From: Candidatus Poribacteria bacterium
Lineage (GTDB): Bacteria; Poribacteria; WGA-4E; WGA-3G
DNA length: 64,000 bases
Reading direction: 5' to 3'
Assembly: GCA_963663765.2 (NCBI GenBank)
Contig: CAXXUA010000015.1
Coordinates: 1-64,000, forward strand
In this document: positions 1-64,000 of the stretch, piece after piece
Layout of the letters: each line of letters opens with the position of its first letter
Numbering within the stretch: position 1 is the first letter of the stretch
The notes under the pieces: model-generated
What the model saw: only the letters and a program-made list of their open reading frames with translations
What the model was told of the DNA's origin: nothing
Database searches by the model: none
Made by a program: the position numbers and the translations under genes

Positions 1-323
1 AGCACAATACATGTCAGATTGAAGATTCGGTTTGTCAGATTCCATGCAGCTTCTTCTCCATCTTCTGCTTCGGTAGCGACAAATGTCGTAATGAACGCCT
101 TGCTCAATATACCTTCACCGAACATATCTCTCAGAAAATTAGGTATACGAAATGCCAGATGAAACGCACCAGCACCCAATTTTGTAGGGAAATAATAGAA
201 TATCGCAATTTCGCGTGCCAAACCTAACACTCGTGAACCCATCACAGCGAGACTGACAAGCCCAGCCGCACGAGTTACCTCTTGGTTCTGCTCTTGAGTA
301 GATTTAGATTCGTTTTCTTCCAT
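1..323 (-). CDS. murJ: Lipid II flippase MurJ (MviN), 5' part; runs off the window edge
   Basis: Manual translation from ATG at 323: MEENESKSTQEQNQEVTRAAGLVSLAVMGSRVLGLAREIAIF...AFRIPNFLRDMFGEG, matching the MurJ SRxLGxxRE and F.IPN.LR..F.EG motifs. Confidence 0.9.
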   Translation of the reverse strand, partial: MEENESKSTQEQNQEVTRAAGLVSLAVMGSRVLGLAREIAIFYYFPTKLGAGAFHLAFRIPNFLRDMFGEGILSKAFITTFVATEAEDGEEAAWNLTNRIFNLTCIV

Positions 324-393
324 ATAGTGCTAACAACTTATTTGAAATGCTATTATTTCATTCTAAACGTATATTGTAATGCATACTAAATCT

Positions 394-707
394 CAGGGTT
401 ATTCAGTCTTAAGAGTCTTCTATTATTGTGATTTACTGAAAGTTAATATCTAATTGCTGTAGATTAGGTTTCCTAACTGCACCTTATGTATCAATTTTAG
501 ATTATTGAAACATGAACATCGGTTTTTAGTCCCGTAGGGACGATATGTTTATTCTTCTATGCCGTTCCTACGGAACTCATGAGGGGTGGATAACATTTAT
601 TTATAAACATATCGTCTCTACGAGACTAAAGACATAAACAAGACGACATCGCACAATTTACGTCAAAGTAAAATAATATCAATAATACCTAAAACTGAAT
701 ATCCCTG
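394..707. mobile_element. MITE family A (TIR CAGGGTTATTCAGT), carrying a REP-like cluster
   Basis: Ends CAGGGTTATTCAGTCTTAAG / CCTAAAACTGAATATCCCTG; flanking 9-bp direct repeat ACTAAATCT / ACTAAATAT. Confidence 0.8.
527..628. repeat. REP-like palindromic cluster (TAGTCCCGTAGGGACGATATGTTT family)
   Basis: Inverted copies of TAGTCCCGTAGGGACGATATGTTT; same family at 53337-53562 and 63712-63866. Confidence 0.75.
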
Positions 708-781
708 ACTAAATATATTTGATGCTTGACTTATGTTTTGAATTCATATAAATTCTAAGGTAAAACAAAAGGAGATTCACT

Positions 782-1162
782 ATGCAAGAAAAGAAATACT
801 TTACAGTTGAAGAAGCCAATGAATGTATACCTGAATTAATTAGTGACATTACATTGCTACTTAAACTAAAAGAGAAATTGGAAACACTACATGCAAAACT
901 GACACCTTTTTTAGAGGTAATTCCAACGAACGGTGGTAGTAAAGACGCACTTAAACTAATGCAAACTGGAGAAGAATTCAGTAGCATCGTAGAAAACATA
1001 CAAGAACGTGGATGTTACCTCAAAGGACTTGAACCTGCTCTAATTGATTTTCCGCATCTACGTGAGGGAAAGGAGGTATATCTGTGCTGGAGATATGGAG
1101 AAAGAGAGATTCGGTATTGGCATGAAATTCATGATGGATTTACAGGACGAAAACCTTTGTAA
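782..1162 (+). CDS. DUF2203 family protein
   Basis: FTVEEAN N-terminus and LIDFP...VYLCW..GE.EI.YWH....GF.GRKP signature; AGGAG RBS. Confidence 0.85.
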   Translation: MQEKKYFTVEEANECIPELISDITLLLKLKEKLETLHAKLTPFLEVIPTNGGSKDALKLMQTGEEFSSIVENIQERGCYLKGLEPALIDFPHLREGKEVYLCWRYGEREIRYWHEIHDGFTGRKPL

Positions 1163-1948
1163 TCAATTCATAAAATAAAAGTGGTTGGTGGGTCCATGTC
1201 CTTCTCCAATATTCAGTGCGTGTTCAATCGCTTTTGTAATATATACTTTCGCCTCAAGTATTGCAGAATTCAAATCCTTACCCTGTCCCAAATGTGTAGC
1301 AATCGCAGCTGAGTAAGTACAACCTGTTCCATGTGTATTTTTTGTATCAATTCGTTCTGCTTCATAAAATGTCCAGTCCCCGTCACAATATAGGACATCT
1401 GTTGCTTTGTCTTCACTCAGATGTCCTCCTTTTACCAATACTGCATGACACCCAAGCCTTGCTATGGTTTTGGCAGCAGATTTTGCATCGTCTAAAGATA
1501 GGATTTTTTTCTCTGCAAGGAGTTCTGCTTCGTGAATATTCGGAGTGATGACTGTTGCAATTGGGATGAGTTTATGCATCAAACTATTGATGGCTTCTGC
1601 TTTCAAAAGCGGGTACTTACTCTTAGATATCATAACGGGGTCAACTACGATGGATGAGGGATTATATTCTTGTAGTTTTCGTGAAACCGATTCCACAATG
1701 TTTGAGGATGACAACATACCAGTCTTTACACTGGAAATATCAAAGTCGGAAAATACCGCATCAAGTTGCGCTTCAATCAAAAGAATTGGTAAATCGTAGG
1801 CATCAGTAACAGTAACAGTATTTTGTGCGGTTACAGAAGTAATCGCAGACAAAGCATAACCACCATTTGCAGATATTGCCTTTATGTCTGCTTGAATACC
1901 CGCTCCACCCCCTGAATCTGAACCAGCAATTGTAAGTATCTGTTTCAT
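1163..1948 (-). CDS. thiD: Hydroxymethylpyrimidine/phosphomethylpyrimidine kinase
   Basis: LTIAGSDSGGGAGIQADIK, VVDPVM, TPNxxEA, NTHGTGCT motifs. Confidence 0.95.
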   Translation of the reverse strand: MKQILTIAGSDSGGGAGIQADIKAISANGGYALSAITSVTAQNTVTVTDAYDLPILLIEAQLDAVFSDFDISSVKTGMLSSSNIVESVSRKLQEYNPSSIVVDPVMISKSKYPLLKAEAINSLMHKLIPIATVITPNIHEAELLAEKKILSLDDAKSAAKTIARLGCHAVLVKGGHLSEDKATDVLYCDGDWTFYEAERIDTKNTHGTGCTYSAAIATHLGQGKDLNSAILEAKVYITKAIEHALNIGEGHGPTNHFYFMN

Positions 1949-2329
1949 ATTCTCCCTAATATATCATACTAATGTAAAATTGCGTTTAGTATTTTTGAAT
2001 CATAAAACTATATCTCTGATTTCAAATTATAACACTGTTAATATACTTTGGTCAAGCAATCAAAACAAGATGTATAAAGTTTTTTGCATGTATTCTGAAT
2101 CGCGGATTACACGGATTACAAGGAGAAGACACCTGATGAGATCGTTTTGCTTATGTTGCGGTATTCGTGTGCCATAACTGTTGATAGAGAAGTCTTATCC
2201 GCGAAACCGGGGATTCTGTCTAAACCAAGATTTTCAGGAAAATATTTCTGCGACTAATGTTATTGCTTAGATGATACTTTTTCTATGTGATATAACCTCT
2301 GGCACCTGTTTTTGTAAGATATAACTCAC

Positions 2330-2365
2330 AAAAGAAAAAGGCAGATACCGAAAACGGATACCTGC
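2330..2365 (-). terminator. Putative intrinsic terminator for the minus-strand transcript that crosses the tandem array
   Basis: Minus strand GCAGGTATCCG-TTTT-CGGTATCTGC followed by CTTTTTCTTTT. Confidence 0.6.
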
Positions 2366-2370
2366 ATGTT

Positions 2371-4227
2371 ATACCAATTCAAATAAATCTTGTCTCATTA
2401 AGGAATTCTACTGTTTACAGGACGGTCTCGACCGGGAGGTCGCTCCTACCAGATTTCCGTTGCTAATGAGACATTATCACATGAAAATGGTATAATACCA
2501 ATTCAAATAAATCTTGTCTCATTAAGGAATTCTACTGTTTACAGGACGGTCTCGACCGGGAGGTCGCTCCTACCAGATTTCCGTTGCTAATGAGAGATTA
2601 TCACATGAAAATGGTATAATACCAATTCAAATAAATCTTGTCTCATTAAGGAATTCTACTGTTTACAGGACGGTCTCGACCGGGAGGTCGCTCCTACCAG
2701 ATTTTCGTTGCTAATGAGAGATTATCATATGAAAATGGTATAATACCAATTCAAATAAATCTTGTCTGATTAAGGAATTCTAATGTTTACTGGACGGTCT
2801 CGACCGGGAGGTCGCTCCTACCAGATTTCCGTTGCTAATGAGAGATTATCACATGAAAATGGTATAATACCAATTCAAATAAATCTTGTCTCATTAAGGA
2901 ATTTTAATGTTTACTGGACGGTCGCGACCGGGAGGTCGCTCCTACCAGATTTCCGTTGCTAATGAGAGATTATACATGAAAATGGTATAATACCAATTCA
3001 AATAAATCTTGTCTCATTAAGGAATTCTAATGTTTACAGGACGGTCTCGACCGGGAGGTCGCTCCTACCAGATTTCCGCTGCTAATGAGACAATATCACA
3101 TGAAAATGGTATAATACCAATTCAAATAAATCTTGTCTCTTTAAGGAATTCTAATGTTTACTGGACGGTCTCGACCGGGAGGTCGCTCCTACCAGATTTC
3201 CGTTGCTAATGAGAGATTATCACATGAAAATGGTATAATACCAATTCAAATAAATCTTGTCTCATTAAGGAATTTTAATGTTTACTGGACGGTCGCGACC
3301 GGGAGGTCGCTCCTACCAGATTTTCGTTGCTAATGAGAGATTATCACATGAAAATGGTATAATACCAATTCAAATAAATCTTGTCTCATTAAGGAATTCT
3401 AATGTTTACTGGACGGTCGCGACCGGGAGGTCGCTCCTACCAGATTTCCGCTGCTAATGAGAGATTATCACATGAAAATGGTATAATACCAATTCAAATA
3501 AATCTTGTCTGATTAAGGAATTCTACTGTTTACAGGACGGTCTCGACCGGGAGGTCGCTCCTACCAGATTTCCGTTGCTAATGAGAGATTATCACATGAA
3601 AATGGTATAATACCAATTCAAATAAATCTTGTCTCATTAAGGAATTTTAATGTTTACTGGACGGTCGCGACCGGGAGGTCGCTCCTACCAGATTTCCGTT
3701 GCTAATGAGAGATTATCACATGAAAATGGTATAATACCAATTCAAATAAATCTTGTCTCATTAAGGAATTTTAATGTTTACTGGACGGTCGCGACCGGGA
3801 GGTCGCTCCTACCAGATTTTCGTTGCTAATGAGAGATTATCACATGAAAATGGTATAATACCAATTCAAATAAATCTTGTCTCATTAAGGAATTCTAATG
3901 TTTACTGGACGGTCGCGACCGGGAGGTCGCTCCTACCAGATTTCCGCTGCTAATGAGAGATTATCACATGAAATGGTATAATACCAATTCAAATAAATCT
4001 TGTCTGATTAAGGAATTCTACTGTTTACAGGACGGTCTCGACCGGGAGGTCGCTCCTACCAGATTTCCGCTGCTAATGAGACAATATCACATGAAAATGG
4101 TATAATACCAATTCAAATAAATCTTGTCTCTTTAAGGAATTCTAATGTTTACAGGACGGTCGCGACCGGGAGGTCGTTCCTACCAGATTTCCGCTGCTAA
4201 TGAGACAATATCACATGAAAATGGTAT
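2371..4227. repeat. Tandem array of 15 x ~124-bp units; each unit has imperfect terminal inverted repeats and an internal GTAG-type REP hairpin
   Basis: Units start at 2371, 2495, 2619 ... 4105. Ends ATACCAATTC...TGTCTCATTA / TAATGAGA...AAAATGGTAT. Internal minus-strand GTAGGAGCGACCTCCCGGTCG(C/A)GACC. No spacers. Confidence 0.95.
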
Positions 4228-4247
4228 TACAATATCACCAATGGGTA

Positions 4248-4505
4248 TTACTCCGCCATCCTCATAATAGACTGAAGCCATTCCCCTTTAAAAGATGTTA
4301 TGTTCTCTGCTGTTCCAATAATAATACATTGCTTTGAAGCACAGACTCTATGATAATCACCTTCCTCTTGTTCATTTTCAGGTGTGGTGTATTCATGATT
4401 AAATAGATGGTATATATCAACTGAGTATGGATTTGCTTTCACTATATTTATGTACGAAATTGAGAAAACACAAAATAAGATTAATAAAAATGTGAATTTT
4501 TTCAT
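4248..4505 (-). CDS. Small hypothetical secreted protein (possibly truncated)
   Basis: MKKF-type signal peptide; start overlaps the stop of the upstream gene (ATGA). Confidence 0.55.
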   Translation of the reverse strand: MKKFTFLLILFCVFSISYINIVKANPYSVDIYHLFNHEYTTPENEQEEGDYHRVCASKQCIIIGTAENITSFKGEWLQSIMRMAE

Positions 4506-5530
4506 TTTATATCTCCCAAGGCACTACGCAAGTGCCTAATTAGTTGTTCGTCAGATTCAGATGGAAGTGTATATAGTCCTGTTGAATAAGGGTCTATATT
4601 GTAATTCCACCCACCTAAACCTTTTAGTTCTTCATCAGTCGTTTGTGCTAACATTATCCGTTTTATATCGGAAGTAGGGGCATGTCCAAAACCGAATCCA
4701 GAACTTACAGTTACGGGTATACCTTCAGCGTTTATAAAGGTTTCTTCGTATATGAATTCATAATTATAATCGTTTCCAGCATAAAACATTCTTTTATCTG
4801 ATAACTCATATTGGTTCCAATCCGAAGACTTGTGCCCTATCAAAACCTGCCTTAAAAAACTACTACGCGGTGAGTCAATATAATGTAGGACGGTAATCTC
4901 AGGGTAATCAAGCAGATGTTGAAACTGCCAATCCACCCTCCCACCTGCAGAACCTGGTTCCGCCCGTGATACATCACGATTCTCATAGTAAAAACGTTCC
5001 GCTTCTATATATTCTGGCCAAACTTCTGTGAGAGTACGTTTAGGGTTGTACTTTGTCAAAATCTTCAATGCCCTTGGAGCAGTCAAGTGCTGTATCTTAG
5101 ACAGATCTTCCACATCTGTTGTGTAAACGCCCACAAGTTCTTTTGGACATTGTAGATGTTCTGGAACACCGTTAGAAAAAAGTGAATTCGTAGATGTGAA
5201 ACCTCTGACATGAAGCACATTTGTTGTTTTGACTTCAGAAAACGTAGGTTTTGCTTCAAAAGACATTTGTTGTTCCACCGGCATTTCGTGCCAATGATCC
5301 TCGTGCCACACATACTTACGTCCGTCATCTGGCCGTGGCGGTCTGTTATCCACTTCAGGCACTTGCACCTGTTCGGAGGGTTGTTCGGTTTCTGTTTCCG
5401 TTTTGGGTTCTGGGTCGGCAAGTTCCTCTTTGAACCGTTTCATGTCTACGGACAGGTAAATTTGAAATGCCACGAAACCTACGATAAGTAGCGCGAGTCC
5501 GCCTATTGCCCACTGTAATTGTTTTGGCAT
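4502..5530 (-). CDS. Hypothetical membrane-anchored protein with HxxHxH motif
   Basis: N-terminal TM helix, acidic Pro-rich linker, WHEDHWH motif; AGGAG RBS. Confidence 0.8.
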   Translation of the reverse strand: MPKQLQWAIGGLALLIVGFVAFQIYLSVDMKRFKEELADPEPKTETETEQPSEQVQVPEVDNRPPRPDDGRKYVWHEDHWHEMPVEQQMSFEAKPTFSEVKTTNVLHVRGFTSTNSLFSNGVPEHLQCPKELVGVYTTDVEDLSKIQHLTAPRALKILTKYNPKRTLTEVWPEYIEAERFYYENRDVSRAEPGSAGGRVDWQFQHLLDYPEITVLHYIDSPRSSFLRQVLIGHKSSDWNQYELSDKRMFYAGNDYNYEFIYEETFINAEGIPVTVSSGFGFGHAPTSDIKRIMLAQTTDEELKGLGGWNYNIDPYSTGLYTLPSESDEQLIRHLRSALGDIK

Positions 5531-5646
5531 GTCAATAACTCCTTATTGTGTGTTCCCTTGCGAACTTAATGCGTCTTGCTGGCAAGGTTCGGTTGCTACG
5601 GGGTTGATGATCCCTCGGTCAGGAATAATATGGTTACCAATTTTGT

Positions 5647-5892
5647 CTATTTTCTGGGACACGATATTCTTGGGTTTGGACAGATTATGTATGGTTTTTC
5701 ACAACTCTGTTTTGTTAGGCACTCAGTCTTGGATATGGGTAATAGACCGGATGGGACTTCGGTTGAGAGAGACGCATCAGATAACCCATGTTCAAAGAGT
5801 GTCATAAAGCTGAAAATTGTGACCATAACTATGACAGTGAGTAAGCATCCACCTTGGTAGGTGCGTATTAATTCTAAAAGTCTTTTTGTCAT
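5647..5892 (-). CDS. Small hypothetical protein, TM helix plus Cys-rich C-terminus
   Basis: AGGAG RBS before ATG; hydrophobic segment; C-terminal CLTKQSC..ICPNPRISC. Confidence 0.45.
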   Translation of the reverse strand: MTKRLLELIRTYQGGCLLTVIVMVTIFSFMTLFEHGLSDASLSTEVPSGLLPISKTECLTKQSCEKPYIICPNPRISCPRK

Positions 5893-6283
5893 GAATTATA
5901 TCTCCTGTGTGATATATTATCAAGATAAAACTATCAGTTAATATCCTGTATTGTGCATATAACACAACACTGATGACAAGCATTGAAACGTATACCAATG
6001 CAACAACAAAAGCCCGCGACGAAATGTGCGGGCACGAAAATACCACAAACACGAATGCTTGCGGGAAGACTTTGTAATTAATAATATGAACGAATGTGAA
6101 ATAAGTGGCGAGGTAACTGAGAGTTAACTTCGGTTTGCTTATTTTGAGTCGTTAACGTATTCTTTGTCTGAACCATGTTGACAAAAACTATACACGTTTG
6201 AAAAAGTGTATTGAGTTGCAAGTTGAAATGTGATAAATTATAGCAGTGTAAAAAATATTGGTAAACGTCTAACAGTGTTGACG

Positions 6284-6614
6284 CAGGGTTATTTAGTTTT
6301 TGGTATTTTAGGTAAATATGTTAACATACGTTAATAGGTTTGTTTGTATATTGTCGGATTGATATTCCCTTTGTCTGAACCAGGATTTACAGATTTTCAG
6401 GATTATGAGTTTGAGGTATTACACACCATTCAATAGTTGGTTTGTTCTGAGTCTAAATTGCTATTGATGAGGTAATCCTGGTAATCTGATAAACCTGTAA
6501 ATCCTGGTCGAGACGATATAGTAATGTACAAATTAAAAAATCTATTTTTCCGATTCGTATAATAAACTATTAGTTAACCTGAAAAATTCAGAATCTTAAA
6601 ACTAAATAACCCTG
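6284..6614. mobile_element. MITE family A carrying a TGTCTGAACCAGGATTT-type inverted-repeat element (6372-6514)
   Basis: TIRs CAGGGTTATTTAGTTTT / AAAACTAAATAACCCTG; 9-bp flanks GTGTTGACG / GTGTTGAAG. Confidence 0.8.
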
Positions 6615-6767
6615 GTGTTGAAGCAATAGTATTTTGACAAAGACTTGACTGTATCAACTTGATTATTGCAAAATTGAAAATTTTCTGCAATCACTATTTA
6701 TTGTTTCTGTAGTTAGTAGGAAAAAATATAAGAAATGATCTTCGGATCACAACGAAAGGAAATATTA

Positions 6768-7772
6768 ATGGCAACATTTAAAGCAGGTATGATAGGCTGT
6801 GGTGGCCGTGGACGCGCTCACGCTAATGGATACAAAGCCTCTACTGATGTGGAGATAGTGGCATGTGCAGATCCAATTGAAGAATCCCGAAACAAATTTG
6901 CTGAACAGTTTGAAATACCCCGTACGTATGAAGATTACCACGAGATGCTTGAAAAGGAATCACTGGATTTTGTGAGTGTTTGCACGTGGATTGCACTTCA
7001 TAAGGATATGGTGATTGCAGCCGCTAATAGTGGAATAAAAGCAATTCATTGTGAAAAACCGATGGCACCAACTTGGGGTGATGCGAAAGCACTATATCAG
7101 GCATGTGTTGATAATGATGTCGTCATAACATTTTGTCATCAAAGGCGTTTTGGTGCACAATTCCGCAAAGCGAAACAGTTAGCAAATGATGGCACGATTG
7201 GAGAAATTCGACGTATTGAAGGTTCATGCTCAAATTTGCTTGACTGGGGTACGCATTGGTTCGACATGTTCCATTTTTACAATAATGACGAACCTGTTGA
7301 GTGGGTTATTGGTCAAATAGAAGTAACAGGTGAACGTATTGTCTTTGGAACTCAAGTTGAAACCAGCGGTTTATCTTGGTTCCGTTGGAAAAACGGTGTA
7401 GAAGGTCTCCTAACAACAGGTGGGGTTTCACTAAAAGGATTTTCCAACCGCATCATCGGCACAAAAGGAATCGTTGATGTCGGTGGTGGTGCACCAGTCC
7501 GCTTGTTAAGAGAAGGATCAAGTGAATGGGAAAAACCAGATTTGAGTGATGTCACACCTAAAGGTAATGACTCAACCCTTTCTGTTCTTGATTTAATTGA
7601 TAGCATAAAAACGGGTCGGGAACCTGAACTCAGTGGTCGTAAAGCAATGCAAGCAACTGAACTTATTTTTGCTACGTACGAATCCAGTAGACAACGTGCA
7701 AAAATAACATTACCACTCACAACTGAGGACTCTGCGTTGCTGACAATGATAGAAACCGGTGAAATTGGATAA
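6768..7772 (+). CDS. Gfo/Idh/MocA family oxidoreductase
   Basis: GMIGCGGRG Rossmann motif, HCEKPMA, DWGTHWFD; start moved to ATG 6768, which follows an AAGGA RBS. Confidence 0.9.
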   Translation: MATFKAGMIGCGGRGRAHANGYKASTDVEIVACADPIEESRNKFAEQFEIPRTYEDYHEMLEKESLDFVSVCTWIALHKDMVIAAANSGIKAIHCEKPMAPTWGDAKALYQACVDNDVVITFCHQRRFGAQFRKAKQLANDGTIGEIRRIEGSCSNLLDWGTHWFDMFHFYNNDEPVEWVIGQIEVTGERIVFGTQVETSGLSWFRWKNGVEGLLTTGGVSLKGFSNRIIGTKGIVDVGGGAPVRLLREGSSEWEKPDLSDVTPKGNDSTLSVLDLIDSIKTGREPELSGRKAMQATELIFATYESSRQRAKITLPLTTEDSALLTMIETGEIG

Positions 7773-7779
7773 GTTAATT

Positions 7780-7804
7780 GTGGGTAGGTGATGTATCTAC
7801 CCAC
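7780..7804 (+). terminator. Hairpin downstream of the oxidoreductase gene
   Basis: GTGGGTAG ... CTACCCAC stem just after the stop codon; weak T tract. Confidence 0.45.
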
Positions 7805-7976
7805 TTATAAAAATCAGTTTGAATCTATTGAATAGGTTTAAATCAACCTAATTGTAAATAATGCGTCTAAAAAACAACTTTTTTGAGTCTGTGTCAGTAA
7901 GATATTAATTTTTTGATTCTACGCGAAGAAGCAAAGGTGAGTATATTCTAAACTTCGCGATAGTGGGGGAAAACGC

Positions 7977-10900
7977 GTGTCAAAATTCATAAATAGTTTT
8001 GTTCAGTCTTACTTCAGTAAGGAGGCCAATTCATCTTTCTATTTTATTTGGTCGTCCTTTATCATTTTTCTTTTAATTGTAAGTCTGTTTGTTTTGCAGC
8101 CAAATGCGTGGGCAGGTCTGTCAAGTCTCACTGTAGATGCGAATGGCGATGCTGTTTTTAATGGAGCGGATGATGGAGATAAGTTAACAATTACCTTTAC
8201 AACTGATGATTTTGGTGAAGAAGATCAAGAATATAAGTATGAAATTAAACTTGATGATGGTAGAGTGATTACCATGGGTCCAGATGTTGATAATGGACAA
8301 ACGTTATCCAATAACCAAACTGTACAATATATATGGGATGGAACATTGCAGGAAAGTCAAAATAATCGACTCCCTGATGGCACTTATACGATACAGGTAG
8401 TTCTCATACCCGTTGAACCATCCACAGAACTGCCCGGTGAAATATTGGAACTCACTGCGATTGTAACAATTGACTCCACACCCCCAGTGATCGCTATAAA
8501 TTTTGAAGAAGCGCAGTTTTCACCACTCCTCTATTCACTCCCCATTTACTACGATTTAAACGAAGACGTAACAGATGCATGGTTGGAAGTACAAAAATCC
8601 CCGAATGATACTACCGTTGGAAGAGCCATTGAATTAGAAACTACATCTGGTAGCCATATTTATTATTGGAATGGCGGTGATGCGACTCATGAAGTTTTTT
8701 CAGATGGTCAATACACGTTGAGAATACGAGCAATAGACAAAAGTGGGAATGAAACTGTAACAAACAAGACAAGTGTTATTACAATTGACACAGAAGAACC
8801 CCGTATTACTGAAATAACTTTCAACGGTTCCACATCTATTACCGAAGGTAAATTTATTAATGATGTGATAGAGTCGATCAGTTTCACTGCGGATGATCCT
8901 GGTGGTACAGGTGTTAATCTAAATAGTAGTGATACTGAGATATTGATTAGACCTGTTGGTGGTAATTACATTACAGGTGTGTTGTCTATTGGTAACAACG
9001 CAACACTTACAATCAGCGATCCTTTAGATGAACGTGCTGAAAATGGAGAATATGATGTTATAGTCTTTGTATCTGATAACGTTGGCAACCTTGCAATGAA
9101 AAGTATCAGATTTACTTTTGACAATACAGTACCAGTGTTAAAGAGTGTTGCTACAAACAATGGAGAATTTACTCCGAGTAGTAGTTTACGGGGTAGGACG
9201 AACTTTGTTGAAGCTACATTGGAAGATAACACTGAATTGAATCTTACTACCTCAACAATACGTGTTATTGATCCGAATGGAAGTTCTGTTCTCGGTCAAC
9301 AGAGTAGTCCTGACACCAATATAATACGTTGGGAATTTCTTTCACCCTTATTAGCTGATGATGGATTGCAAGATGGTATATACAATATAGAAATTGTTGG
9401 TGGTGACAAAGCTGGTAACAGAACCGACCCTATTCAGATTTCATTTCGTTTTGATAATCTCGCCCCTGACATTGAAATGTTGAGTTCTACACGTGATGGT
9501 AATCCTTTCACAAGTATAGGTAATAGAATTTATCATAGTCTTCCTCTTAACCAGTTTGTGGTTACATATAACGATGGTGAATCTGGAAGTGGTATAGCAT
9601 TTTCTGGAGTAGAAGAGATTAGTTCAGTATTTTTTGCGAAGTCAAATCCTGATGGGAGCATAACAGAAATTTCAGGTGACGCATTTCAAGATACAAGAAA
9701 CGGTGTGCTAACTTACATTTTAAGCGATCCACTCCTGAATACCGATGGGAGTCAAGATGGTATTTACAGACTAAATGTCAAGGCAGCTGACACGATTGGG
9801 AATATTAAAACGACCAGTTATCAATTTATCTTTGATACCCAAGTTCCGACACTTTCCTCAACAGTACCAGCTGCAAATGCGACACTAGACAATTTATCGG
9901 AAGTCGTTGTCAACCTAACTGAAGTTACCAGTGGAATAGATTTCGTTCAGAGTTTATTTCTTCTTTCGCGTGTAGCTGGTGAAACTCAAGTAGAAGTTCC
10001 AGTGAATGTTACAGGTAACGGCAAAGATCAAGCAAGATTAAAGTTATTGGAACCGATGGCTTTAGATGGATCAGATGATGGAACGTATGTGATTGAAATT
10101 ACTCCTATAGATCTTGCCGGTAATGTTGGTGCTGTTGTACGTCGTCAGTTTTATCTGGTGAGTCAGACACAACCACAAGTGCGATTAACAACACCTACAA
10201 TGGGTACTGTAAATAGTTTGGGTGACATTACAGTAGAGATTGCTAATTATATCGGTTCAGGCATAAACTATGATCTATCAACAGTAGTTGTTAGAAATCC
10301 TGATGGAACCAATATCCAACAGTCACAAGTTGATTCAGATCCAGCAAATAATCAGTTGACTTGGCGTACCGAAGCGACTATCCCGCGCAATGGAACTGCA
10401 GATGGTGAATATACAATAACTGCGAGTATTAGAGATTTTTCTGGCGAAGTCTTTCTGGGGAATTTTTCGGTTGTTTTGGACACACAATTTCCATCAATCG
10501 ATAGAGTAAATGCATTAACTGACCCGCAGCAACAACTTTCAATCAGTAGCACAACTGACATCAACGATACATTCTCACAGATAAATGTTGAATTTGATAG
10601 TTCTGATGTAGACTTTGAAAGTACATTAGTTACTTTATCAGCACCCGATACCACTGAGATCGTGTTGCATCGTAGGCATGATGGTGGAAGTAATTTGACT
10701 CTGAATTTCCAAAATTTAGTTGATCTTGGTACATATACTCTTACGATTACCTCAAGTGACATTGCTGGCAATGTATCTGATCCACCCTATATTTTCAGAT
10801 TTAATTTAGAAATAGATGTCCCTGTAGTGAGTACAGTATTGATAGGAGGGAAGACAGCACCTATTGTCTATGTTAATGGCAGTAATCCGGAAATTATTGC

Positions 10901-13900
10901 CACGTTTGTTGATACAACTGGAACAGGATTAGCATTAGGTGATGGAGAATCAAGCATTGTTGTATTGAGTGAATCTGGTATAACAGTCCCGGGTCTAACA
11001 ACACCGAAGAACGACAATCAATTGGCCTGGCAACCGATAGCGTTACCGAATGATGGAAGTGCTGATGGCCAATATATTGTTTCAGTAACACCAGTAGATA
11101 AAGCTGGTCGTTCGGGTAATGTTGCAATACGTTCGTTCATATTTGATACGCAATCACCCCGAATATCAGATGCTGCCCCTGTAACACTACATCAACCAAT
11201 TTCATATATTGGTGGGAGTTTATCCCAATTTCAGTTTACCGTAGAAGATGTTGGTCCAGCAATGCTAAACTTAGACAGTCAAACCATCGGATTAAAGAAT
11301 AAGAATGACGAACCGGTTGCGGGACAAGTAACAAATGACGGTACCAACCAATTATTTTTTACACTTACATCAGCATTACCGACAGACGGTACTGCGGATG
11401 GTGAATATATCTTGACGGTTGATCTTGAAGACAAGGCTGGAAATAGTTATCAGTCTGAACATAAAATACTATACGACTCACAAACACCACAACTGACTTC
11501 TGTTTCTCTGAATACTGATGTTCCCTTAGATCTCACTCCATATCAAGTTACTAATCTAACCGAATCAATCAATCAATTGGCTCTCAATTTTAGTGAATTG
11601 TCGCAAATAGATTTTGCAAATACACAGATAACATTAATGGGACCGGAGGGTGCTGCCGTTCCATTGACATTAGAGAACAACGGTAGAGACCAGATCGTTG
11701 TCAGATTTGTCACATTATCTCAAGGTGGTTTGTATACGTTGTCCATTACACCGCAAGATATAGTTGGAAATGTTATACAAGGTGCAATCCCGTATCCATT
11801 CAGACTGATGATAGAAGTACCAGAGTTAAGTTCTGTAATAGCAAATTCAGTTGATGACTCTTTTGAACTCACTTCATATCAAATTACTGATATTTCTAAT
11901 TCTATCGGTAGCCTAACGGTTTCATTTTCAGATGGAGCTCGTGTTGACTTTGAAAACACAAACATAATTCTGATTGGTCCTGATGGGCAAGAAATTTCTG
12001 TTACACAAGAAGAAATAGAAGACTCCCAATTATTTGTTCTCTTCGTTCCATTAACGCAAAGTGGTCTATACGCACTTATTGTTACGCCTCATGATACAAT
12101 TGGAAACGTTGCACAAAGAAGTATACGATACCAGTTTAGACTTGATATTGCTCTTCCAAAGGTTAGTTCTGTTCTCATTGGTGGTAGACTTGGTACTAAT
12201 GTCTATGTAAATAGTGCTGATACCAATATCGTTGTTACGTTTACAGACACTTCAGGGGTAGGTTTAGCGTTAGGTGACGGTGGATCAGAAATTAGTGTTA
12301 ATAGTGAAGACGGTTCTGTAGTTTCTGGTATAACTACTTCCAGCGGAACTAATCAGTTAACTTGGACACCCTCTGTCCTACCTACTGATGGTAGTGCTGA
12401 TGGACGTTATACGGTTACCATAACACCTATTGATAAAGTTGGACGTACTGGTGCAGTTGTGAATAGACACTTTATTTACGATACTCAGGAACCTCGTATA
12501 TCAGCTGCAACACCCGTAACACTACATCAACCCATATCTTATGTTGGGGGAAGTTTGACACAGTTTGTGTTTACAGTAGAAGACGTTGGTCCTGCTTTAC
12601 TTGATCTTGATATGCAATCAATTTCTCTTGAGAAAGAGAGTGGTGATGTTGTAGCTGGCACGATCACTGATGATGACACAAATCAACTCTTCTATACACT
12701 CTCAACACCGTTGCCTACAGATGGTAGTTCTGACGGTTCATACATTTTAAATGTAAATCTAATAGATAAAGCAGGTAACCGTAAGCATGTTCAACACAAC
12801 ATTATCTACGACTCACAAACACCTCAAATAGTTTCTGTTACTCTGAATACTGATTCATCCTTAAACCTTACACCTTATGAAGTAACTGAACTTTCAGAAA
12901 CTATCAACAAACTGACAGTGAGTTTTGATGAATTGACTCGTGTAGACTTCGCGAATACGGTGGTTACACTAACAAGTCCAGATGATGTAGCTATTCCATT
13001 AACTTTACAAAACAATGGAACTGATGTATTATCTGCCAGTTTCGTGTCTTTAGCACAAAGTGGTATGTACTTGTTATCAGTTACACCACAAGATATTATT
13101 GGTAATGTTGTACAAGGTGCAGTCCAGTATCCATTTAGATTGAAGTTTGCTACACCAAATATAGAGTCGGTGAAAGCCAACGGTCAAGATACATCCTTTG
13201 ATCTTTCTGCGTATCAGACAACAGAAATATCTGATACTATCAATAGCTTGACTGTGTCTTTCACAGATGCGATGCGAGTTGACTATGAAAACACGCAAGT
13301 CACGCTACAAGGGATTGATGGACAAGAGATACCGGTCACACTTGAAGGTGAAACGGGTTCAGATTTAGTTGTGCGTTTTGTATCTTTGACGCAAAGCGGA
13401 GAGTATTCATTGTCTGTGAGAGTGCAAGACACATCAGGTATTGTTGCAAAAGGGGCAATCCAATATCCATTTAGATTGAAGTTTGCTACACCAAATATAG
13501 AGTCGGTGAAAGCCAACGGTCAAGATGCATCCTTTGATCTTTCTGCGTATCAGACAACAGAAATATCTGATGCTATCAATAGTTTGAGTGTATCGTTCAC
13601 AGATGCGATGCGAGTTGACTATGAAAACATGCAAGTCACGCTACAAGGGATTGATGGACAAGAGATACCGGTCACACTTGAAGGTGAAACGGGTTCAGAT
13701 TTAGTTGTGCGTTTTGTATCTTTGACGCAAAGCGGAGAGTATACCCTATTAGTGAGGGTACAGGACACATCAGGTAATGTTGCACAAGGTGCAGTCCAGT
13801 ATCCATTTAGATTGAAGTTTGCTACACCAAATATAGAGTCGGTGAAAGCCAACAGTCAGGATACATCCTTTGATCTTTCTGCGTATCAGACAACAGAAAT

Positions 13901-16900
13901 ATCTGATACTATCAATAGCTTGACTGTGTCTTTCACAGATGCGATGCGAGTTGACTATGAAAACACGCAAATCACGCTGCGAGGGATTGATGGACAAGAG
14001 ATACCGGTCACACTTGAAGGTGAAACGGGTTCAGATTTAGTTGTGCGTTTTGTATCTTTGACGCAAAGCGGAGAGTATTCATTGTCTGTGAGAGTGCAAG
14101 ACACATCAGGTAATGTTGCACAAGGTGCAGTCCAGTATCCATTTAGATTGAAGTTTGCTACACCAAATTTAGAGTCGGTGAAAGCCAACGGTCAAGATAC
14201 ATCCTTTGATCTTTCTGCGTATCAGACTACAGAAATATCTGATGCTATCAATAGTTTGAGTGTTTCGTTCACAGATGCGATGCGCGTAGACTATGAAAAC
14301 ACGCAAGTCACGCTGCGGGGTATTGATGGACAAGAGATACCTGTGACACTTGAAGGTGAAGCGGGTTCAGATTTAGTCGTGCGTTTTATCTCCTTGTCGC
14401 AAAGCGGAGAGTATACCCTATCAGTGAGGGTACAGGACACATCAGGTAATGTTGCACAAGGTGCAGTCCAGTATCCATTTAGATTGAAGTTTACTACACC
14501 AAATTTAGAGTCGGTGAAAGCCAACGGTCAAGATACATCCTTTAATCTTTCTGCGTATCAGACAACAGAAATATCTGATACTATCAATAGCTTGACTGTG
14601 TCTTTCATGGATGCGATGCGCGTTGACTATGAAAATACGCAAGTCACGCTGCGGGGTATTGATGGACAAGAGATACCGGTCACACTTGAAGGTGAAACGG
14701 GTTCAGATTTAGTTGTGCGTTTTGTATCTTTGACGCAAAGCGGAGAGTATACCCTATCAGTGAGGGTTCAGGACACATCAGGTAATGTTGCACAAGGTGC
14801 AGTCCAGTATCCATTTAGATTGAAGTTTGCTACACCAAATTTAGAGTCGGTGAAAGCCAACGGTCAAGATACATCCTTTGATCTTTCTGCGTATCAGACA
14901 ACAGAAATATCTGATACTATCAATAGCTTGACTGTGTCTTTCACGGATGCGATGCGCGTAGACTATGAAAATACGCAAGTCACGCTGCGGGGTATTGATG
15001 GACAAGAGATACCGGTCACACTTGAAGGTGAAACGGGTTCAGATTTAGTTGTGCGTTTTGTATCTTTGACGCAAAGCGGAGAGTATACCCTATCAGTGAG
15101 GGTACAGGACACATCAGGCAATGTTGCACAAGGTGCAGTCCAGTATCCATTCAGATTGAAGTTTGCTACACCAAATTTAGAGTCGGTGAAAGCCAACGGT
15201 CAAGATACATCCTTTGATCTTTCTGCGTATCAGACTACAGAAATATCTGATGCTATCAATAGTTTGACTGTGTCTTTCACAGATGCGATGCGAGTTGACT
15301 ATGAAAACACGCAAGTCACGCTGCAGGGTATTGATGGACAAGAGATACCCGTGACACTTGAAGGTGAAGCGGGTTCAGATTTAGTTGTGCGTTTTATCTC
15401 CTTGTCGCAAAACGGAGAGTATACCCTATCAGTGAGGGTTCAGGACACATCAGGTAATATTGCACAAGGTGCAGTCCAGTATCCATTTAGATTGAAGTTT
15501 GCTACACCAAATATAAAGTCGGTGAAAGCCATCAGTCAAGACACATCCTTTGATCTTTCTGCGTATCAGACAACAGAAATATCTGATGCTATCAATAGTT
15601 TGAGTGTTTCGTTCACAGATGCGATGCGCGTTGACTATGAAAACACGCAAGTCACGCTGCGGGGTATTGATGGACAAGAGATCCCGGTCACACTTGAAGG
15701 TGAAACGGGTTCAGATTTAGTTGTGCGTTTTGTATCACTGACGCAAAGCGGAGAGTATACCCTATCAGTGAGGGTTCAGGACACATCAGGTAATATTGCA
15801 CAAGGTGCAGTCCAGTATCCATTTAGATTGAAGTTTGCTACACCAAATTTAGAGTCGGTGAAAGCCAACGGTCAAGATACATCCTTTGATCTTTCTGCGT
15901 ATCAGACAACAGAAATATCTGATGCTATCAATAGTTTGAGTGTTTCGTTCACAGATGCGATGCGCGTTGACTATGAAAACACGCAAGTCACGCTGCGGGG
16001 TATTGATGGACAAGAGATCCCGGTCACACTTGAAGGTGAAACGGGTTCAGATTTAGTTGTGCGTTTTGTATCACTGACGCAAAGCGGAGAGTATACCCTA
16101 TCAGTGAGGGTTCAGGACACATCAGGTAATATTGCACAAGGTGCAGTCCAGTATCCATTTAGATTGAAGTTTGCTACACCAAATTTAGAGTCGGTGAAAG
16201 CCAACGGTCAAGATACATCCTTTGATCTTTCTGCGTATCAGACAACAGAAATATCTGATGCTATCAATAGTTTGACTGTGTCTTTCACAGATGCGATGCG
16301 CGTAGACTATGAAAACACACTAGTCACGCTGCGGGGTATTGATGGACAAGAGATCCCGGTCACACTTGAAGGTGAAACGGGTTCAGATTTAGTTGTGCGT
16401 TTTGTATCACTGACGCAAAGCGGAGAGTATACCCTATCAGTGAGGGTTCAGGACACATCAGGTAATGTTGCACAAGGTGCAGTCCAGTATCCATTTAGAT
16501 TGAAGTTTGCTACACCAAATTTAGAGTCGGTGAAAGCCAACGGTCAAGATACATCCTTTGATCTTTCTGCGTATCAGACTACAGAAATATCTGATGCTAT
16601 CAATAGTTTGAGTGTTTCGTTCACAGATGCGATGCGCGTTGACTATGAAAACACGCAAGTCACGCTGCGAGGTATTGATGGACAAGAGATCCCGGTCACA
16701 CTTGAAGGTGAAACGGGTTCAGATTTAGTTGTGCGTTTTGTATCACTGACGCAAAGCGGAGAGTATACCCTATCAGTGAGGGTTCAGGACACATCAGGTA
16801 ATGTTGCACAAGGTGCAGTCCAGTATCCATTTAGATTGAAGTTTGTGGTGCCTGGAATAGCATCGGTAAAAGCAAATACAGCCGATTCCTCTATGAATCT

Positions 16901-19900
16901 TATTCAACACCAGATAACTGAACTATCAGAATCTATTAATAGTCTTACGCTTGAGTTCACTGATGCTATGCAAGTAGACTTTGATAACACCGTTGTCACT
17001 TTAACAGGTCCAAATGAAGAAAATATTGGTCTTACACTTGAAGAAAATGACGATCTTCTGCTGATAGTTCATTTTATTCCATTGACACAAAACGGTAATT
17101 ACACGCTTTCTGTTACTCCTCAGGATAAAGCAGGAAATGTAACGACACAATCTATTCAGTACCAGTTCAAACTGGATATGACACTTCCATCAGTAAGTTC
17201 TGTCGTTATTGATGGAAAATTTGGTTCAACCGTATATGTACGAAGTTCAATCCCAAGAATAGTTGCTACTATTACAGATCCTATCGGTGTCGGCGTGACA
17301 TTTGGAGATGGCGGATCTTCAATTGTAGTAAGAAATTCGGGAGGGGATCAAATTGATGGTACTATCACTTCAAACGGTACAGATCAGTTAATATGGACTC
17401 CAATCCCATTACTTACAGATGGCACTGCAGATGGAATATACACAGTTGCAATCACACCTATGGATAAAGCAGGACGTTCAGGTACAGTTGTAACACGTCA
17501 GTTTATTTTTGATACACAAGCACCACGGATAACATCAGCAAGTCCCGTGACCCTGCATGCACCTACTTCGTATATAGGAGGCGGCTTGACTCAATTCGTC
17601 TTGACTATAGAGGATGCAGGACCCGCTGGTTTGATATATAGTTCTCAAGTAGTTGCTTTGTTAGATGGAAATGAAAAACCTGTTCCTGCGGCACTGACAC
17701 ATGATGAACTTACAAATCAACTATATCTTACCTTAAACAAACCTTTTGCAAGTGATGGAAGCGAAGATGGTCCGTACACGCTACATGTATTATTGATTGA
17801 CAAGGCAGGTAATCAACTAACGTCTCAATTCACACTTGTGTACGATTCAATAGTTCCAATCATATCCTCTGTGGAGGTAAATACTGCCGGTAATCCAACA
17901 GCACTTAGTCAGAATGAAGTAGCGGATCTCTCTGAATCTGTTGATACAATTACGATTAAGTTTGATGAAGCAACACGCGTTAACTTCGCGAATACCACTG
18001 TATCACTCCTTGATCCAGACGACTTAACCGTCCCGCTTTCCGTAGGAAATGATGGTGTATCTCAAATGACATTAAGATTTGTTGAATTGACCAAAATCGG
18101 TCAATATACATTGTCTGTGACTCCCCAAGATATTGCTGGAAATGTAAGACGAAGTCCGAATCAATACGCATTTAATCTTGAGTTTATTCTACCTGATGTT
18201 GAATCTGTCGTTATCGGTGATACAATTACGCTTGGTAGCGGGGACATCGCCTATGTCAATGCAGAGAATATAGTGATAGTAGCAAACTTGCTTGATCCAG
18301 CAGATACAGGATTGTCATTTGATAGTCTAACCGGTTCAGACATCTTAGTTGCTACACTTGATGGAATTATTGTTCCAGGTTCAATTGCAACAAATGGTAA
18401 GGACGTACTCGCTTGGAGTCCTTTGACGTTGTCAAGTGATGGGAGTTCTGATGGTAGATATGCAGTATATGTTACACCCGTAGACAAACAGGGGCGTGAA
18501 GGGAGTACAATCTACCGTGAATTCATATATGATACACAAACTCCAGAAATTACAAGCGCTTCACCCATAAATCTTAGTCAACCGGTATCGTATATCAGTG
18601 CAAGTCTAACGCAACTTCAATTCACACTTCAGGATGTTGGTCCTGCTGACTTAACACTTGCAGATCAAGTTGTTAGACTTCGTAATCAAAGTGGTGGAAT
18701 AATACCAACCAAACTGACTAATGATACAAACAATCAACTTTACCTTACATTGGATCAACCCCTGCCTCTTGATGGAAGTCAAGATGGCAATTACACAGTA
18801 GAAATAGAATTATCAGACAAAGCTGGAAATGTTCTCACATTGAATCACCCCATAGTCTATGATACTCAGGCACCAACTGTCGTCAGTACCGTTCCTGAAG
18901 ATGGTGCACTTCTTACCGAAGACATCACACAGTTTCAGGTTAATCTGAATGATGAAGGTGGAAGCGGCATTGATTGGGATGTAACTTCTGCAATTCTTGT
19001 TGATCCAAATGGAGTTGAAATTTCTGGTGAACTCTCCAGTAATGGTACAACACAGTTGACGTTAAGGACAAATCAGCTCGTTGCGGATGGACGTTATATT
19101 ATTCGTGTTCAGGCAGTTGATAGGGCAGGGAACGGCAGTAGTTCCGTTTTTGATCGTAGTTTCCTATTGTCCAGACGGCTTCCTGCAGTTATCTCTACAT
19201 CACCTATTACTGCACCGCAAGACGAAGCATATACAAATGAAGAGATTGAAGAAATTAGAGTCTTACTTGAGACAGCTGATGAAAGACATCTTTCTACAGT
19301 CCGTCTGTTAAATGCTTTAGGACAAGTTATCGCTGGACAACAAAATCGTCAAGAAGATGGTTTAGTCTATACATTGGTTCGTCCGCTTGCAACAGATGGT
19401 TCGGAGGACGGTATCTACACGATTGAGTTCACACCCATAAGTTCATCAGGACGTAGCGGCGAGGTTCAACAACTTACTTTTACTTACGATACACAAATAC
19501 CTGAGATTGAAACTGATGCAATCAACCTAATCGTATCAGAACCAGAAGTAAATAACTCTCTTGTGGAAATCCGAGTGGTTATTACAGATAACGAAGCAGG
19601 TATAGACTGGGAAAATCTTGATGAAGATTGGTTGTCATTTGAAATGCAATCACCCAATGTAACAGACATTGAAGGACAACTTTCTTATGAGTCCGGCGAA
19701 GTAGAAACACTTGTATTTCGTCTTACAGTTCCACTTGCAGACGATGGTTCTGCGGATGGTGAATACAAAATCACTGTTACACCCACAGATAAAGCAGGTA
19801 ATGGAGAGGAAACTTACGAAAAGGTTTTCACCTATGATACAAGTGCACCTATAATCGATCCCAATTCACTGTTAATCAATGATGTGCCTTTACTTATAGA

Positions 19901-20909
19901 TATTGATTTGGAAGATTATCCGAGTGCAATATCTACATCAGGTGGCGTTGTCATTCAAGCGAGTGTTACAGACACTGGATTAGGAGTTAATCTTTCACAA
20001 TCAAGAATAGTAATCACCAATCCAAATGGGCAAGAAGTAACGGGTACAACCCAACAGAACGGCATTGATACGATTGTTTTCAAATCTGATGGACTTAATA
20101 TTGAAGGAATGTACGGAGTACAAATTACAGGAATTGGAAATGATTCTGAACTGCTTGGTTTTGCTCCTAAAGGCTCAATGACTACGACATTCCTATATGA
20201 AACCACATCTCCCACGGCTATTGTAACAAACGACGGTGGTAAGAATGAATTTACCGATGAAGCAATACCATTTGAAGGTACTGCGTCAGATCCAGAAGGA
20301 GTTCGGAGAGCTGGCGGTGCGCAAGGTGGTGACGGAGAGATACCCATACCTGCATCAGGCGTCAAGTTTGTTGAGATCGTTGGTACTGGTCCGGATGGAC
20401 AACCAATTGAACCTATGCTTGCTACGGATGAAAGCAATGCACAACAGCCCGCGTGGAGTATGTGGTCTGTTGACTTCTTACCAACAAGTTCAGGTGAATA
20501 CGATTTGGACATTCGCGTCACGGACAATGCTGGGAACTCATCTGAGTATGATATTGGTGAATATACGATGTCTGTATCCTTCTCATTCAAAGGAAAAACA
20601 TTCGGTTGGCCAAATCCACTTAGACATTCAAAGAACGATGTAGCGTATATATCCTTTGACTTAAATACAGCTACAGATGAAACCGTAGAAGTGACACTCT
20701 ACATTTATGATTGGGGTGGAGACCTTGTGTATTCTAAAACCCATGCCAATGTTACAGTTGGTGAACGAAATGATGCAGAGATTAAATGGAATTTGGATAA
20801 TCAAGCTGGAACGCCAGTAGCACGCGGCATTTATGTGTTCCGTTTAGAAGCAACCAATGCAACAGGGAATAGTGCAAACGCCGTCGGAAAATTACTTGTC
20901 GTTGACTAA
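7977..20909 (+). CDS. Giant (4310 aa) secreted Ig-like repeat surface protein with FlgD-Ig-like domains and a T9SS-like C-terminal domain
   Basis: N-terminal hydrophobic signal; dozens of beta-sandwich repeats ending DxAGN...DTxxP; C-terminus WPNP...IYDxxGxLV...WNLDNQAGTPVARGIYVFRLEA...GKLLVVD. Confidence 0.88.
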   Translation: MSKFINSFVQSYFSKEANSSFYFIWSSFIIFLLIVSLFVLQPNAWAGLSSLTVDANGDAVFNGADDGDKLTITFTTDDFGEEDQEYKYEIKLDDGRVITMGPDVDNGQTLSNNQTVQYIWDGTLQESQNNRLPDGTYTIQVVLIPVEPSTELPGEILELTAIVTIDSTPPVIAINFEEAQFSPLLYSLPIYYDLNEDVTDAWLEVQKSPNDTTVGRAIELETTSGSHIYYWNGGDATHEVFSDGQYTLRIRAIDKSGNETVTNKTSVITIDTEEPRITEITFNGSTSITEGKFINDVIESISFTADDPGGTGVNLNSSDTEILIRPVGGNYITGVLSIGNNATLTISDPLDERAENGEYDVIVFVSDNVGNLAMKSIRFTFDNTVPVLKSVATNNGEFTPSSSLRGRTNFVEATLEDNTELNLTTSTIRVIDPNGSSVLGQQSSPDTNIIRWEFLSPLLADDGLQDGIYNIEIVGGDKAGNRTDPIQISFRFDNLAPDIEMLSSTRDGNPFTSIGNRIYHSLPLNQFVVTYNDGESGSGIAFSGVEEISSVFFAKSNPDGSITEISGDAFQDTRNGVLTYILSDPLLNTDGSQDGIYRLNVKAADTIGNIKTTSYQFIFDTQVPTLSSTVPAANATLDNLSEVVVNLTEVTSGIDFVQSLFLLSRVAGETQVEVPVNVTGNGKDQARLKLLEPMALDGSDDGTYVIEITPIDLAGNVGAVVRRQFYLVSQTQPQVRLTTPTMGTVNSLGDITVEIANYIGSGINYDLSTVVVRNPDGTNIQQSQVDSDPANNQLTWRTEATIPRNGTADGEYTITASIRDFSGEVFLGNFSVVLDTQFPSIDRVNALTDPQQQLSISSTTDINDTFSQINVEFDSSDVDFESTLVTLSAPDTTEIVLHRRHDGGSNLTLNFQNLVDLGTYTLTITSSDIAGNVSDPPYIFRFNLEIDVPVVSTVLIGGKTAPIVYVNGSNPEIIATFVDTTGTGLALGDGESSIVVLSESGITVPGLTTPKNDNQLAWQPIALPNDGSADGQYIVSVTPVDKAGRSGNVAIRSFIFDTQSPRISDAAPVTLHQPISYIGGSLSQFQFTVEDVGPAMLNLDSQTIGLKNKNDEPVAGQVTNDGTNQLFFTLTSALPTDGTADGEYILTVDLEDKAGNSYQSEHKILYDSQTPQLTSVSLNTDVPLDLTPYQVTNLTESINQLALNFSELSQIDFANTQITLMGPEGAAVPLTLENNGRDQIVVRFVTLSQGGLYTLSITPQDIVGNVIQGAIPYPFRLMIEVPELSSVIANSVDDSFELTSYQITDISNSIGSLTVSFSDGARVDFENTNIILIGPDGQEISVTQEEIEDSQLFVLFVPLTQSGLYALIVTPHDTIGNVAQRSIRYQFRLDIALPKVSSVLIGGRLGTNVYVNSADTNIVVTFTDTSGVGLALGDGGSEISVNSEDGSVVSGITTSSGTNQLTWTPSVLPTDGSADGRYTVTITPIDKVGRTGAVVNRHFIYDTQEPRISAATPVTLHQPISYVGGSLTQFVFTVEDVGPALLDLDMQSISLEKESGDVVAGTITDDDTNQLFYTLSTPLPTDGSSDGSYILNVNLIDKAGNRKHVQHNIIYDSQTPQIVSVTLNTDSSLNLTPYEVTELSETINKLTVSFDELTRVDFANTVVTLTSPDDVAIPLTLQNNGTDVLSASFVSLAQSGMYLLSVTPQDIIGNVVQGAVQYPFRLKFATPNIESVKANGQDTSFDLSAYQTTEISDTINSLTVSFTDAMRVDYENTQVTLQGIDGQEIPVTLEGETGSDLVVRFVSLTQSGEYSLSVRVQDTSGIVAKGAIQYPFRLKFATPNIESVKANGQDASFDLSAYQTTEISDAINSLSVSFTDAMRVDYENMQVTLQGIDGQEIPVTLEGETGSDLVVRFVSLTQSGEYTLLVRVQDTSGNVAQGAVQYPFRLKFATPNIESVKANSQDTSFDLSAYQTTEISDTINSLTVSFTDAMRVDYENTQITLRGIDGQEIPVTLEGETGSDLVVRFVSLTQSGEYSLSVRVQDTSGNVAQGAVQYPFRLKFATPNLESVKANGQDTSFDLSAYQTTEISDAINSLSVSFTDAMRVDYENTQVTLRGIDGQEIPVTLEGEAGSDLVVRFISLSQSGEYTLSVRVQDTSGNVAQGAVQYPFRLKFTTPNLESVKANGQDTSFNLSAYQTTEISDTINSLTVSFMDAMRVDYENTQVTLRGIDGQEIPVTLEGETGSDLVVRFVSLTQSGEYTLSVRVQDTSGNVAQGAVQYPFRLKFATPNLESVKANGQDTSFDLSAYQTTEISDTINSLTVSFTDAMRVDYENTQVTLRGIDGQEIPVTLEGETGSDLVVRFVSLTQSGEYTLSVRVQDTSGNVAQGAVQYPFRLKFATPNLESVKANGQDTSFDLSAYQTTEISDAINSLTVSFTDAMRVDYENTQVTLQGIDGQEIPVTLEGEAGSDLVVRFISLSQNGEYTLSVRVQDTSGNIAQGAVQYPFRLKFATPNIKSVKAISQDTSFDLSAYQTTEISDAINSLSVSFTDAMRVDYENTQVTLRGIDGQEIPVTLEGETGSDLVVRFVSLTQSGEYTLSVRVQDTSGNIAQGAVQYPFRLKFATPNLESVKANGQDTSFDLSAYQTTEISDAINSLSVSFTDAMRVDYENTQVTLRGIDGQEIPVTLEGETGSDLVVRFVSLTQSGEYTLSVRVQDTSGNIAQGAVQYPFRLKFATPNLESVKANGQDTSFDLSAYQTTEISDAINSLTVSFTDAMRVDYENTLVTLRGIDGQEIPVTLEGETGSDLVVRFVSLTQSGEYTLSVRVQDTSGNVAQGAVQYPFRLKFATPNLESVKANGQDTSFDLSAYQTTEISDAINSLSVSFTDAMRVDYENTQVTLRGIDGQEIPVTLEGETGSDLVVRFVSLTQSGEYTLSVRVQDTSGNVAQGAVQYPFRLKFVVPGIASVKANTADSSMNLIQHQITELSESINSLTLEFTDAMQVDFDNTVVTLTGPNEENIGLTLEENDDLLLIVHFIPLTQNGNYTLSVTPQDKAGNVTTQSIQYQFKLDMTLPSVSSVVIDGKFGSTVYVRSSIPRIVATITDPIGVGVTFGDGGSSIVVRNSGGDQIDGTITSNGTDQLIWTPIPLLTDGTADGIYTVAITPMDKAGRSGTVVTRQFIFDTQAPRITSASPVTLHAPTSYIGGGLTQFVLTIEDAGPAGLIYSSQVVALLDGNEKPVPAALTHDELTNQLYLTLNKPFASDGSEDGPYTLHVLLIDKAGNQLTSQFTLVYDSIVPIISSVEVNTAGNPTALSQNEVADLSESVDTITIKFDEATRVNFANTTVSLLDPDDLTVPLSVGNDGVSQMTLRFVELTKIGQYTLSVTPQDIAGNVRRSPNQYAFNLEFILPDVESVVIGDTITLGSGDIAYVNAENIVIVANLLDPADTGLSFDSLTGSDILVATLDGIIVPGSIATNGKDVLAWSPLTLSSDGSSDGRYAVYVTPVDKQGREGSTIYREFIYDTQTPEITSASPINLSQPVSYISASLTQLQFTLQDVGPADLTLADQVVRLRNQSGGIIPTKLTNDTNNQLYLTLDQPLPLDGSQDGNYTVEIELSDKAGNVLTLNHPIVYDTQAPTVVSTVPEDGALLTEDITQFQVNLNDEGGSGIDWDVTSAILVDPNGVEISGELSSNGTTQLTLRTNQLVADGRYIIRVQAVDRAGNGSSSVFDRSFLLSRRLPAVISTSPITAPQDEAYTNEEIEEIRVLLETADERHLSTVRLLNALGQVIAGQQNRQEDGLVYTLVRPLATDGSEDGIYTIEFTPISSSGRSGEVQQLTFTYDTQIPEIETDAINLIVSEPEVNNSLVEIRVVITDNEAGIDWENLDEDWLSFEMQSPNVTDIEGQLSYESGEVETLVFRLTVPLADDGSADGEYKITVTPTDKAGNGEETYEKVFTYDTSAPIIDPNSLLINDVPLLIDIDLEDYPSAISTSGGVVIQASVTDTGLGVNLSQSRIVITNPNGQEVTGTTQQNGIDTIVFKSDGLNIEGMYGVQITGIGNDSELLGFAPKGSMTTTFLYETTSPTAIVTNDGGKNEFTDEAIPFEGTASDPEGVRRAGGAQGGDGEIPIPASGVKFVEIVGTGPDGQPIEPMLATDESNAQQPAWSMWSVDFLPTSSGEYDLDIRVTDNAGNSSEYDIGEYTMSVSFSFKGKTFGWPNPLRHSKNDVAYISFDLNTATDETVEVTLYIYDWGGDLVYSKTHANVTVGERNDAEIKWNLDNQAGTPVARGIYVFRLEATNATGNSANAVGKLLVVD
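13101..16845 (+). repeat. 11 tandem near-identical 336-bp (112-aa) intragenic repeats
   Basis: TGAAGTTT(G/A)CTACACC recurs every 336 bp from 13141 to 16501. Confidence 0.95.
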
Positions 20910-20949
20910 GTACTTCAACAAATGGAACAACTGAAAAAGGAGATAAATA

Positions 20950-21948
20950 ATGCACAAGAGTGTAGTTGTAGTAGTCGCATTTTTCGTTCTGCTACTGATA
21001 ATTGGACCTTATTGTTATGCACAAGATATCCATGACGGTGCTGGTACTGCTGGAGCAGCTTTCCTAAAACTTGAACCAGGCACCAGACCTGTTGGCTTAG
21101 GCGGTGCATTCACGGGTCTTGCAAACGATATCAACACCATCTTTTGGAATCCTGCAGGTTTAACAACGGTTCATTCACGTGAATTCACGGCTATGCAACA
21201 CTTCTCATTTGTTGATATAAATAATCAATCAATAGGGTATGCACAGCGTGCAAATAAGTTTGTCTGGGGAGCAAGTTTCCTCGGAAGTTTCACGGAGATA
21301 GAACGTCGCATCGGTCCGTCTGAAACACCTGATAGCACTGTGACAGTAGGTGGTTTTTCTACGGGTTTATCCCTCGCATATCCACTCGGAACAACAGCAT
21401 CCATCGGTGGCACAGCGAAGTTTATTTCTCAGCAATTGGACATACAAAACGTATATGGCGCTGCAGCGGATTTCGGTTTCATCTTGCGATTACTTGACAA
21501 TCATCTGGGTATCGGTATGAGTATGCAAAATGCTGGTTTCTTCTTTGAAGATGCTGATCGGGATGAAAGTCTCCCTGACGAAAGTCTACCTATGGCATTT
21601 CGAGCGGGTCTTGCATACAGAACCTGGAAGGAAGTTGAAATGGAGGAAAATGTTGCTACACCTCAAGAGGTTTGGTCAATCGTAGCAGATGCACATTTCC
21701 CGCTTATTGACGCAGACCCCAGTTTTCATGTTGGCATTGAAAGATGGTTCTACGATATTATTGCAGCACGTGTTGGTTATCGTCTCGGATTAAATGATAA
21801 TCCAAGTGACGGATTGTCATTTGGAATTGGCGTTAGAAAGGATGGTTTGGACTCTTTAGCTAATATAGGTTTTCAATTTGATTATGCTTTTGTGCCCGAC
21901 GCAAATGTTGGTGATTCCCATCGTATATCAGTTATAACAAGATTTTAG
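20950..21948 (+). CDS. PorV/PorQ-like (UPF0164) outer-membrane beta-barrel
   Basis: Signal peptide, GAAFLKLEPGTRPVGLGGAF...IFWNPAGL, C-terminal DYAF...GDSHRISVITRF. Confidence 0.85.
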   Translation: MHKSVVVVVAFFVLLLIIGPYCYAQDIHDGAGTAGAAFLKLEPGTRPVGLGGAFTGLANDINTIFWNPAGLTTVHSREFTAMQHFSFVDINNQSIGYAQRANKFVWGASFLGSFTEIERRIGPSETPDSTVTVGGFSTGLSLAYPLGTTASIGGTAKFISQQLDIQNVYGAAADFGFILRLLDNHLGIGMSMQNAGFFFEDADRDESLPDESLPMAFRAGLAYRTWKEVEMEENVATPQEVWSIVADAHFPLIDADPSFHVGIERWFYDIIAARVGYRLGLNDNPSDGLSFGIGVRKDGLDSLANIGFQFDYAFVPDANVGDSHRISVITRF

Positions 21949-21962
21949 TACTTAAACTATCG

Positions 21963-22085
21963 CAGGACTTACGCACTTTTCTTGATTTAATAAAGAATTA
22001 TGAAGATAATGATGCAATTATCAACATTATTATGGGTTTCCAGCGGGCTTACAAAGCGCGCCTACCGTTGTGTGCGTAAGTCCTT
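21963..22085. mobile_element. MITE family B (TIR CAGGACTTACGCA)
   Basis: TIRs present; internal REP-like hairpin; flanks TATCG/TATTG. Confidence 0.75.
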
Positions 22086-22104
22086 TATTGTATTTATCTC
22101 CTTA

Positions 22105-22144
22105 AAGCCATAGGGCGTGATTTAAAAACCGCGCCCTATGGCTT
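22105..22144. terminator. Strong hairpin between convergent genes
   Basis: AAGCCATAGGGCG(T/C)G ... CGCGCCCTATGGCTT stem. Confidence 0.6.
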
Positions 22145-22183
22145 GCGTTGTATGTGAAAATCAAGTCTTCAAAGTCGCCCACT

Positions 22184-23323
22184 CTATACACTTGCTTCAA
22201 GCATCCGTTCTATCGGTAAACGTGCTCTGTCAATCACTTCTGGATCCAAAGTAACTTCATAATCTGTCAGATCATCACCGTTGTCAATAACTTCTAATAT
22301 GTCTGCAATCTTGTCAATTCGTACTTTTGCCATGTGTGAACATCGTACTGAACATGCAGTCCAAAATTGAACTTTTGGAAACTCTTGTGCTAAATTGGAG
22401 GTTAATTCACACTCGGATGCGATGAAGGCTCTTTCCAATTTGTCAACATCCACCCTGGCAGCGATATCTTTCATGATCTGACTTGTGCTACCGTAGTAAT
22501 CTGCTTCTTGAAGTACATCTGGACGACACTCCCAATGTGCGTATAATTTACGTGTTGGGTGATCTTTTGGGATTTCAAATGATTCACGTATTGCAAGCAG
22601 GTCAGACAGCGTGAATCTCTCATGAACTTCACAGACCGCGCCGCGAGCAGTGTTGTCTTTACCAGGATAAACTACATTTTTTTCACCCTTTAGTTCTTCT
22701 TCCAAGTTTTGTGCAAAGAAGATGTCTGGTACAAAAATGATTGTATCACCGGGCATGGTTTTGGCAATGTGTGCGGCGTTTGCTGAAGTACAACAGATAT
22801 CCGATTCTGCCTTAGCATCAGCATAACTGTTCACATATATCATAACGGGAGCACCAGGATATAGTTCCTTGAGTTTCCTGACATCTTCTGCACCGAAGTT
22901 ATCAGCAAGAGAACATCCTGCGGTTTTGTCTGCGACCAATACTGTCTTATCCGGACTGAGTATTTTTGCGGTCTCTGCCATGAACGGAACTCCGTTAAAA
23001 ATTAGGTAGTGTGCTTCCGTTTTCGCAGCAAACATACTCAACCCTAACGAATCTCCCTGTTCATCTTTTTCGGAGAGTCCAAATACCAACGGTTCCATAT
23101 AGTTGTGACCTAACATCACAACGTTATGTTTTTGCTTCAAAGTTCTTATCTTATGTATCGTTTTTGCGTGTACCTCTATGTCAAGGGATGTTAAACTCGG
23201 GTGGTGTCGATTATACAACTCATTTTTTACGTCATCAATGGTAAGATCCATGCTATAATTCAGTACATTTTCCGTTGGGGGTTCTGTTCCCGTAGGATGC
23301 ATGTTAATCACGCTCCAAGTCAT
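22184..23323 (-). CDS. nadA: Quinolinate synthase
   Basis: GHNY, GDSLGLS, GVxFMAETAKIL, AGCSLA, YVNS, CCTSANA, CEVHE, AHWEC and CSHM motifs. Confidence 0.93.
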   Translation of the reverse strand: MTWSVINMHPTGTEPPTENVLNYSMDLTIDDVKNELYNRHHPSLTSLDIEVHAKTIHKIRTLKQKHNVVMLGHNYMEPLVFGLSEKDEQGDSLGLSMFAAKTEAHYLIFNGVPFMAETAKILSPDKTVLVADKTAGCSLADNFGAEDVRKLKELYPGAPVMIYVNSYADAKAESDICCTSANAAHIAKTMPGDTIIFVPDIFFAQNLEEELKGEKNVVYPGKDNTARGAVCEVHERFTLSDLLAIRESFEIPKDHPTRKLYAHWECRPDVLQEADYYGSTSQIMKDIAARVDVDKLERAFIASECELTSNLAQEFPKVQFWTACSVRCSHMAKVRIDKIADILEVIDNGDDLTDYEVTLDPEVIDRARLPIERMLEASV

Positions 23324-23531
23324 CGCAAATCAAATATAAAGCATATCATTGTCAACGTTACTATATGTATATATCATACAATTGTAAACATTCAAACTAT
23401 CAGTCATTATTATTGTATTGATACAAGTTATATTTGATAGCGGGAATACTTTATTCTAAATAGGATACTTGTAAATCCCTTTTTTGTCAAGTTTAACGCA
23501 CAAAAAACTAACATTTTATCCAAATTATTGT

Positions 23532-24068
23532 ATGAATATCAAAAAATTGTTTGTTATTGTTCTAATTGTAGGGTTATTATGGAATATCAGTATGTCTGCG
23601 GAAGGCATATCAGTAAAACTTAGAGGGAAATTGACATTAGTTGGAATTCTATCTGGTGTTGCATTCTTAACCCATACACTTGTTAAACGAGATAAGCAAA
23701 CAACAGAAAAACTACAGTATCAATTGGGACGACCTGAACAAATAATTCAATTTGAACGTGGTTTTGACATTTGGAACTATCATTATTATCAGAAACACTA
23801 TTATATCTTTTATAATGATCGGTTCATAGGGAAAAAGGTGAGGGTAACCTTTTTCCCGATACTAACTCATGAGGTTCTAAATTATCACATAGAACCGAAT
23901 ATTACTTCAAACTGGAAAGTTCCTGTATTGAAATTTGCTAATAATAGGACTTTTTCAGTGAACCCCACGTTGTTGTCACCTTATCCTTTGCATCAACAGC
24001 TAAACCTTCAATCTGTATCTCTCGATCTTCATCTGTTGGGAGTCGGACGTTTGCTGCTGCAGCGTTAG
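23532..24068 (+). CDS. Hypothetical exported protein
   Basis: Signal-like N-terminus from ATG 23532; LGxPE...WxY motif; 3' end overlaps the convergent gene. Confidence 0.55.
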   Translation: MNIKKLFVIVLIVGLLWNISMSAEGISVKLRGKLTLVGILSGVAFLTHTLVKRDKQTTEKLQYQLGRPEQIIQFERGFDIWNYHYYQKHYYIFYNDRFIGKKVRVTFFPILTHEVLNYHIEPNITSNWKVPVLKFANNRTFSVNPTLLSPYPLHQQLNLQSVSLDLHLLGVGRLLLQR

Positions 24069-24615
24069 TTGCATCCGCATTTGAAGTTATAAAAATAGCA
24101 TCTAACTTGGTAGCATCTTCCCTACCTCCAATACGTAATACCGATTCGCCTGGACTATCAAACACCCATACTCGATCAAATGTTCCACCATTAAGCCAGT
24201 GATTGATGCGGTCCCAGTGCCACTCATTACCATGTACTACACTCCATCTGAATTGCGTATTTTGCGTTTGCTGTGGATTTTCGTTTGGATCTGCGGGTTG
24301 CCATGTAACCCAGAACGAATCACTATTTCCACCCCACGCTATCACACTACCCCATAATGAGTACGTTCCTGCTTCGGGAATCATTATAACAAATTCTACC
24401 CATCCTTGATGATCCCTTTCGCTACTGGCAGCTTCACCCTCCACCCAGACATATTTACCATCAGAAGCCGTTTCATCATCAGTAATTTCCATTGGCTCTT
24501 GTATTGTATTAGCAAATTCAGCTTCCAAAGCGATCTCAACATCAGCTTGTAATGCAAGTGTTGTTATAAATAAAACAATTAGAACAAGCATTGAAGATAT
24601 GTGTATAATTTTCAT
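23938..24615 (-). CDS. Secreted putative carbohydrate-binding beta-sandwich protein with TTWG C-terminal tail
   Basis: Signal peptide, LEAE, ASxGKYVW, REDxxKLD; ends AVDAKDKVTTTWGSLKK; paralog of 24723-25379. Confidence 0.8.
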   Translation of the reverse strand: MKIIHISSMLVLIVLFITTLALQADVEIALEAEFANTIQEPMEITDDETASDGKYVWVEGEAASSERDHQGWVEFVIMIPEAGTYSLWGSVIAWGGNSDSFWVTWQPADPNENPQQTQNTQFRWSVVHGNEWHWDRINHWLNGGTFDRVWVFDSPGESVLRIGGREDATKLDAIFITSNADATNAAAANVRLPTDEDREIQIEGLAVDAKDKVTTTWGSLKKSYY

Positions 24616-24722
24616 TAGAATTTCCTTTCAAATATAATATGTTCATTGTTGTTGTAGTGTATTTTAATTAACACGCCACAACAACGGTATTATTACAATT
24701 AGAGGATCTATAAAAGACATCA

Positions 24723-25379
24723 CTACCTTTGTGATTTGAGTTTACCCCATGTAACTGCAAGTTTTTCCTTAGGTTCAACAGGAGTTGCTAACTGGTCTTC
24801 GGGACCAGGGTTACGTGGATTGACTTCAGTTTCATCCTCCGATAGATTGTCGGTGATAAATATTACATCTAGTTTTGCTGCGTCCTCTCTGCCAGCAACC
24901 CGCAAAGTTGTTTCCCCAGCTGGTAATTCCCATTCCCTTTCAAAGGTGCCTCCATCTAACCAATGGTTTATTCGGTCCCAGTGCCACTCACTACCATGAA
25001 CTACACTCCATCTGAATTGTGTATTTTGCGTTTGCTGTGCATCTTCATCAGGGTCAGCAGGTTGCCATGTTACCCAGTATGAATCGCTATTTCCATCCCA
25101 AGCTATAACCTTTCCCCATAGCGCATACGTTCCTGCTTCAGGTAAGTTGATAACAAATTCTACCCATCCTTGATGATCTTTATCACTACTGGCAGCTTCA
25201 CCTGGTACCCAAACATACTTTCCATTAGAAGCAAGATCATCATCAGCTACTTCCATTGGAGCTTCAATTGTGTCAGCGTTCTCTGCTTCAAAGGCAAAAT
25301 CAAATGTGTAACTAATGCTGTTTAATAATAGTAAACCAGCTATTAAAAAGAAACTCAATACGAATAATTTGTTAAACAT
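24723..25379 (-). CDS. Secreted putative carbohydrate-binding beta-sandwich protein with TWG C-terminal tail
   Basis: Signal peptide, FEAE, ASNGKYVW; ends PVEPKEKLAVTWGKLK. Confidence 0.8.
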   Translation of the reverse strand: MFNKLFVLSFFLIAGLLLLNSISYTFDFAFEAENADTIEAPMEVADDDLASNGKYVWVPGEAASSDKDHQGWVEFVINLPEAGTYALWGKVIAWDGNSDSYWVTWQPADPDEDAQQTQNTQFRWSVVHGSEWHWDRINHWLDGGTFEREWELPAGETTLRVAGREDAAKLDVIFITDNLSEDETEVNPRNPGPEDQLATPVEPKEKLAVTWGKLKSQR

Positions 25380-25455
25380 GAAAACATCTCCTTTTACTTA
25401 AATAATTAATGTTGAATTGCGTTGTAATAATCGACTAATGTAATGGAACTAATAC

Positions 25456-26427
25456 TTATGGTATTTTTAGTTTACCCCACTGTGTAGTATATAAAAACAA
25501 AGGTTTTATTGGGTGAGCAGCGGAACTGCGCTGCCATTTCGGTTGTGCTGCCCAAGCGTTATTGTCTATTAATTCACGACGTTCAGTACCGTCAGCATTC
25601 ATTAGGTGGATAACCCATCTGGAATCTTGTTCATATTGAAAAGCAATCATGTTACCGTCTGGAGACCAAGCAGGAACCGCCTCATCAGTCGGTGTATTGG
25701 TTAATGCTGTTTTGTTACCTCCATCAAAAGCATTCATCACATAAAGGTCAAAATCTGCCACATTACCTGTTCTACGCATTGAGCCATAGACAATATGTCT
25801 TCCATCTGGAGACCAAGCAGGATAAGTGTCCATCAATGATTGTTGTGTCAAACGCTTTTCTTTAAGAGTGTTAACATTGATAATATAGATATCCCAATTA
25901 AACTTACGTTTTGAATGAAACACTAAAAACTTACCGTCGGGTGACCATGTTGGTACTTCATCTTCATATTCATTCGTAGTGATTCTTCCTATTTCGTTGT
26001 TTTCAAAATTGAATAGATAGAGATTGAAATGACCACTGCGATTAGAAGAAAAAGCCAATTGTTTTCCATCTGGTGACCACGATGGTGCTTTGTCTTGTGC
26101 AGGATGATGCGTTATTCTTGTCTGGTTAGAACCGTCAGCGTGCATCACATAGATTTCATGATTCTCATCGCGTCTTGAGAAAAAGACAATTTCTGTTCCG
26201 TCAGGAGACCATGTCGGATAGTAATCTGCTGAAGGATTGTTAGTGAGATTTACTATATTTTGTCCTAAGATATCAGTCAGAAATATTTCCCAATTCCCAT
26301 TAACATTAGAAGCGAAAGCGATTTTTGTTAATATTGGTGGTTCACAGAAAACCGTATCATTTGACCAATAAAAACATAAGGTCAACATAAATAGAAAACT
26401 ACATTGAAATGTTAGCAAAATTCGCAT
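25456..26427 (-). CDS. TolB-like beta-propeller (PD40 repeats) with TxWG C-terminal tail
   Basis: Five PxWSPDG repeats; ends YTTQWGKLKIP. Confidence 0.88.
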   Translation of the reverse strand: MRILLTFQCSFLFMLTLCFYWSNDTVFCEPPILTKIAFASNVNGNWEIFLTDILGQNIVNLTNNPSADYYPTWSPDGTEIVFFSRRDENHEIYVMHADGSNQTRITHHPAQDKAPSWSPDGKQLAFSSNRSGHFNLYLFNFENNEIGRITTNEYEDEVPTWSPDGKFLVFHSKRKFNWDIYIINVNTLKEKRLTQQSLMDTYPAWSPDGRHIVYGSMRRTGNVADFDLYVMNAFDGGNKTALTNTPTDEAVPAWSPDGNMIAFQYEQDSRWVIHLMNADGTERRELIDNNAWAAQPKWQRSSAAHPIKPLFLYTTQWGKLKIP

Positions 26428-26448
26428 TTTTTGTCAAATGTCTTGTAA

Positions 26449-26732
26449 CAGAACTTACGCACTAATTGGCTAGTGGGCTTTGTAAGCTCACCATAGGTGT
26501 TAATATAAGGGTATTGACCCTTTGTGGAAAGGGGTTTTCAACCGAGATCTTATTTTCATATTCTGTCAAATTGGGTTGAAAACCCCTCCCAGAATAAAAA
26601 AGACCATCACTATTTTATTATATAGACGCTAATGGGGCGCTTTGTAAACTCACTGGTAACCTAAAAAATGCAGAAAATTACATCATAATCGTCATAATTC
26701 TTGATTAAAACATGAAACCTGCGTAAGTCCTG
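26449..26732. mobile_element. MITE family B enlarged by an inserted REP-like doublet
   Basis: CAGAACTTACGCA ... TGCGTAAGTCCTG; internal AGGGGTTTTCAACC / GGTTGAAAACCCCT pair. Confidence 0.65.
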
Positions 26733-27023
26733 TGTGAATGAAGAGTGTGTAGAGTTTTTGGCATTTAGCGATCGCGTAAACACAGAATCGCAGATGCCTC
26801 CGATGATACGAATAAGACACAAACATGAGGACGTGTTGCAATGAATAAACGTCTTCTTAGGAAAATGATTGGATGCAGTTGTCTCCTCCGAGAAAGCAGT
26901 GTAATACGCTATTCCGTACACACAGAATCACAAATCAAATCCTACAAATAAATATAGTAAAATTCCTATGTAATGTCAAGAAATAAATAAAAGAAATTGA
27001 CATGCTCAGCAGTCTATTGTAAA

Positions 27024-28169
27024 ATGGCAAGTATGAATACAATAGAATTGACAAAAACCCTTATAGGGTACGATACTGTAAGTCCAAATAGTAATGTTGA
27101 GGTAATGGATTACCTTACAACGATATTGGAATCAATTGAATGTGATGTTGAACGTGTTGAATATACTGACTCCGCAGGTGTACTGAAAGTAAATCTAATA
27201 GGCAGAAAAGGAAAAGACAGTGCTGAGGGTGGACTTGCGTTGCTCGGACACATTGATACTGTTCCTGCTATCGGTTGGTCTGATGACCCGTTTGAAGCAA
27301 GGATTTTGAGTGGTAAGATGTATGGCCGTGGCAGCTGCGATATGAAAGGTAGTGTTGCGTGCATGATTGAAGTCTTATCCCGTTATCGTGCAAATGATTT
27401 ACAAGTTCCACTGTATATTGTTATCACAGCAGACGAAGAAGTGGGTTACTTCGGTGCGAGTACGGTTGTGAAGAACTCAGAGATGTTTGAACAATTCGGA
27501 TTTCCAAAATATGGTGTCGTTGGAGAACCCACCGAATTGAAAGCAGTATATGCTCACAAAGGAGCAGTCCGTTTTTCTGTCACTGCTTTTGGACATGCAG
27601 CGCATAGCAGCACTGGTGAAGGGGAAAATGCAAACCTAAAACTTATACCGTTTCTCTCAGAAATGCGTGAAATCCATCAAGAATTAACAACAAATAAACG
27701 GTACTTTAATTATGAATTTACCCCGCACTTTACCGATTGGAATATCACTATAAGTGATGGTGAGTGTACGGCGAACATTACAGCACCAAAGAGTGTATGT
27801 AATGTAAACTATCGTCCCATGCCAGGTGATGATTCACAAAAATGGATTGATCTTGCACGTAAATCAGCTGTAAGACATGGTTTGGAATTTCACCTTTTTA
27901 TCAATGCTGGTCCTGTACGAACGCAGCCTGATGCAGAAATCATTAGAGCAGCACTTGAAATAACCGGTGATTCAAAACCGCATACAGTTTCATATAGTAC
28001 CGATGCTGCTATCTTTTCAAATTACATGGAGACAGTGATAATTGGACCTGGTAGCATTCTTCAAGCACATACAGTCAATGAATGGATGGCATTAGACCAA
28101 TTTGAAAAGGGTGTTAAAGTATTCAGCCAGTTTGTTGATCGGTTCTGCGTTTCTCCAAACACACGTTGA
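27024..28169 (+). CDS. argE: M20 family metallopeptidase, acetylornithine deacetylase-like
   Basis: GHIDTVP, YGRGSCDMKG, ADEEVG, GEPT, AHSS, GPGSILQAH; exact start uncertain (27024 or 27033). Confidence 0.8.
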   Translation: MASMNTIELTKTLIGYDTVSPNSNVEVMDYLTTILESIECDVERVEYTDSAGVLKVNLIGRKGKDSAEGGLALLGHIDTVPAIGWSDDPFEARILSGKMYGRGSCDMKGSVACMIEVLSRYRANDLQVPLYIVITADEEVGYFGASTVVKNSEMFEQFGFPKYGVVGEPTELKAVYAHKGAVRFSVTAFGHAAHSSTGEGENANLKLIPFLSEMREIHQELTTNKRYFNYEFTPHFTDWNITISDGECTANITAPKSVCNVNYRPMPGDDSQKWIDLARKSAVRHGLEFHLFINAGPVRTQPDAEIIRAALEITGDSKPHTVSYSTDAAIFSNYMETVIIGPGSILQAHTVNEWMALDQFEKGVKVFSQFVDRFCVSPNTR

Positions 28170-28280
28170 TTAGTAGTAAGTATAATTGTCAGGACTTGCG
28201 CATCCAACGGTAGTCTTGTTTTGATGATTGTTATTTTTTATTCGGTAATCTATAAAATCGTTTAGACACTTTTATATATA

Positions 28281-28546
28281 ATACCATTTTCATGTGATAA
28301 TGTCTCATTAGCAGTGGAAATCTGGTAGGATGGACCTCCCGGTCGCGACCATGAGGTTGCTCCTACCGAAGAGAGTAACCCCCTGCCAGTAAACAGTAGA
28401 ATTCCTTAATGAGACAAGATTTAGCGGAAATCTGGTAGGATGGACCTCCCGGTCGCGACCATGAGGTTGCTCCTACCGAAGAGAGTAACCCCCTGCCAGT
28501 AAACAGTAGAATTCCTTAATTAGACAAGATTTATTTGAATTGGTAT
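28281..28546 (-). repeat. Dispersed, inverted relative of the 124-bp array unit, with an internal duplication
   Basis: ATACCATTTTCATGTGATAATGTCTCATTA ... AGACAAGATTTATTTGAATTGGTAT is the reverse complement of the array unit ends; the REP-containing core occurs twice. Confidence 0.85.
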
Positions 28547-28666
28547 AAGTTGATAAACCTAATCATGATACAATGGAGTAAAACGGAAGTCCTCAAGAAA
28601 CAGATAGACTCTATCCAAACTATAGTATCATTAGAACAAACATATATTAAACACAGAGGTGCTCTC

Positions 28667-29560
28667 ATGCTAAAAAACAAAAAAAGAATTGCTATTGTCT
28701 TAGCATATTGTATATTACTTGGTGCTTTTTTGGTTTCACGATATACTCTTGGATTTTCGAAATCCCTTGCTAATGCCTTCCCCGCCGGCGTTCCTTTTGC
28801 AAGTTATCAAAAGTTCCACGTTATTGTCCATGACTTAGATGAAATGGAGGATTTAAGAATTGAATGTAAGAGACAATTGGGTAAGGGTATGCGTTTAGCA
28901 GATTGGAATGATATTGTAGCATTTTATGAATCAGGTGGATCCTTAGATGAATTTATCTCAAACTTGGAGATGAAACTTAGAACTCCTTGGCTTGTATCCA
29001 AAAATATAATAGGTGAACCTTCAAATGAATTGGATCCATCTCAAAGTAATGATTCTGTAACTGAAACAGATCCTCGTAAGTTTGATTATAGAATAACCAT
29101 GGATGGTAACTTAAGATGGCAAGGTAATCGTCATTATTTTGTTGAAAGACACGACCACGTTAAACGCCCTGGTTTCTTAGATCATGACGACATCAACAAT
29201 CAACAATTAACTCTGGGTTCGTGGCATGGAAAAGGTGGTTATGCCCTCTGTTATGGAAATCTAATTAGTATACCGCAACCGTTTAGTAAAACGTTGAGAG
29301 TCATTACACCTATAGTTGTTTACTTATTTGTGGGATGTCTTCTTCTGTGTTCGGTGCTGGGAGCAATGCATGTTCTCAGTTTGCCTGGGTGGTTAATTGG
29401 TAGTAATGTAGATGCAATTCTACTGACGATTCAAAAGAAAGAGAATGAAATCAGGAAATTACGTAAATATGAAGAAAAGGTAGGTCGGAAAATAGAAGAA
29501 GAAAAGGTTGAATTAAATACGGATACCGATGATTTGAATGGTAATAATGTAGAACAATAA
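28667..29560 (+). CDS. Hypothetical membrane protein with a soluble middle domain and a coiled-coil tail
   Basis: ATG 28667 after GAGGT RBS; N-terminal and C-terminal TM segments. Confidence 0.7.
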   Translation: MLKNKKRIAIVLAYCILLGAFLVSRYTLGFSKSLANAFPAGVPFASYQKFHVIVHDLDEMEDLRIECKRQLGKGMRLADWNDIVAFYESGGSLDEFISNLEMKLRTPWLVSKNIIGEPSNELDPSQSNDSVTETDPRKFDYRITMDGNLRWQGNRHYFVERHDHVKRPGFLDHDDINNQQLTLGSWHGKGGYALCYGNLISIPQPFSKTLRVITPIVVYLFVGCLLLCSVLGAMHVLSLPGWLIGSNVDAILLTIQKKENEIRKLRKYEEKVGRKIEEEKVELNTDTDDLNGNNVEQ

Positions 29561-29627
29561 GAATCCATTTAGAAAATATTAACATCAATCAACATAGAAT
29601 AAAACTACATATAACTGCATCCTTATG

Positions 29628-30095
29628 TTAATTGTTATCTTTCAATATAAGCGGCGGACGATTGAAATATGCGCGTATAGAATTTGCTGCAGCAGAAACA
29701 GCTGGTATGCGGATAATTCTGCGTGCCAATCGTTTTTTTCCGGGGAAATCGCTTATAATTAATCCTGATAATATCGTCAATAATCCTTGTCCTGGTATTC
29801 CTGGTACCGCGAGTAGTGCCCCTAAAATTATCAGTATAGCTCCAACAAAATTCTTTATTACTAATAGCAAGATTCGCAATACTATGTTCTTTATGGGACG
29901 AACTTTTTTTGTTATATCAAAATAATCAGGTGGTAGATATGTAATCAAAACACCACAACCAACAACGCTCAATACTAAACTTGTTCCAGAAAGAATTCCA
30001 ACAAATAACCAGTGTTTTGCCAAAAACTGTATAATGACAAGAGACCACCCGCTGAGCAACTCCCAACAACTTTTCAATCCATCTATTAACCACAA
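29628..30095 (-). CDS. PGPGW-like small membrane protein
   Basis: LPPDYF and VPGIPGQGLLTILSGL..DFPGK motifs. Confidence 0.75.
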   Translation of the reverse strand: MWLIDGLKSCWELLSGWSLVIIQFLAKHWLFVGILSGTSLVLSVVGCGVLITYLPPDYFDITKKVRPIKNIVLRILLLVIKNFVGAILIILGALLAVPGIPGQGLLTILSGLIISDFPGKKRLARRIIRIPAVSAAANSIRAYFNRPPLILKDNN

Positions 30096-30316
30096 AACAG
30101 AACTACCCCCATTGTAGCTTAAACAGAAACTCCAATTTCAACAACCATTTTGCACAACCTACCACCCCCGATTTTATTATATCATAATTAGTTGTTTTGT
30201 AAAGCAATTATTAAAGAGTGAGTATAATTGGGGGTGTTAAGTTTTTCAACCTTGACAAAATTGCTTTGCTATAGTACAGTATCACAATTCCTGATATTGT
30301 AATTTTGGAGGAGAAG

Positions 30317-31576
30317 ATGTCTGAGCGTTTAGCGATTGATGGTGGATCACCTACCATCACAGAACCGATACCTGGTGGTATGCATGGACCAAGTGTTATA
30401 GATGAGCGCGAGATAGATGCTGTAACAGAAGTGCTCAGAAGTGGTAGACTCTTTCGTTTCGTAGAAAATTCCAATGTTGCAGCTTTTGAAAAAGAGGCAG
30501 CAGCAAGACTCGGTGTGAAACACGCTTTGATGGTGAACTCAGGTACTTCGGCTATCATTTGTGCTCTCACAGGTATTGGAGTCGGACCAGGCGACGAGGT
30601 GATTTTACCGGGGTATACCTTTATAGCTACAGCTGCAGCAATTGTCGGTGTTGGTGCAATTCCAGTGATTGCGGAAATTGACGATTCCCTTGGTTTGGAT
30701 CCGGTAGATGTTGAACAGAAAATTACACCTCAGACCAAAGCTATTCTACCTGTTCACATGCAAGGTGTACCTTGTCGTCTTGAAGCAATTATATCATTAG
30801 CAAAAAAACATAATCTCAAAGTTGTTGAAGATTGCTGTCAGTGTGTTGGTGGACAGTATAACGGTAAATATGCTGGTACTTGGGGTGATGCAGGTGCATG
30901 GAGTCTGAATTACTTCAAGATAATCACTTGTGGTGAAGGTGGTTTAGTCTTTACGAATGATTACAATACGTATGAACGCGCAGCGTTTGCTTCTGAACCC
31001 GGATTGCCGATGTGGATGAGTGATTCTGAATGGCAAAGCGATCCGTTTTCATGTCAAACATATCGCCCGGGAGAAATGTTAGGTGCAATTGCTCGTGTGC
31101 AACTCACGAAATTGGATGATATTCTGGGACACACCCGTCTGTTAAAAAAAGCATTTGTTTCTGAACTCTCCGAAAATCCAAAAGGTTATGTACATCAACA
31201 TGTGGATGATCCGAGTGGCGAGTGCGGTATAAGTACAGCGATCATTGTGAACGATGTTGAACTTGCAAAGAAGTATACAGAAGCACTCAGAGCAGAAGGA
31301 TTAGGTGCTGGAACTGCTTACAATGAAGGTTTCCCAGACCGACATATTTACACATATTGGGATTCCATTCTGTTTAAGCATTCACCAAACGCTGCCGGCT
31401 ACCCGTGGAAAGACCCACGATATAAGGGTGATGTAGAGTATTCAAGAGATATGTGTCCCCAAACACTTTCAATTCTCGGTCGTGCACTTAGGTTTGGGTT
31501 CAATGTAAATATGCAGGAAGAACATGCAAGACTGATGGCAGCCGCTATCAATAAAGTTGACAACGTGTTGGGATAG
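30317..31576 (+). CDS. DegT/DnrJ/EryC1/StrS family aminotransferase
   Basis: NSGTSA, GPGDEVI.P.YTF.AT, PVHMQG, EDCCQ, SLNYFKIITCGEGG. Confidence 0.92.
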   Translation: MSERLAIDGGSPTITEPIPGGMHGPSVIDEREIDAVTEVLRSGRLFRFVENSNVAAFEKEAAARLGVKHALMVNSGTSAIICALTGIGVGPGDEVILPGYTFIATAAAIVGVGAIPVIAEIDDSLGLDPVDVEQKITPQTKAILPVHMQGVPCRLEAIISLAKKHNLKVVEDCCQCVGGQYNGKYAGTWGDAGAWSLNYFKIITCGEGGLVFTNDYNTYERAAFASEPGLPMWMSDSEWQSDPFSCQTYRPGEMLGAIARVQLTKLDDILGHTRLLKKAFVSELSENPKGYVHQHVDDPSGECGISTAIIVNDVELAKKYTEALRAEGLGAGTAYNEGFPDRHIYTYWDSILFKHSPNAAGYPWKDPRYKGDVEYSRDMCPQTLSILGRALRFGFNVNMQEEHARLMAAAINKVDNVLG

Positions 31577-31626
31577 TAGTTTATTTGTCTGGTTTCCATA
31601 GATTTTGATGAAAGGATTATATCTGA

Positions 31627-32421
31627 ATGAAGATAACGATTTTGGGTTCAGGAACGTCAACAGGAGTTCCTGAGTATAAGTGTGAATGTGAAACTTGTCA
31701 TGATTCAGAACAGGTTGGATCAAAGAACTATCGTACACGTTCATCTGTGCATATTGAAAAAGATGGAAAACACCTTCAATTTGATCTCAGTCCAAACTTT
31801 ATGGATCAAATCAATAGGAATAAGATTGAATGGATTGACGCTGTTATCTATACACACTGCCATTCAGACCACATTAGTGGTACAAACGATATTGTCATGC
31901 CGTGCCGAAAACAGCGTATGGATATGCCAATTTTCGGCCCCGAACAAACAATAAAAATCCTGCAACGAAACTATAATTACATGTTCACGAAGGAGACATT
32001 TCAAGGTGGTGGTGTAGGTCACTTGCTTCCGAATGTTGTTGATGGTAAATTTCAGCTACACGGTTTTGACATTATCCCTATTCCTGTTGAACACGGAAAT
32101 GTTGATACTTTCGGTTATCGGATTGATGATTTTGGTTACTTGCCTGATGTTAAGACCTTACCAGAATCCTCACGACCACTTCTTGAAGGTATAAATATAT
32201 TAGTCATTGATGCGTTAAGTTTCAATCCAAACCATCCAACACATCAATCAGTGGGACAGGCATTGGAAATTAGTGCTGCGTTGAAACCGAAGAAAACGTA
32301 TTTTACTCACATTATGCATCGTCTTGACCATCGCTATTTTCCTGATCAATGTAAGGAGCAAAACATTGATTTACCTGACAATGCTTATCTTGCCTACGAT
32401 GGTCAGGTTATAAGTTTCTGA
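31627..32421 (+). CDS. MBL-fold metallo-hydrolase (PhnP-like)
   Basis: LGSGTSTGVP..C.C..C, THCHSDH, HPTH, THIMH, LAYDG. Confidence 0.9.
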   Translation: MKITILGSGTSTGVPEYKCECETCHDSEQVGSKNYRTRSSVHIEKDGKHLQFDLSPNFMDQINRNKIEWIDAVIYTHCHSDHISGTNDIVMPCRKQRMDMPIFGPEQTIKILQRNYNYMFTKETFQGGGVGHLLPNVVDGKFQLHGFDIIPIPVEHGNVDTFGYRIDDFGYLPDVKTLPESSRPLLEGINILVIDALSFNPNHPTHQSVGQALEISAALKPKKTYFTHIMHRLDHRYFPDQCKEQNIDLPDNAYLAYDGQVISF

Positions 32422-32600
32422 CATACTCCCCAAGCTAAAGCATGGGGGTTCTTAGTTCTTATATTGGAAACAGTTTGAGTTGTTTCCAAACGACTTTTCC
32501 TGCTTCCGTGTCTCGTGCCCTTTCCTGAACAGCGTTGGGTCTTATTTGCACTCCACAGGCGTGACTTTCGGTGTGTCCCACCGTACTTGGTTTCAAGTTT
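32418..32600 (-). ncRNA. Predicted TnpB omegaRNA (reRNA) scaffold overlapping the tnpB 3' end and the right end
   Basis: Position inferred from known TnpB biology; RE hairpin visible; 5' boundary is a guess. Confidence 0.45.
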
Positions 32601-33649
32601 ATTGCAGCGTTGACATCTCTATCTATAGACATATCACATTGACTGCAGTGATACATTCTTTCTGAAAGTGTTAGGTCTTTCTTTTTGTGTCCACAACCGG
32701 AACAGGTTTTACTACTTGCAAAGAACTGATTTGCTTGTAATACAGGTATACCGCGCACTTCCGCTTTTGTCTTGAGTTTTAGCAGGAAACCGCCTAATGC
32801 TGAATCTGACAATACTTTTGCGAGGTTTCTGTTCTTCAGCATATTAGTAACCTTGAGTGTCTCAATACCGATCGCAGATGCGAGGTTGACAATCTCTGTA
32901 GTTGCTTTATGATGTGCATCGTTTCGGATACAAGCGATACGATAGTGGATACGTTCTAACTTGTGTTTCTGCTTGAACCAGTTGTTAGACTTGAAAACTT
33001 TTCTACTTAATCTACGTTGTTCTCTTGCTAACTTCTTTTCATATCGTTTCAGGGGTCTTGGATTATCATATTTCGTGCTATCACTCAAGGTGGCAAGGGT
33101 GTTTATGCCTACATCTATACCAATCACAGGGTGCGTTGAGTTATCAACTGCTTCGGTGTCCTCTGTTTCTATGGTGATAGATACAAACCAACGATGTGCT
33201 GTCCTTGAGATCGTCACTTTCATAATCTTACCCACAAAACGCAATGATTCAAACATGCTAATCCAACCAATCTTAGGAAGTTTGATACGCTTGCCTTCAA
33301 CTTCTACAGATTGATTATTTGTGGTGAATGCGTCCTTTTTGCCACGCTTCTTGAACTTCGGAAATCTCGCACGTTTACCAACCCAATTCGCAAGCGCAGC
33401 AGACAAGTTACCAAATATGCTTTTATTGGCTACAACCTGATCCATATCTTTAGTCCAAGCATGTGCTTTCTTAGCAATATTAAATCGAGTGTTTAACTTC
33501 GCAGCGGATAAGAACTCATCATTTGCCAATGCAGACTTGAAATCTGCTAATGCATGATTATATGCAAATCTCGCATAGCCACACTGTTGTGCAAACCAAT
33601 TTCGTTGAGTGTTATTTGGATTCAAGGCAATCTTATGTGTTTTTAGCAT
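32459..33649 (-). CDS. tnpB: RNA-guided endonuclease TnpB
   Basis: N-terminal HTH; RuvC residues in GIDVG, IGIETL and DRDVNAA; CxxC...CxxC zinc finger. Confidence 0.93.
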   Translation of the reverse strand: MLKTHKIALNPNNTQRNWFAQQCGYARFAYNHALADFKSALANDEFLSAAKLNTRFNIAKKAHAWTKDMDQVVANKSIFGNLSAALANWVGKRARFPKFKKRGKKDAFTTNNQSVEVEGKRIKLPKIGWISMFESLRFVGKIMKVTISRTAHRWFVSITIETEDTEAVDNSTHPVIGIDVGINTLATLSDSTKYDNPRPLKRYEKKLAREQRRLSRKVFKSNNWFKQKHKLERIHYRIACIRNDAHHKATTEIVNLASAIGIETLKVTNMLKNRNLAKVLSDSALGGFLLKLKTKAEVRGIPVLQANQFFASSKTCSGCGHKKKDLTLSERMYHCSQCDMSIDRDVNAAINLKPSTVGHTESHACGVQIRPNAVQERARDTEAGKVVWKQLKLFPI

Positions 33650-33879
33650 GATGATATTCCAGTCCTATGAAGATGTCAGTTCCCTCTACTAAAGGTGTGT
33701 AGGTGTTAGTAGCACCTACACTGAACTGGTATAATGAGTATCTCATGGTTTTAACCAAAAATCAAGTTTTTTCTTGACACAAGCACTTAGCACGACTACA
33801 TCCCACTACCTAAAGGTAGGGGTTTTGTCGTGATTCTTGATAATTCTTACACTCCAAATTGGAATAATTGCAGACATTG

Positions 33880-35589
33880 TTATTTGCTGTTTTTCTGTGG
33901 GACTGCTGGTTCAACATAAAGCGTTTTTTCGTGTGTGTAATGCACATAGCCAGCAACATTTCCCTTACGTTTTACTACATACCGTGCCCAAGTATAGTCT
34001 ACCGGAACATAACTTGAATGATGTGCCTTGCTGTAAAAAGCAGCGAGTTGTGCGGCTTGTAATAGTGTTGGCATAGGAATGTCTGGACGGTTTTCGGGGT
34101 TGCGGATAATGACATGTGATCCGTGTATCTGCTTTGCATGCAACCACATATCTCGTGGTTTAGCAATCTCACGTAGTAGTAAATCGTTTGATTGACTATT
34201 CCGTCCAACATAGATGTGAAACCCGTTTTTTGAGACATATTTACGGAAGGGACCTTCAGCTTTTTCCTGCTGCTTTTTGTTTCGATTTTGTGTTTTTATG
34301 TATCCATTTTCTATCAGGACATCTTGTAGTTTGTTTAAATCTTTGAGGGAATTTGCTGAACCTAACCTGAGTTCATAGTTTTTCACTATCTCTTTTTCTG
34401 TGTCCAGTTCCCCTATTCTTTGTTGTATCTGTGATAACCCGCGTTTTGCTTTAGTGTATTTCTTGAAAAATGCTTGTGCATTTTCTGAGGGTGTCTGTAT
34501 CGGATTAAGTGAGATTGTAATGTTTTCCATCTCATCACTGTAATAATTCTGCAATTCTACTTCTTCTTGACCCCGAGAAATATTATGGAGATTTGCAAGT
34601 AAGAGTTCACCCAGAATTCGGTAATCTTCAGCTTTTTCTGATCGGTCTAAATCCTTGCGTAGACCTATTTCTTTCCGTTTAAGCAGATTTTTCTGTTTCT
34701 CCAGTGCCTGTTTCAGACCGTGTCTTTTTGATGTTAGGTTTTCTCTTAAGGTAACTGCATCATAATATGCGGAAAGAGCTTCACTCATTGAGGAAAATGA
34801 TTGAGAAGTGGTATCGGCGTATTGTGTTAATGGTAGTGGTGACACTGCAACAGGTTCGTTGTCTTTCATTATTAGTTCTGGTTCTGCATTCTTGGGGTCA
34901 AAATATGCAACGACTTGATTATATGCTTCCCAAAGATCATAATATTCTGTGCGCGCAATTATTTCCTTTGCAAGTGTTGGACTAAGACCATCAATCTGGT
35001 TAAAAAGAGATTTCCAGTTAAACTCTGTATCTACAAAAAGTTCTGAAAACGTTGCTTTGTCTATTGACAATGGATCTAACTTTTCTTGTTGTGGTGGCAA
35101 AGTGTATGTCTCACCTGGGAGTACTTCTCTATAACGACTCATTGTCTCGTCAATGTGTTTAAGACATTCAATGATCCTATCTTCAGTCGTATCAATCAGA
35201 ATGATGTTGCTGTGTTTACCCATGAATTCAGCGATGATTGCCTTTTGTGGTATTTGGATGGGTTCGTCAGAAACAGGTTGGATTGTTATTTTCAAAATTC
35301 TGTCACAACCCAGTTGTTGTATATCTACGATTTTTCCATGTTTTAGGTGTGTTGCAAGAAAGTCTGCGAAATAGGATTGTTTCTGTCCTGCGGGTGGTTT
35401 TTGAATGAGATGAGCGCGTGCATGAACAGAATGTGCTGATATTGTTAACCAGTGAGTTTGCTTATCTTTTAATATCTTAACGGAAAATGTTGTTGGGTTA
35501 GATTGTTCAATATGTCGAATTGTCCCACCAATCAGATTTTGGCGCAATTCATGGGTAACAATGCGTAGTGTTAGACTATCATAAGACAT
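33880..35589 (-). CDS. rqcH: NFACT/FbpA family ribosome quality-control protein
   Basis: EFMGKHSNIIL, ENAQxxFKKYxKAK, VGRNxxxND, WLHAKxIHGSHV, VPVDYT. Confidence 0.88.
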   Translation of the reverse strand: MSYDSLTLRIVTHELRQNLIGGTIRHIEQSNPTTFSVKILKDKQTHWLTISAHSVHARAHLIQKPPAGQKQSYFADFLATHLKHGKIVDIQQLGCDRILKITIQPVSDEPIQIPQKAIIAEFMGKHSNIILIDTTEDRIIECLKHIDETMSRYREVLPGETYTLPPQQEKLDPLSIDKATFSELFVDTEFNWKSLFNQIDGLSPTLAKEIIARTEYYDLWEAYNQVVAYFDPKNAEPELIMKDNEPVAVSPLPLTQYADTTSQSFSSMSEALSAYYDAVTLRENLTSKRHGLKQALEKQKNLLKRKEIGLRKDLDRSEKAEDYRILGELLLANLHNISRGQEEVELQNYYSDEMENITISLNPIQTPSENAQAFFKKYTKAKRGLSQIQQRIGELDTEKEIVKNYELRLGSANSLKDLNKLQDVLIENGYIKTQNRNKKQQEKAEGPFRKYVSKNGFHIYVGRNSQSNDLLLREIAKPRDMWLHAKQIHGSHVIIRNPENRPDIPMPTLLQAAQLAAFYSKAHHSSYVPVDYTWARYVVKRKGNVAGYVHYTHEKTLYVEPAVPQKNSK

Positions 35590-35610
35590 AGGAAAATCTC
35601 TGAAATTATA

Positions 35611-36549
35611 CTAATGGTATCGTTTCAAGTCTTGCGTGATTCTGCGAAGTTGTATCTGAATATCTTTTGGAACGCGTGGGTTGAATGGTGCACCGGTGCC
35701 TGCTTCAATATCGTCAAATTTACTTTGAATCATAGTTTCAACTACGGCAGAATAGTTAAATATTCTCTCGTTCATGAAACGTATTTCTTCAAGGAGAGAA
35801 ATGTCTTCCTCAATCTGAGCAGAGGTCTGATAATCACCTTTTCTTTGTGCATTATTTATTTCATCAGATGCGCGTGCGTAAGCAACTGCGATACCCGATG
35901 TATGTCCCTTTGTTCCTAACTGAGCAGCTCGCGTACATCTATCTCCAATGCCCCAGATAACAATGCCATTTTCTCCTACACCTTCAACGAGTGGAATAAC
36001 ACCATCTTCATCAGTTCCGATTTTTATACCGATGATATGAGGTGAATCGTTAATTAGTCTTATGACAGCCTTTATATCGCGTTTTTGTCTGAAATAGTAT
36101 AGAAATCTCGCATTACAATTACTTCCATAGTAATCAGTGAATTTCATATAAGTTTCATAGATACCATCAGGACTTGATATTCCCGATAATGGCATCAACA
36201 GATATACGTCAGGGGGTCTGTTCAATTCGCTCTGTGCTTCAATCAACTGACCAGCTTGCTTAATAGGATTTGGAACGATACCAGATATAAGGATACCATC
36301 AGTACCCATCTGCTTCCCAGTGGATTCAATCAGTCGTAACTGCTCAGTTTCAGCAATGTGGTGTATTAGGCTGGTACCAGCGATAGCGATAACACGTTTA
36401 CGTTCGTTATCAAGATAGTTATTAGACATCAGATAGTCAACGTTTTTTGCATGACCCACATAGTCAATTTTATCACCTTTGAATGGAATGATAGGTATGG
36501 TCGTGACTGAATTGAGTGCGTCTAATAAGTCGGGTAATTCAAATTCCAT
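35611..36549 (-). CDS. Dihydrodipicolinate synthase-like (class I aldolase) family protein
   Basis: TTIPIIPFK..IDY, YY, IIGIK pattern of DapA-like barrels. Confidence 0.7.
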   Translation of the reverse strand: MEFELPDLLDALNSVTTIPIIPFKGDKIDYVGHAKNVDYLMSNNYLDNERKRVIAIAGTSLIHHIAETEQLRLIESTGKQMGTDGILISGIVPNPIKQAGQLIEAQSELNRPPDVYLLMPLSGISSPDGIYETYMKFTDYYGSNCNARFLYYFRQKRDIKAVIRLINDSPHIIGIKIGTDEDGVIPLVEGVGENGIVIWGIGDRCTRAAQLGTKGHTSGIAVAYARASDEINNAQRKGDYQTSAQIEEDISLLEEIRFMNERIFNYSAVVETMIQSKFDDIEAGTGAPFNPRVPKDIQIQLRRITQDLKRYH

Positions 36550-36561
36550 TGCTTTCTCCAG

Positions 36562-37359
36562 TTAGAACTGCTTTCTAAGTACTAGTGCACTTTTTAGTTT
36601 ACCTGCATCAACATTTGTATCTAATTCTAATTGGAAATTACCTGCTTGTTGCATTTTTTGATTCCATCGTTTAGTCGTGATTCGTGCCTCTACTGCACTA
36701 AAAATATGATTTAGTATGACTAATCCTAACACGGTTCGTGCTTGTTGGAATGTGTCATTTGCATCTTGTCGTAAGTCATAAGCCTCTAATCTATATTTTG
36801 AGTCGAACTCAATGTCAGTATCCTTTTCATCCTTTAGCGATGGGTCAAGGTCTTTCCAATACCATTTCCCAGTGCGTGTTCGCGTTGTTGCAGAATCATA
36901 AACATGGTTCCAGTTTTCATATTGTGTTGCATGCTCAAAATCTTCAATGATGTCCCACGATTCAAACGAACCAGGACCTATGAAGATGACGTTGTCCCTA
37001 ACGACATCCCGATAATCGTCTCGCGTATTCACTGCACTGTTTCGTAGCAAAAAATAGGTAACAAGCAATCCGATCTCTGCTGCTGTATAGATGTAGCCAT
37101 GTTTTGCACCAGTGTAAATTTGCCCCATTCCTGGGATTGCAAGGGAATAAAGAAATGCTTCAGTAGGTGATTTTCGGGGAACAAGATTTTCCTCAGCATA
37201 AGTTGAAATTAGTGAGAAATCTGATAGAGTTCTAATACCAAGTTTTGAATCCAAATAGAATTCTGTTAGTGGGTTAGTATGGGTTGGATTGTCTGCTAAG
37301 CATATAGCGGACGTAAAACACAAAAAAGATATACAGATTAGTGTTGTAGTGTTTTTCAC
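36562..37359 (-). CDS. Hypothetical exported/outer-membrane-associated protein (DUF5683-like)
   Basis: Signal peptide; KSPxxAFLYSLAIPGMGQIY motif; terminal Phe. Confidence 0.7.
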   Translation of the reverse strand: MKNTTTLICISFLCFTSAICLADNPTHTNPLTEFYLDSKLGIRTLSDFSLISTYAEENLVPRKSPTEAFLYSLAIPGMGQIYTGAKHGYIYTAAEIGLLVTYFLLRNSAVNTRDDYRDVVRDNVIFIGPGSFESWDIIEDFEHATQYENWNHVYDSATTRTRTGKWYWKDLDPSLKDEKDTDIEFDSKYRLEAYDLRQDANDTFQQARTVLGLVILNHIFSAVEARITTKRWNQKMQQAGNFQLELDTNVDAGKLKSALVLRKQF

Positions 37360-37383
37360 TGATAAAATAATTCCTATAAAAGA

Positions 37384-38544
37384 CTAAAATACAACGACTC
37401 CTGTTGCTTCAATAAGTCTTTCTTGGTTAGGACCAAATCGTGGACCATAGGTTAAGTCAAAACTAAATAGAGAATACTTTATGCCAATGCCGTAAGTCAG
37501 ATGATCCGTTAAATCTGGCAAGTTAATACCCGGTTCCGATTTGTATCCGACTCTTAGAGCCAACAAGTTTCCAAGCCAATATTCTAAACCAAGGTTTTTT
37601 TGCAGATGTCTCCATTCAAGAGAACGAAAACCTACACCTCGATCAGAAAGGAGTTGTTCCTTAGTGAGTTTATCGGTTCTATCAGCATTAAGTCTTTCCA
37701 AATCTGCTTCTAATTCAGTTTCATCTTCAGTGAGTTTATCAATATAAGCAGTTAACCCAGTAACGAACCGTAAATGATTGTACCTATCTTGATATAAACT
37801 GGTAGAAGTTCCGATTCTGAACATTCTTGGTAGTGGGTCTGCTTGGTTTTCATCTATAAATGAGATTCCTGGACCAATATTTTGAATAGCAAGACCGACA
37901 GTAGTTGGTATTGGTCTGAACGGAAGTAGATATTGTACACCCAAATCAACCGCATAGGAACTTCCATTCTCTCTGCCGAGTACCATTCGGATCATTTTCC
38001 CATTTATTCCAGCAGCCAAAGAATTCGTAATCTTATCTGCGTATGAGAATGTGATTGCCATGTTCGTACCAAGATTTTCCTCACGTAGCACATCTGGAGA
38101 ATCACTTGTTACTTGAATAGTTCCTTGTCCTTGCAATTGTAAAGTTGCTGCGACTGTGCCTATATCACCGAGAGGTAATGCACCGGAAACGAAAGTGTAG
38201 TATAACCCTTCACCAGCTTCTCCGAATGGTGCACTATAGTCAGTGTAAAACATTGAGGCTTGTGCTCCCTGCCTACCAGTACGTAATTTGCTTTCAGGCA
38301 TGACAGCTAAACCACTTGGATTCCACAAGGTGGTAGTTACATCACCAGACATAGCAGAAAACGCGTCACCCATTGCTCTTGCTCTGGCACCACCGCCTAA
38401 ATTTAGAATTTGTGCACCTGTTCTACCAGGGCCCGCAGATACTGTTGCTGGGATAGCGAATATTACCAGCATCAGTAATATAGATATTTTCTTCATTAAT
38501 CGTGTAGCTAATTGTTCGTTGAAATTCCATTTGAAATTCAACAA
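37384..38544 (-). CDS. PorV/PorQ-like outer-membrane beta-barrel
   Basis: GAQILNLGGGARARAMGDAF...WNPSGL, ADPLP, LALRVGY; terminal Phe; GGAGG RBS. Confidence 0.85.
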   Translation of the reverse strand: MLNFKWNFNEQLATRLMKKISILLMLVIFAIPATVSAGPGRTGAQILNLGGGARARAMGDAFSAMSGDVTTTLWNPSGLAVMPESKLRTGRQGAQASMFYTDYSAPFGEAGEGLYYTFVSGALPLGDIGTVAATLQLQGQGTIQVTSDSPDVLREENLGTNMAITFSYADKITNSLAAGINGKMIRMVLGRENGSSYAVDLGVQYLLPFRPIPTTVGLAIQNIGPGISFIDENQADPLPRMFRIGTSTSLYQDRYNHLRFVTGLTAYIDKLTEDETELEADLERLNADRTDKLTKEQLLSDRGVGFRSLEWRHLQKNLGLEYWLGNLLALRVGYKSEPGINLPDLTDHLTYGIGIKYSLFSFDLTYGPRFGPNQERLIEATGVVVF

Positions 38545-38662
38545 ATAGCACCTCCAATGTACATTATGTGATTGTAAAGAAGTGTATATATTGTATAACG
38601 TAAAAAGGTTCGTTGGGTTTACATTGATATATTTGGAAATTGGTTTTTAATTGTATAATATG

Positions 38663-38721
38663 CAGGACTAATGCAGTTTACTCTTATAGTCTCCTTGATA
38701 TGTTAGAATGCGTAAATCCTG
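38663..38721. repeat. Degenerate 59-bp mini copy of MITE family B
   Basis: CAGGACTAATGCA ... TGCGTAAATCCTG. Confidence 0.5.
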
Positions 38722-38803
38722 AATAAATAAGTTTTCTCACAAGTGTCAATCCATGTAAGAATCAAAAGTGTTAGCATTTCACTTGAGGGAGGGTTTCTCC
38801 TGT

Positions 38804-38914
38804 ATGAGGGGTTTGTAACCCCGATTATACAGGATTCAAATTGCTAAATCCGGATTGAAAACCCAGATCTCAAAGAACATGCATAACAAATCGGGGTTAC
38901 AAACCCCTCTCACA
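38804..38914. repeat. REP-like inverted doublet
   Basis: GAGGGGTTTGTAACCCCGATT ... AATCGGGGTTACAAACCCCTC. Confidence 0.7.
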
Positions 38915-39050
38915 AAGATGTATTGTGACAATTGAATACCTCTGCAAAATATACTTGCAAAATTTTCTCAAGTATGGTATCCTTATTCATTAAGAAAACA
39001 GTATGAAACCTACCCACATATTTTGACGTTAACTTCAAGGAGTCTATACA

Positions 39051-39476
39051 ATGGACGCAAGAACGCTATCACTACCGATTAGCACCCTTGATTACAAACA
39101 ACCTTCAACCGTACAAGAAGGCACTCCCGTTTCAGATGCAATAGACATTATGCAAGCGGAGGGATTCGGATGCGTCCTTGTCGTAGACAACGATCAACGT
39201 CTTGTCGGAATTATAACTGACCGTGATCTACTCGTTAATATTTGTGGAAAACGATTAGACCCTGAAGTAGTAAAAGTTGAAGAAATAATGTCAACGAACC
39301 CAGAATCTTTGCGTGCAAGTGACTCAATCGCTTTCGCTTTGAACCTGATGCATCTCGGACATTTTAGACATGTCCCACTCAGTATCTGGGACGATCAAAA
39401 TCAACAATTTCCAGTTGGACTTATTTCAACACGAGACATTTTAGACCACGTGGCAATTTTCATTGAGAACCAGTAA
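39051..39476 (+). CDS. CBS domain protein
   Basis: Tandem CBS motifs LVGIITDRD, FRHVP, GLISTRD. Confidence 0.9.
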   Translation: MDARTLSLPISTLDYKQPSTVQEGTPVSDAIDIMQAEGFGCVLVVDNDQRLVGIITDRDLLVNICGKRLDPEVVKVEEIMSTNPESLRASDSIAFALNLMHLGHFRHVPLSIWDDQNQQFPVGLISTRDILDHVAIFIENQ

Positions 39477-39490
39477 GGAGGCGAATAAAG

Positions 39491-40030
39491 ATGCTATACG
39501 AACACGCAATTGATGAAGAAATAGCACAGATGGATGAAGATATAGAAGCCTCTCAAAAAGCGTTGCAAGTCAGTGAAATTAAAGTACCACTTCGTAGTTT
39601 GATGCGCGGTTGCATTACAATTGATATAGGTGCTAGCACACAGAATGCTATTGATATACTCATCAAACATCGTATCGGTGCAGCTTCGGTCGTAGAAAAT
39701 GAAAAAATACGCGGTATCTTCGGTGAACGGGACGTACTACGAAAAATCCTAAATAAACAGGTCGGAGAACTCTCGGATATTCCTGTTACACATTTCATGA
39801 AAGCTGACCCACAAACGGCAAAACCCAATGATATGTTGGATATTGCAGTCCTTTACATGGCAAAAGGAGGATTCCGACATTTACCAATCGTCAATGAAGA
39901 ACAGCAACCCATTGGCATGGTTTCAATCCGAGATGTTATCTCCTATCTCGTGGATTTTTTCCCACAAGAAGTCTTGACATTGCCACCAAACCCGATACGA
40001 GATGCGTTGAAAGCACGAGAAGGAGCATAA
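39491..40030 (+). CDS. CBS domain protein
   Basis: GIFGERD, GFRHLPIV, GMVSIRD. Confidence 0.9.
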   Translation: MLYEHAIDEEIAQMDEDIEASQKALQVSEIKVPLRSLMRGCITIDIGASTQNAIDILIKHRIGAASVVENEKIRGIFGERDVLRKILNKQVGELSDIPVTHFMKADPQTAKPNDMLDIAVLYMAKGGFRHLPIVNEEQQPIGMVSIRDVISYLVDFFPQEVLTLPPNPIRDALKAREGA

Positions 40031-40106
40031 AAATGGAAATGGTTTCTTATAGGTGCATACACCAGTACCACCTTTAACAATACGAACAAAAAAAGGTTGA
40101 ACACTG

Positions 40107-41936
40107 ATGCGTAAGCAAGTAGAACAAATCAAATCAGCAACCGTCCTCTTTGCTGGGGATTCAGGTGACGGGTCCCAAACAATCGGAACACAGATGACTG
40201 AAACCTCCGCTATTGTCGGAAACGATGTCGCCACGTTACCCGATTACCCTGCCGAAATAAAAGCTCCAGCAGGATCACTTGCCGGTGTATCCGGATTCCA
40301 ATTACACTTTTCCAGTGAAACAATTCACACACCAGGAGATAATTGTGATGTACTCGTCGTAATGAATCCTGCTGCACTAAAAGTCAATTTACACAAACTA
40401 AAAGATAACGGTATACTAATTGTCAATGCAGACAATTTCGCGCGAAAAAACCTACGACTCGCTGGATATGAAGAAAACCCGTTAGAAGATGATACACTCG
40501 CAAAATATCAGGTCTTTCAAGTTGAACTCACACGCCTGACTCGAAAAGTCCTTGAAGAAACTGACTTATCTTTTAGTGAACAAGATAGATGTAAAAACTT
40601 CTTTGCACTCGGAATGATACTCTGGTTATACAATCGTCCAATGGATTACACCTTCAGATGGATAAAAACAAAATTCGGTACAAAAAGTCCGCGCTACATC
40701 GAACCGAACATTTTAGCACTCCGAGCAGGAAATAACTATTGCGATATGACTGAGCAATTCGTTACCTCTTATGAGGTTAAATCCGCAAAATTTGAGCCAG
40801 GGAAATACAGAAATATTGAAGGAAATATGTCCACTGTTCTTGGACTTGTCGCAGCCGCACACAAATCCGGTCTAAAGCTTATATACGGTAGTTATCCAAT
40901 TACACCCGCAAGTGACATCCTTCACGGATTAGCAAATTATCGTAACTTCGGTATAATTACAATGCAAATGGAAGATGAAATCGCTGCTGTCGGAGTTGCA
41001 ATTGGAGCTGCATATAGCGGTGCACTCGGTGTCACAGGGAGTAGCGGACCCGGTCTTGCGCTCAAATCCGAAGCAATAAATCTCGCTATGATCGCTGAAC
41101 TCCCTATTGTCGTTTGCAATATACAAAGAGCTGGACCTTCTACCGGAATGCCTACAAAGACTGAACAAGCTGACCTGCTTCAGATGTTCTATGGACGAAA
41201 CGGTGAATCCCCAATACCCATAATTTCCGCATGCCGTCCAACCGACTGTTTCAATACCGTCTATGAAGCATGCAGAATAGCAGTGAAATACAGAACACCT
41301 GTCATCTTTCTGTCAGAATTATATATTGCTCTCGGGGCTGAACCTTGGCTGATCCCAAATGTGGATGATCTACCGAAGATTGAACCGAACTTCCAAGCAA
41401 ATACCAACGGCTTTGAACCGTACCTAAGGGACGACGCAACTCTCGCAAGACCATGGGCATTACCCGGTACACCCGGACTTGAACACCGAATCGGTGGATT
41501 GGAAAAATCTGATATTACTGGAAATGTCAGTTATGACGCAGAAAATCATGAAAATATGGTGAACATCAGAGCAGAAAAAGTTCAACGAATCACAAACGAA
41601 ATTCCACCTACCGAAATATATGGGGAACAGGAAGGGGACCTCCTTATGCTCGGTTGGGGTGGAACTTTCGGTGTAATCCGCACAGTCGTTGAAAACAGAC
41701 TTGAAGAAGGTCGCTCAATCGCTCACGTACACTTACGACACCTCAACCCATTACCAAGTGATTTAGGTGAAATACTAAAGCGATTCAAAACCGTTCTTAT
41801 TCCCGAACTAAACTCAGGACATCTGCTGCAATTAATACGCAGCAAATATCTTATTGATGCAGTGGGAGTCAACAAAATACAAGGACAACCATTCCACGTC
41901 TACGAACTGAATAACAAAATTGACACATACATTTAA
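40107..41936 (+). CDS. korA: 2-oxoacid:acceptor oxidoreductase subunit alpha
   Basis: FAGDSGDG, YPITPAS, QMEDEIAA, SSGPG, QRAGPSTGMPTKTEQ. Confidence 0.92.
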   Translation: MRKQVEQIKSATVLFAGDSGDGSQTIGTQMTETSAIVGNDVATLPDYPAEIKAPAGSLAGVSGFQLHFSSETIHTPGDNCDVLVVMNPAALKVNLHKLKDNGILIVNADNFARKNLRLAGYEENPLEDDTLAKYQVFQVELTRLTRKVLEETDLSFSEQDRCKNFFALGMILWLYNRPMDYTFRWIKTKFGTKSPRYIEPNILALRAGNNYCDMTEQFVTSYEVKSAKFEPGKYRNIEGNMSTVLGLVAAAHKSGLKLIYGSYPITPASDILHGLANYRNFGIITMQMEDEIAAVGVAIGAAYSGALGVTGSSGPGLALKSEAINLAMIAELPIVVCNIQRAGPSTGMPTKTEQADLLQMFYGRNGESPIPIISACRPTDCFNTVYEACRIAVKYRTPVIFLSELYIALGAEPWLIPNVDDLPKIEPNFQANTNGFEPYLRDDATLARPWALPGTPGLEHRIGGLEKSDITGNVSYDAENHENMVNIRAEKVQRITNEIPPTEIYGEQEGDLLMLGWGGTFGVIRTVVENRLEEGRSIAHVHLRHLNPLPSDLGEILKRFKTVLIPELNSGHLLQLIRSKYLIDAVGVNKIQGQPFHVYELNNKIDTYI

Positions 41937-41973
41937 TTTCACCCTATAATGTGCAAAAAAGGTAGGCACACTT

Positions 41974-43011
41974 ATGAGAAATGAAAAAGACCCAGGCATT
42001 CCACTCGGAGTACCGACCCTCACCTCAAATGATTTCAAATCCGATCAGGACGTACGCTGGTGTCCTCGGTGTGGAGATTACTCCATATTGGCTCAGACAC
42101 GTCGCATTATGCCAGAATTAGGTATCCCCAAAGAGAATATTGTATTTATTTCAGGCATTGGATGTTCAAGTCGGTTCCCATACTATATGAACACTTATGG
42201 GTTTCACACAATACACGGTAGAGCACCGACAATTGCGTCTGGAGTGAAAATGGCAAATCCTGACCTATCCGTATGGGTCATTACTGGGGATGGGGACGCA
42301 CTCTCAATCGGTGGCAATCATTTCATACATCTCATGCGTAGAAACTTTGATTTAAACGTATTGCTCTTCAACAACAGAATTTATGGTCTTACCAAAGGGC
42401 AATACTCACCCACTTCAGAGCAGGGAAAAAGCACATATTCGAGTCCTTTCGGATCGCTTGAAGCCCCTTTCAACCCTATTAGTCTTGCGCTTGCTGCAAG
42501 GGCAACCTTCGTGGCACGTTCACTTGACACAGATTCTACACACCTGCAAGCAACTATCAAAGCTGCGTTTGAACATAAAGGTACATCCTTCATTGAAATA
42601 TATCAGGACTGCTACGTCTTTAATGCACATGCATTCCAACTCTACACTGACAAATCAACCAAAGCTGACAATACTGTCAGACTTGAACATGGCGAACCGC
42701 TTCTCTTTGGTAAAGACAATGAACAAGGTATCCAATTGAAAAACTTCCAACCCGAAGTCACAACCGTTACAAACGGCACAGATGATCTTATCGTTCATGA
42801 TCAATATGCTGAGAACACAACATTAGCTAACTTTCTTGCACGAATGAGTGATATGCCTGATATGCCACACCCCATAGGCATCTTCCGAAGCGTTCAAAAA
42901 CCTTGCTACGAGGATATGATGGTTGACCAGATCGATTACGCAAAACAACAGAAAGGTGAAGGAAACATTCACGATCTCCTTAACGCAGGCGACACTTGGG
43001 TCGTTGAGTAA
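41974..43011 (+). CDS. korB: 2-oxoacid:ferredoxin oxidoreductase subunit beta
   Basis: WCPxCGD, SGIGCSS, HGRA, GDGD...NNRIYGLTKGQYSPT. Confidence 0.92.
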   Translation: MRNEKDPGIPLGVPTLTSNDFKSDQDVRWCPRCGDYSILAQTRRIMPELGIPKENIVFISGIGCSSRFPYYMNTYGFHTIHGRAPTIASGVKMANPDLSVWVITGDGDALSIGGNHFIHLMRRNFDLNVLLFNNRIYGLTKGQYSPTSEQGKSTYSSPFGSLEAPFNPISLALAARATFVARSLDTDSTHLQATIKAAFEHKGTSFIEIYQDCYVFNAHAFQLYTDKSTKADNTVRLEHGEPLLFGKDNEQGIQLKNFQPEVTTVTNGTDDLIVHDQYAENTTLANFLARMSDMPDMPHPIGIFRSVQKPCYEDMMVDQIDYAKQQKGEGNIHDLLNAGDTWVVE

Positions 43012-43105
43012 TATTGACATAACCTACTCGTTGGAGGGGTTTCCAACCCCGTTTTGATTTGGATATTCGAGAGAAAATCCTGGTTCAGACAAAGGAAAAA
43101 TCTGA

Positions 43106-44593
43106 ATGGCAAAAAAACCAAACATCCTTTACATAATGACAGACCAACAGCGTTTTGACACTGTCGGTGCACTCGGAAATCCAATCATACAAACACCCGC
43201 ATTGGATAGAATTGTCCGTGAAGGAACAAGTTTTACCTCTGCATACTGTCCATCACCGGTCTGTGTTGCTTCCCGTTGCAGTTTCCTGCTAGGACAGTGG
43301 CCCCATCAAACGGGATGCACAACAAATTCTGCGATGCCGCAAGACCGAACTTCTGTTATGGATATGCTCAATGAAGACGGTTATCAAACACACGGTATCG
43401 GTAAAATGCACTTCACCCCACAAGGAAACAAATTGTGGGGATTTGAATCCAGAGATGTTTCAGAGGAAGGTTCTGGTAACAACGACTTTACGCAGTCACT
43501 ACGAGAAAACGGATATGACCATATTATCGCTCCCCACGGGGAACGAAGCGAATACTACTATATTCCACAACCTTCTCAACTCCCAGCAAGGTTACACCAT
43601 ACGCAATGGGTGGGTGATAAGACTTTGCAGTTCCTTTCACAACGCAATTCTGATAGACCTTTCCTGTGTTGGTCCAGCTTCATAAAACCGCATCCGCCGT
43701 TTGAATCACCTGTGCCATGGAACAGATTATACCGTACTGTAGAGATGCCGTTGCCATTCCTACCCCCAAACTATGAAGAACTGCACACACACTGGAATCG
43801 CCATCAGAATAGATACAAATACCGAGATCAAGGCATGGACATGAACCTTCTTCGGACAATGCGTGCAGCGTACTACGCAGCAATTTCGTATATAGATTAT
43901 CAGGTAGCACGCATGCTTGACTACCTTGAATCCGAAGGTGAGCTTGATAATACTCTGATACTATTCACTTCCGATCATGGGGAGCTGCTTGGAGACTATG
44001 ATTGCTACGGCAAACGTTCATACTTAGATGCTGCTGCCCGTATACCACTCCTTGTTCGGTATCCAGAAAGGTTTACTGCTAACAACCAGTGCGACACACC
44101 AACAAGTCTTGTGGATGTCCTCCCGACCTCTCTTGCTGCAGCAGGATTGACAACACCTTCAGATCGTTGCGGCACTGACCTTGCAGAAATCGGTTCAGGT
44201 AATGTAGAACGGGATGCAATTATCGGTCAGTTATCACAGGAAAGCAGAGGTTTATATGCGCTTATTACTAATGATTACAAATACACCTACTCCGCTGCTG
44301 ACCGAAAAGAGTGGCTATTCAGACGACTTGCCGGTAGACTTGATGAACGCAATCTTGCAGGCAACCCAGCTTATGGTAGAACGCTTAGAACCTATAGGGA
44401 TCGGTTAATTAGTTGGTTCCGTGAAGATGGTTATGACCTTCCTCTTGACGGAAATAGATGGCGTGAATTTCCACAACCCGTGGATAACGAAAATCCAGAT
44501 GCAGACCAACTTTTCCAAGATGGACGTTCTTCAACTGATCAATTTCCACCAGGATATTCGCCACATATCGATCCCATCAAAGGGCATACTTAA
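43106..44593 (+). CDS. Sulfatase
   Basis: PNILYIMTDQQR, CVASR active-site motif, GKMH, KPHPP, SDHG. Confidence 0.92.
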   Translation: MAKKPNILYIMTDQQRFDTVGALGNPIIQTPALDRIVREGTSFTSAYCPSPVCVASRCSFLLGQWPHQTGCTTNSAMPQDRTSVMDMLNEDGYQTHGIGKMHFTPQGNKLWGFESRDVSEEGSGNNDFTQSLRENGYDHIIAPHGERSEYYYIPQPSQLPARLHHTQWVGDKTLQFLSQRNSDRPFLCWSSFIKPHPPFESPVPWNRLYRTVEMPLPFLPPNYEELHTHWNRHQNRYKYRDQGMDMNLLRTMRAAYYAAISYIDYQVARMLDYLESEGELDNTLILFTSDHGELLGDYDCYGKRSYLDAAARIPLLVRYPERFTANNQCDTPTSLVDVLPTSLAAAGLTTPSDRCGTDLAEIGSGNVERDAIIGQLSQESRGLYALITNDYKYTYSAADRKEWLFRRLAGRLDERNLAGNPAYGRTLRTYRDRLISWFREDGYDLPLDGNRWREFPQPVDNENPDADQLFQDGRSSTDQFPPGYSPHIDPIKGHT

Positions 44594-44599
44594 TAACTT

Positions 44600-44792
44600 C
44601 AGGACTTACGCAGTATTCTTGATTTAATCAAGAATTATGATGAAAATGATGCAATTATCAACATTTTTATGGGTTTCCGGCGCCAAATCAAGTAATCAAC
44701 GGTATGAATGCTATAAAGCGTTCCCCGGGTATGATTGCCTTTTGGCATTGCGCGCCTACAAAGCGCGCCTACCGTTGTGTGCGTAAGTCTTG
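44600..44792. mobile_element. MITE family B with nested mini-element insertion
   Basis: TIRs; CCAAATCAA...GAATGC...GGCATT insert within the internal REP hairpin; flanks TAACTT/TAACTA. Confidence 0.75.
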
Positions 44793-44840
44793 TAACTAAT
44801 AATACTACTCCTCAATGTCAGGTTTAAACACTTTGTTGAT

Positions 44841-45923
44841 TTGAAATCAATCCATTCTTTTAATACAACTATTATTAATCCAGTAGTTCAACTTAGACAA
44901 CTACTCCGTGATCTATTGCCGTCGCTGCTTGCTATCTGCGGCTTTTTTCTTTTATGTGGCGTTGTATTGTATTGTAGTGGACGGAATCCTTTGGATTTTT
45001 ACACGACGATTTATATGAGTGGGTTCTCCAGTTTTGATGAATTTGGAGGCGTCCTGTTCTATGCAACTCCACTTATATTTACAGGACTTGCAGTTGCAAT
45101 TGGTTTCAATGGGGGTATGTTAAATATAGGTTGTGAAGGACAGTTAAATGTCGCTGCCTTTGCTGCTGCGTTGGTTGGTATACATATACAACTTCCCTTT
45201 ATGCTGTTAGTTCCTTTTTGCATTGTAGCTGCATTAGTTGCAGGTGGTACTTGGGGTGCGATTCCAGGATTACTGAAAGCGAAATTCGGTGCACATGAAG
45301 TTATCAATACGATAATGATGAACTTTATTGCAGCAATACTAACGAATTTCCTTATCACATCCATTTTTCAAGAACCTGGACAGATGAATCTGCAGACATC
45401 CCCGATTCAAGATACCAGTCGACTTCCACGTATATCTGGCGTATTGACCCTCCTGCCAGATGATAACTTGTTGAATGTCAGTTTCCTCCTTGCATGTGCC
45501 TGTGTGATAATTGTATACATATTTTTGAAGTGGACGCGTTGGGGATATGAACTCCGTTTAGTTGGTAAGGCACCAGAAGTAGCTGAATATGGAGGGATTA
45601 ATCCGCGTGTCGTGATTGTTTGGGTGATGTTGCTCAGCGGTGCAATTGCTGGATTAGCAGGTGTTGCAGATGTCATGGGATATAACTATAGATATGTATA
45701 TAGTTTCTCGTCGGGTTGGGGGTTCACGGGGATTGCTGTTGCACTATTGGGCAAAAATCATCCGTTTGGTGTATTTGCAGCTGCGCTCTTATTTGGTTTG
45801 CTTGATAAAGTAGCTTTGGATATTGAATTTCTGTTGGGAATACCTCGCGGTCTATTCTTAATCGGACAAGGATTACTAATTATTACATTGGTATGCCTTG
45901 AACGTCTATCTAAAAAAGTGTAG
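44841..45923 (+). CDS. ABC transporter permease (nucleoside/sugar, BMP-associated type)
   Basis: NIGxEGQ, EVIxTIMMN, GFTGIAVALLG.NHP; start codon uncertain. Confidence 0.88.
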   Translation: MKSIHSFNTTIINPVVQLRQLLRDLLPSLLAICGFFLLCGVVLYCSGRNPLDFYTTIYMSGFSSFDEFGGVLFYATPLIFTGLAVAIGFNGGMLNIGCEGQLNVAAFAAALVGIHIQLPFMLLVPFCIVAALVAGGTWGAIPGLLKAKFGAHEVINTIMMNFIAAILTNFLITSIFQEPGQMNLQTSPIQDTSRLPRISGVLTLLPDDNLLNVSFLLACACVIIVYIFLKWTRWGYELRLVGKAPEVAEYGGINPRVVIVWVMLLSGAIAGLAGVADVMGYNYRYVYSFSSGWGFTGIAVALLGKNHPFGVFAAALLFGLLDKVALDIEFLLGIPRGLFLIGQGLLIITLVCLERLSKKV

Positions 45924-45925
45924 AT

Positions 45926-46768
45926 ATGATTTTACAATTATTATCAAGTACTTTACGAATGACAACGCCATTAGGTTATGCGGCGTTAGGTGGTATTTAT
46001 TCTGAAAGGTCAGGTATCATCAATATTGCTCTTGAAGGAATGATGCTGCTTGGTGCTTTTGGATTTGTTGTAGGTGCGCATGCGACTCAATCTGCGTGGA
46101 TTGGGCTATGTGTTGGTATCGGATTTGGTTTATTCATTGCTCTGATATTTGCTGTAGCGACAATATCCTTTCATGGTGAGCAGATTGTCACGGGGATAGC
46201 GATTAACCTTATAGCGTTAGGAGTCATCAAGTATGTCGTTCCAACGAACGAACGAGTATCTGGTTTGCCAGAAATAGGGTTGCCCTTTATAGGTTCATAT
46301 AGTATTCTCGTATATCTATTGCCTTTGTTAATGATAGTCAGCCATATATTGTTATTCAAAACACCATGGGGATTACGTTTACGTGCTGCTGGAGAATCTA
46401 CGGTAGCACTCAATACACTCAGTTTAAGTCGTCCAAAGTGGCAATATCTTGGATTAATTCTCAGTGGTATTCTTGCAAGTATAGGGGGTTGTTTCCTAAT
46501 TTCTGATAATCATTATTTTACTGAAAGGATTATTGGTGGCCGTGGTTATGTTGCGCTTGCAGCAGTGATCTTTGGGAATTGGAAACCTTATACATCTATA
46601 GCGGCGAGCCTTCTTTTTGGGTTCTCAATTGTTGTAGGTCTTGCAAATCAATGGAAAATACCAATCCAACTCATTGAAAGTGTGCCTTATGTATTAACTA
46701 TGGTTGTGTTGGCAGGTCTTGTGGGTAAGTCAAGTCCTCCGGCTGCTTTAGGTAAGATGGAATCCTAA
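45926..46768 (+). CDS. ABC transporter permease (nucleoside/sugar)
   Basis: SERSGIINIALEG, GLRLRAAGE, GRGYVALAAVIFGNW.P. Confidence 0.9.
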   Translation: MILQLLSSTLRMTTPLGYAALGGIYSERSGIINIALEGMMLLGAFGFVVGAHATQSAWIGLCVGIGFGLFIALIFAVATISFHGEQIVTGIAINLIALGVIKYVVPTNERVSGLPEIGLPFIGSYSILVYLLPLLMIVSHILLFKTPWGLRLRAAGESTVALNTLSLSRPKWQYLGLILSGILASIGGCFLISDNHYFTERIIGGRGYVALAAVIFGNWKPYTSIAASLLFGFSIVVGLANQWKIPIQLIESVPYVLTMVVLAGLVGKSSPPAALGKMES

Positions 46769-46819
46769 TTTTGATTTCAGATAAGGATCTAATTGGATAC
46801 AAGAGTAATGTCTCAGCAA

Positions 46820-49201
46820 TTAACTTTGTTCATCTGTGAGTTCATAATAAGCGGAATGTCTGTTGTAATATCCATAGGATTTCGCGTATCTTGGATTTAT
46901 CATATTACACAACACACCAATGCCCTTTCCTGGTAGGACTTCCTTTAGGTGTTTTAATCCAGTTAGCAGATCGAATTTTTTGGTCTTGGTGATGTCAAAC
47001 ACATATATGACAGCGTCTGCGACAGTAGCCAAGATGACAGGATCTGCTACTGCACGTACTGGTGGGGAGTCAATGACAATAATATCGTATTCAGATTTAG
47101 CCTGTTCCAACCAATCTGTCATCATATCGGAATTTAGGAGTTCAATTGGGTTAGGTGGAATCGTTCCTCCTGGTACAAGGTGTAAATTTGCAATACCTGT
47201 TTGTCGGACAGTAGACATTAGGACATCATAACTATTCTCGGAGTTGATACTTATGAGAGCCTCACTCAGACCGGGTTTGCGCGGATCACTGTGCGTGATG
47301 TCAAAAGAATCGTGGGTACTATCGACATCGTCTTGGTCTGTTATTTGAAGGAGTTGCTCTGTTGGAAAAGCGGTGTGTTGTGTAGGTCTGCGCATATCTG
47401 CATCTATCAACAGCACTTTGTTACCTTTTTGTGCCAATGCAGCAGCAAGGTTGGATGAAACAGTGCTTTTTCCTTCACCACGGGTAGAACTCGTGACGAG
47501 TACAGTTTTTAATTCACTGTTAAGATTAAGGAATGGTAATTTTGCTACAAGTACGCGAAAAGCTTCAGATGATATAGAACTGGGCGCATCATTTACAATG
47601 AGCGGAATTCTGTAGGAACTACTTTTTTTGATAGATGGAATTACACCGAGAAAACTTGGTGGTTCTGGTAAGGAATCTAATTGTCGGACAGAATCCTCAA
47701 GTCGCAGATAAGTATCTTTGAAATAATTTTTTGCAACAGCAAAGGTCATTCCAAGTAAACCTCCGACCAACGCCCCTAAAACAAGATTTATTTTCATACG
47801 TGGTTTGATGGGTTCTTCAGGTATTCGAGCTTGATCTAATACTCTTAGACTGTCTGTTCTTGTTTCATTTATTATTTGGGATTCCTGTATTTTTTTTTCT
47901 AATTCTACGACTTGTGCGTTGTATAGTTCAACATCGCGCTTGAGTCTGTACATTTCCAATTGTTCATCCGACCACCCACCTAGTTTTGCGATTTCCTTGT
48001 TTATTTGAGCAGTAGTTTCCTTCTTTTGTTGTTGAAGACTATCAATAGCGGCTTGAGCTTCGTTTACCTTTTCTGATAATGCTTGGTGTAATGGATTAAA
48101 GGAGGATGTAGTACTTATAGTTTCTTTTTCCTCCTCTTTGAGTCGAGCTTCAGTTTCTTTTATTTTTTCAATTATAGATGTAATTTCAGGATGAGCAACA
48201 TCACCATATTTACCTATCAATGCTTTTTTCTCAATTTCATAGTCATTTAAATTATCTTGTAGCTTTGCATAATTAGGATTTCTTGATTTCGTTTCCGAGA
48301 TAAGGTTTTCTTCAATCTTGTTAAGTTCATCTTTATATGCCACGAGTCTCAATTGAGCGCCAACCAATTGACTTGCGATAGTATTTTCATTCAACTGAAG
48401 AGCGACAATGAGTTGTGCTAGTGTTCCACCTTCAGTGTTTAGGGTGAGTTCAGGATTTTTCAGCTGAAAATCGAAAAGATTTTTTTCAGCTTTCTCAAGG
48501 TTCTTTTTAGCGTCATTTAGCATGGTTTGTGGTAGAGGCTTCTCCCACCATTGCATTTTTTCAGCATCTTCAATTGCTACAGTATCTATAAGTACCATTG
48601 AAATTCTGTTACATAATAATTGGGCACGTTCCGAACTATGTTGTGTAATCTTGAGAGTAATTACGTTTCCATCCGTAGATTCTTCAATTTTCATATCTTC
48701 TTCAATCAATGTTTTAATGAAGAAGTCTTCCCACTCATCTATAGTTAGATCACCCTGTTCAGTTGCAGTATCGTCTACTTCAATATTGAATAGATTTGCT
48801 AACCAATTAGCTGTTTTGCTTCTGTAAGCAGGAAGTGGTTCAAGAAGTCCTTCTGCTCGAAGTTGGTGTACTGTGGGAGCAATCACTAAGTCGCGTGATT
48901 GTAGTATAGTTGCGTAAGTACTCAATGAAGTGTTAGAAAAAATTCCAGATAATGGTAGTTGCGAGAGCAGAGAGGAGGTTGGTTGTCCTTGAAGGATACG
49001 GATTGTTGTTTCTGATTGATATGTTGGTTGCGTAAAATCGGTTACAAGATAAGCTCCAACTATACAAAAAAAACAGATTGCAATAACACTCCATTTATTC
49101 CGATAAAGTATCCAAAAATAATCAGTAATTTTAATTTCAGTAATTTGTTCAAGTTGCTTATCGTCTTTTTCTGGCATTTTCTCCCTCATCATCGTATCCA
49201 C
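46820..49201 (-). CDS. wzc: Polysaccharide co-polymerase / BY-kinase
   Basis: Wzz-like N-terminus, coiled coil, GEGKST Walker A, IDADMRRP, IDSPP, Tyr-rich tail. Confidence 0.9.
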   Translation of the reverse strand: MDTMMREKMPEKDDKQLEQITEIKITDYFWILYRNKWSVIAICFFCIVGAYLVTDFTQPTYQSETTIRILQGQPTSSLLSQLPLSGIFSNTSLSTYATILQSRDLVIAPTVHQLRAEGLLEPLPAYRSKTANWLANLFNIEVDDTATEQGDLTIDEWEDFFIKTLIEEDMKIEESTDGNVITLKITQHSSERAQLLCNRISMVLIDTVAIEDAEKMQWWEKPLPQTMLNDAKKNLEKAEKNLFDFQLKNPELTLNTEGGTLAQLIVALQLNENTIASQLVGAQLRLVAYKDELNKIEENLISETKSRNPNYAKLQDNLNDYEIEKKALIGKYGDVAHPEITSIIEKIKETEARLKEEEKETISTTSSFNPLHQALSEKVNEAQAAIDSLQQQKKETTAQINKEIAKLGGWSDEQLEMYRLKRDVELYNAQVVELEKKIQESQIINETRTDSLRVLDQARIPEEPIKPRMKINLVLGALVGGLLGMTFAVAKNYFKDTYLRLEDSVRQLDSLPEPPSFLGVIPSIKKSSSYRIPLIVNDAPSSISSEAFRVLVAKLPFLNLNSELKTVLVTSSTRGEGKSTVSSNLAAALAQKGNKVLLIDADMRRPTQHTAFPTEQLLQITDQDDVDSTHDSFDITHSDPRKPGLSEALISINSENSYDVLMSTVRQTGIANLHLVPGGTIPPNPIELLNSDMMTDWLEQAKSEYDIIVIDSPPVRAVADPVILATVADAVIYVFDITKTKKFDLLTGLKHLKEVLPGKGIGVLCNMINPRYAKSYGYYNRHSAYYELTDEQS

Positions 49202-49222
49202 TAATCACGTTTTTTTAATAGT

Positions 49223-49380
49223 CAGGACTTACGCACCCAACGGTAGGCGGGGAATGCCTAAATGGCATTCATACCGTTGATTTGGTGCTTTGTAAGCGCG
49301 CTGGAAACCGAAAAAATGTTGAAAATTACACCATTTTCGCCATAATTCTTCATCAAATCATGAAAACTGCGTAAGTCCTG
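49223..49380. mobile_element. MITE family B with 36-bp mini-element insert (49250-49285)
   Basis: Perfect TIRs; 6-bp direct repeat AATAGT; 36 bp longer than the empty copy at 63559-63680. Confidence 0.85.
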
Positions 49381-49522
49381 AATAGTATAACATGAACATT
49401 GTAAAAGCTTTTGTAGAGCAAACTGTTAGTTTACGTTCCACAGATGTACAAACTAACAGTTTGTACATCTGTGGCTTACCTTGCTTAAGGGGTTTTAGTT
49501 TGCATAGATCTATTTTGTTTAT

Positions 49523-50704
49523 TTATCTGTATCTGAGCCAAACGGTTACGATTACATTTGTGAGTGAAGCGGCGAAACTCAACACACGCCAATCAATTCG
49601 TGTTCGTTCTAATATTCGTAGTTGATCGTTTGGGTGAAGGTATACTTCAGACTGTACTAGGTTGAAGTTTAGTTCTTCTTGTGTACCGTTTGCTCTGGTT
49701 AATATACATTTTTTTGAGTTTGCTTTTTCCTCGTCTAAACCGCCAGCCATTGCTACAGCATCTCTAAGGAGTGTTGGCTCGGTAATAACATATTGTGCGG
49801 GTTTATCTACTGCTCCGACCACACTAATTTTTGCTTCAGCAAGTGGAACATATAAAGTATCTCCTGGTGCTAAAGTTGCAGCTACATTTTCCGTAGTCAG
49901 GTCAACAGGAGTATTTTCATTATCAGTAATAATTTCTGAGTTCTTTAAATCTGCGAAATCTGATCTGGAACCTCCTGCGAGTTTTAATGCTTGATCAGCT
50001 GGTATCTGTTGGTTTGTAATCGGGTAAAAACCTGGAGTGACAACAGCCCCTATAACGCGAATTCTGCGCTGTTGATAAATTGATGGGACAATCACGACAT
50101 CGTAATTCTTCAATGGGAAATCAGTTTCGTTTGATTCAATTATATCTTGAAAATCAACAGTTTTTATAACCTTTCCATCTCGCAAGATAGCAATTTTGGA
50201 AAGGTCTGCAAGTTCATAGTTGATTCCCGCTGCAGCCAATGCTTGTACCAGATAAACTTGCCCAGTTTCAAAGACGTGTACATTTCCTCTGGCTTTCGGT
50301 TCAACAGCCCCGAATACCAAAATATATCGTTTTGGTTGCATGAGGGTAACAAAGACTCTTGCACTCGGTAGTTTTTTTGAAAACCCTTTTTGCATTTGTG
50401 CTTGTAGTTCAGAAATTGTCAAACCAGAAGCTTTTACAAGTCCAATTAGAGGATAGGAGATAAAACCGTCAAGTTGTAGCGGTACAGGGATACGGTCTTT
50501 AGTATATTCAGGAAAACCCTCTACAGTAACAACGATGCTGTCACCAACTTGCAATTTGTATGTAGAAGTTTCAGGATATTGGGGACTATCTGTAACAATG
50601 TTTTCGTTGGATGGTGGTTCTGCAAATATTGTAGATGTAATACTGAACTGACCCGTAAATATCAGGATAAGAAATAAAAAACGACAGTATGAAGTCAAGT
50701 GCAT
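49523..50704 (-). CDS. wza: Polysaccharide export protein with SLBB domains
   Basis: YKLQVGD, DGFISYPLIG.V.ASGLT, repeated V.GAV..PG SLBB motifs; adjacent to wzc. Confidence 0.82.
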   Translation of the reverse strand: MHLTSYCRFLFLILIFTGQFSITSTIFAEPPSNENIVTDSPQYPETSTYKLQVGDSIVVTVEGFPEYTKDRIPVPLQLDGFISYPLIGLVKASGLTISELQAQMQKGFSKKLPSARVFVTLMQPKRYILVFGAVEPKARGNVHVFETGQVYLVQALAAAGINYELADLSKIAILRDGKVIKTVDFQDIIESNETDFPLKNYDVVIVPSIYQQRRIRVIGAVVTPGFYPITNQQIPADQALKLAGGSRSDFADLKNSEIITDNENTPVDLTTENVAATLAPGDTLYVPLAEAKISVVGAVDKPAQYVITEPTLLRDAVAMAGGLDEEKANSKKCILTRANGTQEELNFNLVQSEVYLHPNDQLRILERTRIDWRVLSFAASLTNVIVTVWLRYR

Positions 50705-51417
50705 TTATTTATTGTTGCCTTTTAAGTGGATTCTTCTTACAAATCTTTTGATTAATTTAGTGTTTTGATGTTTTTGAATTATATATTCTTCATAAATTCT
50801 TGTGAATTTGTTTTATGTATTTTAGCAGGTATATGGATAGAATTCAAGTGAAAAGGTGTGGACAGAGTTATTCAGATTTACCCATTATTCACATATTTGT
50901 TCGTTTTTTGTGTAGATAAAATAGAATTTTGCACTTGATTTGTCGCTATTACGAATTCTGCAAAACTGAACACGTGGTCTGAAATAACATACCGTGGTAT
51001 TTTATAAAAATTGGTTTTTAAACCAGTCGTAGTAAGGTATGAAAGCGTTTTTTCTAATACGTAATATTTTTTTGTAAGTTTCTTGTATGTCTGTTTTTTT
51101 ACTGGTGTCGTTGCTTTTTTGTATTGCTCTTTTTTATGAGAGGAATCACTGCAAATTGTTTGTGCGTTTCTTGAGATTTCCTATGAATATGCTACTATTA
51201 AAACCGTACCGTACGGTACGGTTTTACCGGTTTGAGGTGCGGTTTTGAAAACATGGAATGCGTCCAGTATCTATAAGGATTTATCGGGGTTTTTGTTGTG
51301 TTTTTTTGCTAAATTAATTTCATTTTTTGGTGCGGTTATTTTTGTGATATTTTGAGTATGGGTGTTGGTTTTGCATAGTGTTTTTTTGTATGCTTTTCTT
51401 TATGTATATATTATAAA

Positions 51418-51600
51418 CAGGACTTACGCACCGAACGGTAGGCGGAGAATGCCTAAAGGCGAATGCGCGTATGGCATTCGCCATGATTCATACCGTTGAT
51501 TTGGTGCTTTGTAAGCGCGCTGGAAACCTAAAAAATGCTGAAAATATCATCATTTTTCGTCGTAATTCTTGACTAAAACATGAAAACTGCGTAAGTCCTG
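51418..51600. mobile_element. MITE family B with compound mini-element insert
   Basis: Perfect TIRs; insert after GTAGGCG ending GTTGATTTGG. Confidence 0.8.
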
Positions 51601-51873
51601 ATATATGATCTTTTATGGGTTTTGTAGTTTTTTGGGTGTCTGTTTATTGGGATATCCAATAGATTAGCAATAGATATCCATTGGGTTTTGGTTAGTAGTA
51701 TTTTTTTGAGGATTTTCAATACAAGAAATCATCGGGATGTATGCCAAAATGCATTCCCGTATGGTATTCCTCGGATTACGTGGAGTGCACGGAGTGTGTA
51801 CGGAATCGCAGATTACGCTGAGATGATACCTGCATGAAGACGTATGGCATAAATGATGGTTTGTCTAATCAAT

Positions 51874-52028
51874 CAGGACTTACGCACCCAACGGTAGGCG
51901 TGCTTTGTAGGCGGGGAATGCCAAAAGGCATTCATACCGTTGATTTGGCGCTGGAAACAGAAAATGCTGAAAATTACACCATTTTCGTCATAATTCTTCA
52001 TCAAATCATGAAAACTTCGTAAGTCCTG
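51874..52028. mobile_element. MITE family B with mini-element insert
   Basis: TIRs; 5-bp direct repeat TCAAT. Confidence 0.8.
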
Positions 52029-52157
52029 TCAATTATACCAAAATAACGGAAATCATCTTATTTTTATGGTTGCTGGTGTCGTTAGGAAACCGAACCTACC
52101 GCCGTGTATAAGTAATTATGGATTTTAGTATAAACACAAGCGCATTCCTGATTAACT

Positions 52158-52352
52158 CTCAGACATCTTTTGGGTTGCCATCTAATTCGCCATTGTTATG
52201 ACCTAAAAATTCTTGAACGGTATTACCATTTATTGTTCCAGCATCAAATGACCAATACTAACAACGCCATCTTTATTGAATTGGGATTCTGAGTATTGAC
52301 AGAAATAACACTATAAACTGAGTATGAAAATAACAACAAAACAGATCGTTGA
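52158..52352 (-). pseudogene. Degenerate N-terminal fragment of a LamG paralog
   Basis: QFNKDGVVS / frameshift / YWSFDAGTINGNTVQEFLGHNNGELDGNPKDV* parallels the N-terminus of 52388-53179; boundaries approximate. Confidence 0.7.
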
Positions 52353-52387
52353 ATGCTTAATTATTCCTCTTGTTCCTAAGACACAAT

Positions 52388-53179
52388 TTAGAATGATGCT
52401 TTTATTTTTCCCCAACTTGTAGTCAGTTTGTCTTTAGGCTGAACTGGAAGTCCTTCTGCAGTGTATAGTTGCATGACTTCGTTTTCGGTAAGAGCTCGAT
52501 CATAAATGACTACTTCATCAATCAGACCTATGAAACCCCCATCACTTGCTTTTCCGATTACAGTTTCTATACCCTCTGACTGCATTGGTCCGTTGTAATC
52601 GATATCGTTTTCTAATTTACCATCTGCATAGAGGTACTTCTTGTTTCCATCAACGATAGCGACAATATGGTGCCATTCATTTTTAGCAAAGAATGCTATT
52701 CCAAATCCGCTATCACCTTGCCAACTTGGCATTGTAATAAATTCGTACTCTTGACCAGCGTTTCGACCGTCAAAACGTAATGCCCAACTATTCAAATCCC
52801 TTTGTGCGACAATGTTCCCACAACACCCAGCAACAACACCTATGACTGGACTATCTTCTGCTGCATTGACCCAAGCTGCGACAGTCATCTCTTCAGCCCC
52901 GTTGAAATCAAGTGTATCAGTTCCTGGTATTATTACGAAGTTCTCACCATTGAATTCAAGAGCTTTGTCTACTTTACCTGTTACAACATTAGGATTTCCA
53001 TTCAATTCTCCATTGTTTTGACCTATAACGTCTTGAACGGTATTTCCATTTATTGTTCCAGAATCAAAAGGCCAATACCCAACAACTCCATCTGTAGGGA
53101 ATTGTGCGATTACAACCGGTGCGAATAGTATAAAATAAAAGATGCCAAATGTCGTGTTTAATATATTTTTTCTTGACAT
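52388..53179 (-). CDS. Secreted LamG-like jellyroll protein with TTxWG C-terminal tail
   Basis: YWPFD, ALEFNG, WHHIV, LYADG, GLIDEV.IY.RALT; ends PVQPKDKLTTSWGKIK; AGGAG RBS before ATG 53179. Confidence 0.88.
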   Translation of the reverse strand: MSRKNILNTTFGIFYFILFAPVVIAQFPTDGVVGYWPFDSGTINGNTVQDVIGQNNGELNGNPNVVTGKVDKALEFNGENFVIIPGTDTLDFNGAEEMTVAAWVNAAEDSPVIGVVAGCCGNIVAQRDLNSWALRFDGRNAGQEYEFITMPSWQGDSGFGIAFFAKNEWHHIVAIVDGNKKYLYADGKLENDIDYNGPMQSEGIETVIGKASDGGFIGLIDEVVIYDRALTENEVMQLYTAEGLPVQPKDKLTTSWGKIKASF

Positions 53180-53289
53180 AGATTTATCTCCTAATTTGAT
53201 GATAGTTTCATTCGTAGTTTGCGTATTAATCAACCTTCGGGTGGTTTTATGATTATACTATGGTTAGGTTTATGTGTCAATCATTTTAT

Positions 53290-53981
53290 CCGGGTGTGTA
53301 AAGTGTTTGCACAGAGGTACTAACTTTTGTTCTCTTTAGTCCCGTAGGGACGCAATGTTTATAGAATGACGTTATCACATCCTCTCTCTTTAGTTCCGTA
53401 GGAACGATAGAGAAGGATAAACATATCGTCCCTACCAAATCAACGCCAAATGCGCCAAATCAACGGCATGAATGCCATTAAGGCATTCCCCGTATGGCAT
53501 TTGTCAGGACTAAAAAGACGTGGGGATATGTATTTCTATAAACATATCGTCCCTACGGGACTGAAGAATATGGTTAATATTAACAATATTTCTTTATATT
53601 GACACTTAATGAAGTTGACAATCAAAATCGGTAGTTGTATTCGTAGGGGTTGGGTTCCCCTACCCGTTTGGTTTTTGAGTTTGCGTAGATCATGTGTGGA
53701 AACAACGCCCCTACGAATACACAACTTGAACGTCAAAACTCATTAGGTCTCTCTGTGTCCGCAATCTCTCATTTAATCAGTTGCGGCGGGGCACAGAGAC
53801 CCGGGGAATGCCTAAAGAAGCATGCGCGTATGGCATGCTCCATGATTCATACCCGGGGAATGCCAAAAGGCATTCATACCCGGGGAATGCCAAGAGGCAT
53901 TCATACCGTTGATTTCTTGATTTCTTGATTTCGCCCTACAATGGAGAGTGGGATGTTTGTGCAAAAACTTTACACACCCTG
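53290..53981. mobile_element. Composite non-coding element bounded by ~24-bp inverted repeats, filled with REP clusters and mini-elements
   Basis: CCGGGTGTGTAAAGTGTTTGCACA / TGTGCAAAAACTTTACACACCCTG; no clear target duplication. Confidence 0.65.
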
Positions 53982-54056
53982 TTAAGTAAAATATGTTGAC
54001 AAATTTCCATATATTCACTAAAATAATCCCAATCTTTAGCAACATGGAGACAACCA

Positions 54057-54911
54057 ATGGAAAGAATACCGATTGTTGATACGCATGTTCATCTATGGCA
54101 TCCTAAACACCTGAGATATCCTTGGCTGAAGCAGGTTCCTGCGTTAAATAGACGTTATCTATTGAAAGACTATGGTGCTGCAACGGAGAATATAGAAGTA
54201 ACATCTTTTGTTTTTGTGCAATGTGACACACATCCTGATGATGGTTTGAAAGAGACTGACTGGGTTACATCACTTGCAGGAGTAGAACCGCGCCTTCGTG
54301 GTATCGTAGCCTGGGCACCGCTTGAAGAAGGACCGCGAGTCGCAGCATTTGTTGAGAAACTTGCTGAGGAAAAACTTGTGAAAGGTATCCGTCGGCTTGT
54401 TCAAGGTGAAAGTGTTGATTTCTGCATACAACCCAAGTTTGTAGAAGGTGTTAAAACGCTTGCAAAATATGGTTTGAGTTTTGATATCTGTATCTTTCAC
54501 CCACAACTTGCAAATGCGATACAACTTGTTGAGCAGTGTCCACATGTTCAATTTATCTTAGATCATATTGCAAAACCAGACATCAAGAACCAACTATTTG
54601 AGCCGTGGAAGCAAGAGATAAAGACACTTGCTGCTTTTCCAAATGTTTTCTGCAAAATATCTGGATTAGTGACAGAAGCAGACCATGAGTCGTGGACGCC
54701 AAGTGATTTACAGCCATATATTGAGCATGTTATAGATTGTTTTGGATTTAGCCGTGTCGTTTATGGTAGTGATTGGCCAGTGTGCACGCTTTCCTCTGAT
54801 TATTCACGTTGGGTGCAGACCTTGTATGATGCTGTTGAAGGCTGTTCATCTGAAGAAAAAAACAATCTTTTTTACGATAATGCTGTCAAGTTCTATAGAC
54901 TTGTAAAGTGA
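54057..54911 (+). CDS. Amidohydrolase family 2 (sugar-lactonase-like)
   Basis: DTHVHLW, KGIRR, LSFD, LDHIAKP, CKISG, YGSDWPV. Confidence 0.9.
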   Translation: MERIPIVDTHVHLWHPKHLRYPWLKQVPALNRRYLLKDYGAATENIEVTSFVFVQCDTHPDDGLKETDWVTSLAGVEPRLRGIVAWAPLEEGPRVAAFVEKLAEEKLVKGIRRLVQGESVDFCIQPKFVEGVKTLAKYGLSFDICIFHPQLANAIQLVEQCPHVQFILDHIAKPDIKNQLFEPWKQEIKTLAAFPNVFCKISGLVTEADHESWTPSDLQPYIEHVIDCFGFSRVVYGSDWPVCTLSSDYSRWVQTLYDAVEGCSSEEKNNLFYDNAVKFYRLVK

Positions 54912-54940
54912 AATGTGTTTGAAGGACATCTGTAAAATTA

Positions 54941-55984
54941 TTAACGGCTAATGCGTACACTACCCGCTTGCATTGCTTTCTCTGCTTCTGCGGCAGTTGC
55001 CCAATTAAAGTCTCCTGGGAAAGTATGTGCCAACGCTGAATAACCTCCTGCAAAGTCAACTGCTTCTTGAGGAGTTTTCCCATTCAGTAGGCTATAGATT
55101 AGACCCGATGAAAAACTGTCTCCACCTCCAACTCTATCCACCAGTTCTAAGTTTTCATATATTCGAGAAAGGTAGAAGTTTTTACCGTCATAGAGGAGCG
55201 TGCGCCAATCATTTAGCCATCCGGTTTTGGCGTCACGAAGCGTGGTACCGATCATCTCAATGTTAGGAAATGCTTCTTTGACGCGTTGTGCAACTTCTTT
55301 ATAGCTTTCAGGTTCCAGTTTACTATATGATTCAGTTGTACCTTCAGCAGCAAATCCAAGAGATTTCTCAAAGTCTTCTTCATTTCCAATGAGAACTGAA
55401 ACGTGTTTCATCATTGGTCTGTTTATAACTTGAGCTTGTTCTGCAGTCCACAATTTGGAGCGGAAGTTAAGATCATAACTCGTTTTGAGACCAGCATCCT
55501 TGGCGGCTTGTAGTGCTTCAGCTGAAACAGCAGCTGCAGATTCTGATAATGCAGGCGTTATTCCACTCAGATGAAACCAGCGTGCATTAGCAAAAATGGA
55601 TGACCAATCAATTTCACCGGGTTGAACATTTGAGATTGCGGAATGTCCTCTGTCGTAGGTGACACTACTTGCACGAGGACCGGCACCCATTTCCAGATGA
55701 TAGAACCCATTTCTTTCAAAACCGACTCCGTCAAAATCAACCCAAACGATGTTGGACATATCTACTCCTAATTCCTGTCCCTTGTTTCGGATGTATTTTC
55801 CGGACCAATTATCAACGAGACGTGATACCCACGCAGTTTTTAAACCGAGTTGCGCAGCGTTGACTGCTACGTTCATCTCGGCACCACCTGCGGTAATTGC
55901 AAGTGATGAGACCTGCTCTAAACGCATGAATTCTGGTGCGGTGAGTCGGATCATTGCTTCCCCAAATGTAACTAAGTCATACAT
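54941..55984 (-). CDS. kdgK: PfkB family sugar kinase (2-keto-3-deoxygluconate kinase-like)
   Basis: FGEAMIRL, GGAEMNVA, HLSGITPAL, DLNFRSKLW, DRVGGGDSF. Confidence 0.8.
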   Translation of the reverse strand: MYDLVTFGEAMIRLTAPEFMRLEQVSSLAITAGGAEMNVAVNAAQLGLKTAWVSRLVDNWSGKYIRNKGQELGVDMSNIVWVDFDGVGFERNGFYHLEMGAGPRASSVTYDRGHSAISNVQPGEIDWSSIFANARWFHLSGITPALSESAAAVSAEALQAAKDAGLKTSYDLNFRSKLWTAEQAQVINRPMMKHVSVLIGNEEDFEKSLGFAAEGTTESYSKLEPESYKEVAQRVKEAFPNIEMIGTTLRDAKTGWLNDWRTLLYDGKNFYLSRIYENLELVDRVGGGDSFSSGLIYSLLNGKTPQEAVDFAGGYSALAHTFPGDFNWATAAEAEKAMQAGSVRISR

Positions 55985-55988
55985 GTAA

Positions 55989-56252
55989 TTACTCTCCTGA
56001 TGAAATACTCATTATACTATTATATTCTTCTTGTAGTTCTTTGATACAATTTCCACAAAAACAGTAGATTTTACCGTAGGTACCAATCTCTTTTTCTACC
56101 AATTGGTTTAGTGGAAAATCATCTTGACAAATTGCACATACCTCTATGGGTTCGGTAGGATTTTCTTTATCGTCCTTTTTTTCTCTTGCATTGTAGAGCA
56201 ATATCAAAAAAACTAATGTTGGTAAGATAAAAATAAAAAAGATGAAATGCAT
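55989..56252 (-). CDS. Small membrane-anchored protein with putative zinc finger
   Basis: N-terminal TM; CAIC ... CFCGNC. Confidence 0.65.
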   Translation of the reverse strand: MHFIFFIFILPTLVFLILLYNAREKKDDKENPTEPIEVCAICQDDFPLNQLVEKEIGTYGKIYCFCGNCIKELQEEYNSIMSISSGE

Positions 56253-56332
56253 AGCATATTCCCTATTTTAAAAAAGTGCATCTTGCTTTGTGTACTATAG
56301 TTGATAACGATGAATGTGTCAACGGAATTTGT

Positions 56333-56733
56333 CAGGGTTATTCAGTTTTAAGAATCTATCGTTATTCCAGTTAACTTTGGGTTAAAATTAGTGAATATAT
56401 AGGGATTTTTGATGTATTCTTTATTATTGTCAGAACCAGGATTTTCAAATCAAGAAATCAACGGTATGATTGCTATATAGCATTCCCCGGGTATGAATGC
56501 CGTATGGCATTCCCCGGGATTAGAAGACTATCAAGATTTCTTTCATCAAATCCTATTCCAAAAGAGGCATAAACGCATATAAAAAACCCTTGACGAGGTA
56601 AATCCTGAAAATCTACTAATCTTGAAAATCCTGGTTCAGACAAAGCATGAGTTAACTCCACAAAAATTAACTAATTTAAGGATTAACGACTGTGGTAGAA
56701 TTTACAAAATAAATTGAAATCTAAATAACACTA
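56333..56733. mobile_element. MITE family A carrying a TGTC(A/T)GAACCAGGATTTT element (56428-56642) that itself holds mini-elements
   Basis: Left TIR CAGGGTTATTCAGTTTTAAG, degenerate right TIR, perfect 9-bp direct repeat GGAATTTGT. Confidence 0.8.
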
Positions 56734-56838
56734 GGAATTTGTAGCGAGAATAGCATAATTTTGCTAAAATGTGGGTGTTAAGAGATTCATTCTAAACAGT
56801 TCCTGCAAGAATATGGAACAGTAGAAGGAAAATATGTT

Positions 56839-57966
56839 ATGAGCAAAATAGCACATGTGGATGTATATCCGATATCCATTGGTATGAAGGACAAATTTAC
56901 GATTGGAACCGGTTTTGTTGGAGATGCGGATTCTGCGGGTGACCATGTTTTTGTAAAAATTACAACAGATGACGGGTTCGTTGGATGGGGAGAACAACGT
57001 GCGCTCCCATCATGGAGTTACGAGACTACAGAATCTATAACATCTACGATTCGAAATTATATTACACCTCTTCTGTTCGGCAAAAATCCAATAAACCGAA
57101 ATGCAATTCACACTGCAATGTATCAAACATTAAAACCAGCAGTGAGTAATGGACATCCCTTTGCAAAGGCAGCTGTGAATATTGCATTGTGTGACATAAG
57201 CGGACAAATTCTGGGTGTACCTATTCATGTGCTTTTTGGGGGGAAGCGACACGATACGCTTCCACTCAGTTATGCGTTAAGTATTGATACACCTGAAATA
57301 ATGGCGTTGAAAGCTAAAGCGTTAGCACCTTGTACCTGTTTCAAGGTGAAAGTAGCAGGTGTGCCATCAGTAGATGAAGACCGAATACGTGCAATTCATG
57401 AAGCTGCACCCAATGCTAAACTTTGGATTGATGCGAATCAATCTTACACACCATCAAATGCGTTAGACTTACTTCATCGTGTGAAAGATATTGATACCAT
57501 CTACTGTATGGAACAACCGGTTGCAAGCCAAGATTGGTTTGGAATGAAACGTGTTAAAGAATCATCACCGATTCCAATTGCAATTGATGAAGGTTGTTTT
57601 AGCCATTATGATCTTGGTAAAATTGCACGTCTTGAATCTGCGGATGCTGTTGTCCTGAAGTTATGTAAGTCTGGTGGTCTAACAGAATGCCTGAGGAGTG
57701 TCAATGTTGCAGCAGCAAATGCGATTGAACTCTTAGGTAGTGGTTTAACTGAGGCGGGTGTAGGTTTCATCGCAAGTGTACATCTCTTTTCTACTATTGA
57801 TTTGGTGTTACCAGCAGAACTAAACGCACCTGTGTTCTTAGACAATATGGTTGTAGATGGTATAGAGATTAATGAGCATGAAGTAACAGTTCCAGATGCA
57901 CCTGGACTTGGGATTACTGTAGATGAAGAATATATCAAAGCGAATTTGTTGAAATACGATGTTTAG
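56839..57966 (+). CDS. Mandelate racemase/muconate lactonizing enzyme (enolase superfamily)
   Basis: TDDG.VGWGE, FKVKV, IDANQ, EQP, IAIDE, LKLCKSGG, PDAPGLG. Confidence 0.9.
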   Translation: MSKIAHVDVYPISIGMKDKFTIGTGFVGDADSAGDHVFVKITTDDGFVGWGEQRALPSWSYETTESITSTIRNYITPLLFGKNPINRNAIHTAMYQTLKPAVSNGHPFAKAAVNIALCDISGQILGVPIHVLFGGKRHDTLPLSYALSIDTPEIMALKAKALAPCTCFKVKVAGVPSVDEDRIRAIHEAAPNAKLWIDANQSYTPSNALDLLHRVKDIDTIYCMEQPVASQDWFGMKRVKESSPIPIAIDEGCFSHYDLGKIARLESADAVVLKLCKSGGLTECLRSVNVAAANAIELLGSGLTEAGVGFIASVHLFSTIDLVLPAELNAPVFLDNMVVDGIEINEHEVTVPDAPGLGITVDEEYIKANLLKYDV

Positions 57967-59119
57967 CAGCGAGAACGAGTTGCGCGACCATAACAGTGAA
58001 GAACATTACTGCACACAGGAGATATGGGCTTTGCAGTCCCCAACCAATATCTGTAGAAATACCACCGAACAATGGACCTACCAGAATTCCTAACCCTAAT
58101 ACTGCTTCGTGCCAACCGCTTTTGTTTCCTTTATCAGTATGTCTGTGTAAACCGTAGTAAAGACTACTAAAATAGGTGACGGCTGCGGATAATCCGATAG
58201 TTGCAAAAGCACATATCCAGAGGATTGTATGTTGAAATTTCCATATTCCGAGGAAACTGAGCATTGCCAGAGTTTGTACAATAAGGATTGGACGCAATCG
58301 GTAATGCCATCGTGTGCAGAATCCGGATCCAAGACCAAGAAACGCAAAAGTTTGTACACCTCCAAGTGCAAGCATATAATTACCGTATATTTTGGGTGAT
58401 ATATTCATTTCCAGAATTAATTTCGGTGAGAGTCTGCGTAATATCCCTAAACCGAACCAGGAAGCAAAATTAGCACATCGTGCAATGTTGAGATGGAGAG
58501 ATCTTACTTCGGGAGTTGGGAAGAGTATTTCAACATTCTCACTATGTGCTTCAGTGGTTAGTAATTTCTTTTCAGTTTTATGAAAAGACAGCAATGCGAT
58601 TGTGTACACACTAAGAATAGCGGATATATGAAACGGTCTAAATGGGTTTTCATCATGGTATAGATAGCTTGATAGCGATGGACCTAAAGTTACACCGATG
58701 CTCCAAAACAGATTGAAGAGTGTTACACGTTGTATAAGTTTGCTTTCGCTTTCCTGTTCAGACAACCATGCTTCATAGGCGGGCCAAAAGAGTGCGAGAG
58801 AAACACCTAATATAGGGAAAGTAAGTAATAGAGAGATTTTACTTTTGCAAAATGGAAGCAAGAGACTTACTCCAGCTAAAACAACGCATGCAGTGTATAA
58901 CATACGTCGCCGGTCAACTCGATCCGATAGTTTTCCACATGGGATTGCAAGACATGTAAAACTTGCTGTAGCCATCGCCATCAAGACACCGACAAAGGTT
59001 GATGTAAGTTTTAGGTGATTACTATAAAATGATGAGTTGGTGAATACACTACTTAGGGCAAGATCTATGAGTAGGACAGGTAAGTAAACGGTGATTAAGT
59101 GTGTCGGTCTTATGTGCAT
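57935..59119 (-). CDS. MFS transporter
   Basis: About 12 TM segments; GKLSDRVDRR motif A. Confidence 0.88.
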   Translation of the reverse strand: MHIRPTHLITVYLPVLLIDLALSSVFTNSSFYSNHLKLTSTFVGVLMAMATASFTCLAIPCGKLSDRVDRRRMLYTACVVLAGVSLLLPFCKSKISLLLTFPILGVSLALFWPAYEAWLSEQESESKLIQRVTLFNLFWSIGVTLGPSLSSYLYHDENPFRPFHISAILSVYTIALLSFHKTEKKLLTTEAHSENVEILFPTPEVRSLHLNIARCANFASWFGLGILRRLSPKLILEMNISPKIYGNYMLALGGVQTFAFLGLGSGFCTRWHYRLRPILIVQTLAMLSFLGIWKFQHTILWICAFATIGLSAAVTYFSSLYYGLHRHTDKGNKSGWHEAVLGLGILVGPLFGGISTDIGWGLQSPYLLCAVMFFTVMVAQLVLAAKHRISTNSL

Positions 59120-59153
59120 TGATATGTGGGGCTTGCATTATCTGTATTGCAGT

Positions 59154-60146
59154 CTACGGGTCTACTATTTTTGCATCAACGGTATGATAACCTAATGCGC
59201 CAACAGGTTTAACTTTAAGGAACATTTCATCCTGAGTGACACCGCTATTTGTGGTAGCCCTGGCGTATATTTCAACTGGGTTGTTTTTCTTAGGTACTTT
59301 CCAAGTCCATTTCCAAAGCACCCATGCTAAAGGAGTATCCTTCGCCCAGATTTTTGCTTCATTCCAGTTTTCACCGTAGTCAATGCTAACTTCAACTTTC
59401 TTGATTCCCCCATGATGTCCAGCATCAAATGCAGCCCCACTGATGATGTAATCTTCACCTGCAATTATTTCTTCCTCTGAGGAGGGAGTACCGATTACAG
59501 TAGCGAGTTTGATATTTGCCACCGGATCCCATCCTTTTTCTTCCCAATAACTTGTATGTTTTTCTGCAAGTTGGATATTGACGATCCATTTTGGATTCTT
59601 CGTACCGTAGTGTCCGGGATTGAGCAATCGGACAGGGTAACCGTGGTCTACTGGTAAAGTTTCACCATTCATTTCATAAGCAAGGATAGTATCTTCATGT
59701 AATGCATCAGCGAGTGGAATTGCTGTATGGTATGAATCTGCACAACGGAAGACAACTACCTTCGCTTTTGGTTTTATTATTACTTTCTGAAGTAGGTCGC
59801 GCAATCGGACACCTTTCCATTTTGCATTCCCCATCTGTTCCGTACCGATTGGGTCACCGATGCATTTCAGAGTTCGCATTGTCTCAACAGCTTCCATTGC
59901 TTTAATCTCTTTTAGTTGCATCGGTGGCATGGGTTTTTCGACTAAACCTGTAATAACTAATCGCCAACCTGCTTCATTGAGTTCAGCGGGGTCATCGAGT
60001 TGAAGTATATAGAATTCATCATTTGGTGTAATCAGAGTGCGGGGTTTTAACAATGGTACATCTTCTTCTTGTGCTTGCAATTTAATCGGTAAAACCATGC
60101 CTGCGGCACTCATTGCGCTGATTCTTATGAAAGTCCTTCGTTTCAT
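59154..60146 (-). CDS. Tat-exported molybdopterin-dependent oxidoreductase (sulfite oxidase family)
   Basis: RRTFI Tat motif, TPNDEFY, TLKCIG, HGYPVRL..PG.YG.KNPKW, VEVS.D.G..W. Confidence 0.9.
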   Translation of the reverse strand: MKRRTFIRISAMSAAGMVLPIKLQAQEEDVPLLKPRTLITPNDEFYILQLDDPAELNEAGWRLVITGLVEKPMPPMQLKEIKAMEAVETMRTLKCIGDPIGTEQMGNAKWKGVRLRDLLQKVIIKPKAKVVVFRCADSYHTAIPLADALHEDTILAYEMNGETLPVDHGYPVRLLNPGHYGTKNPKWIVNIQLAEKHTSYWEEKGWDPVANIKLATVIGTPSSEEEIIAGEDYIISGAAFDAGHHGGIKKVEVSIDYGENWNEAKIWAKDTPLAWVLWKWTWKVPKKNNPVEIYARATTNSGVTQDEMFLKVKPVGALGYHTVDAKIVDP

Positions 60147-60358
60147 TTTTTCTCCTTACTATGTGGGTGTTGATTTGGTTTTTTATTGCGCATCCGCATT
60201 GTGATTTTAACGACTCCTCGTATCATAATTGCAGTACCGAATGTAAGAAATAGTGTTAGACCCCAATTCCAAGAGAAGAAAAAATATGCAATAAAACAGA
60301 CAAGCATTGCAGATATGAGGATATTCAATAATGTTCTGTTTTCGTACCATGTGTTCAT
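60143..60358 (-). CDS. Small two-TM membrane protein
   Basis: Two hydrophobic segments; stop overlaps the next start (ATGA). Confidence 0.55.
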   Translation of the reverse strand: MNTWYENRTLLNILISAMLVCFIAYFFFSWNWGLTLFLTFGTAIMIRGVVKITMRMRNKKPNQHPHSKEKK

Positions 60359-61437
60359 TGTAATCTGAAGAATAGTGCGGGTTTCCGTCAGAATAGAAAT
60401 GGGTATAAAGATATAGAAAGTTTGGAAGTCTTGTAATGGAAAACAACATTTTATACAATGAAATGATAGCATATTTTGCTAATGGATTTCAAGTTATTTA
60501 TTGTCTGATTGGTGTGAAAATCCTTGTTCAGACACATGCCAAAAAACTTTTTAAGTTTTAACATGTGTCTGCCTATTTTTTTATCCTCTGCTGTTCACTT
60601 ACGGACGTGAGGGGTTGTATTTTTGGGTTTCTGCTACCAGAACGCCCCTGCTCCCTGCCCCTTGTGTGTGATGCGAAGCAAACACGATATACCGATAGGT
60701 TTGGATGAAAAACCATCAGAACACTGGACATCCGGTCAATATATGTGATATACTCCATTTAGACCGTCAGATAGGACACGAATACTCTTTGTTTGTGTCA
60801 TATCCAGAATCAAAAACATTTAACGGAGTAAGAATAATGAAATATTTTCAATGTTTTTCTGTAGTTGTCTTTATTGGCTGTACAATTTTTTTCATGGGTT
60901 GTGGGAAGGAAAGTCTTCCTATAGAAATAGAAACCGTTTTGACTGATGAAGAAACATCAGTAGAATTTCCTGATGTCAATTTAGCTCATGAAGTATGTAA
61001 GGCACTAAACTTACCTAAAGGTGCTGCTATTCCTAAATCAAAATTAGCAACATTAAAATCTTTAAGAATATACAGACAGAACGAGTCAACAGTGATAGAA
61101 AAGATATACGACCTAACAGGTATAGAACATGCAACCCAACTACACCGTTTAGACTTATGTGGTGTTGACATCAGTGACATCAGTCTACTTTCACACCTGA
61201 CACATCTGAAAGAACTAAATCTCTGGGGTAATGACATCAGAGACATCCGTCCACTTTCACACCTGACACGCCTGACAGCATTAGCATTAGACTACAATGA
61301 CATCAGTGACATCCGTCCACTTTCACACCTGGCACGCCTGAAAAAATTAGAATTAGACAACAATAGAATCAGTGATATTAGTCCACTCGCGGAATTAACA
61401 GAACTTAAAGAACTATTTCTCAGGAATAATAAAATTA

Positions 61438-62314
61438 GAGCGTATCTCATAAATATTTTAGTGACATACGTATGCAAGCAAGAAGTACAAAACCTAAATA
61501 ATTTTCAGCGTAGTATTCCCAACGAACAACTAAACGCCGATAATCCTCTAACCAACTGAAAAATCTTTCTACTTTGAAACGACGCTTATACCGTCGTAAA
61601 CGCCGACCATCCTGTGTAGCCTGTTTTTTACGATTCTTTTTATGAGGTGCTACCATTTCAATACCACGTTCCCTCAAAGAAGCATCTAAAGGATCAGAGT
61701 CATAAGCTTTGTCCCCAATCAACACTGCGGGGTTTTCGGATGTCCAACACGCATCCAATGCCGGTTCAACCAAGCGCACTTCATGACAAGAAGCCTTTGT
61801 AATCAGAACACTCACAGGTCTACCAGACTTTTCTGTAATCGCTACCAGTTTTGTCCCTTTGCCGCACTTCGTTGGACCAACACAAATGCCTCCTTTCTTG
61901 GCAGGAACGAATTTCGCATCAATACAACACTCACTCATATTTATTTTTTTTCGTTTTTCAAGCATTTCTGTGAGTACCATTTGAACTTTTTCAAGCGTTC
62001 CATCCGATGACCATTGCTGAAAACGACGATGACAGGTTTGATAGGGTGGATACTTTTCTGGTAAATCCCGCCAGGGAGCTCCTGTTCGCAACACCCACAG
62101 TATCCCATCTAACACTTCTCTATTACCACGCCAAGGTCTCCCCGGTTTATCCGATGGTGGTTCTGGCATTAGGGGTTCAATAATTTCCCATTCCTTATCA
62201 CTAAGTTCCATTCAAATCATCCCCTTACTTATAGTAGAAATAGATATAGTTTAGCAGAGATGATGAGAAATTAAAAGAAAAAATCAAACCATTTAATATT
62301 TATGAGATACGCTC
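61438..62314 (-). mobile_element. IS5-family (IS427-like) insertion sequence, 877 bp
   Basis: Perfect 20-bp TIRs GAGCGTATCTCATAAATATT / AATATTTATGAGATACGCTC; TA target duplication. Confidence 0.93.
61447..62211 (-). CDS. IS5 family transposase
   Basis: LSDxEW, GILWVLRTGAPWRDLP..Y, IDA, GDKAYDS, VERFFSWL..YRRL..RWE. Confidence 0.93.
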   Translation of the reverse strand: MELSDKEWEIIEPLMPEPPSDKPGRPWRGNREVLDGILWVLRTGAPWRDLPEKYPPYQTCHRRFQQWSSDGTLEKVQMVLTEMLEKRKKINMSECCIDAKFVPAKKGGICVGPTKCGKGTKLVAITEKSGRPVSVLITKASCHEVRLVEPALDACWTSENPAVLIGDKAYDSDPLDASLRERGIEMVAPHKKNRKKQATQDGRRLRRYKRRFKVERFFSWLEDYRRLVVRWEYYAENYLGFVLLACIRMSLKYL

Positions 62315-63375
62315 TAGTGACATCAGTTCGCTTTCAGAACTGATGCACCTGACAACATTAGCATTAGACAACAATGAAATTAGCGATATTAGTCCGCTTG
62401 CGGAATTATCACAACTTAGAGAACTATATCTCACGGATAATAGAATTAGTGACATCAGTTCGCTTTCAAAACTGACGCACCTGATAGAATTAACATTAGA
62501 CAACAATAGAATCAGTGATATTAGTCCGCTTGCGGAATTAACAGAACTTAGAGAACTATATCTCTGGGGTAATGACATCAGTGACATTCGTCCGCTTTCA
62601 GAACTGACAAACCTTAGATTTTTATATCTCACGGATAGTGAAATTAGTGACATCAGTTCGCTTTCAGAACTGACGCACCTGATAGAATTAGCATTAGGCA
62701 ACAATAATATCAGTGATATTAGTCCGCTTGCGGAATTAACAGAACTTAGAGAACTATATCTCTGGGGTAATGAAATCAGTGACATCCGTCCGCTTTCAGA
62801 ACTGACACACCTTAGTTATTTATATCTCACGGATAATAAAATTAGTGACATCAGTTCGCTTTCAGAACTGACGCACCTGATAGAATTACCATTAGACAAC
62901 AATGACATCAGTGATATTAGTCCGCTTGCGGAGTTATCACAACTTAGAGAACTAGGTCTCAGGGATAATAAAATTAGTGACATCAGTTCGCTTTCAAAAC
63001 TGACGCACCTGAGAAGTTTAAATCTCGGTGGGAATCAAATCAATGACATCAGTTCACTTACAGTCTTCACACAACTTAAAAACCTATTTCTCTGGGGTAA
63101 TAAAATCAATGACATCAATTCACTATCAGACTTGACACAGTTGACATTTTTGTCTATTGGGGATAATGACATTAGTGATATTAGTCCAATAACAGGATTG
63201 GTAAATCTTAGGTTTTTAACTCTTAAAGGAAATCCAATAACTGATAAGACACCACTCAACACACTACTTGAGAAAAATCCAGATGTAGATATTGATATTA
63301 ATGATTAACACCTTATCAGATATATAAAAAAGTTCACTCACGTTAACTCAGAATCAAATGTATTATAGTCAGGAA

Positions 63376-63990
63376 CAGGGTTATTCAGTTTTAGGTATTT
63401 TTGATGAGTGTTTACTATAACGTTAACATTATGTATTGCCATCTTGTACATGTCTTTAGTGGTTCTTTCGGCAATTAATTTTAGCATAAAATAAAATTTC
63501 AATGCTGAAGAACTCAGTAGTCATCTGTTTAAGTAGTAGATCGTCAATGGAAACATATCAGGACTTACGCACCCAACGGTAGGCGTGCTTTGTAAGCGCG
63601 CCGGAAACCTAAAAAATGCTGAAAATTATATCGTTTTCGTCTTAATTCTTGATTGGATCATGAAAACTGCGTAAGTCCTGCATATAATAAATACTTAGCA
63701 AGAAAACCATTTAGTCCCGTAGGGACGATATGTTTATAGAAAAATGTTATCTACCCCTCTTGAGTTCCGTAGGAACGGCATAGAAGAATAAACATATCGT
63801 CCCTACGGGACTAAAGAACTGGGAAGGGTACTCGTTATCTATAAACATATCGTCCCTACAGGACTAAAGACCGATGTTCATGTTTCAATAATCTAAAATT
63901 GATGTGTAAGGTGCAGTTAGGAGACCTCATTTGGGTATTAACTATCAGTCCATCTCAATTACAGAAAACTTTTAAAACTAAATAACCCTG
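63376..63990. mobile_element. MITE family A (inverted relative to 394-707) containing a family B MITE and a REP cluster
   Basis: TIRs CAGGGTTATTCAGTTTTAGG / TTTAAAACTAAATAACCCTG; flanks AGTCAGGAA / AGTCAGGAC. Confidence 0.82.
63559..63680. mobile_element. MITE family B, uninterrupted 122-bp reference copy
   Basis: Perfect 13-bp TIRs; 5-bp direct repeat CATAT; internal GTAG-GCGTGCTT-TGT-AAGCGCGC hairpin. Confidence 0.85.
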
Positions 63991-64000
63991 AGTCAGGACT

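Follow-up and report, generated by a model that had tools for sequence, protein, structure and literature searches.

A fifteen-copy tandem array in a Candidatus Poribacteria genome as a probable satellite-like amplification of a single MITE copy

What is a 124-bp unit that is repeated fifteen times without interruption in a bacterial chromosome, how did it come to be repeated, and does the cell make any use of it? The locus that raises this question lies in the window analysed here, a stretch of 64,000 nucleotides (positions 1 to 64,000 of contig CAXXUA010000015.1) from a Candidatus Poribacteria genome. A sequence-only reading of the window had described the repeat as a REP-carrying miniature element amplified in place to 1.86 kb. 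It had proposed that the array was a concatemer from rolling-circle or circle-integration events linked to a RAYT transposase, or else a structured multi-unit RNA locus. We compared the array with the rest of the genome (G000; 6.35 Mb in 15 contigs), with related genomes and with contigs from public sequencing runs.

Tandem Repeats Finder placed the repeat at 2371-4227, with a period of 124 bp, 15.0 copies, 96% matches, 0% indels and a score of 3385. Cutting the stretch at the conserved unit start gave 15 units of 124 or 123 bp each, which confirms the 15 head-to-tail copies described earlier. This length is the count in the assembly; the contigs from public runs end inside the array. As had been stated, the period is not divisible by 3 and spacers are absent: all 14 internal junctions read GGTA-TAA-TACC at a spacing of 124 bp, with a single target triplet per junction. 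The 15 cores (121 bp each, TACC...GGTA) and the 14 TAA triplets occupy 2372-4226 on the plus strand. The first internal triplet is at 2493-2495 and forms, with its flanks, TGGTATAAT, an extended -10-like motif that is repeated at every junction. The array as a whole is enclosed by a target-site duplication that can be read directly, TTA at 2369-2371 on the left and the identical TTA at 4227-4229 on the right; the place homologous to the right copy, in an intact gene of the sister species G016, is TTA as well. The imperfect terminal inverted repeats of the unit (TACCA, 14 bases, TGTCTCATTA at both ends) and its GTAG-headed hairpin had been recognised correctly from the letters. The hairpin is a single REP on the minus strand, at 2419-2450 in unit 1 and at the same place in all units. 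When folded, the array units form a long end-to-end hairpin of -31.6 to -37.8 kcal/mol (z -2.3 to -4.7).

One array unit was used as the BLAST query against the whole genome. This gave 899 matches, with 195 left arms, 202 right arms and 519 others, the last being mostly the hairpin part alone. Pairing of the arms yielded 165 MITE copies at 111 loci; 125 of these copies are exactly 157 bp long, and the consensus of the paired copies is conserved at a level of at least 90% in nearly every column. A genome-wide count of monomers versus arrays, which the earlier reading had suggested, found 93 solo loci against 18 tandem arrays of 2 to 15 copies and confirmed that the element is normally scattered. 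The full MITE consists of a 154-bp core (TACC...GGTA) and a 3-bp TTA or TAA target duplication, which make up the 157-bp period. Both of its ends carry TACCA, 14 bases and TGTCTCATTA, and in its centre two inverted GTAG-headed REPs form a 44-nt palindrome that is perfect in copies from relatives. Identical flanking triplets were present in 61 of the 89 solo copies with definable ends (TTA 37, TAA 21, TCA 2, ATA 1), indicating that the element generates a 3-bp TWA target duplication. In 14 further solo copies of the 89, the flanking triplets are unlike at the middle base only. The window itself holds a second copy, at 28279-28548 on the minus strand, which has an internal 110-bp duplication; the inverted relative that had been noticed at 28281-28546 is therefore a full minus-strand element (core 28282-28545, TAA/TAA flanks). 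Terminal inverted repeats, a target duplication of fixed length, small non-coding dispersed copies and an autonomous partner with matching ends (see below) were all found. Judged by its sequence, the array unit is a MITE with a REP as cargo, 33 bp shorter than the family form.

This 15-copy array is the largest of the 18 and the sole one with a 124-bp period; in most other arrays of the family, the period is the core plus the triplet. All 15 units lack the same 33 internal bp of the 157-bp family consensus. The deletion takes out one REP plus the spacer preceding that REP, and the hairpin at 2419-2450 (minus strand) is the remaining half of the 44-nt double-REP palindrome. In the BLAST search of the whole genome, the 124-bp deletion form occurred in this array and nowhere else, which bears out the earlier claim of amplification in place. 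The internal triplet (TAA) does not match the outer pair (TTA/TTA), and the same mismatch exists in the arrays at G000:C2:267128 and G000:C6:421551.

The candidate partner of the MITE is a 1145-bp IS with three copies in the genome. These copies are 100% identical, so the IS looks recently active. It has an HTH ORF and a DDE_3 ORF, which span positions 5-126 and 113-297 of the NCBIfam IS630 model. The second ORF matched NF033545 (IS630 family) with 141.5 bits against a cut-off of 100 and Pfam DDE_3 with an E-value of 3.9e-23. The termini of the IS are TACC...GGTA, a subterminal TCTCATTA motif is common to the IS and the MITE, and the CTGCTAATGAGA stretch of the MITE right end is also found in the IS; the similarity between IS ends and MITE ends is partial, with 22 of 29 bases in the best pair by manual count. 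The flanks of the three IS copies are TAA/TAA, TTA/TTA and TTA/TTA. A 2-bp TA target duplication is the rule in the IS630 family. Here the TA dinucleotide rule does not hold: the duplication is 3 bp both in the MITE (TTA, TAA, rarely TCA or ATA) and in all three IS copies. Since the ends and the target duplication of the MITE match those of the IS630-family IS, the comparison points to an IS630-family DDE transposase, and not a RAYT, as the putative mobiliser of the MITE. A 1617-bp stretch with exact MITE ends (G000:C5:745180-746796) was considered as the autonomous parent and rejected, being a MITE interrupted by an unrelated DDE_5 IS.

The absence of a RAYT from the window had been reported correctly. 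The search for a RAYT gene flanked by this REP gave a divided answer. Outside the window the genome does have a single RAYT, at G000:C4:621661-621987 (NF047646; 122.4 bits, cut-off 80), amid dense REP arrays whose members have the GTAGGAG head in common with the MITE REP; the stems, however, are different, with the variants GTAGGAGGGAAC... and GTAGGAGCGATC... beside the RAYT and GTAGGAGCGACC in the MITE. Other strong Y1_Tnp matches in the genome look like IS200-type genes by score and length. The double REP of the family is a GTAG-headed GC-rich palindrome of 44 nt, of which the array unit retains one REP. The repeated unit is not the REP itself, as it would be in a REP, REPIN or BIME cluster, and it is delimited by the MITE ends together with one triplet.

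The array lies between two landmarks. On its left is thiD (phosphomethylpyrimidine kinase; 1163-1948, minus strand; Pfam PF08543, E 6e-94). The predicted thiD promoter (2026-2055, minus strand; TTGACC, an 18-base spacer and TG-TATAAT, 11 of 12 matches) is conserved in the relatives G045 and G016 and is approximately 315 bp away from the array, with a terminator in between. This terminator-like element, an intrinsic-type hairpin with a T run at 2341-2365 (minus strand), stands 3 bases beyond the left end of the array and is also present in G016, with an 87% match to L035:17-54. On the other side, upstream and transcribed towards the array, is an intact gene for a 342-aa protein of a large paralogous family (4502-5530, minus strand; G016 orthologue 88% identical); searches of its product against Pfam and NCBIfam gave no match. 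Between the same two landmarks, the place of the array is taken in G016 by approximately 935 bp belonging to a gene whose product is a secreted protein of 470 aa. The window holds only remnants of that gene at 4228-4505 (minus strand), as traced by tblastn, blastn and the ORF listing: residues 1-63 and 142-170 are still recognisable, and an 85-aa ORF is left at 4248-4505. We therefore conclude that the array sits in a dead gene. A Glyco_transf_22 assignment of the 85-aa ORF (E 0.0014, below the cut-off) was discarded, the ORF being a remnant of the secreted-protein gene. Synteny upstream of thiD ends beyond approximately 120 bp in G045, G016, G020 and G005, and the locus can be compared from the other flank in G016. 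In a diverged strain (run X5), the right edge of the array occurs together with a 231-letter stretch that is missing from the window; G016 has approximately 233 bp there, between L035:1083 and 1317. The insertion is thus older than that deletion. Public runs that hold the window stretch include sponge metagenomes, and a search of the plasmid collection gave no match. A cyanobacterial source was weighed and discarded, the HIP1 octamer being scarce at 29 copies.

The differences among the units provide a record of how the array grew. There are 15 variable columns, and 10 of them have variants common to non-adjacent units, which gives the array a mosaic pattern. Units 8-9-10 recur as 12-13-14, with 0, 1 and 3 differences, and the most divergent units (3, 14 and 15) are close to the two ends. 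The nearest relative is inside the array for all 15 units; in the larger arrays of the family, it is in the unit's own array for 49 of 52 units. Among the two-copy arrays, the partner is the nearest relative for only 5 of 20 units, so many dimers look like two independent copies. The mosaic of variants, the duplicated three-unit block and the restriction of the 124-bp variant to this array argue for growth in place, mainly by unequal recombination. A single rolling-circle burst is unlikely, as it would leave private changes only. The proposed RAYT link and rolling-circle growth were accordingly not upheld: inverted-repeat ends with a 3-bp duplication match an IS630-family DDE transposon, and a mosaic with a duplicated block corresponds to repeated unequal exchange and conversion. 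One target duplication per junction, with shared variants and higher-order blocks inside the array, is also what characterises satellites derived from transposable elements. In our view, one MITE copy has probably been amplified in tandem here in a satellite-like manner.

The following course of events would account for the locus. An IS630-family transposase would move the MITE, and one copy would have inserted at a TTA inside a gene that has since decayed. A deletion of 33 bp, with the loss of one REP, would then have affected that copy or an early dimer. Two copies would have become joined head to tail through a single target triplet, most likely when a second copy inserted into the triplet next to an end already in place. 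The 124-bp repeats could then have undergone RecA-type unequal exchange, which would have expanded and shuffled the array to 15 units; blocks of units moving as composite elements could have had this effect instead of recombination. The TAA inside and the TTA outside speak against the simple version of this scheme, under which every triplet should be TTA, whether the copies came from double insertion or from slippage between the two outer triplets. It would be necessary to assume either a point change early on or a ready-made dimer that came in by its outer ends.

How dimers start can be approached through the frequency of abutted ends. We derived a target model from the position weights of 58 solo sites and applied it to all 231,393 TWA sites of the genome. 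For insertions beside an existing copy, the model expects at most 0.45 among 165 insertions, whereas 18 arrays were observed. The word GGTATWATACC occurs 50 times in the genome, whereas two control words occur 7 and 9 times. All 30 abutted junctions of the family join a right end to a left end, and all 62 MITE pairs within 1 kb have the same, head-to-tail orientation. Among 40 genomes of the genus, the abutted-end word was present in 24, and the backward control word had 0 matches. Junctions of this type are also formed by other elements: the MITE abuts a different, 91-bp MITE through TTA at G000:C5:1125534, the 91-bp family has its own array at G000:C4:320592-320774, two different MITEs alternate as A-B-A through TTA triplets in the relative G003, and a 126-bp MITE with the same ends and another core is present in 2.8 tandem copies in G020. 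Since MITEs with other cores and the same ends also stack, stacking appears to be a property of this end group and not of the REP. Precisely abutted ends far exceed chance and occur in more than half of the genomes examined, which makes insertion next to an end already present the probable origin of founder dimers. The measured target preference is symmetric and was therefore ruled out as the source of the head-to-tail bias; orientation-blind insertion should then also yield inverted pairs. Inverted pairs may have been lost through the instability of long palindromes, an assumption that would explain why they are missing.

A wider model can tentatively be put forward as a possibility. A transposase of the IS630 family, atypical in its 3-bp TWA duplication, would insert preferentially beside ends that it already recognises, and MITEs would stack head to tail through a shared triplet, each new junction being an even better target. 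Arrays would seed and feed themselves in this manner, and recombination would reshape them. If true, bacteria would have a general way of forming satellite-like DNA that is driven by a transposase, and it would be at work throughout a genus of sponge symbionts.

Three other accounts of the array were weighed against amplification by unequal exchange. Repeated insertion driven by the transposase could have been the main engine of growth, and not only of dimer formation: TA-TAA-TA junctions would be preferred targets beside two bound ends, and excised units would re-insert, so that the array would trap and multiply its own copies. The excess of abutted ends (approximately 40-fold above the prediction of the target model, and widespread in the genus) is in favour of this account, as are the partner counts in two-copy arrays, which make many dimers look like independent copies. 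The heterologous abutments in G003 and with the 91-bp MITE prove that insertion beside resident ends takes place, and the positions adjoining the triplet favour T and then A, which the element's own end supplies. The preference for an end-adjacent context is only approximately 3-fold, however (mean weight 2.8 versus 0.96), and a duplication that spans three consecutive units is easier to reconcile with unequal exchange than with the insertion of single units. Moreover, the common 157-bp form accounts for 0 of the 15 units, although approximately 150 such copies exist. We therefore regard repeated insertion as an unlikely main engine. Growth as a rolling-circle or circle-integration concatemer, with the RAYT (HUH) acting on the GTAG REP, is very improbable. 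The unit does carry a GTAG-headed REP in a genome with one RAYT (NF047646) amid dense REP arrays, and TAA inside against TTA outside is what a circle-made concatemer inserted as one piece would show. Against this, the period equals the MITE core plus the target triplet, with DDE-type inverted-repeat ends and not the REP at the unit boundaries. The REPs that flank the RAYT are different variants from that of the MITE, and the REP is dispensable, since MITEs with other cores and the same ends form arrays too. Had identical copies arisen in a single burst and then decayed independently, non-adjacent units would not have variants in common.

The remaining account holds that the array is false, dispersed copies having been collapsed or over-expanded during assembly. 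The genome is metagenome-assembled and public contigs do not span the array, which leaves room for such an error. However, a pile-up of dispersed 157-bp copies could not have produced a 124-bp deletion variant that exists here only, and the unit differences follow an ordered, non-random pattern. At both edges of the array, contigs from runs of two studies cross the border (2288-2395 and 4184-5200 in X1; 2288-2395 and 4198-5200 in X2), and in a third, diverged strain (X5) contigs reach into the last unit. The same architecture is found in the 17 other arrays and in arrays of single-contig relatives. We consider an assembly artefact extremely unlikely, and return to unequal exchange in a MITE array as the preferred reading.

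Whether the array serves the cell was assessed from its sequence features and from RNA data. A functional array might act as tandem promoters, as a multi-hairpin RNA (for instance a 3' tail with a stabilising or attenuating effect on the upstream transcript) or as a set of small RNAs. Several features would suit such a role. Every junction is TGGTATAAT, with the same extended -10 as the predicted, conserved thiD promoter; promoter-like sites in the array number 35, compared with 9.8 ± 3.2 in shuffled sequences; every unit folds into the long hairpin described above; and the array is located between the upstream gene and a conserved terminator. On the other hand, a hairpin of this type is expected from the inverted repeats of any MITE, and the promoter-like motif at the junction is a by-product of the MITE ends plus the TAA triplet. 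An Rfam search of the array gave no match at the gathering score or at E ≤ 1. The array locus is not conserved either, as evidenced by the coding sequence at the site in G016. In RNA run X10, 8 of 30 bins were covered by pieces of 32-166 bases; those in the array were at most 59 bases long, fell over the REP part and are common to hundreds of other loci genome-wide, so the run is uninformative on transcription of the array. The suggestion of a structured multi-unit RNA locus is thus not borne out by the Rfam result, the protein gene at the site in G016 and the short pieces in one RNA run, and a functional array of any of these kinds is highly improbable. We found no evidence of function: nothing points to a benefit for the cell, and the most that the array would do is travel along in the 3' untranslated tail of the transcript from the upstream gene.

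Transposon-derived tandem arrays are a textbook source of satellite DNA in animals and plants, and among bacterial elements IS30 targets its own ends. The closest description is that of the P element, hobo and R1 satellites of Drosophila, which are ascribed to double insertion followed by unequal exchange, with approximately 16 copies for hobo (McGurk & Barbash 2018, PMC5932611). As described in that paper, the Drosophila satellites resemble the present array in their head-to-tail copies split by one target duplication, in dimers far above chance, and in expansion and higher-order structure by unequal exchange. They differ in that they are built from full-length elements in eukaryotes, whereas the element here is bacterial, non-autonomous and 121-154 bp long, with an internal triplet that differs from the outer one. 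Tandem IS dimers such as (IS30)2 are known in bacteria (Dalrymple 1987 and Prudhomme 2002, as cited in PMC5932611). Like the junctions here, they have a direct order, abutted ends and a spacer of the length of the target duplication; unlike the array of up to 15 units with an IS630-family transposase, they are, in that account, full IS dimers of other families and reactive transposition intermediates. Whole MITEs in tandem in corals have been called unusual and ascribed to replication slippage, not to independent transposition (PMC2872659). The coral elements are of the piggyBac type with a TTAA duplication in animal genomes, and the passages of that paper on tandem copies give no end-to-end junction statistics.

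GTAG REPs (SMAG) and BIMEs or REP clusters have been linked to RAYT transposases (Delihas 2011, PMC3184786). The centre of the MITE resembles the SMAG repeats of that paper in being a GTAG-headed GC-rich palindrome, and the genome has one RAYT among related REPs. REPs and REPINs have neither inverted-repeat ends nor a target duplication, in contrast to the unit here, whose borders are formed by inverted repeats of the DDE type and a target duplication. The same paper describes mycobacterial MIRU-VNTR loci as short MITE-like intergenic units of 40-100 bp, arranged in tandem within transcription units (PMC3184786). MIRUs differ from the present MITE in that, in the part of the paper concerned with them, no transposase partner is defined, and VNTR loci are defined by variation in copy number. 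The word 'tandem' is absent from a 2024 review of prokaryotic MITEs (PMC10969869), and in full-text searches of the literature for 'tandem MITE', 'MITE array' and similar terms the matches listed concerned eukaryotes only. The printed record for bacteria, as found, consists of tandem IS dimers and short VNTR-type repeats.

As a kind of element the array is nothing out of the ordinary: it belongs to a MITE family that has a plausible transposase partner. What is unusual for a bacterium is how far the amplification has gone and how the array is organised. Arrays of this kind break short-read assemblies, and they carry a risk of confusion with CRISPR-like or small-RNA loci. The 18 arrays of one family here, with the arrays of other same-ended families in relatives, make the genus a compact system in which repeat arrays can be followed from their birth as a dimer through growth to decay; it would also allow a direct test of end-targeted insertion by a Tc1/IS630-type enzyme. 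If the array is indeed the amplification of one MITE copy that we consider probable, it would be a bacterial counterpart of the birth of satellite DNA from transposons in animals.

Three large arrays of the 157-bp MITE family lie elsewhere in the window's own genome (G000), at G000:C8:4850-6411 (10 copies), G000:C6:167652-168718 (7 copies) and G000:C3:401289-402230 (6 copies). Each of them carries diagnostic variants private to that array. One of the three mixes 157-bp and 141-bp periods; where the shorter period occurs, the junction lacks 16 bp of the element's right end. At another locus (G000:C5:745180-746796), a single MITE copy is split by a 1.46-kb IS of the DDE_5 type, which has inverted repeats of its own.

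An IS630-family IS with two overlapping ORFs is present in three copies, identical to one another (G000:C15:522825-523969, G000:C4:687231-688375 and G000:C7:121347-122491). The usual target duplication of this family is the TA dinucleotide, whereas all three copies are bordered by 3-bp TAA or TTA duplications. Among the solo MITEs with definable ends, the flanking triplets were unequal at the middle base alone in 14 of 89.

The genome also holds a second MITE family, with a 91-bp period and ends TACCCAATTAACG, which forms its own tandem array via TTA triplets (G000:C4:320592-320774) and adjoins a 157-bp MITE at one locus (G000:C5:1125534). In addition, a 349-bp repeat family was found in 14 places, for example at G000:C5:37968-38316 and G000:C15:347293-347641. 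Its ends, TACCA on one side and TCTCATGA on the other, resemble those of the 157-bp MITE, and it is probably another MITE of the same transposase group.

Other repeats occur within the window itself. A 336-bp unit is repeated in 11 tandem copies with 95% matches (13101-16845) inside a 4310-aa ORF (7977-20909, forward strand), the predicted product of which is a giant protein with 112-residue repeats. Diverged tandem periodicities of 66, 132 and 198 bp extend over 61166-63139; leucine-rich repeats typically show a period of 22 residues. At 53845-53907 and 56463-56518, with about 2.6 kb between them, lie two short tandem repeats of 27 bp that look like mutually inverted versions.

The sole clear RAYT gene of the genome sits in G000:C4:620161-623487, preceded by four REP pairs at a spacing of 118 bp and followed by more than 25 REPs at a spacing of 30-40 bp. 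These flanking REPs comprise two variants, both unlike the REP inside the 157-bp MITE. In the sister species (G016, contig C133), a different palindromic element surrounds the same double REP as in the 157-bp MITE and lies approximately 60-170 bp upstream of the promoter of thiD, the gene next to the main array in the window. Since the sister species has a different double-REP element before thiD, several kinds of REP-cored palindromic elements circulate in the genus.
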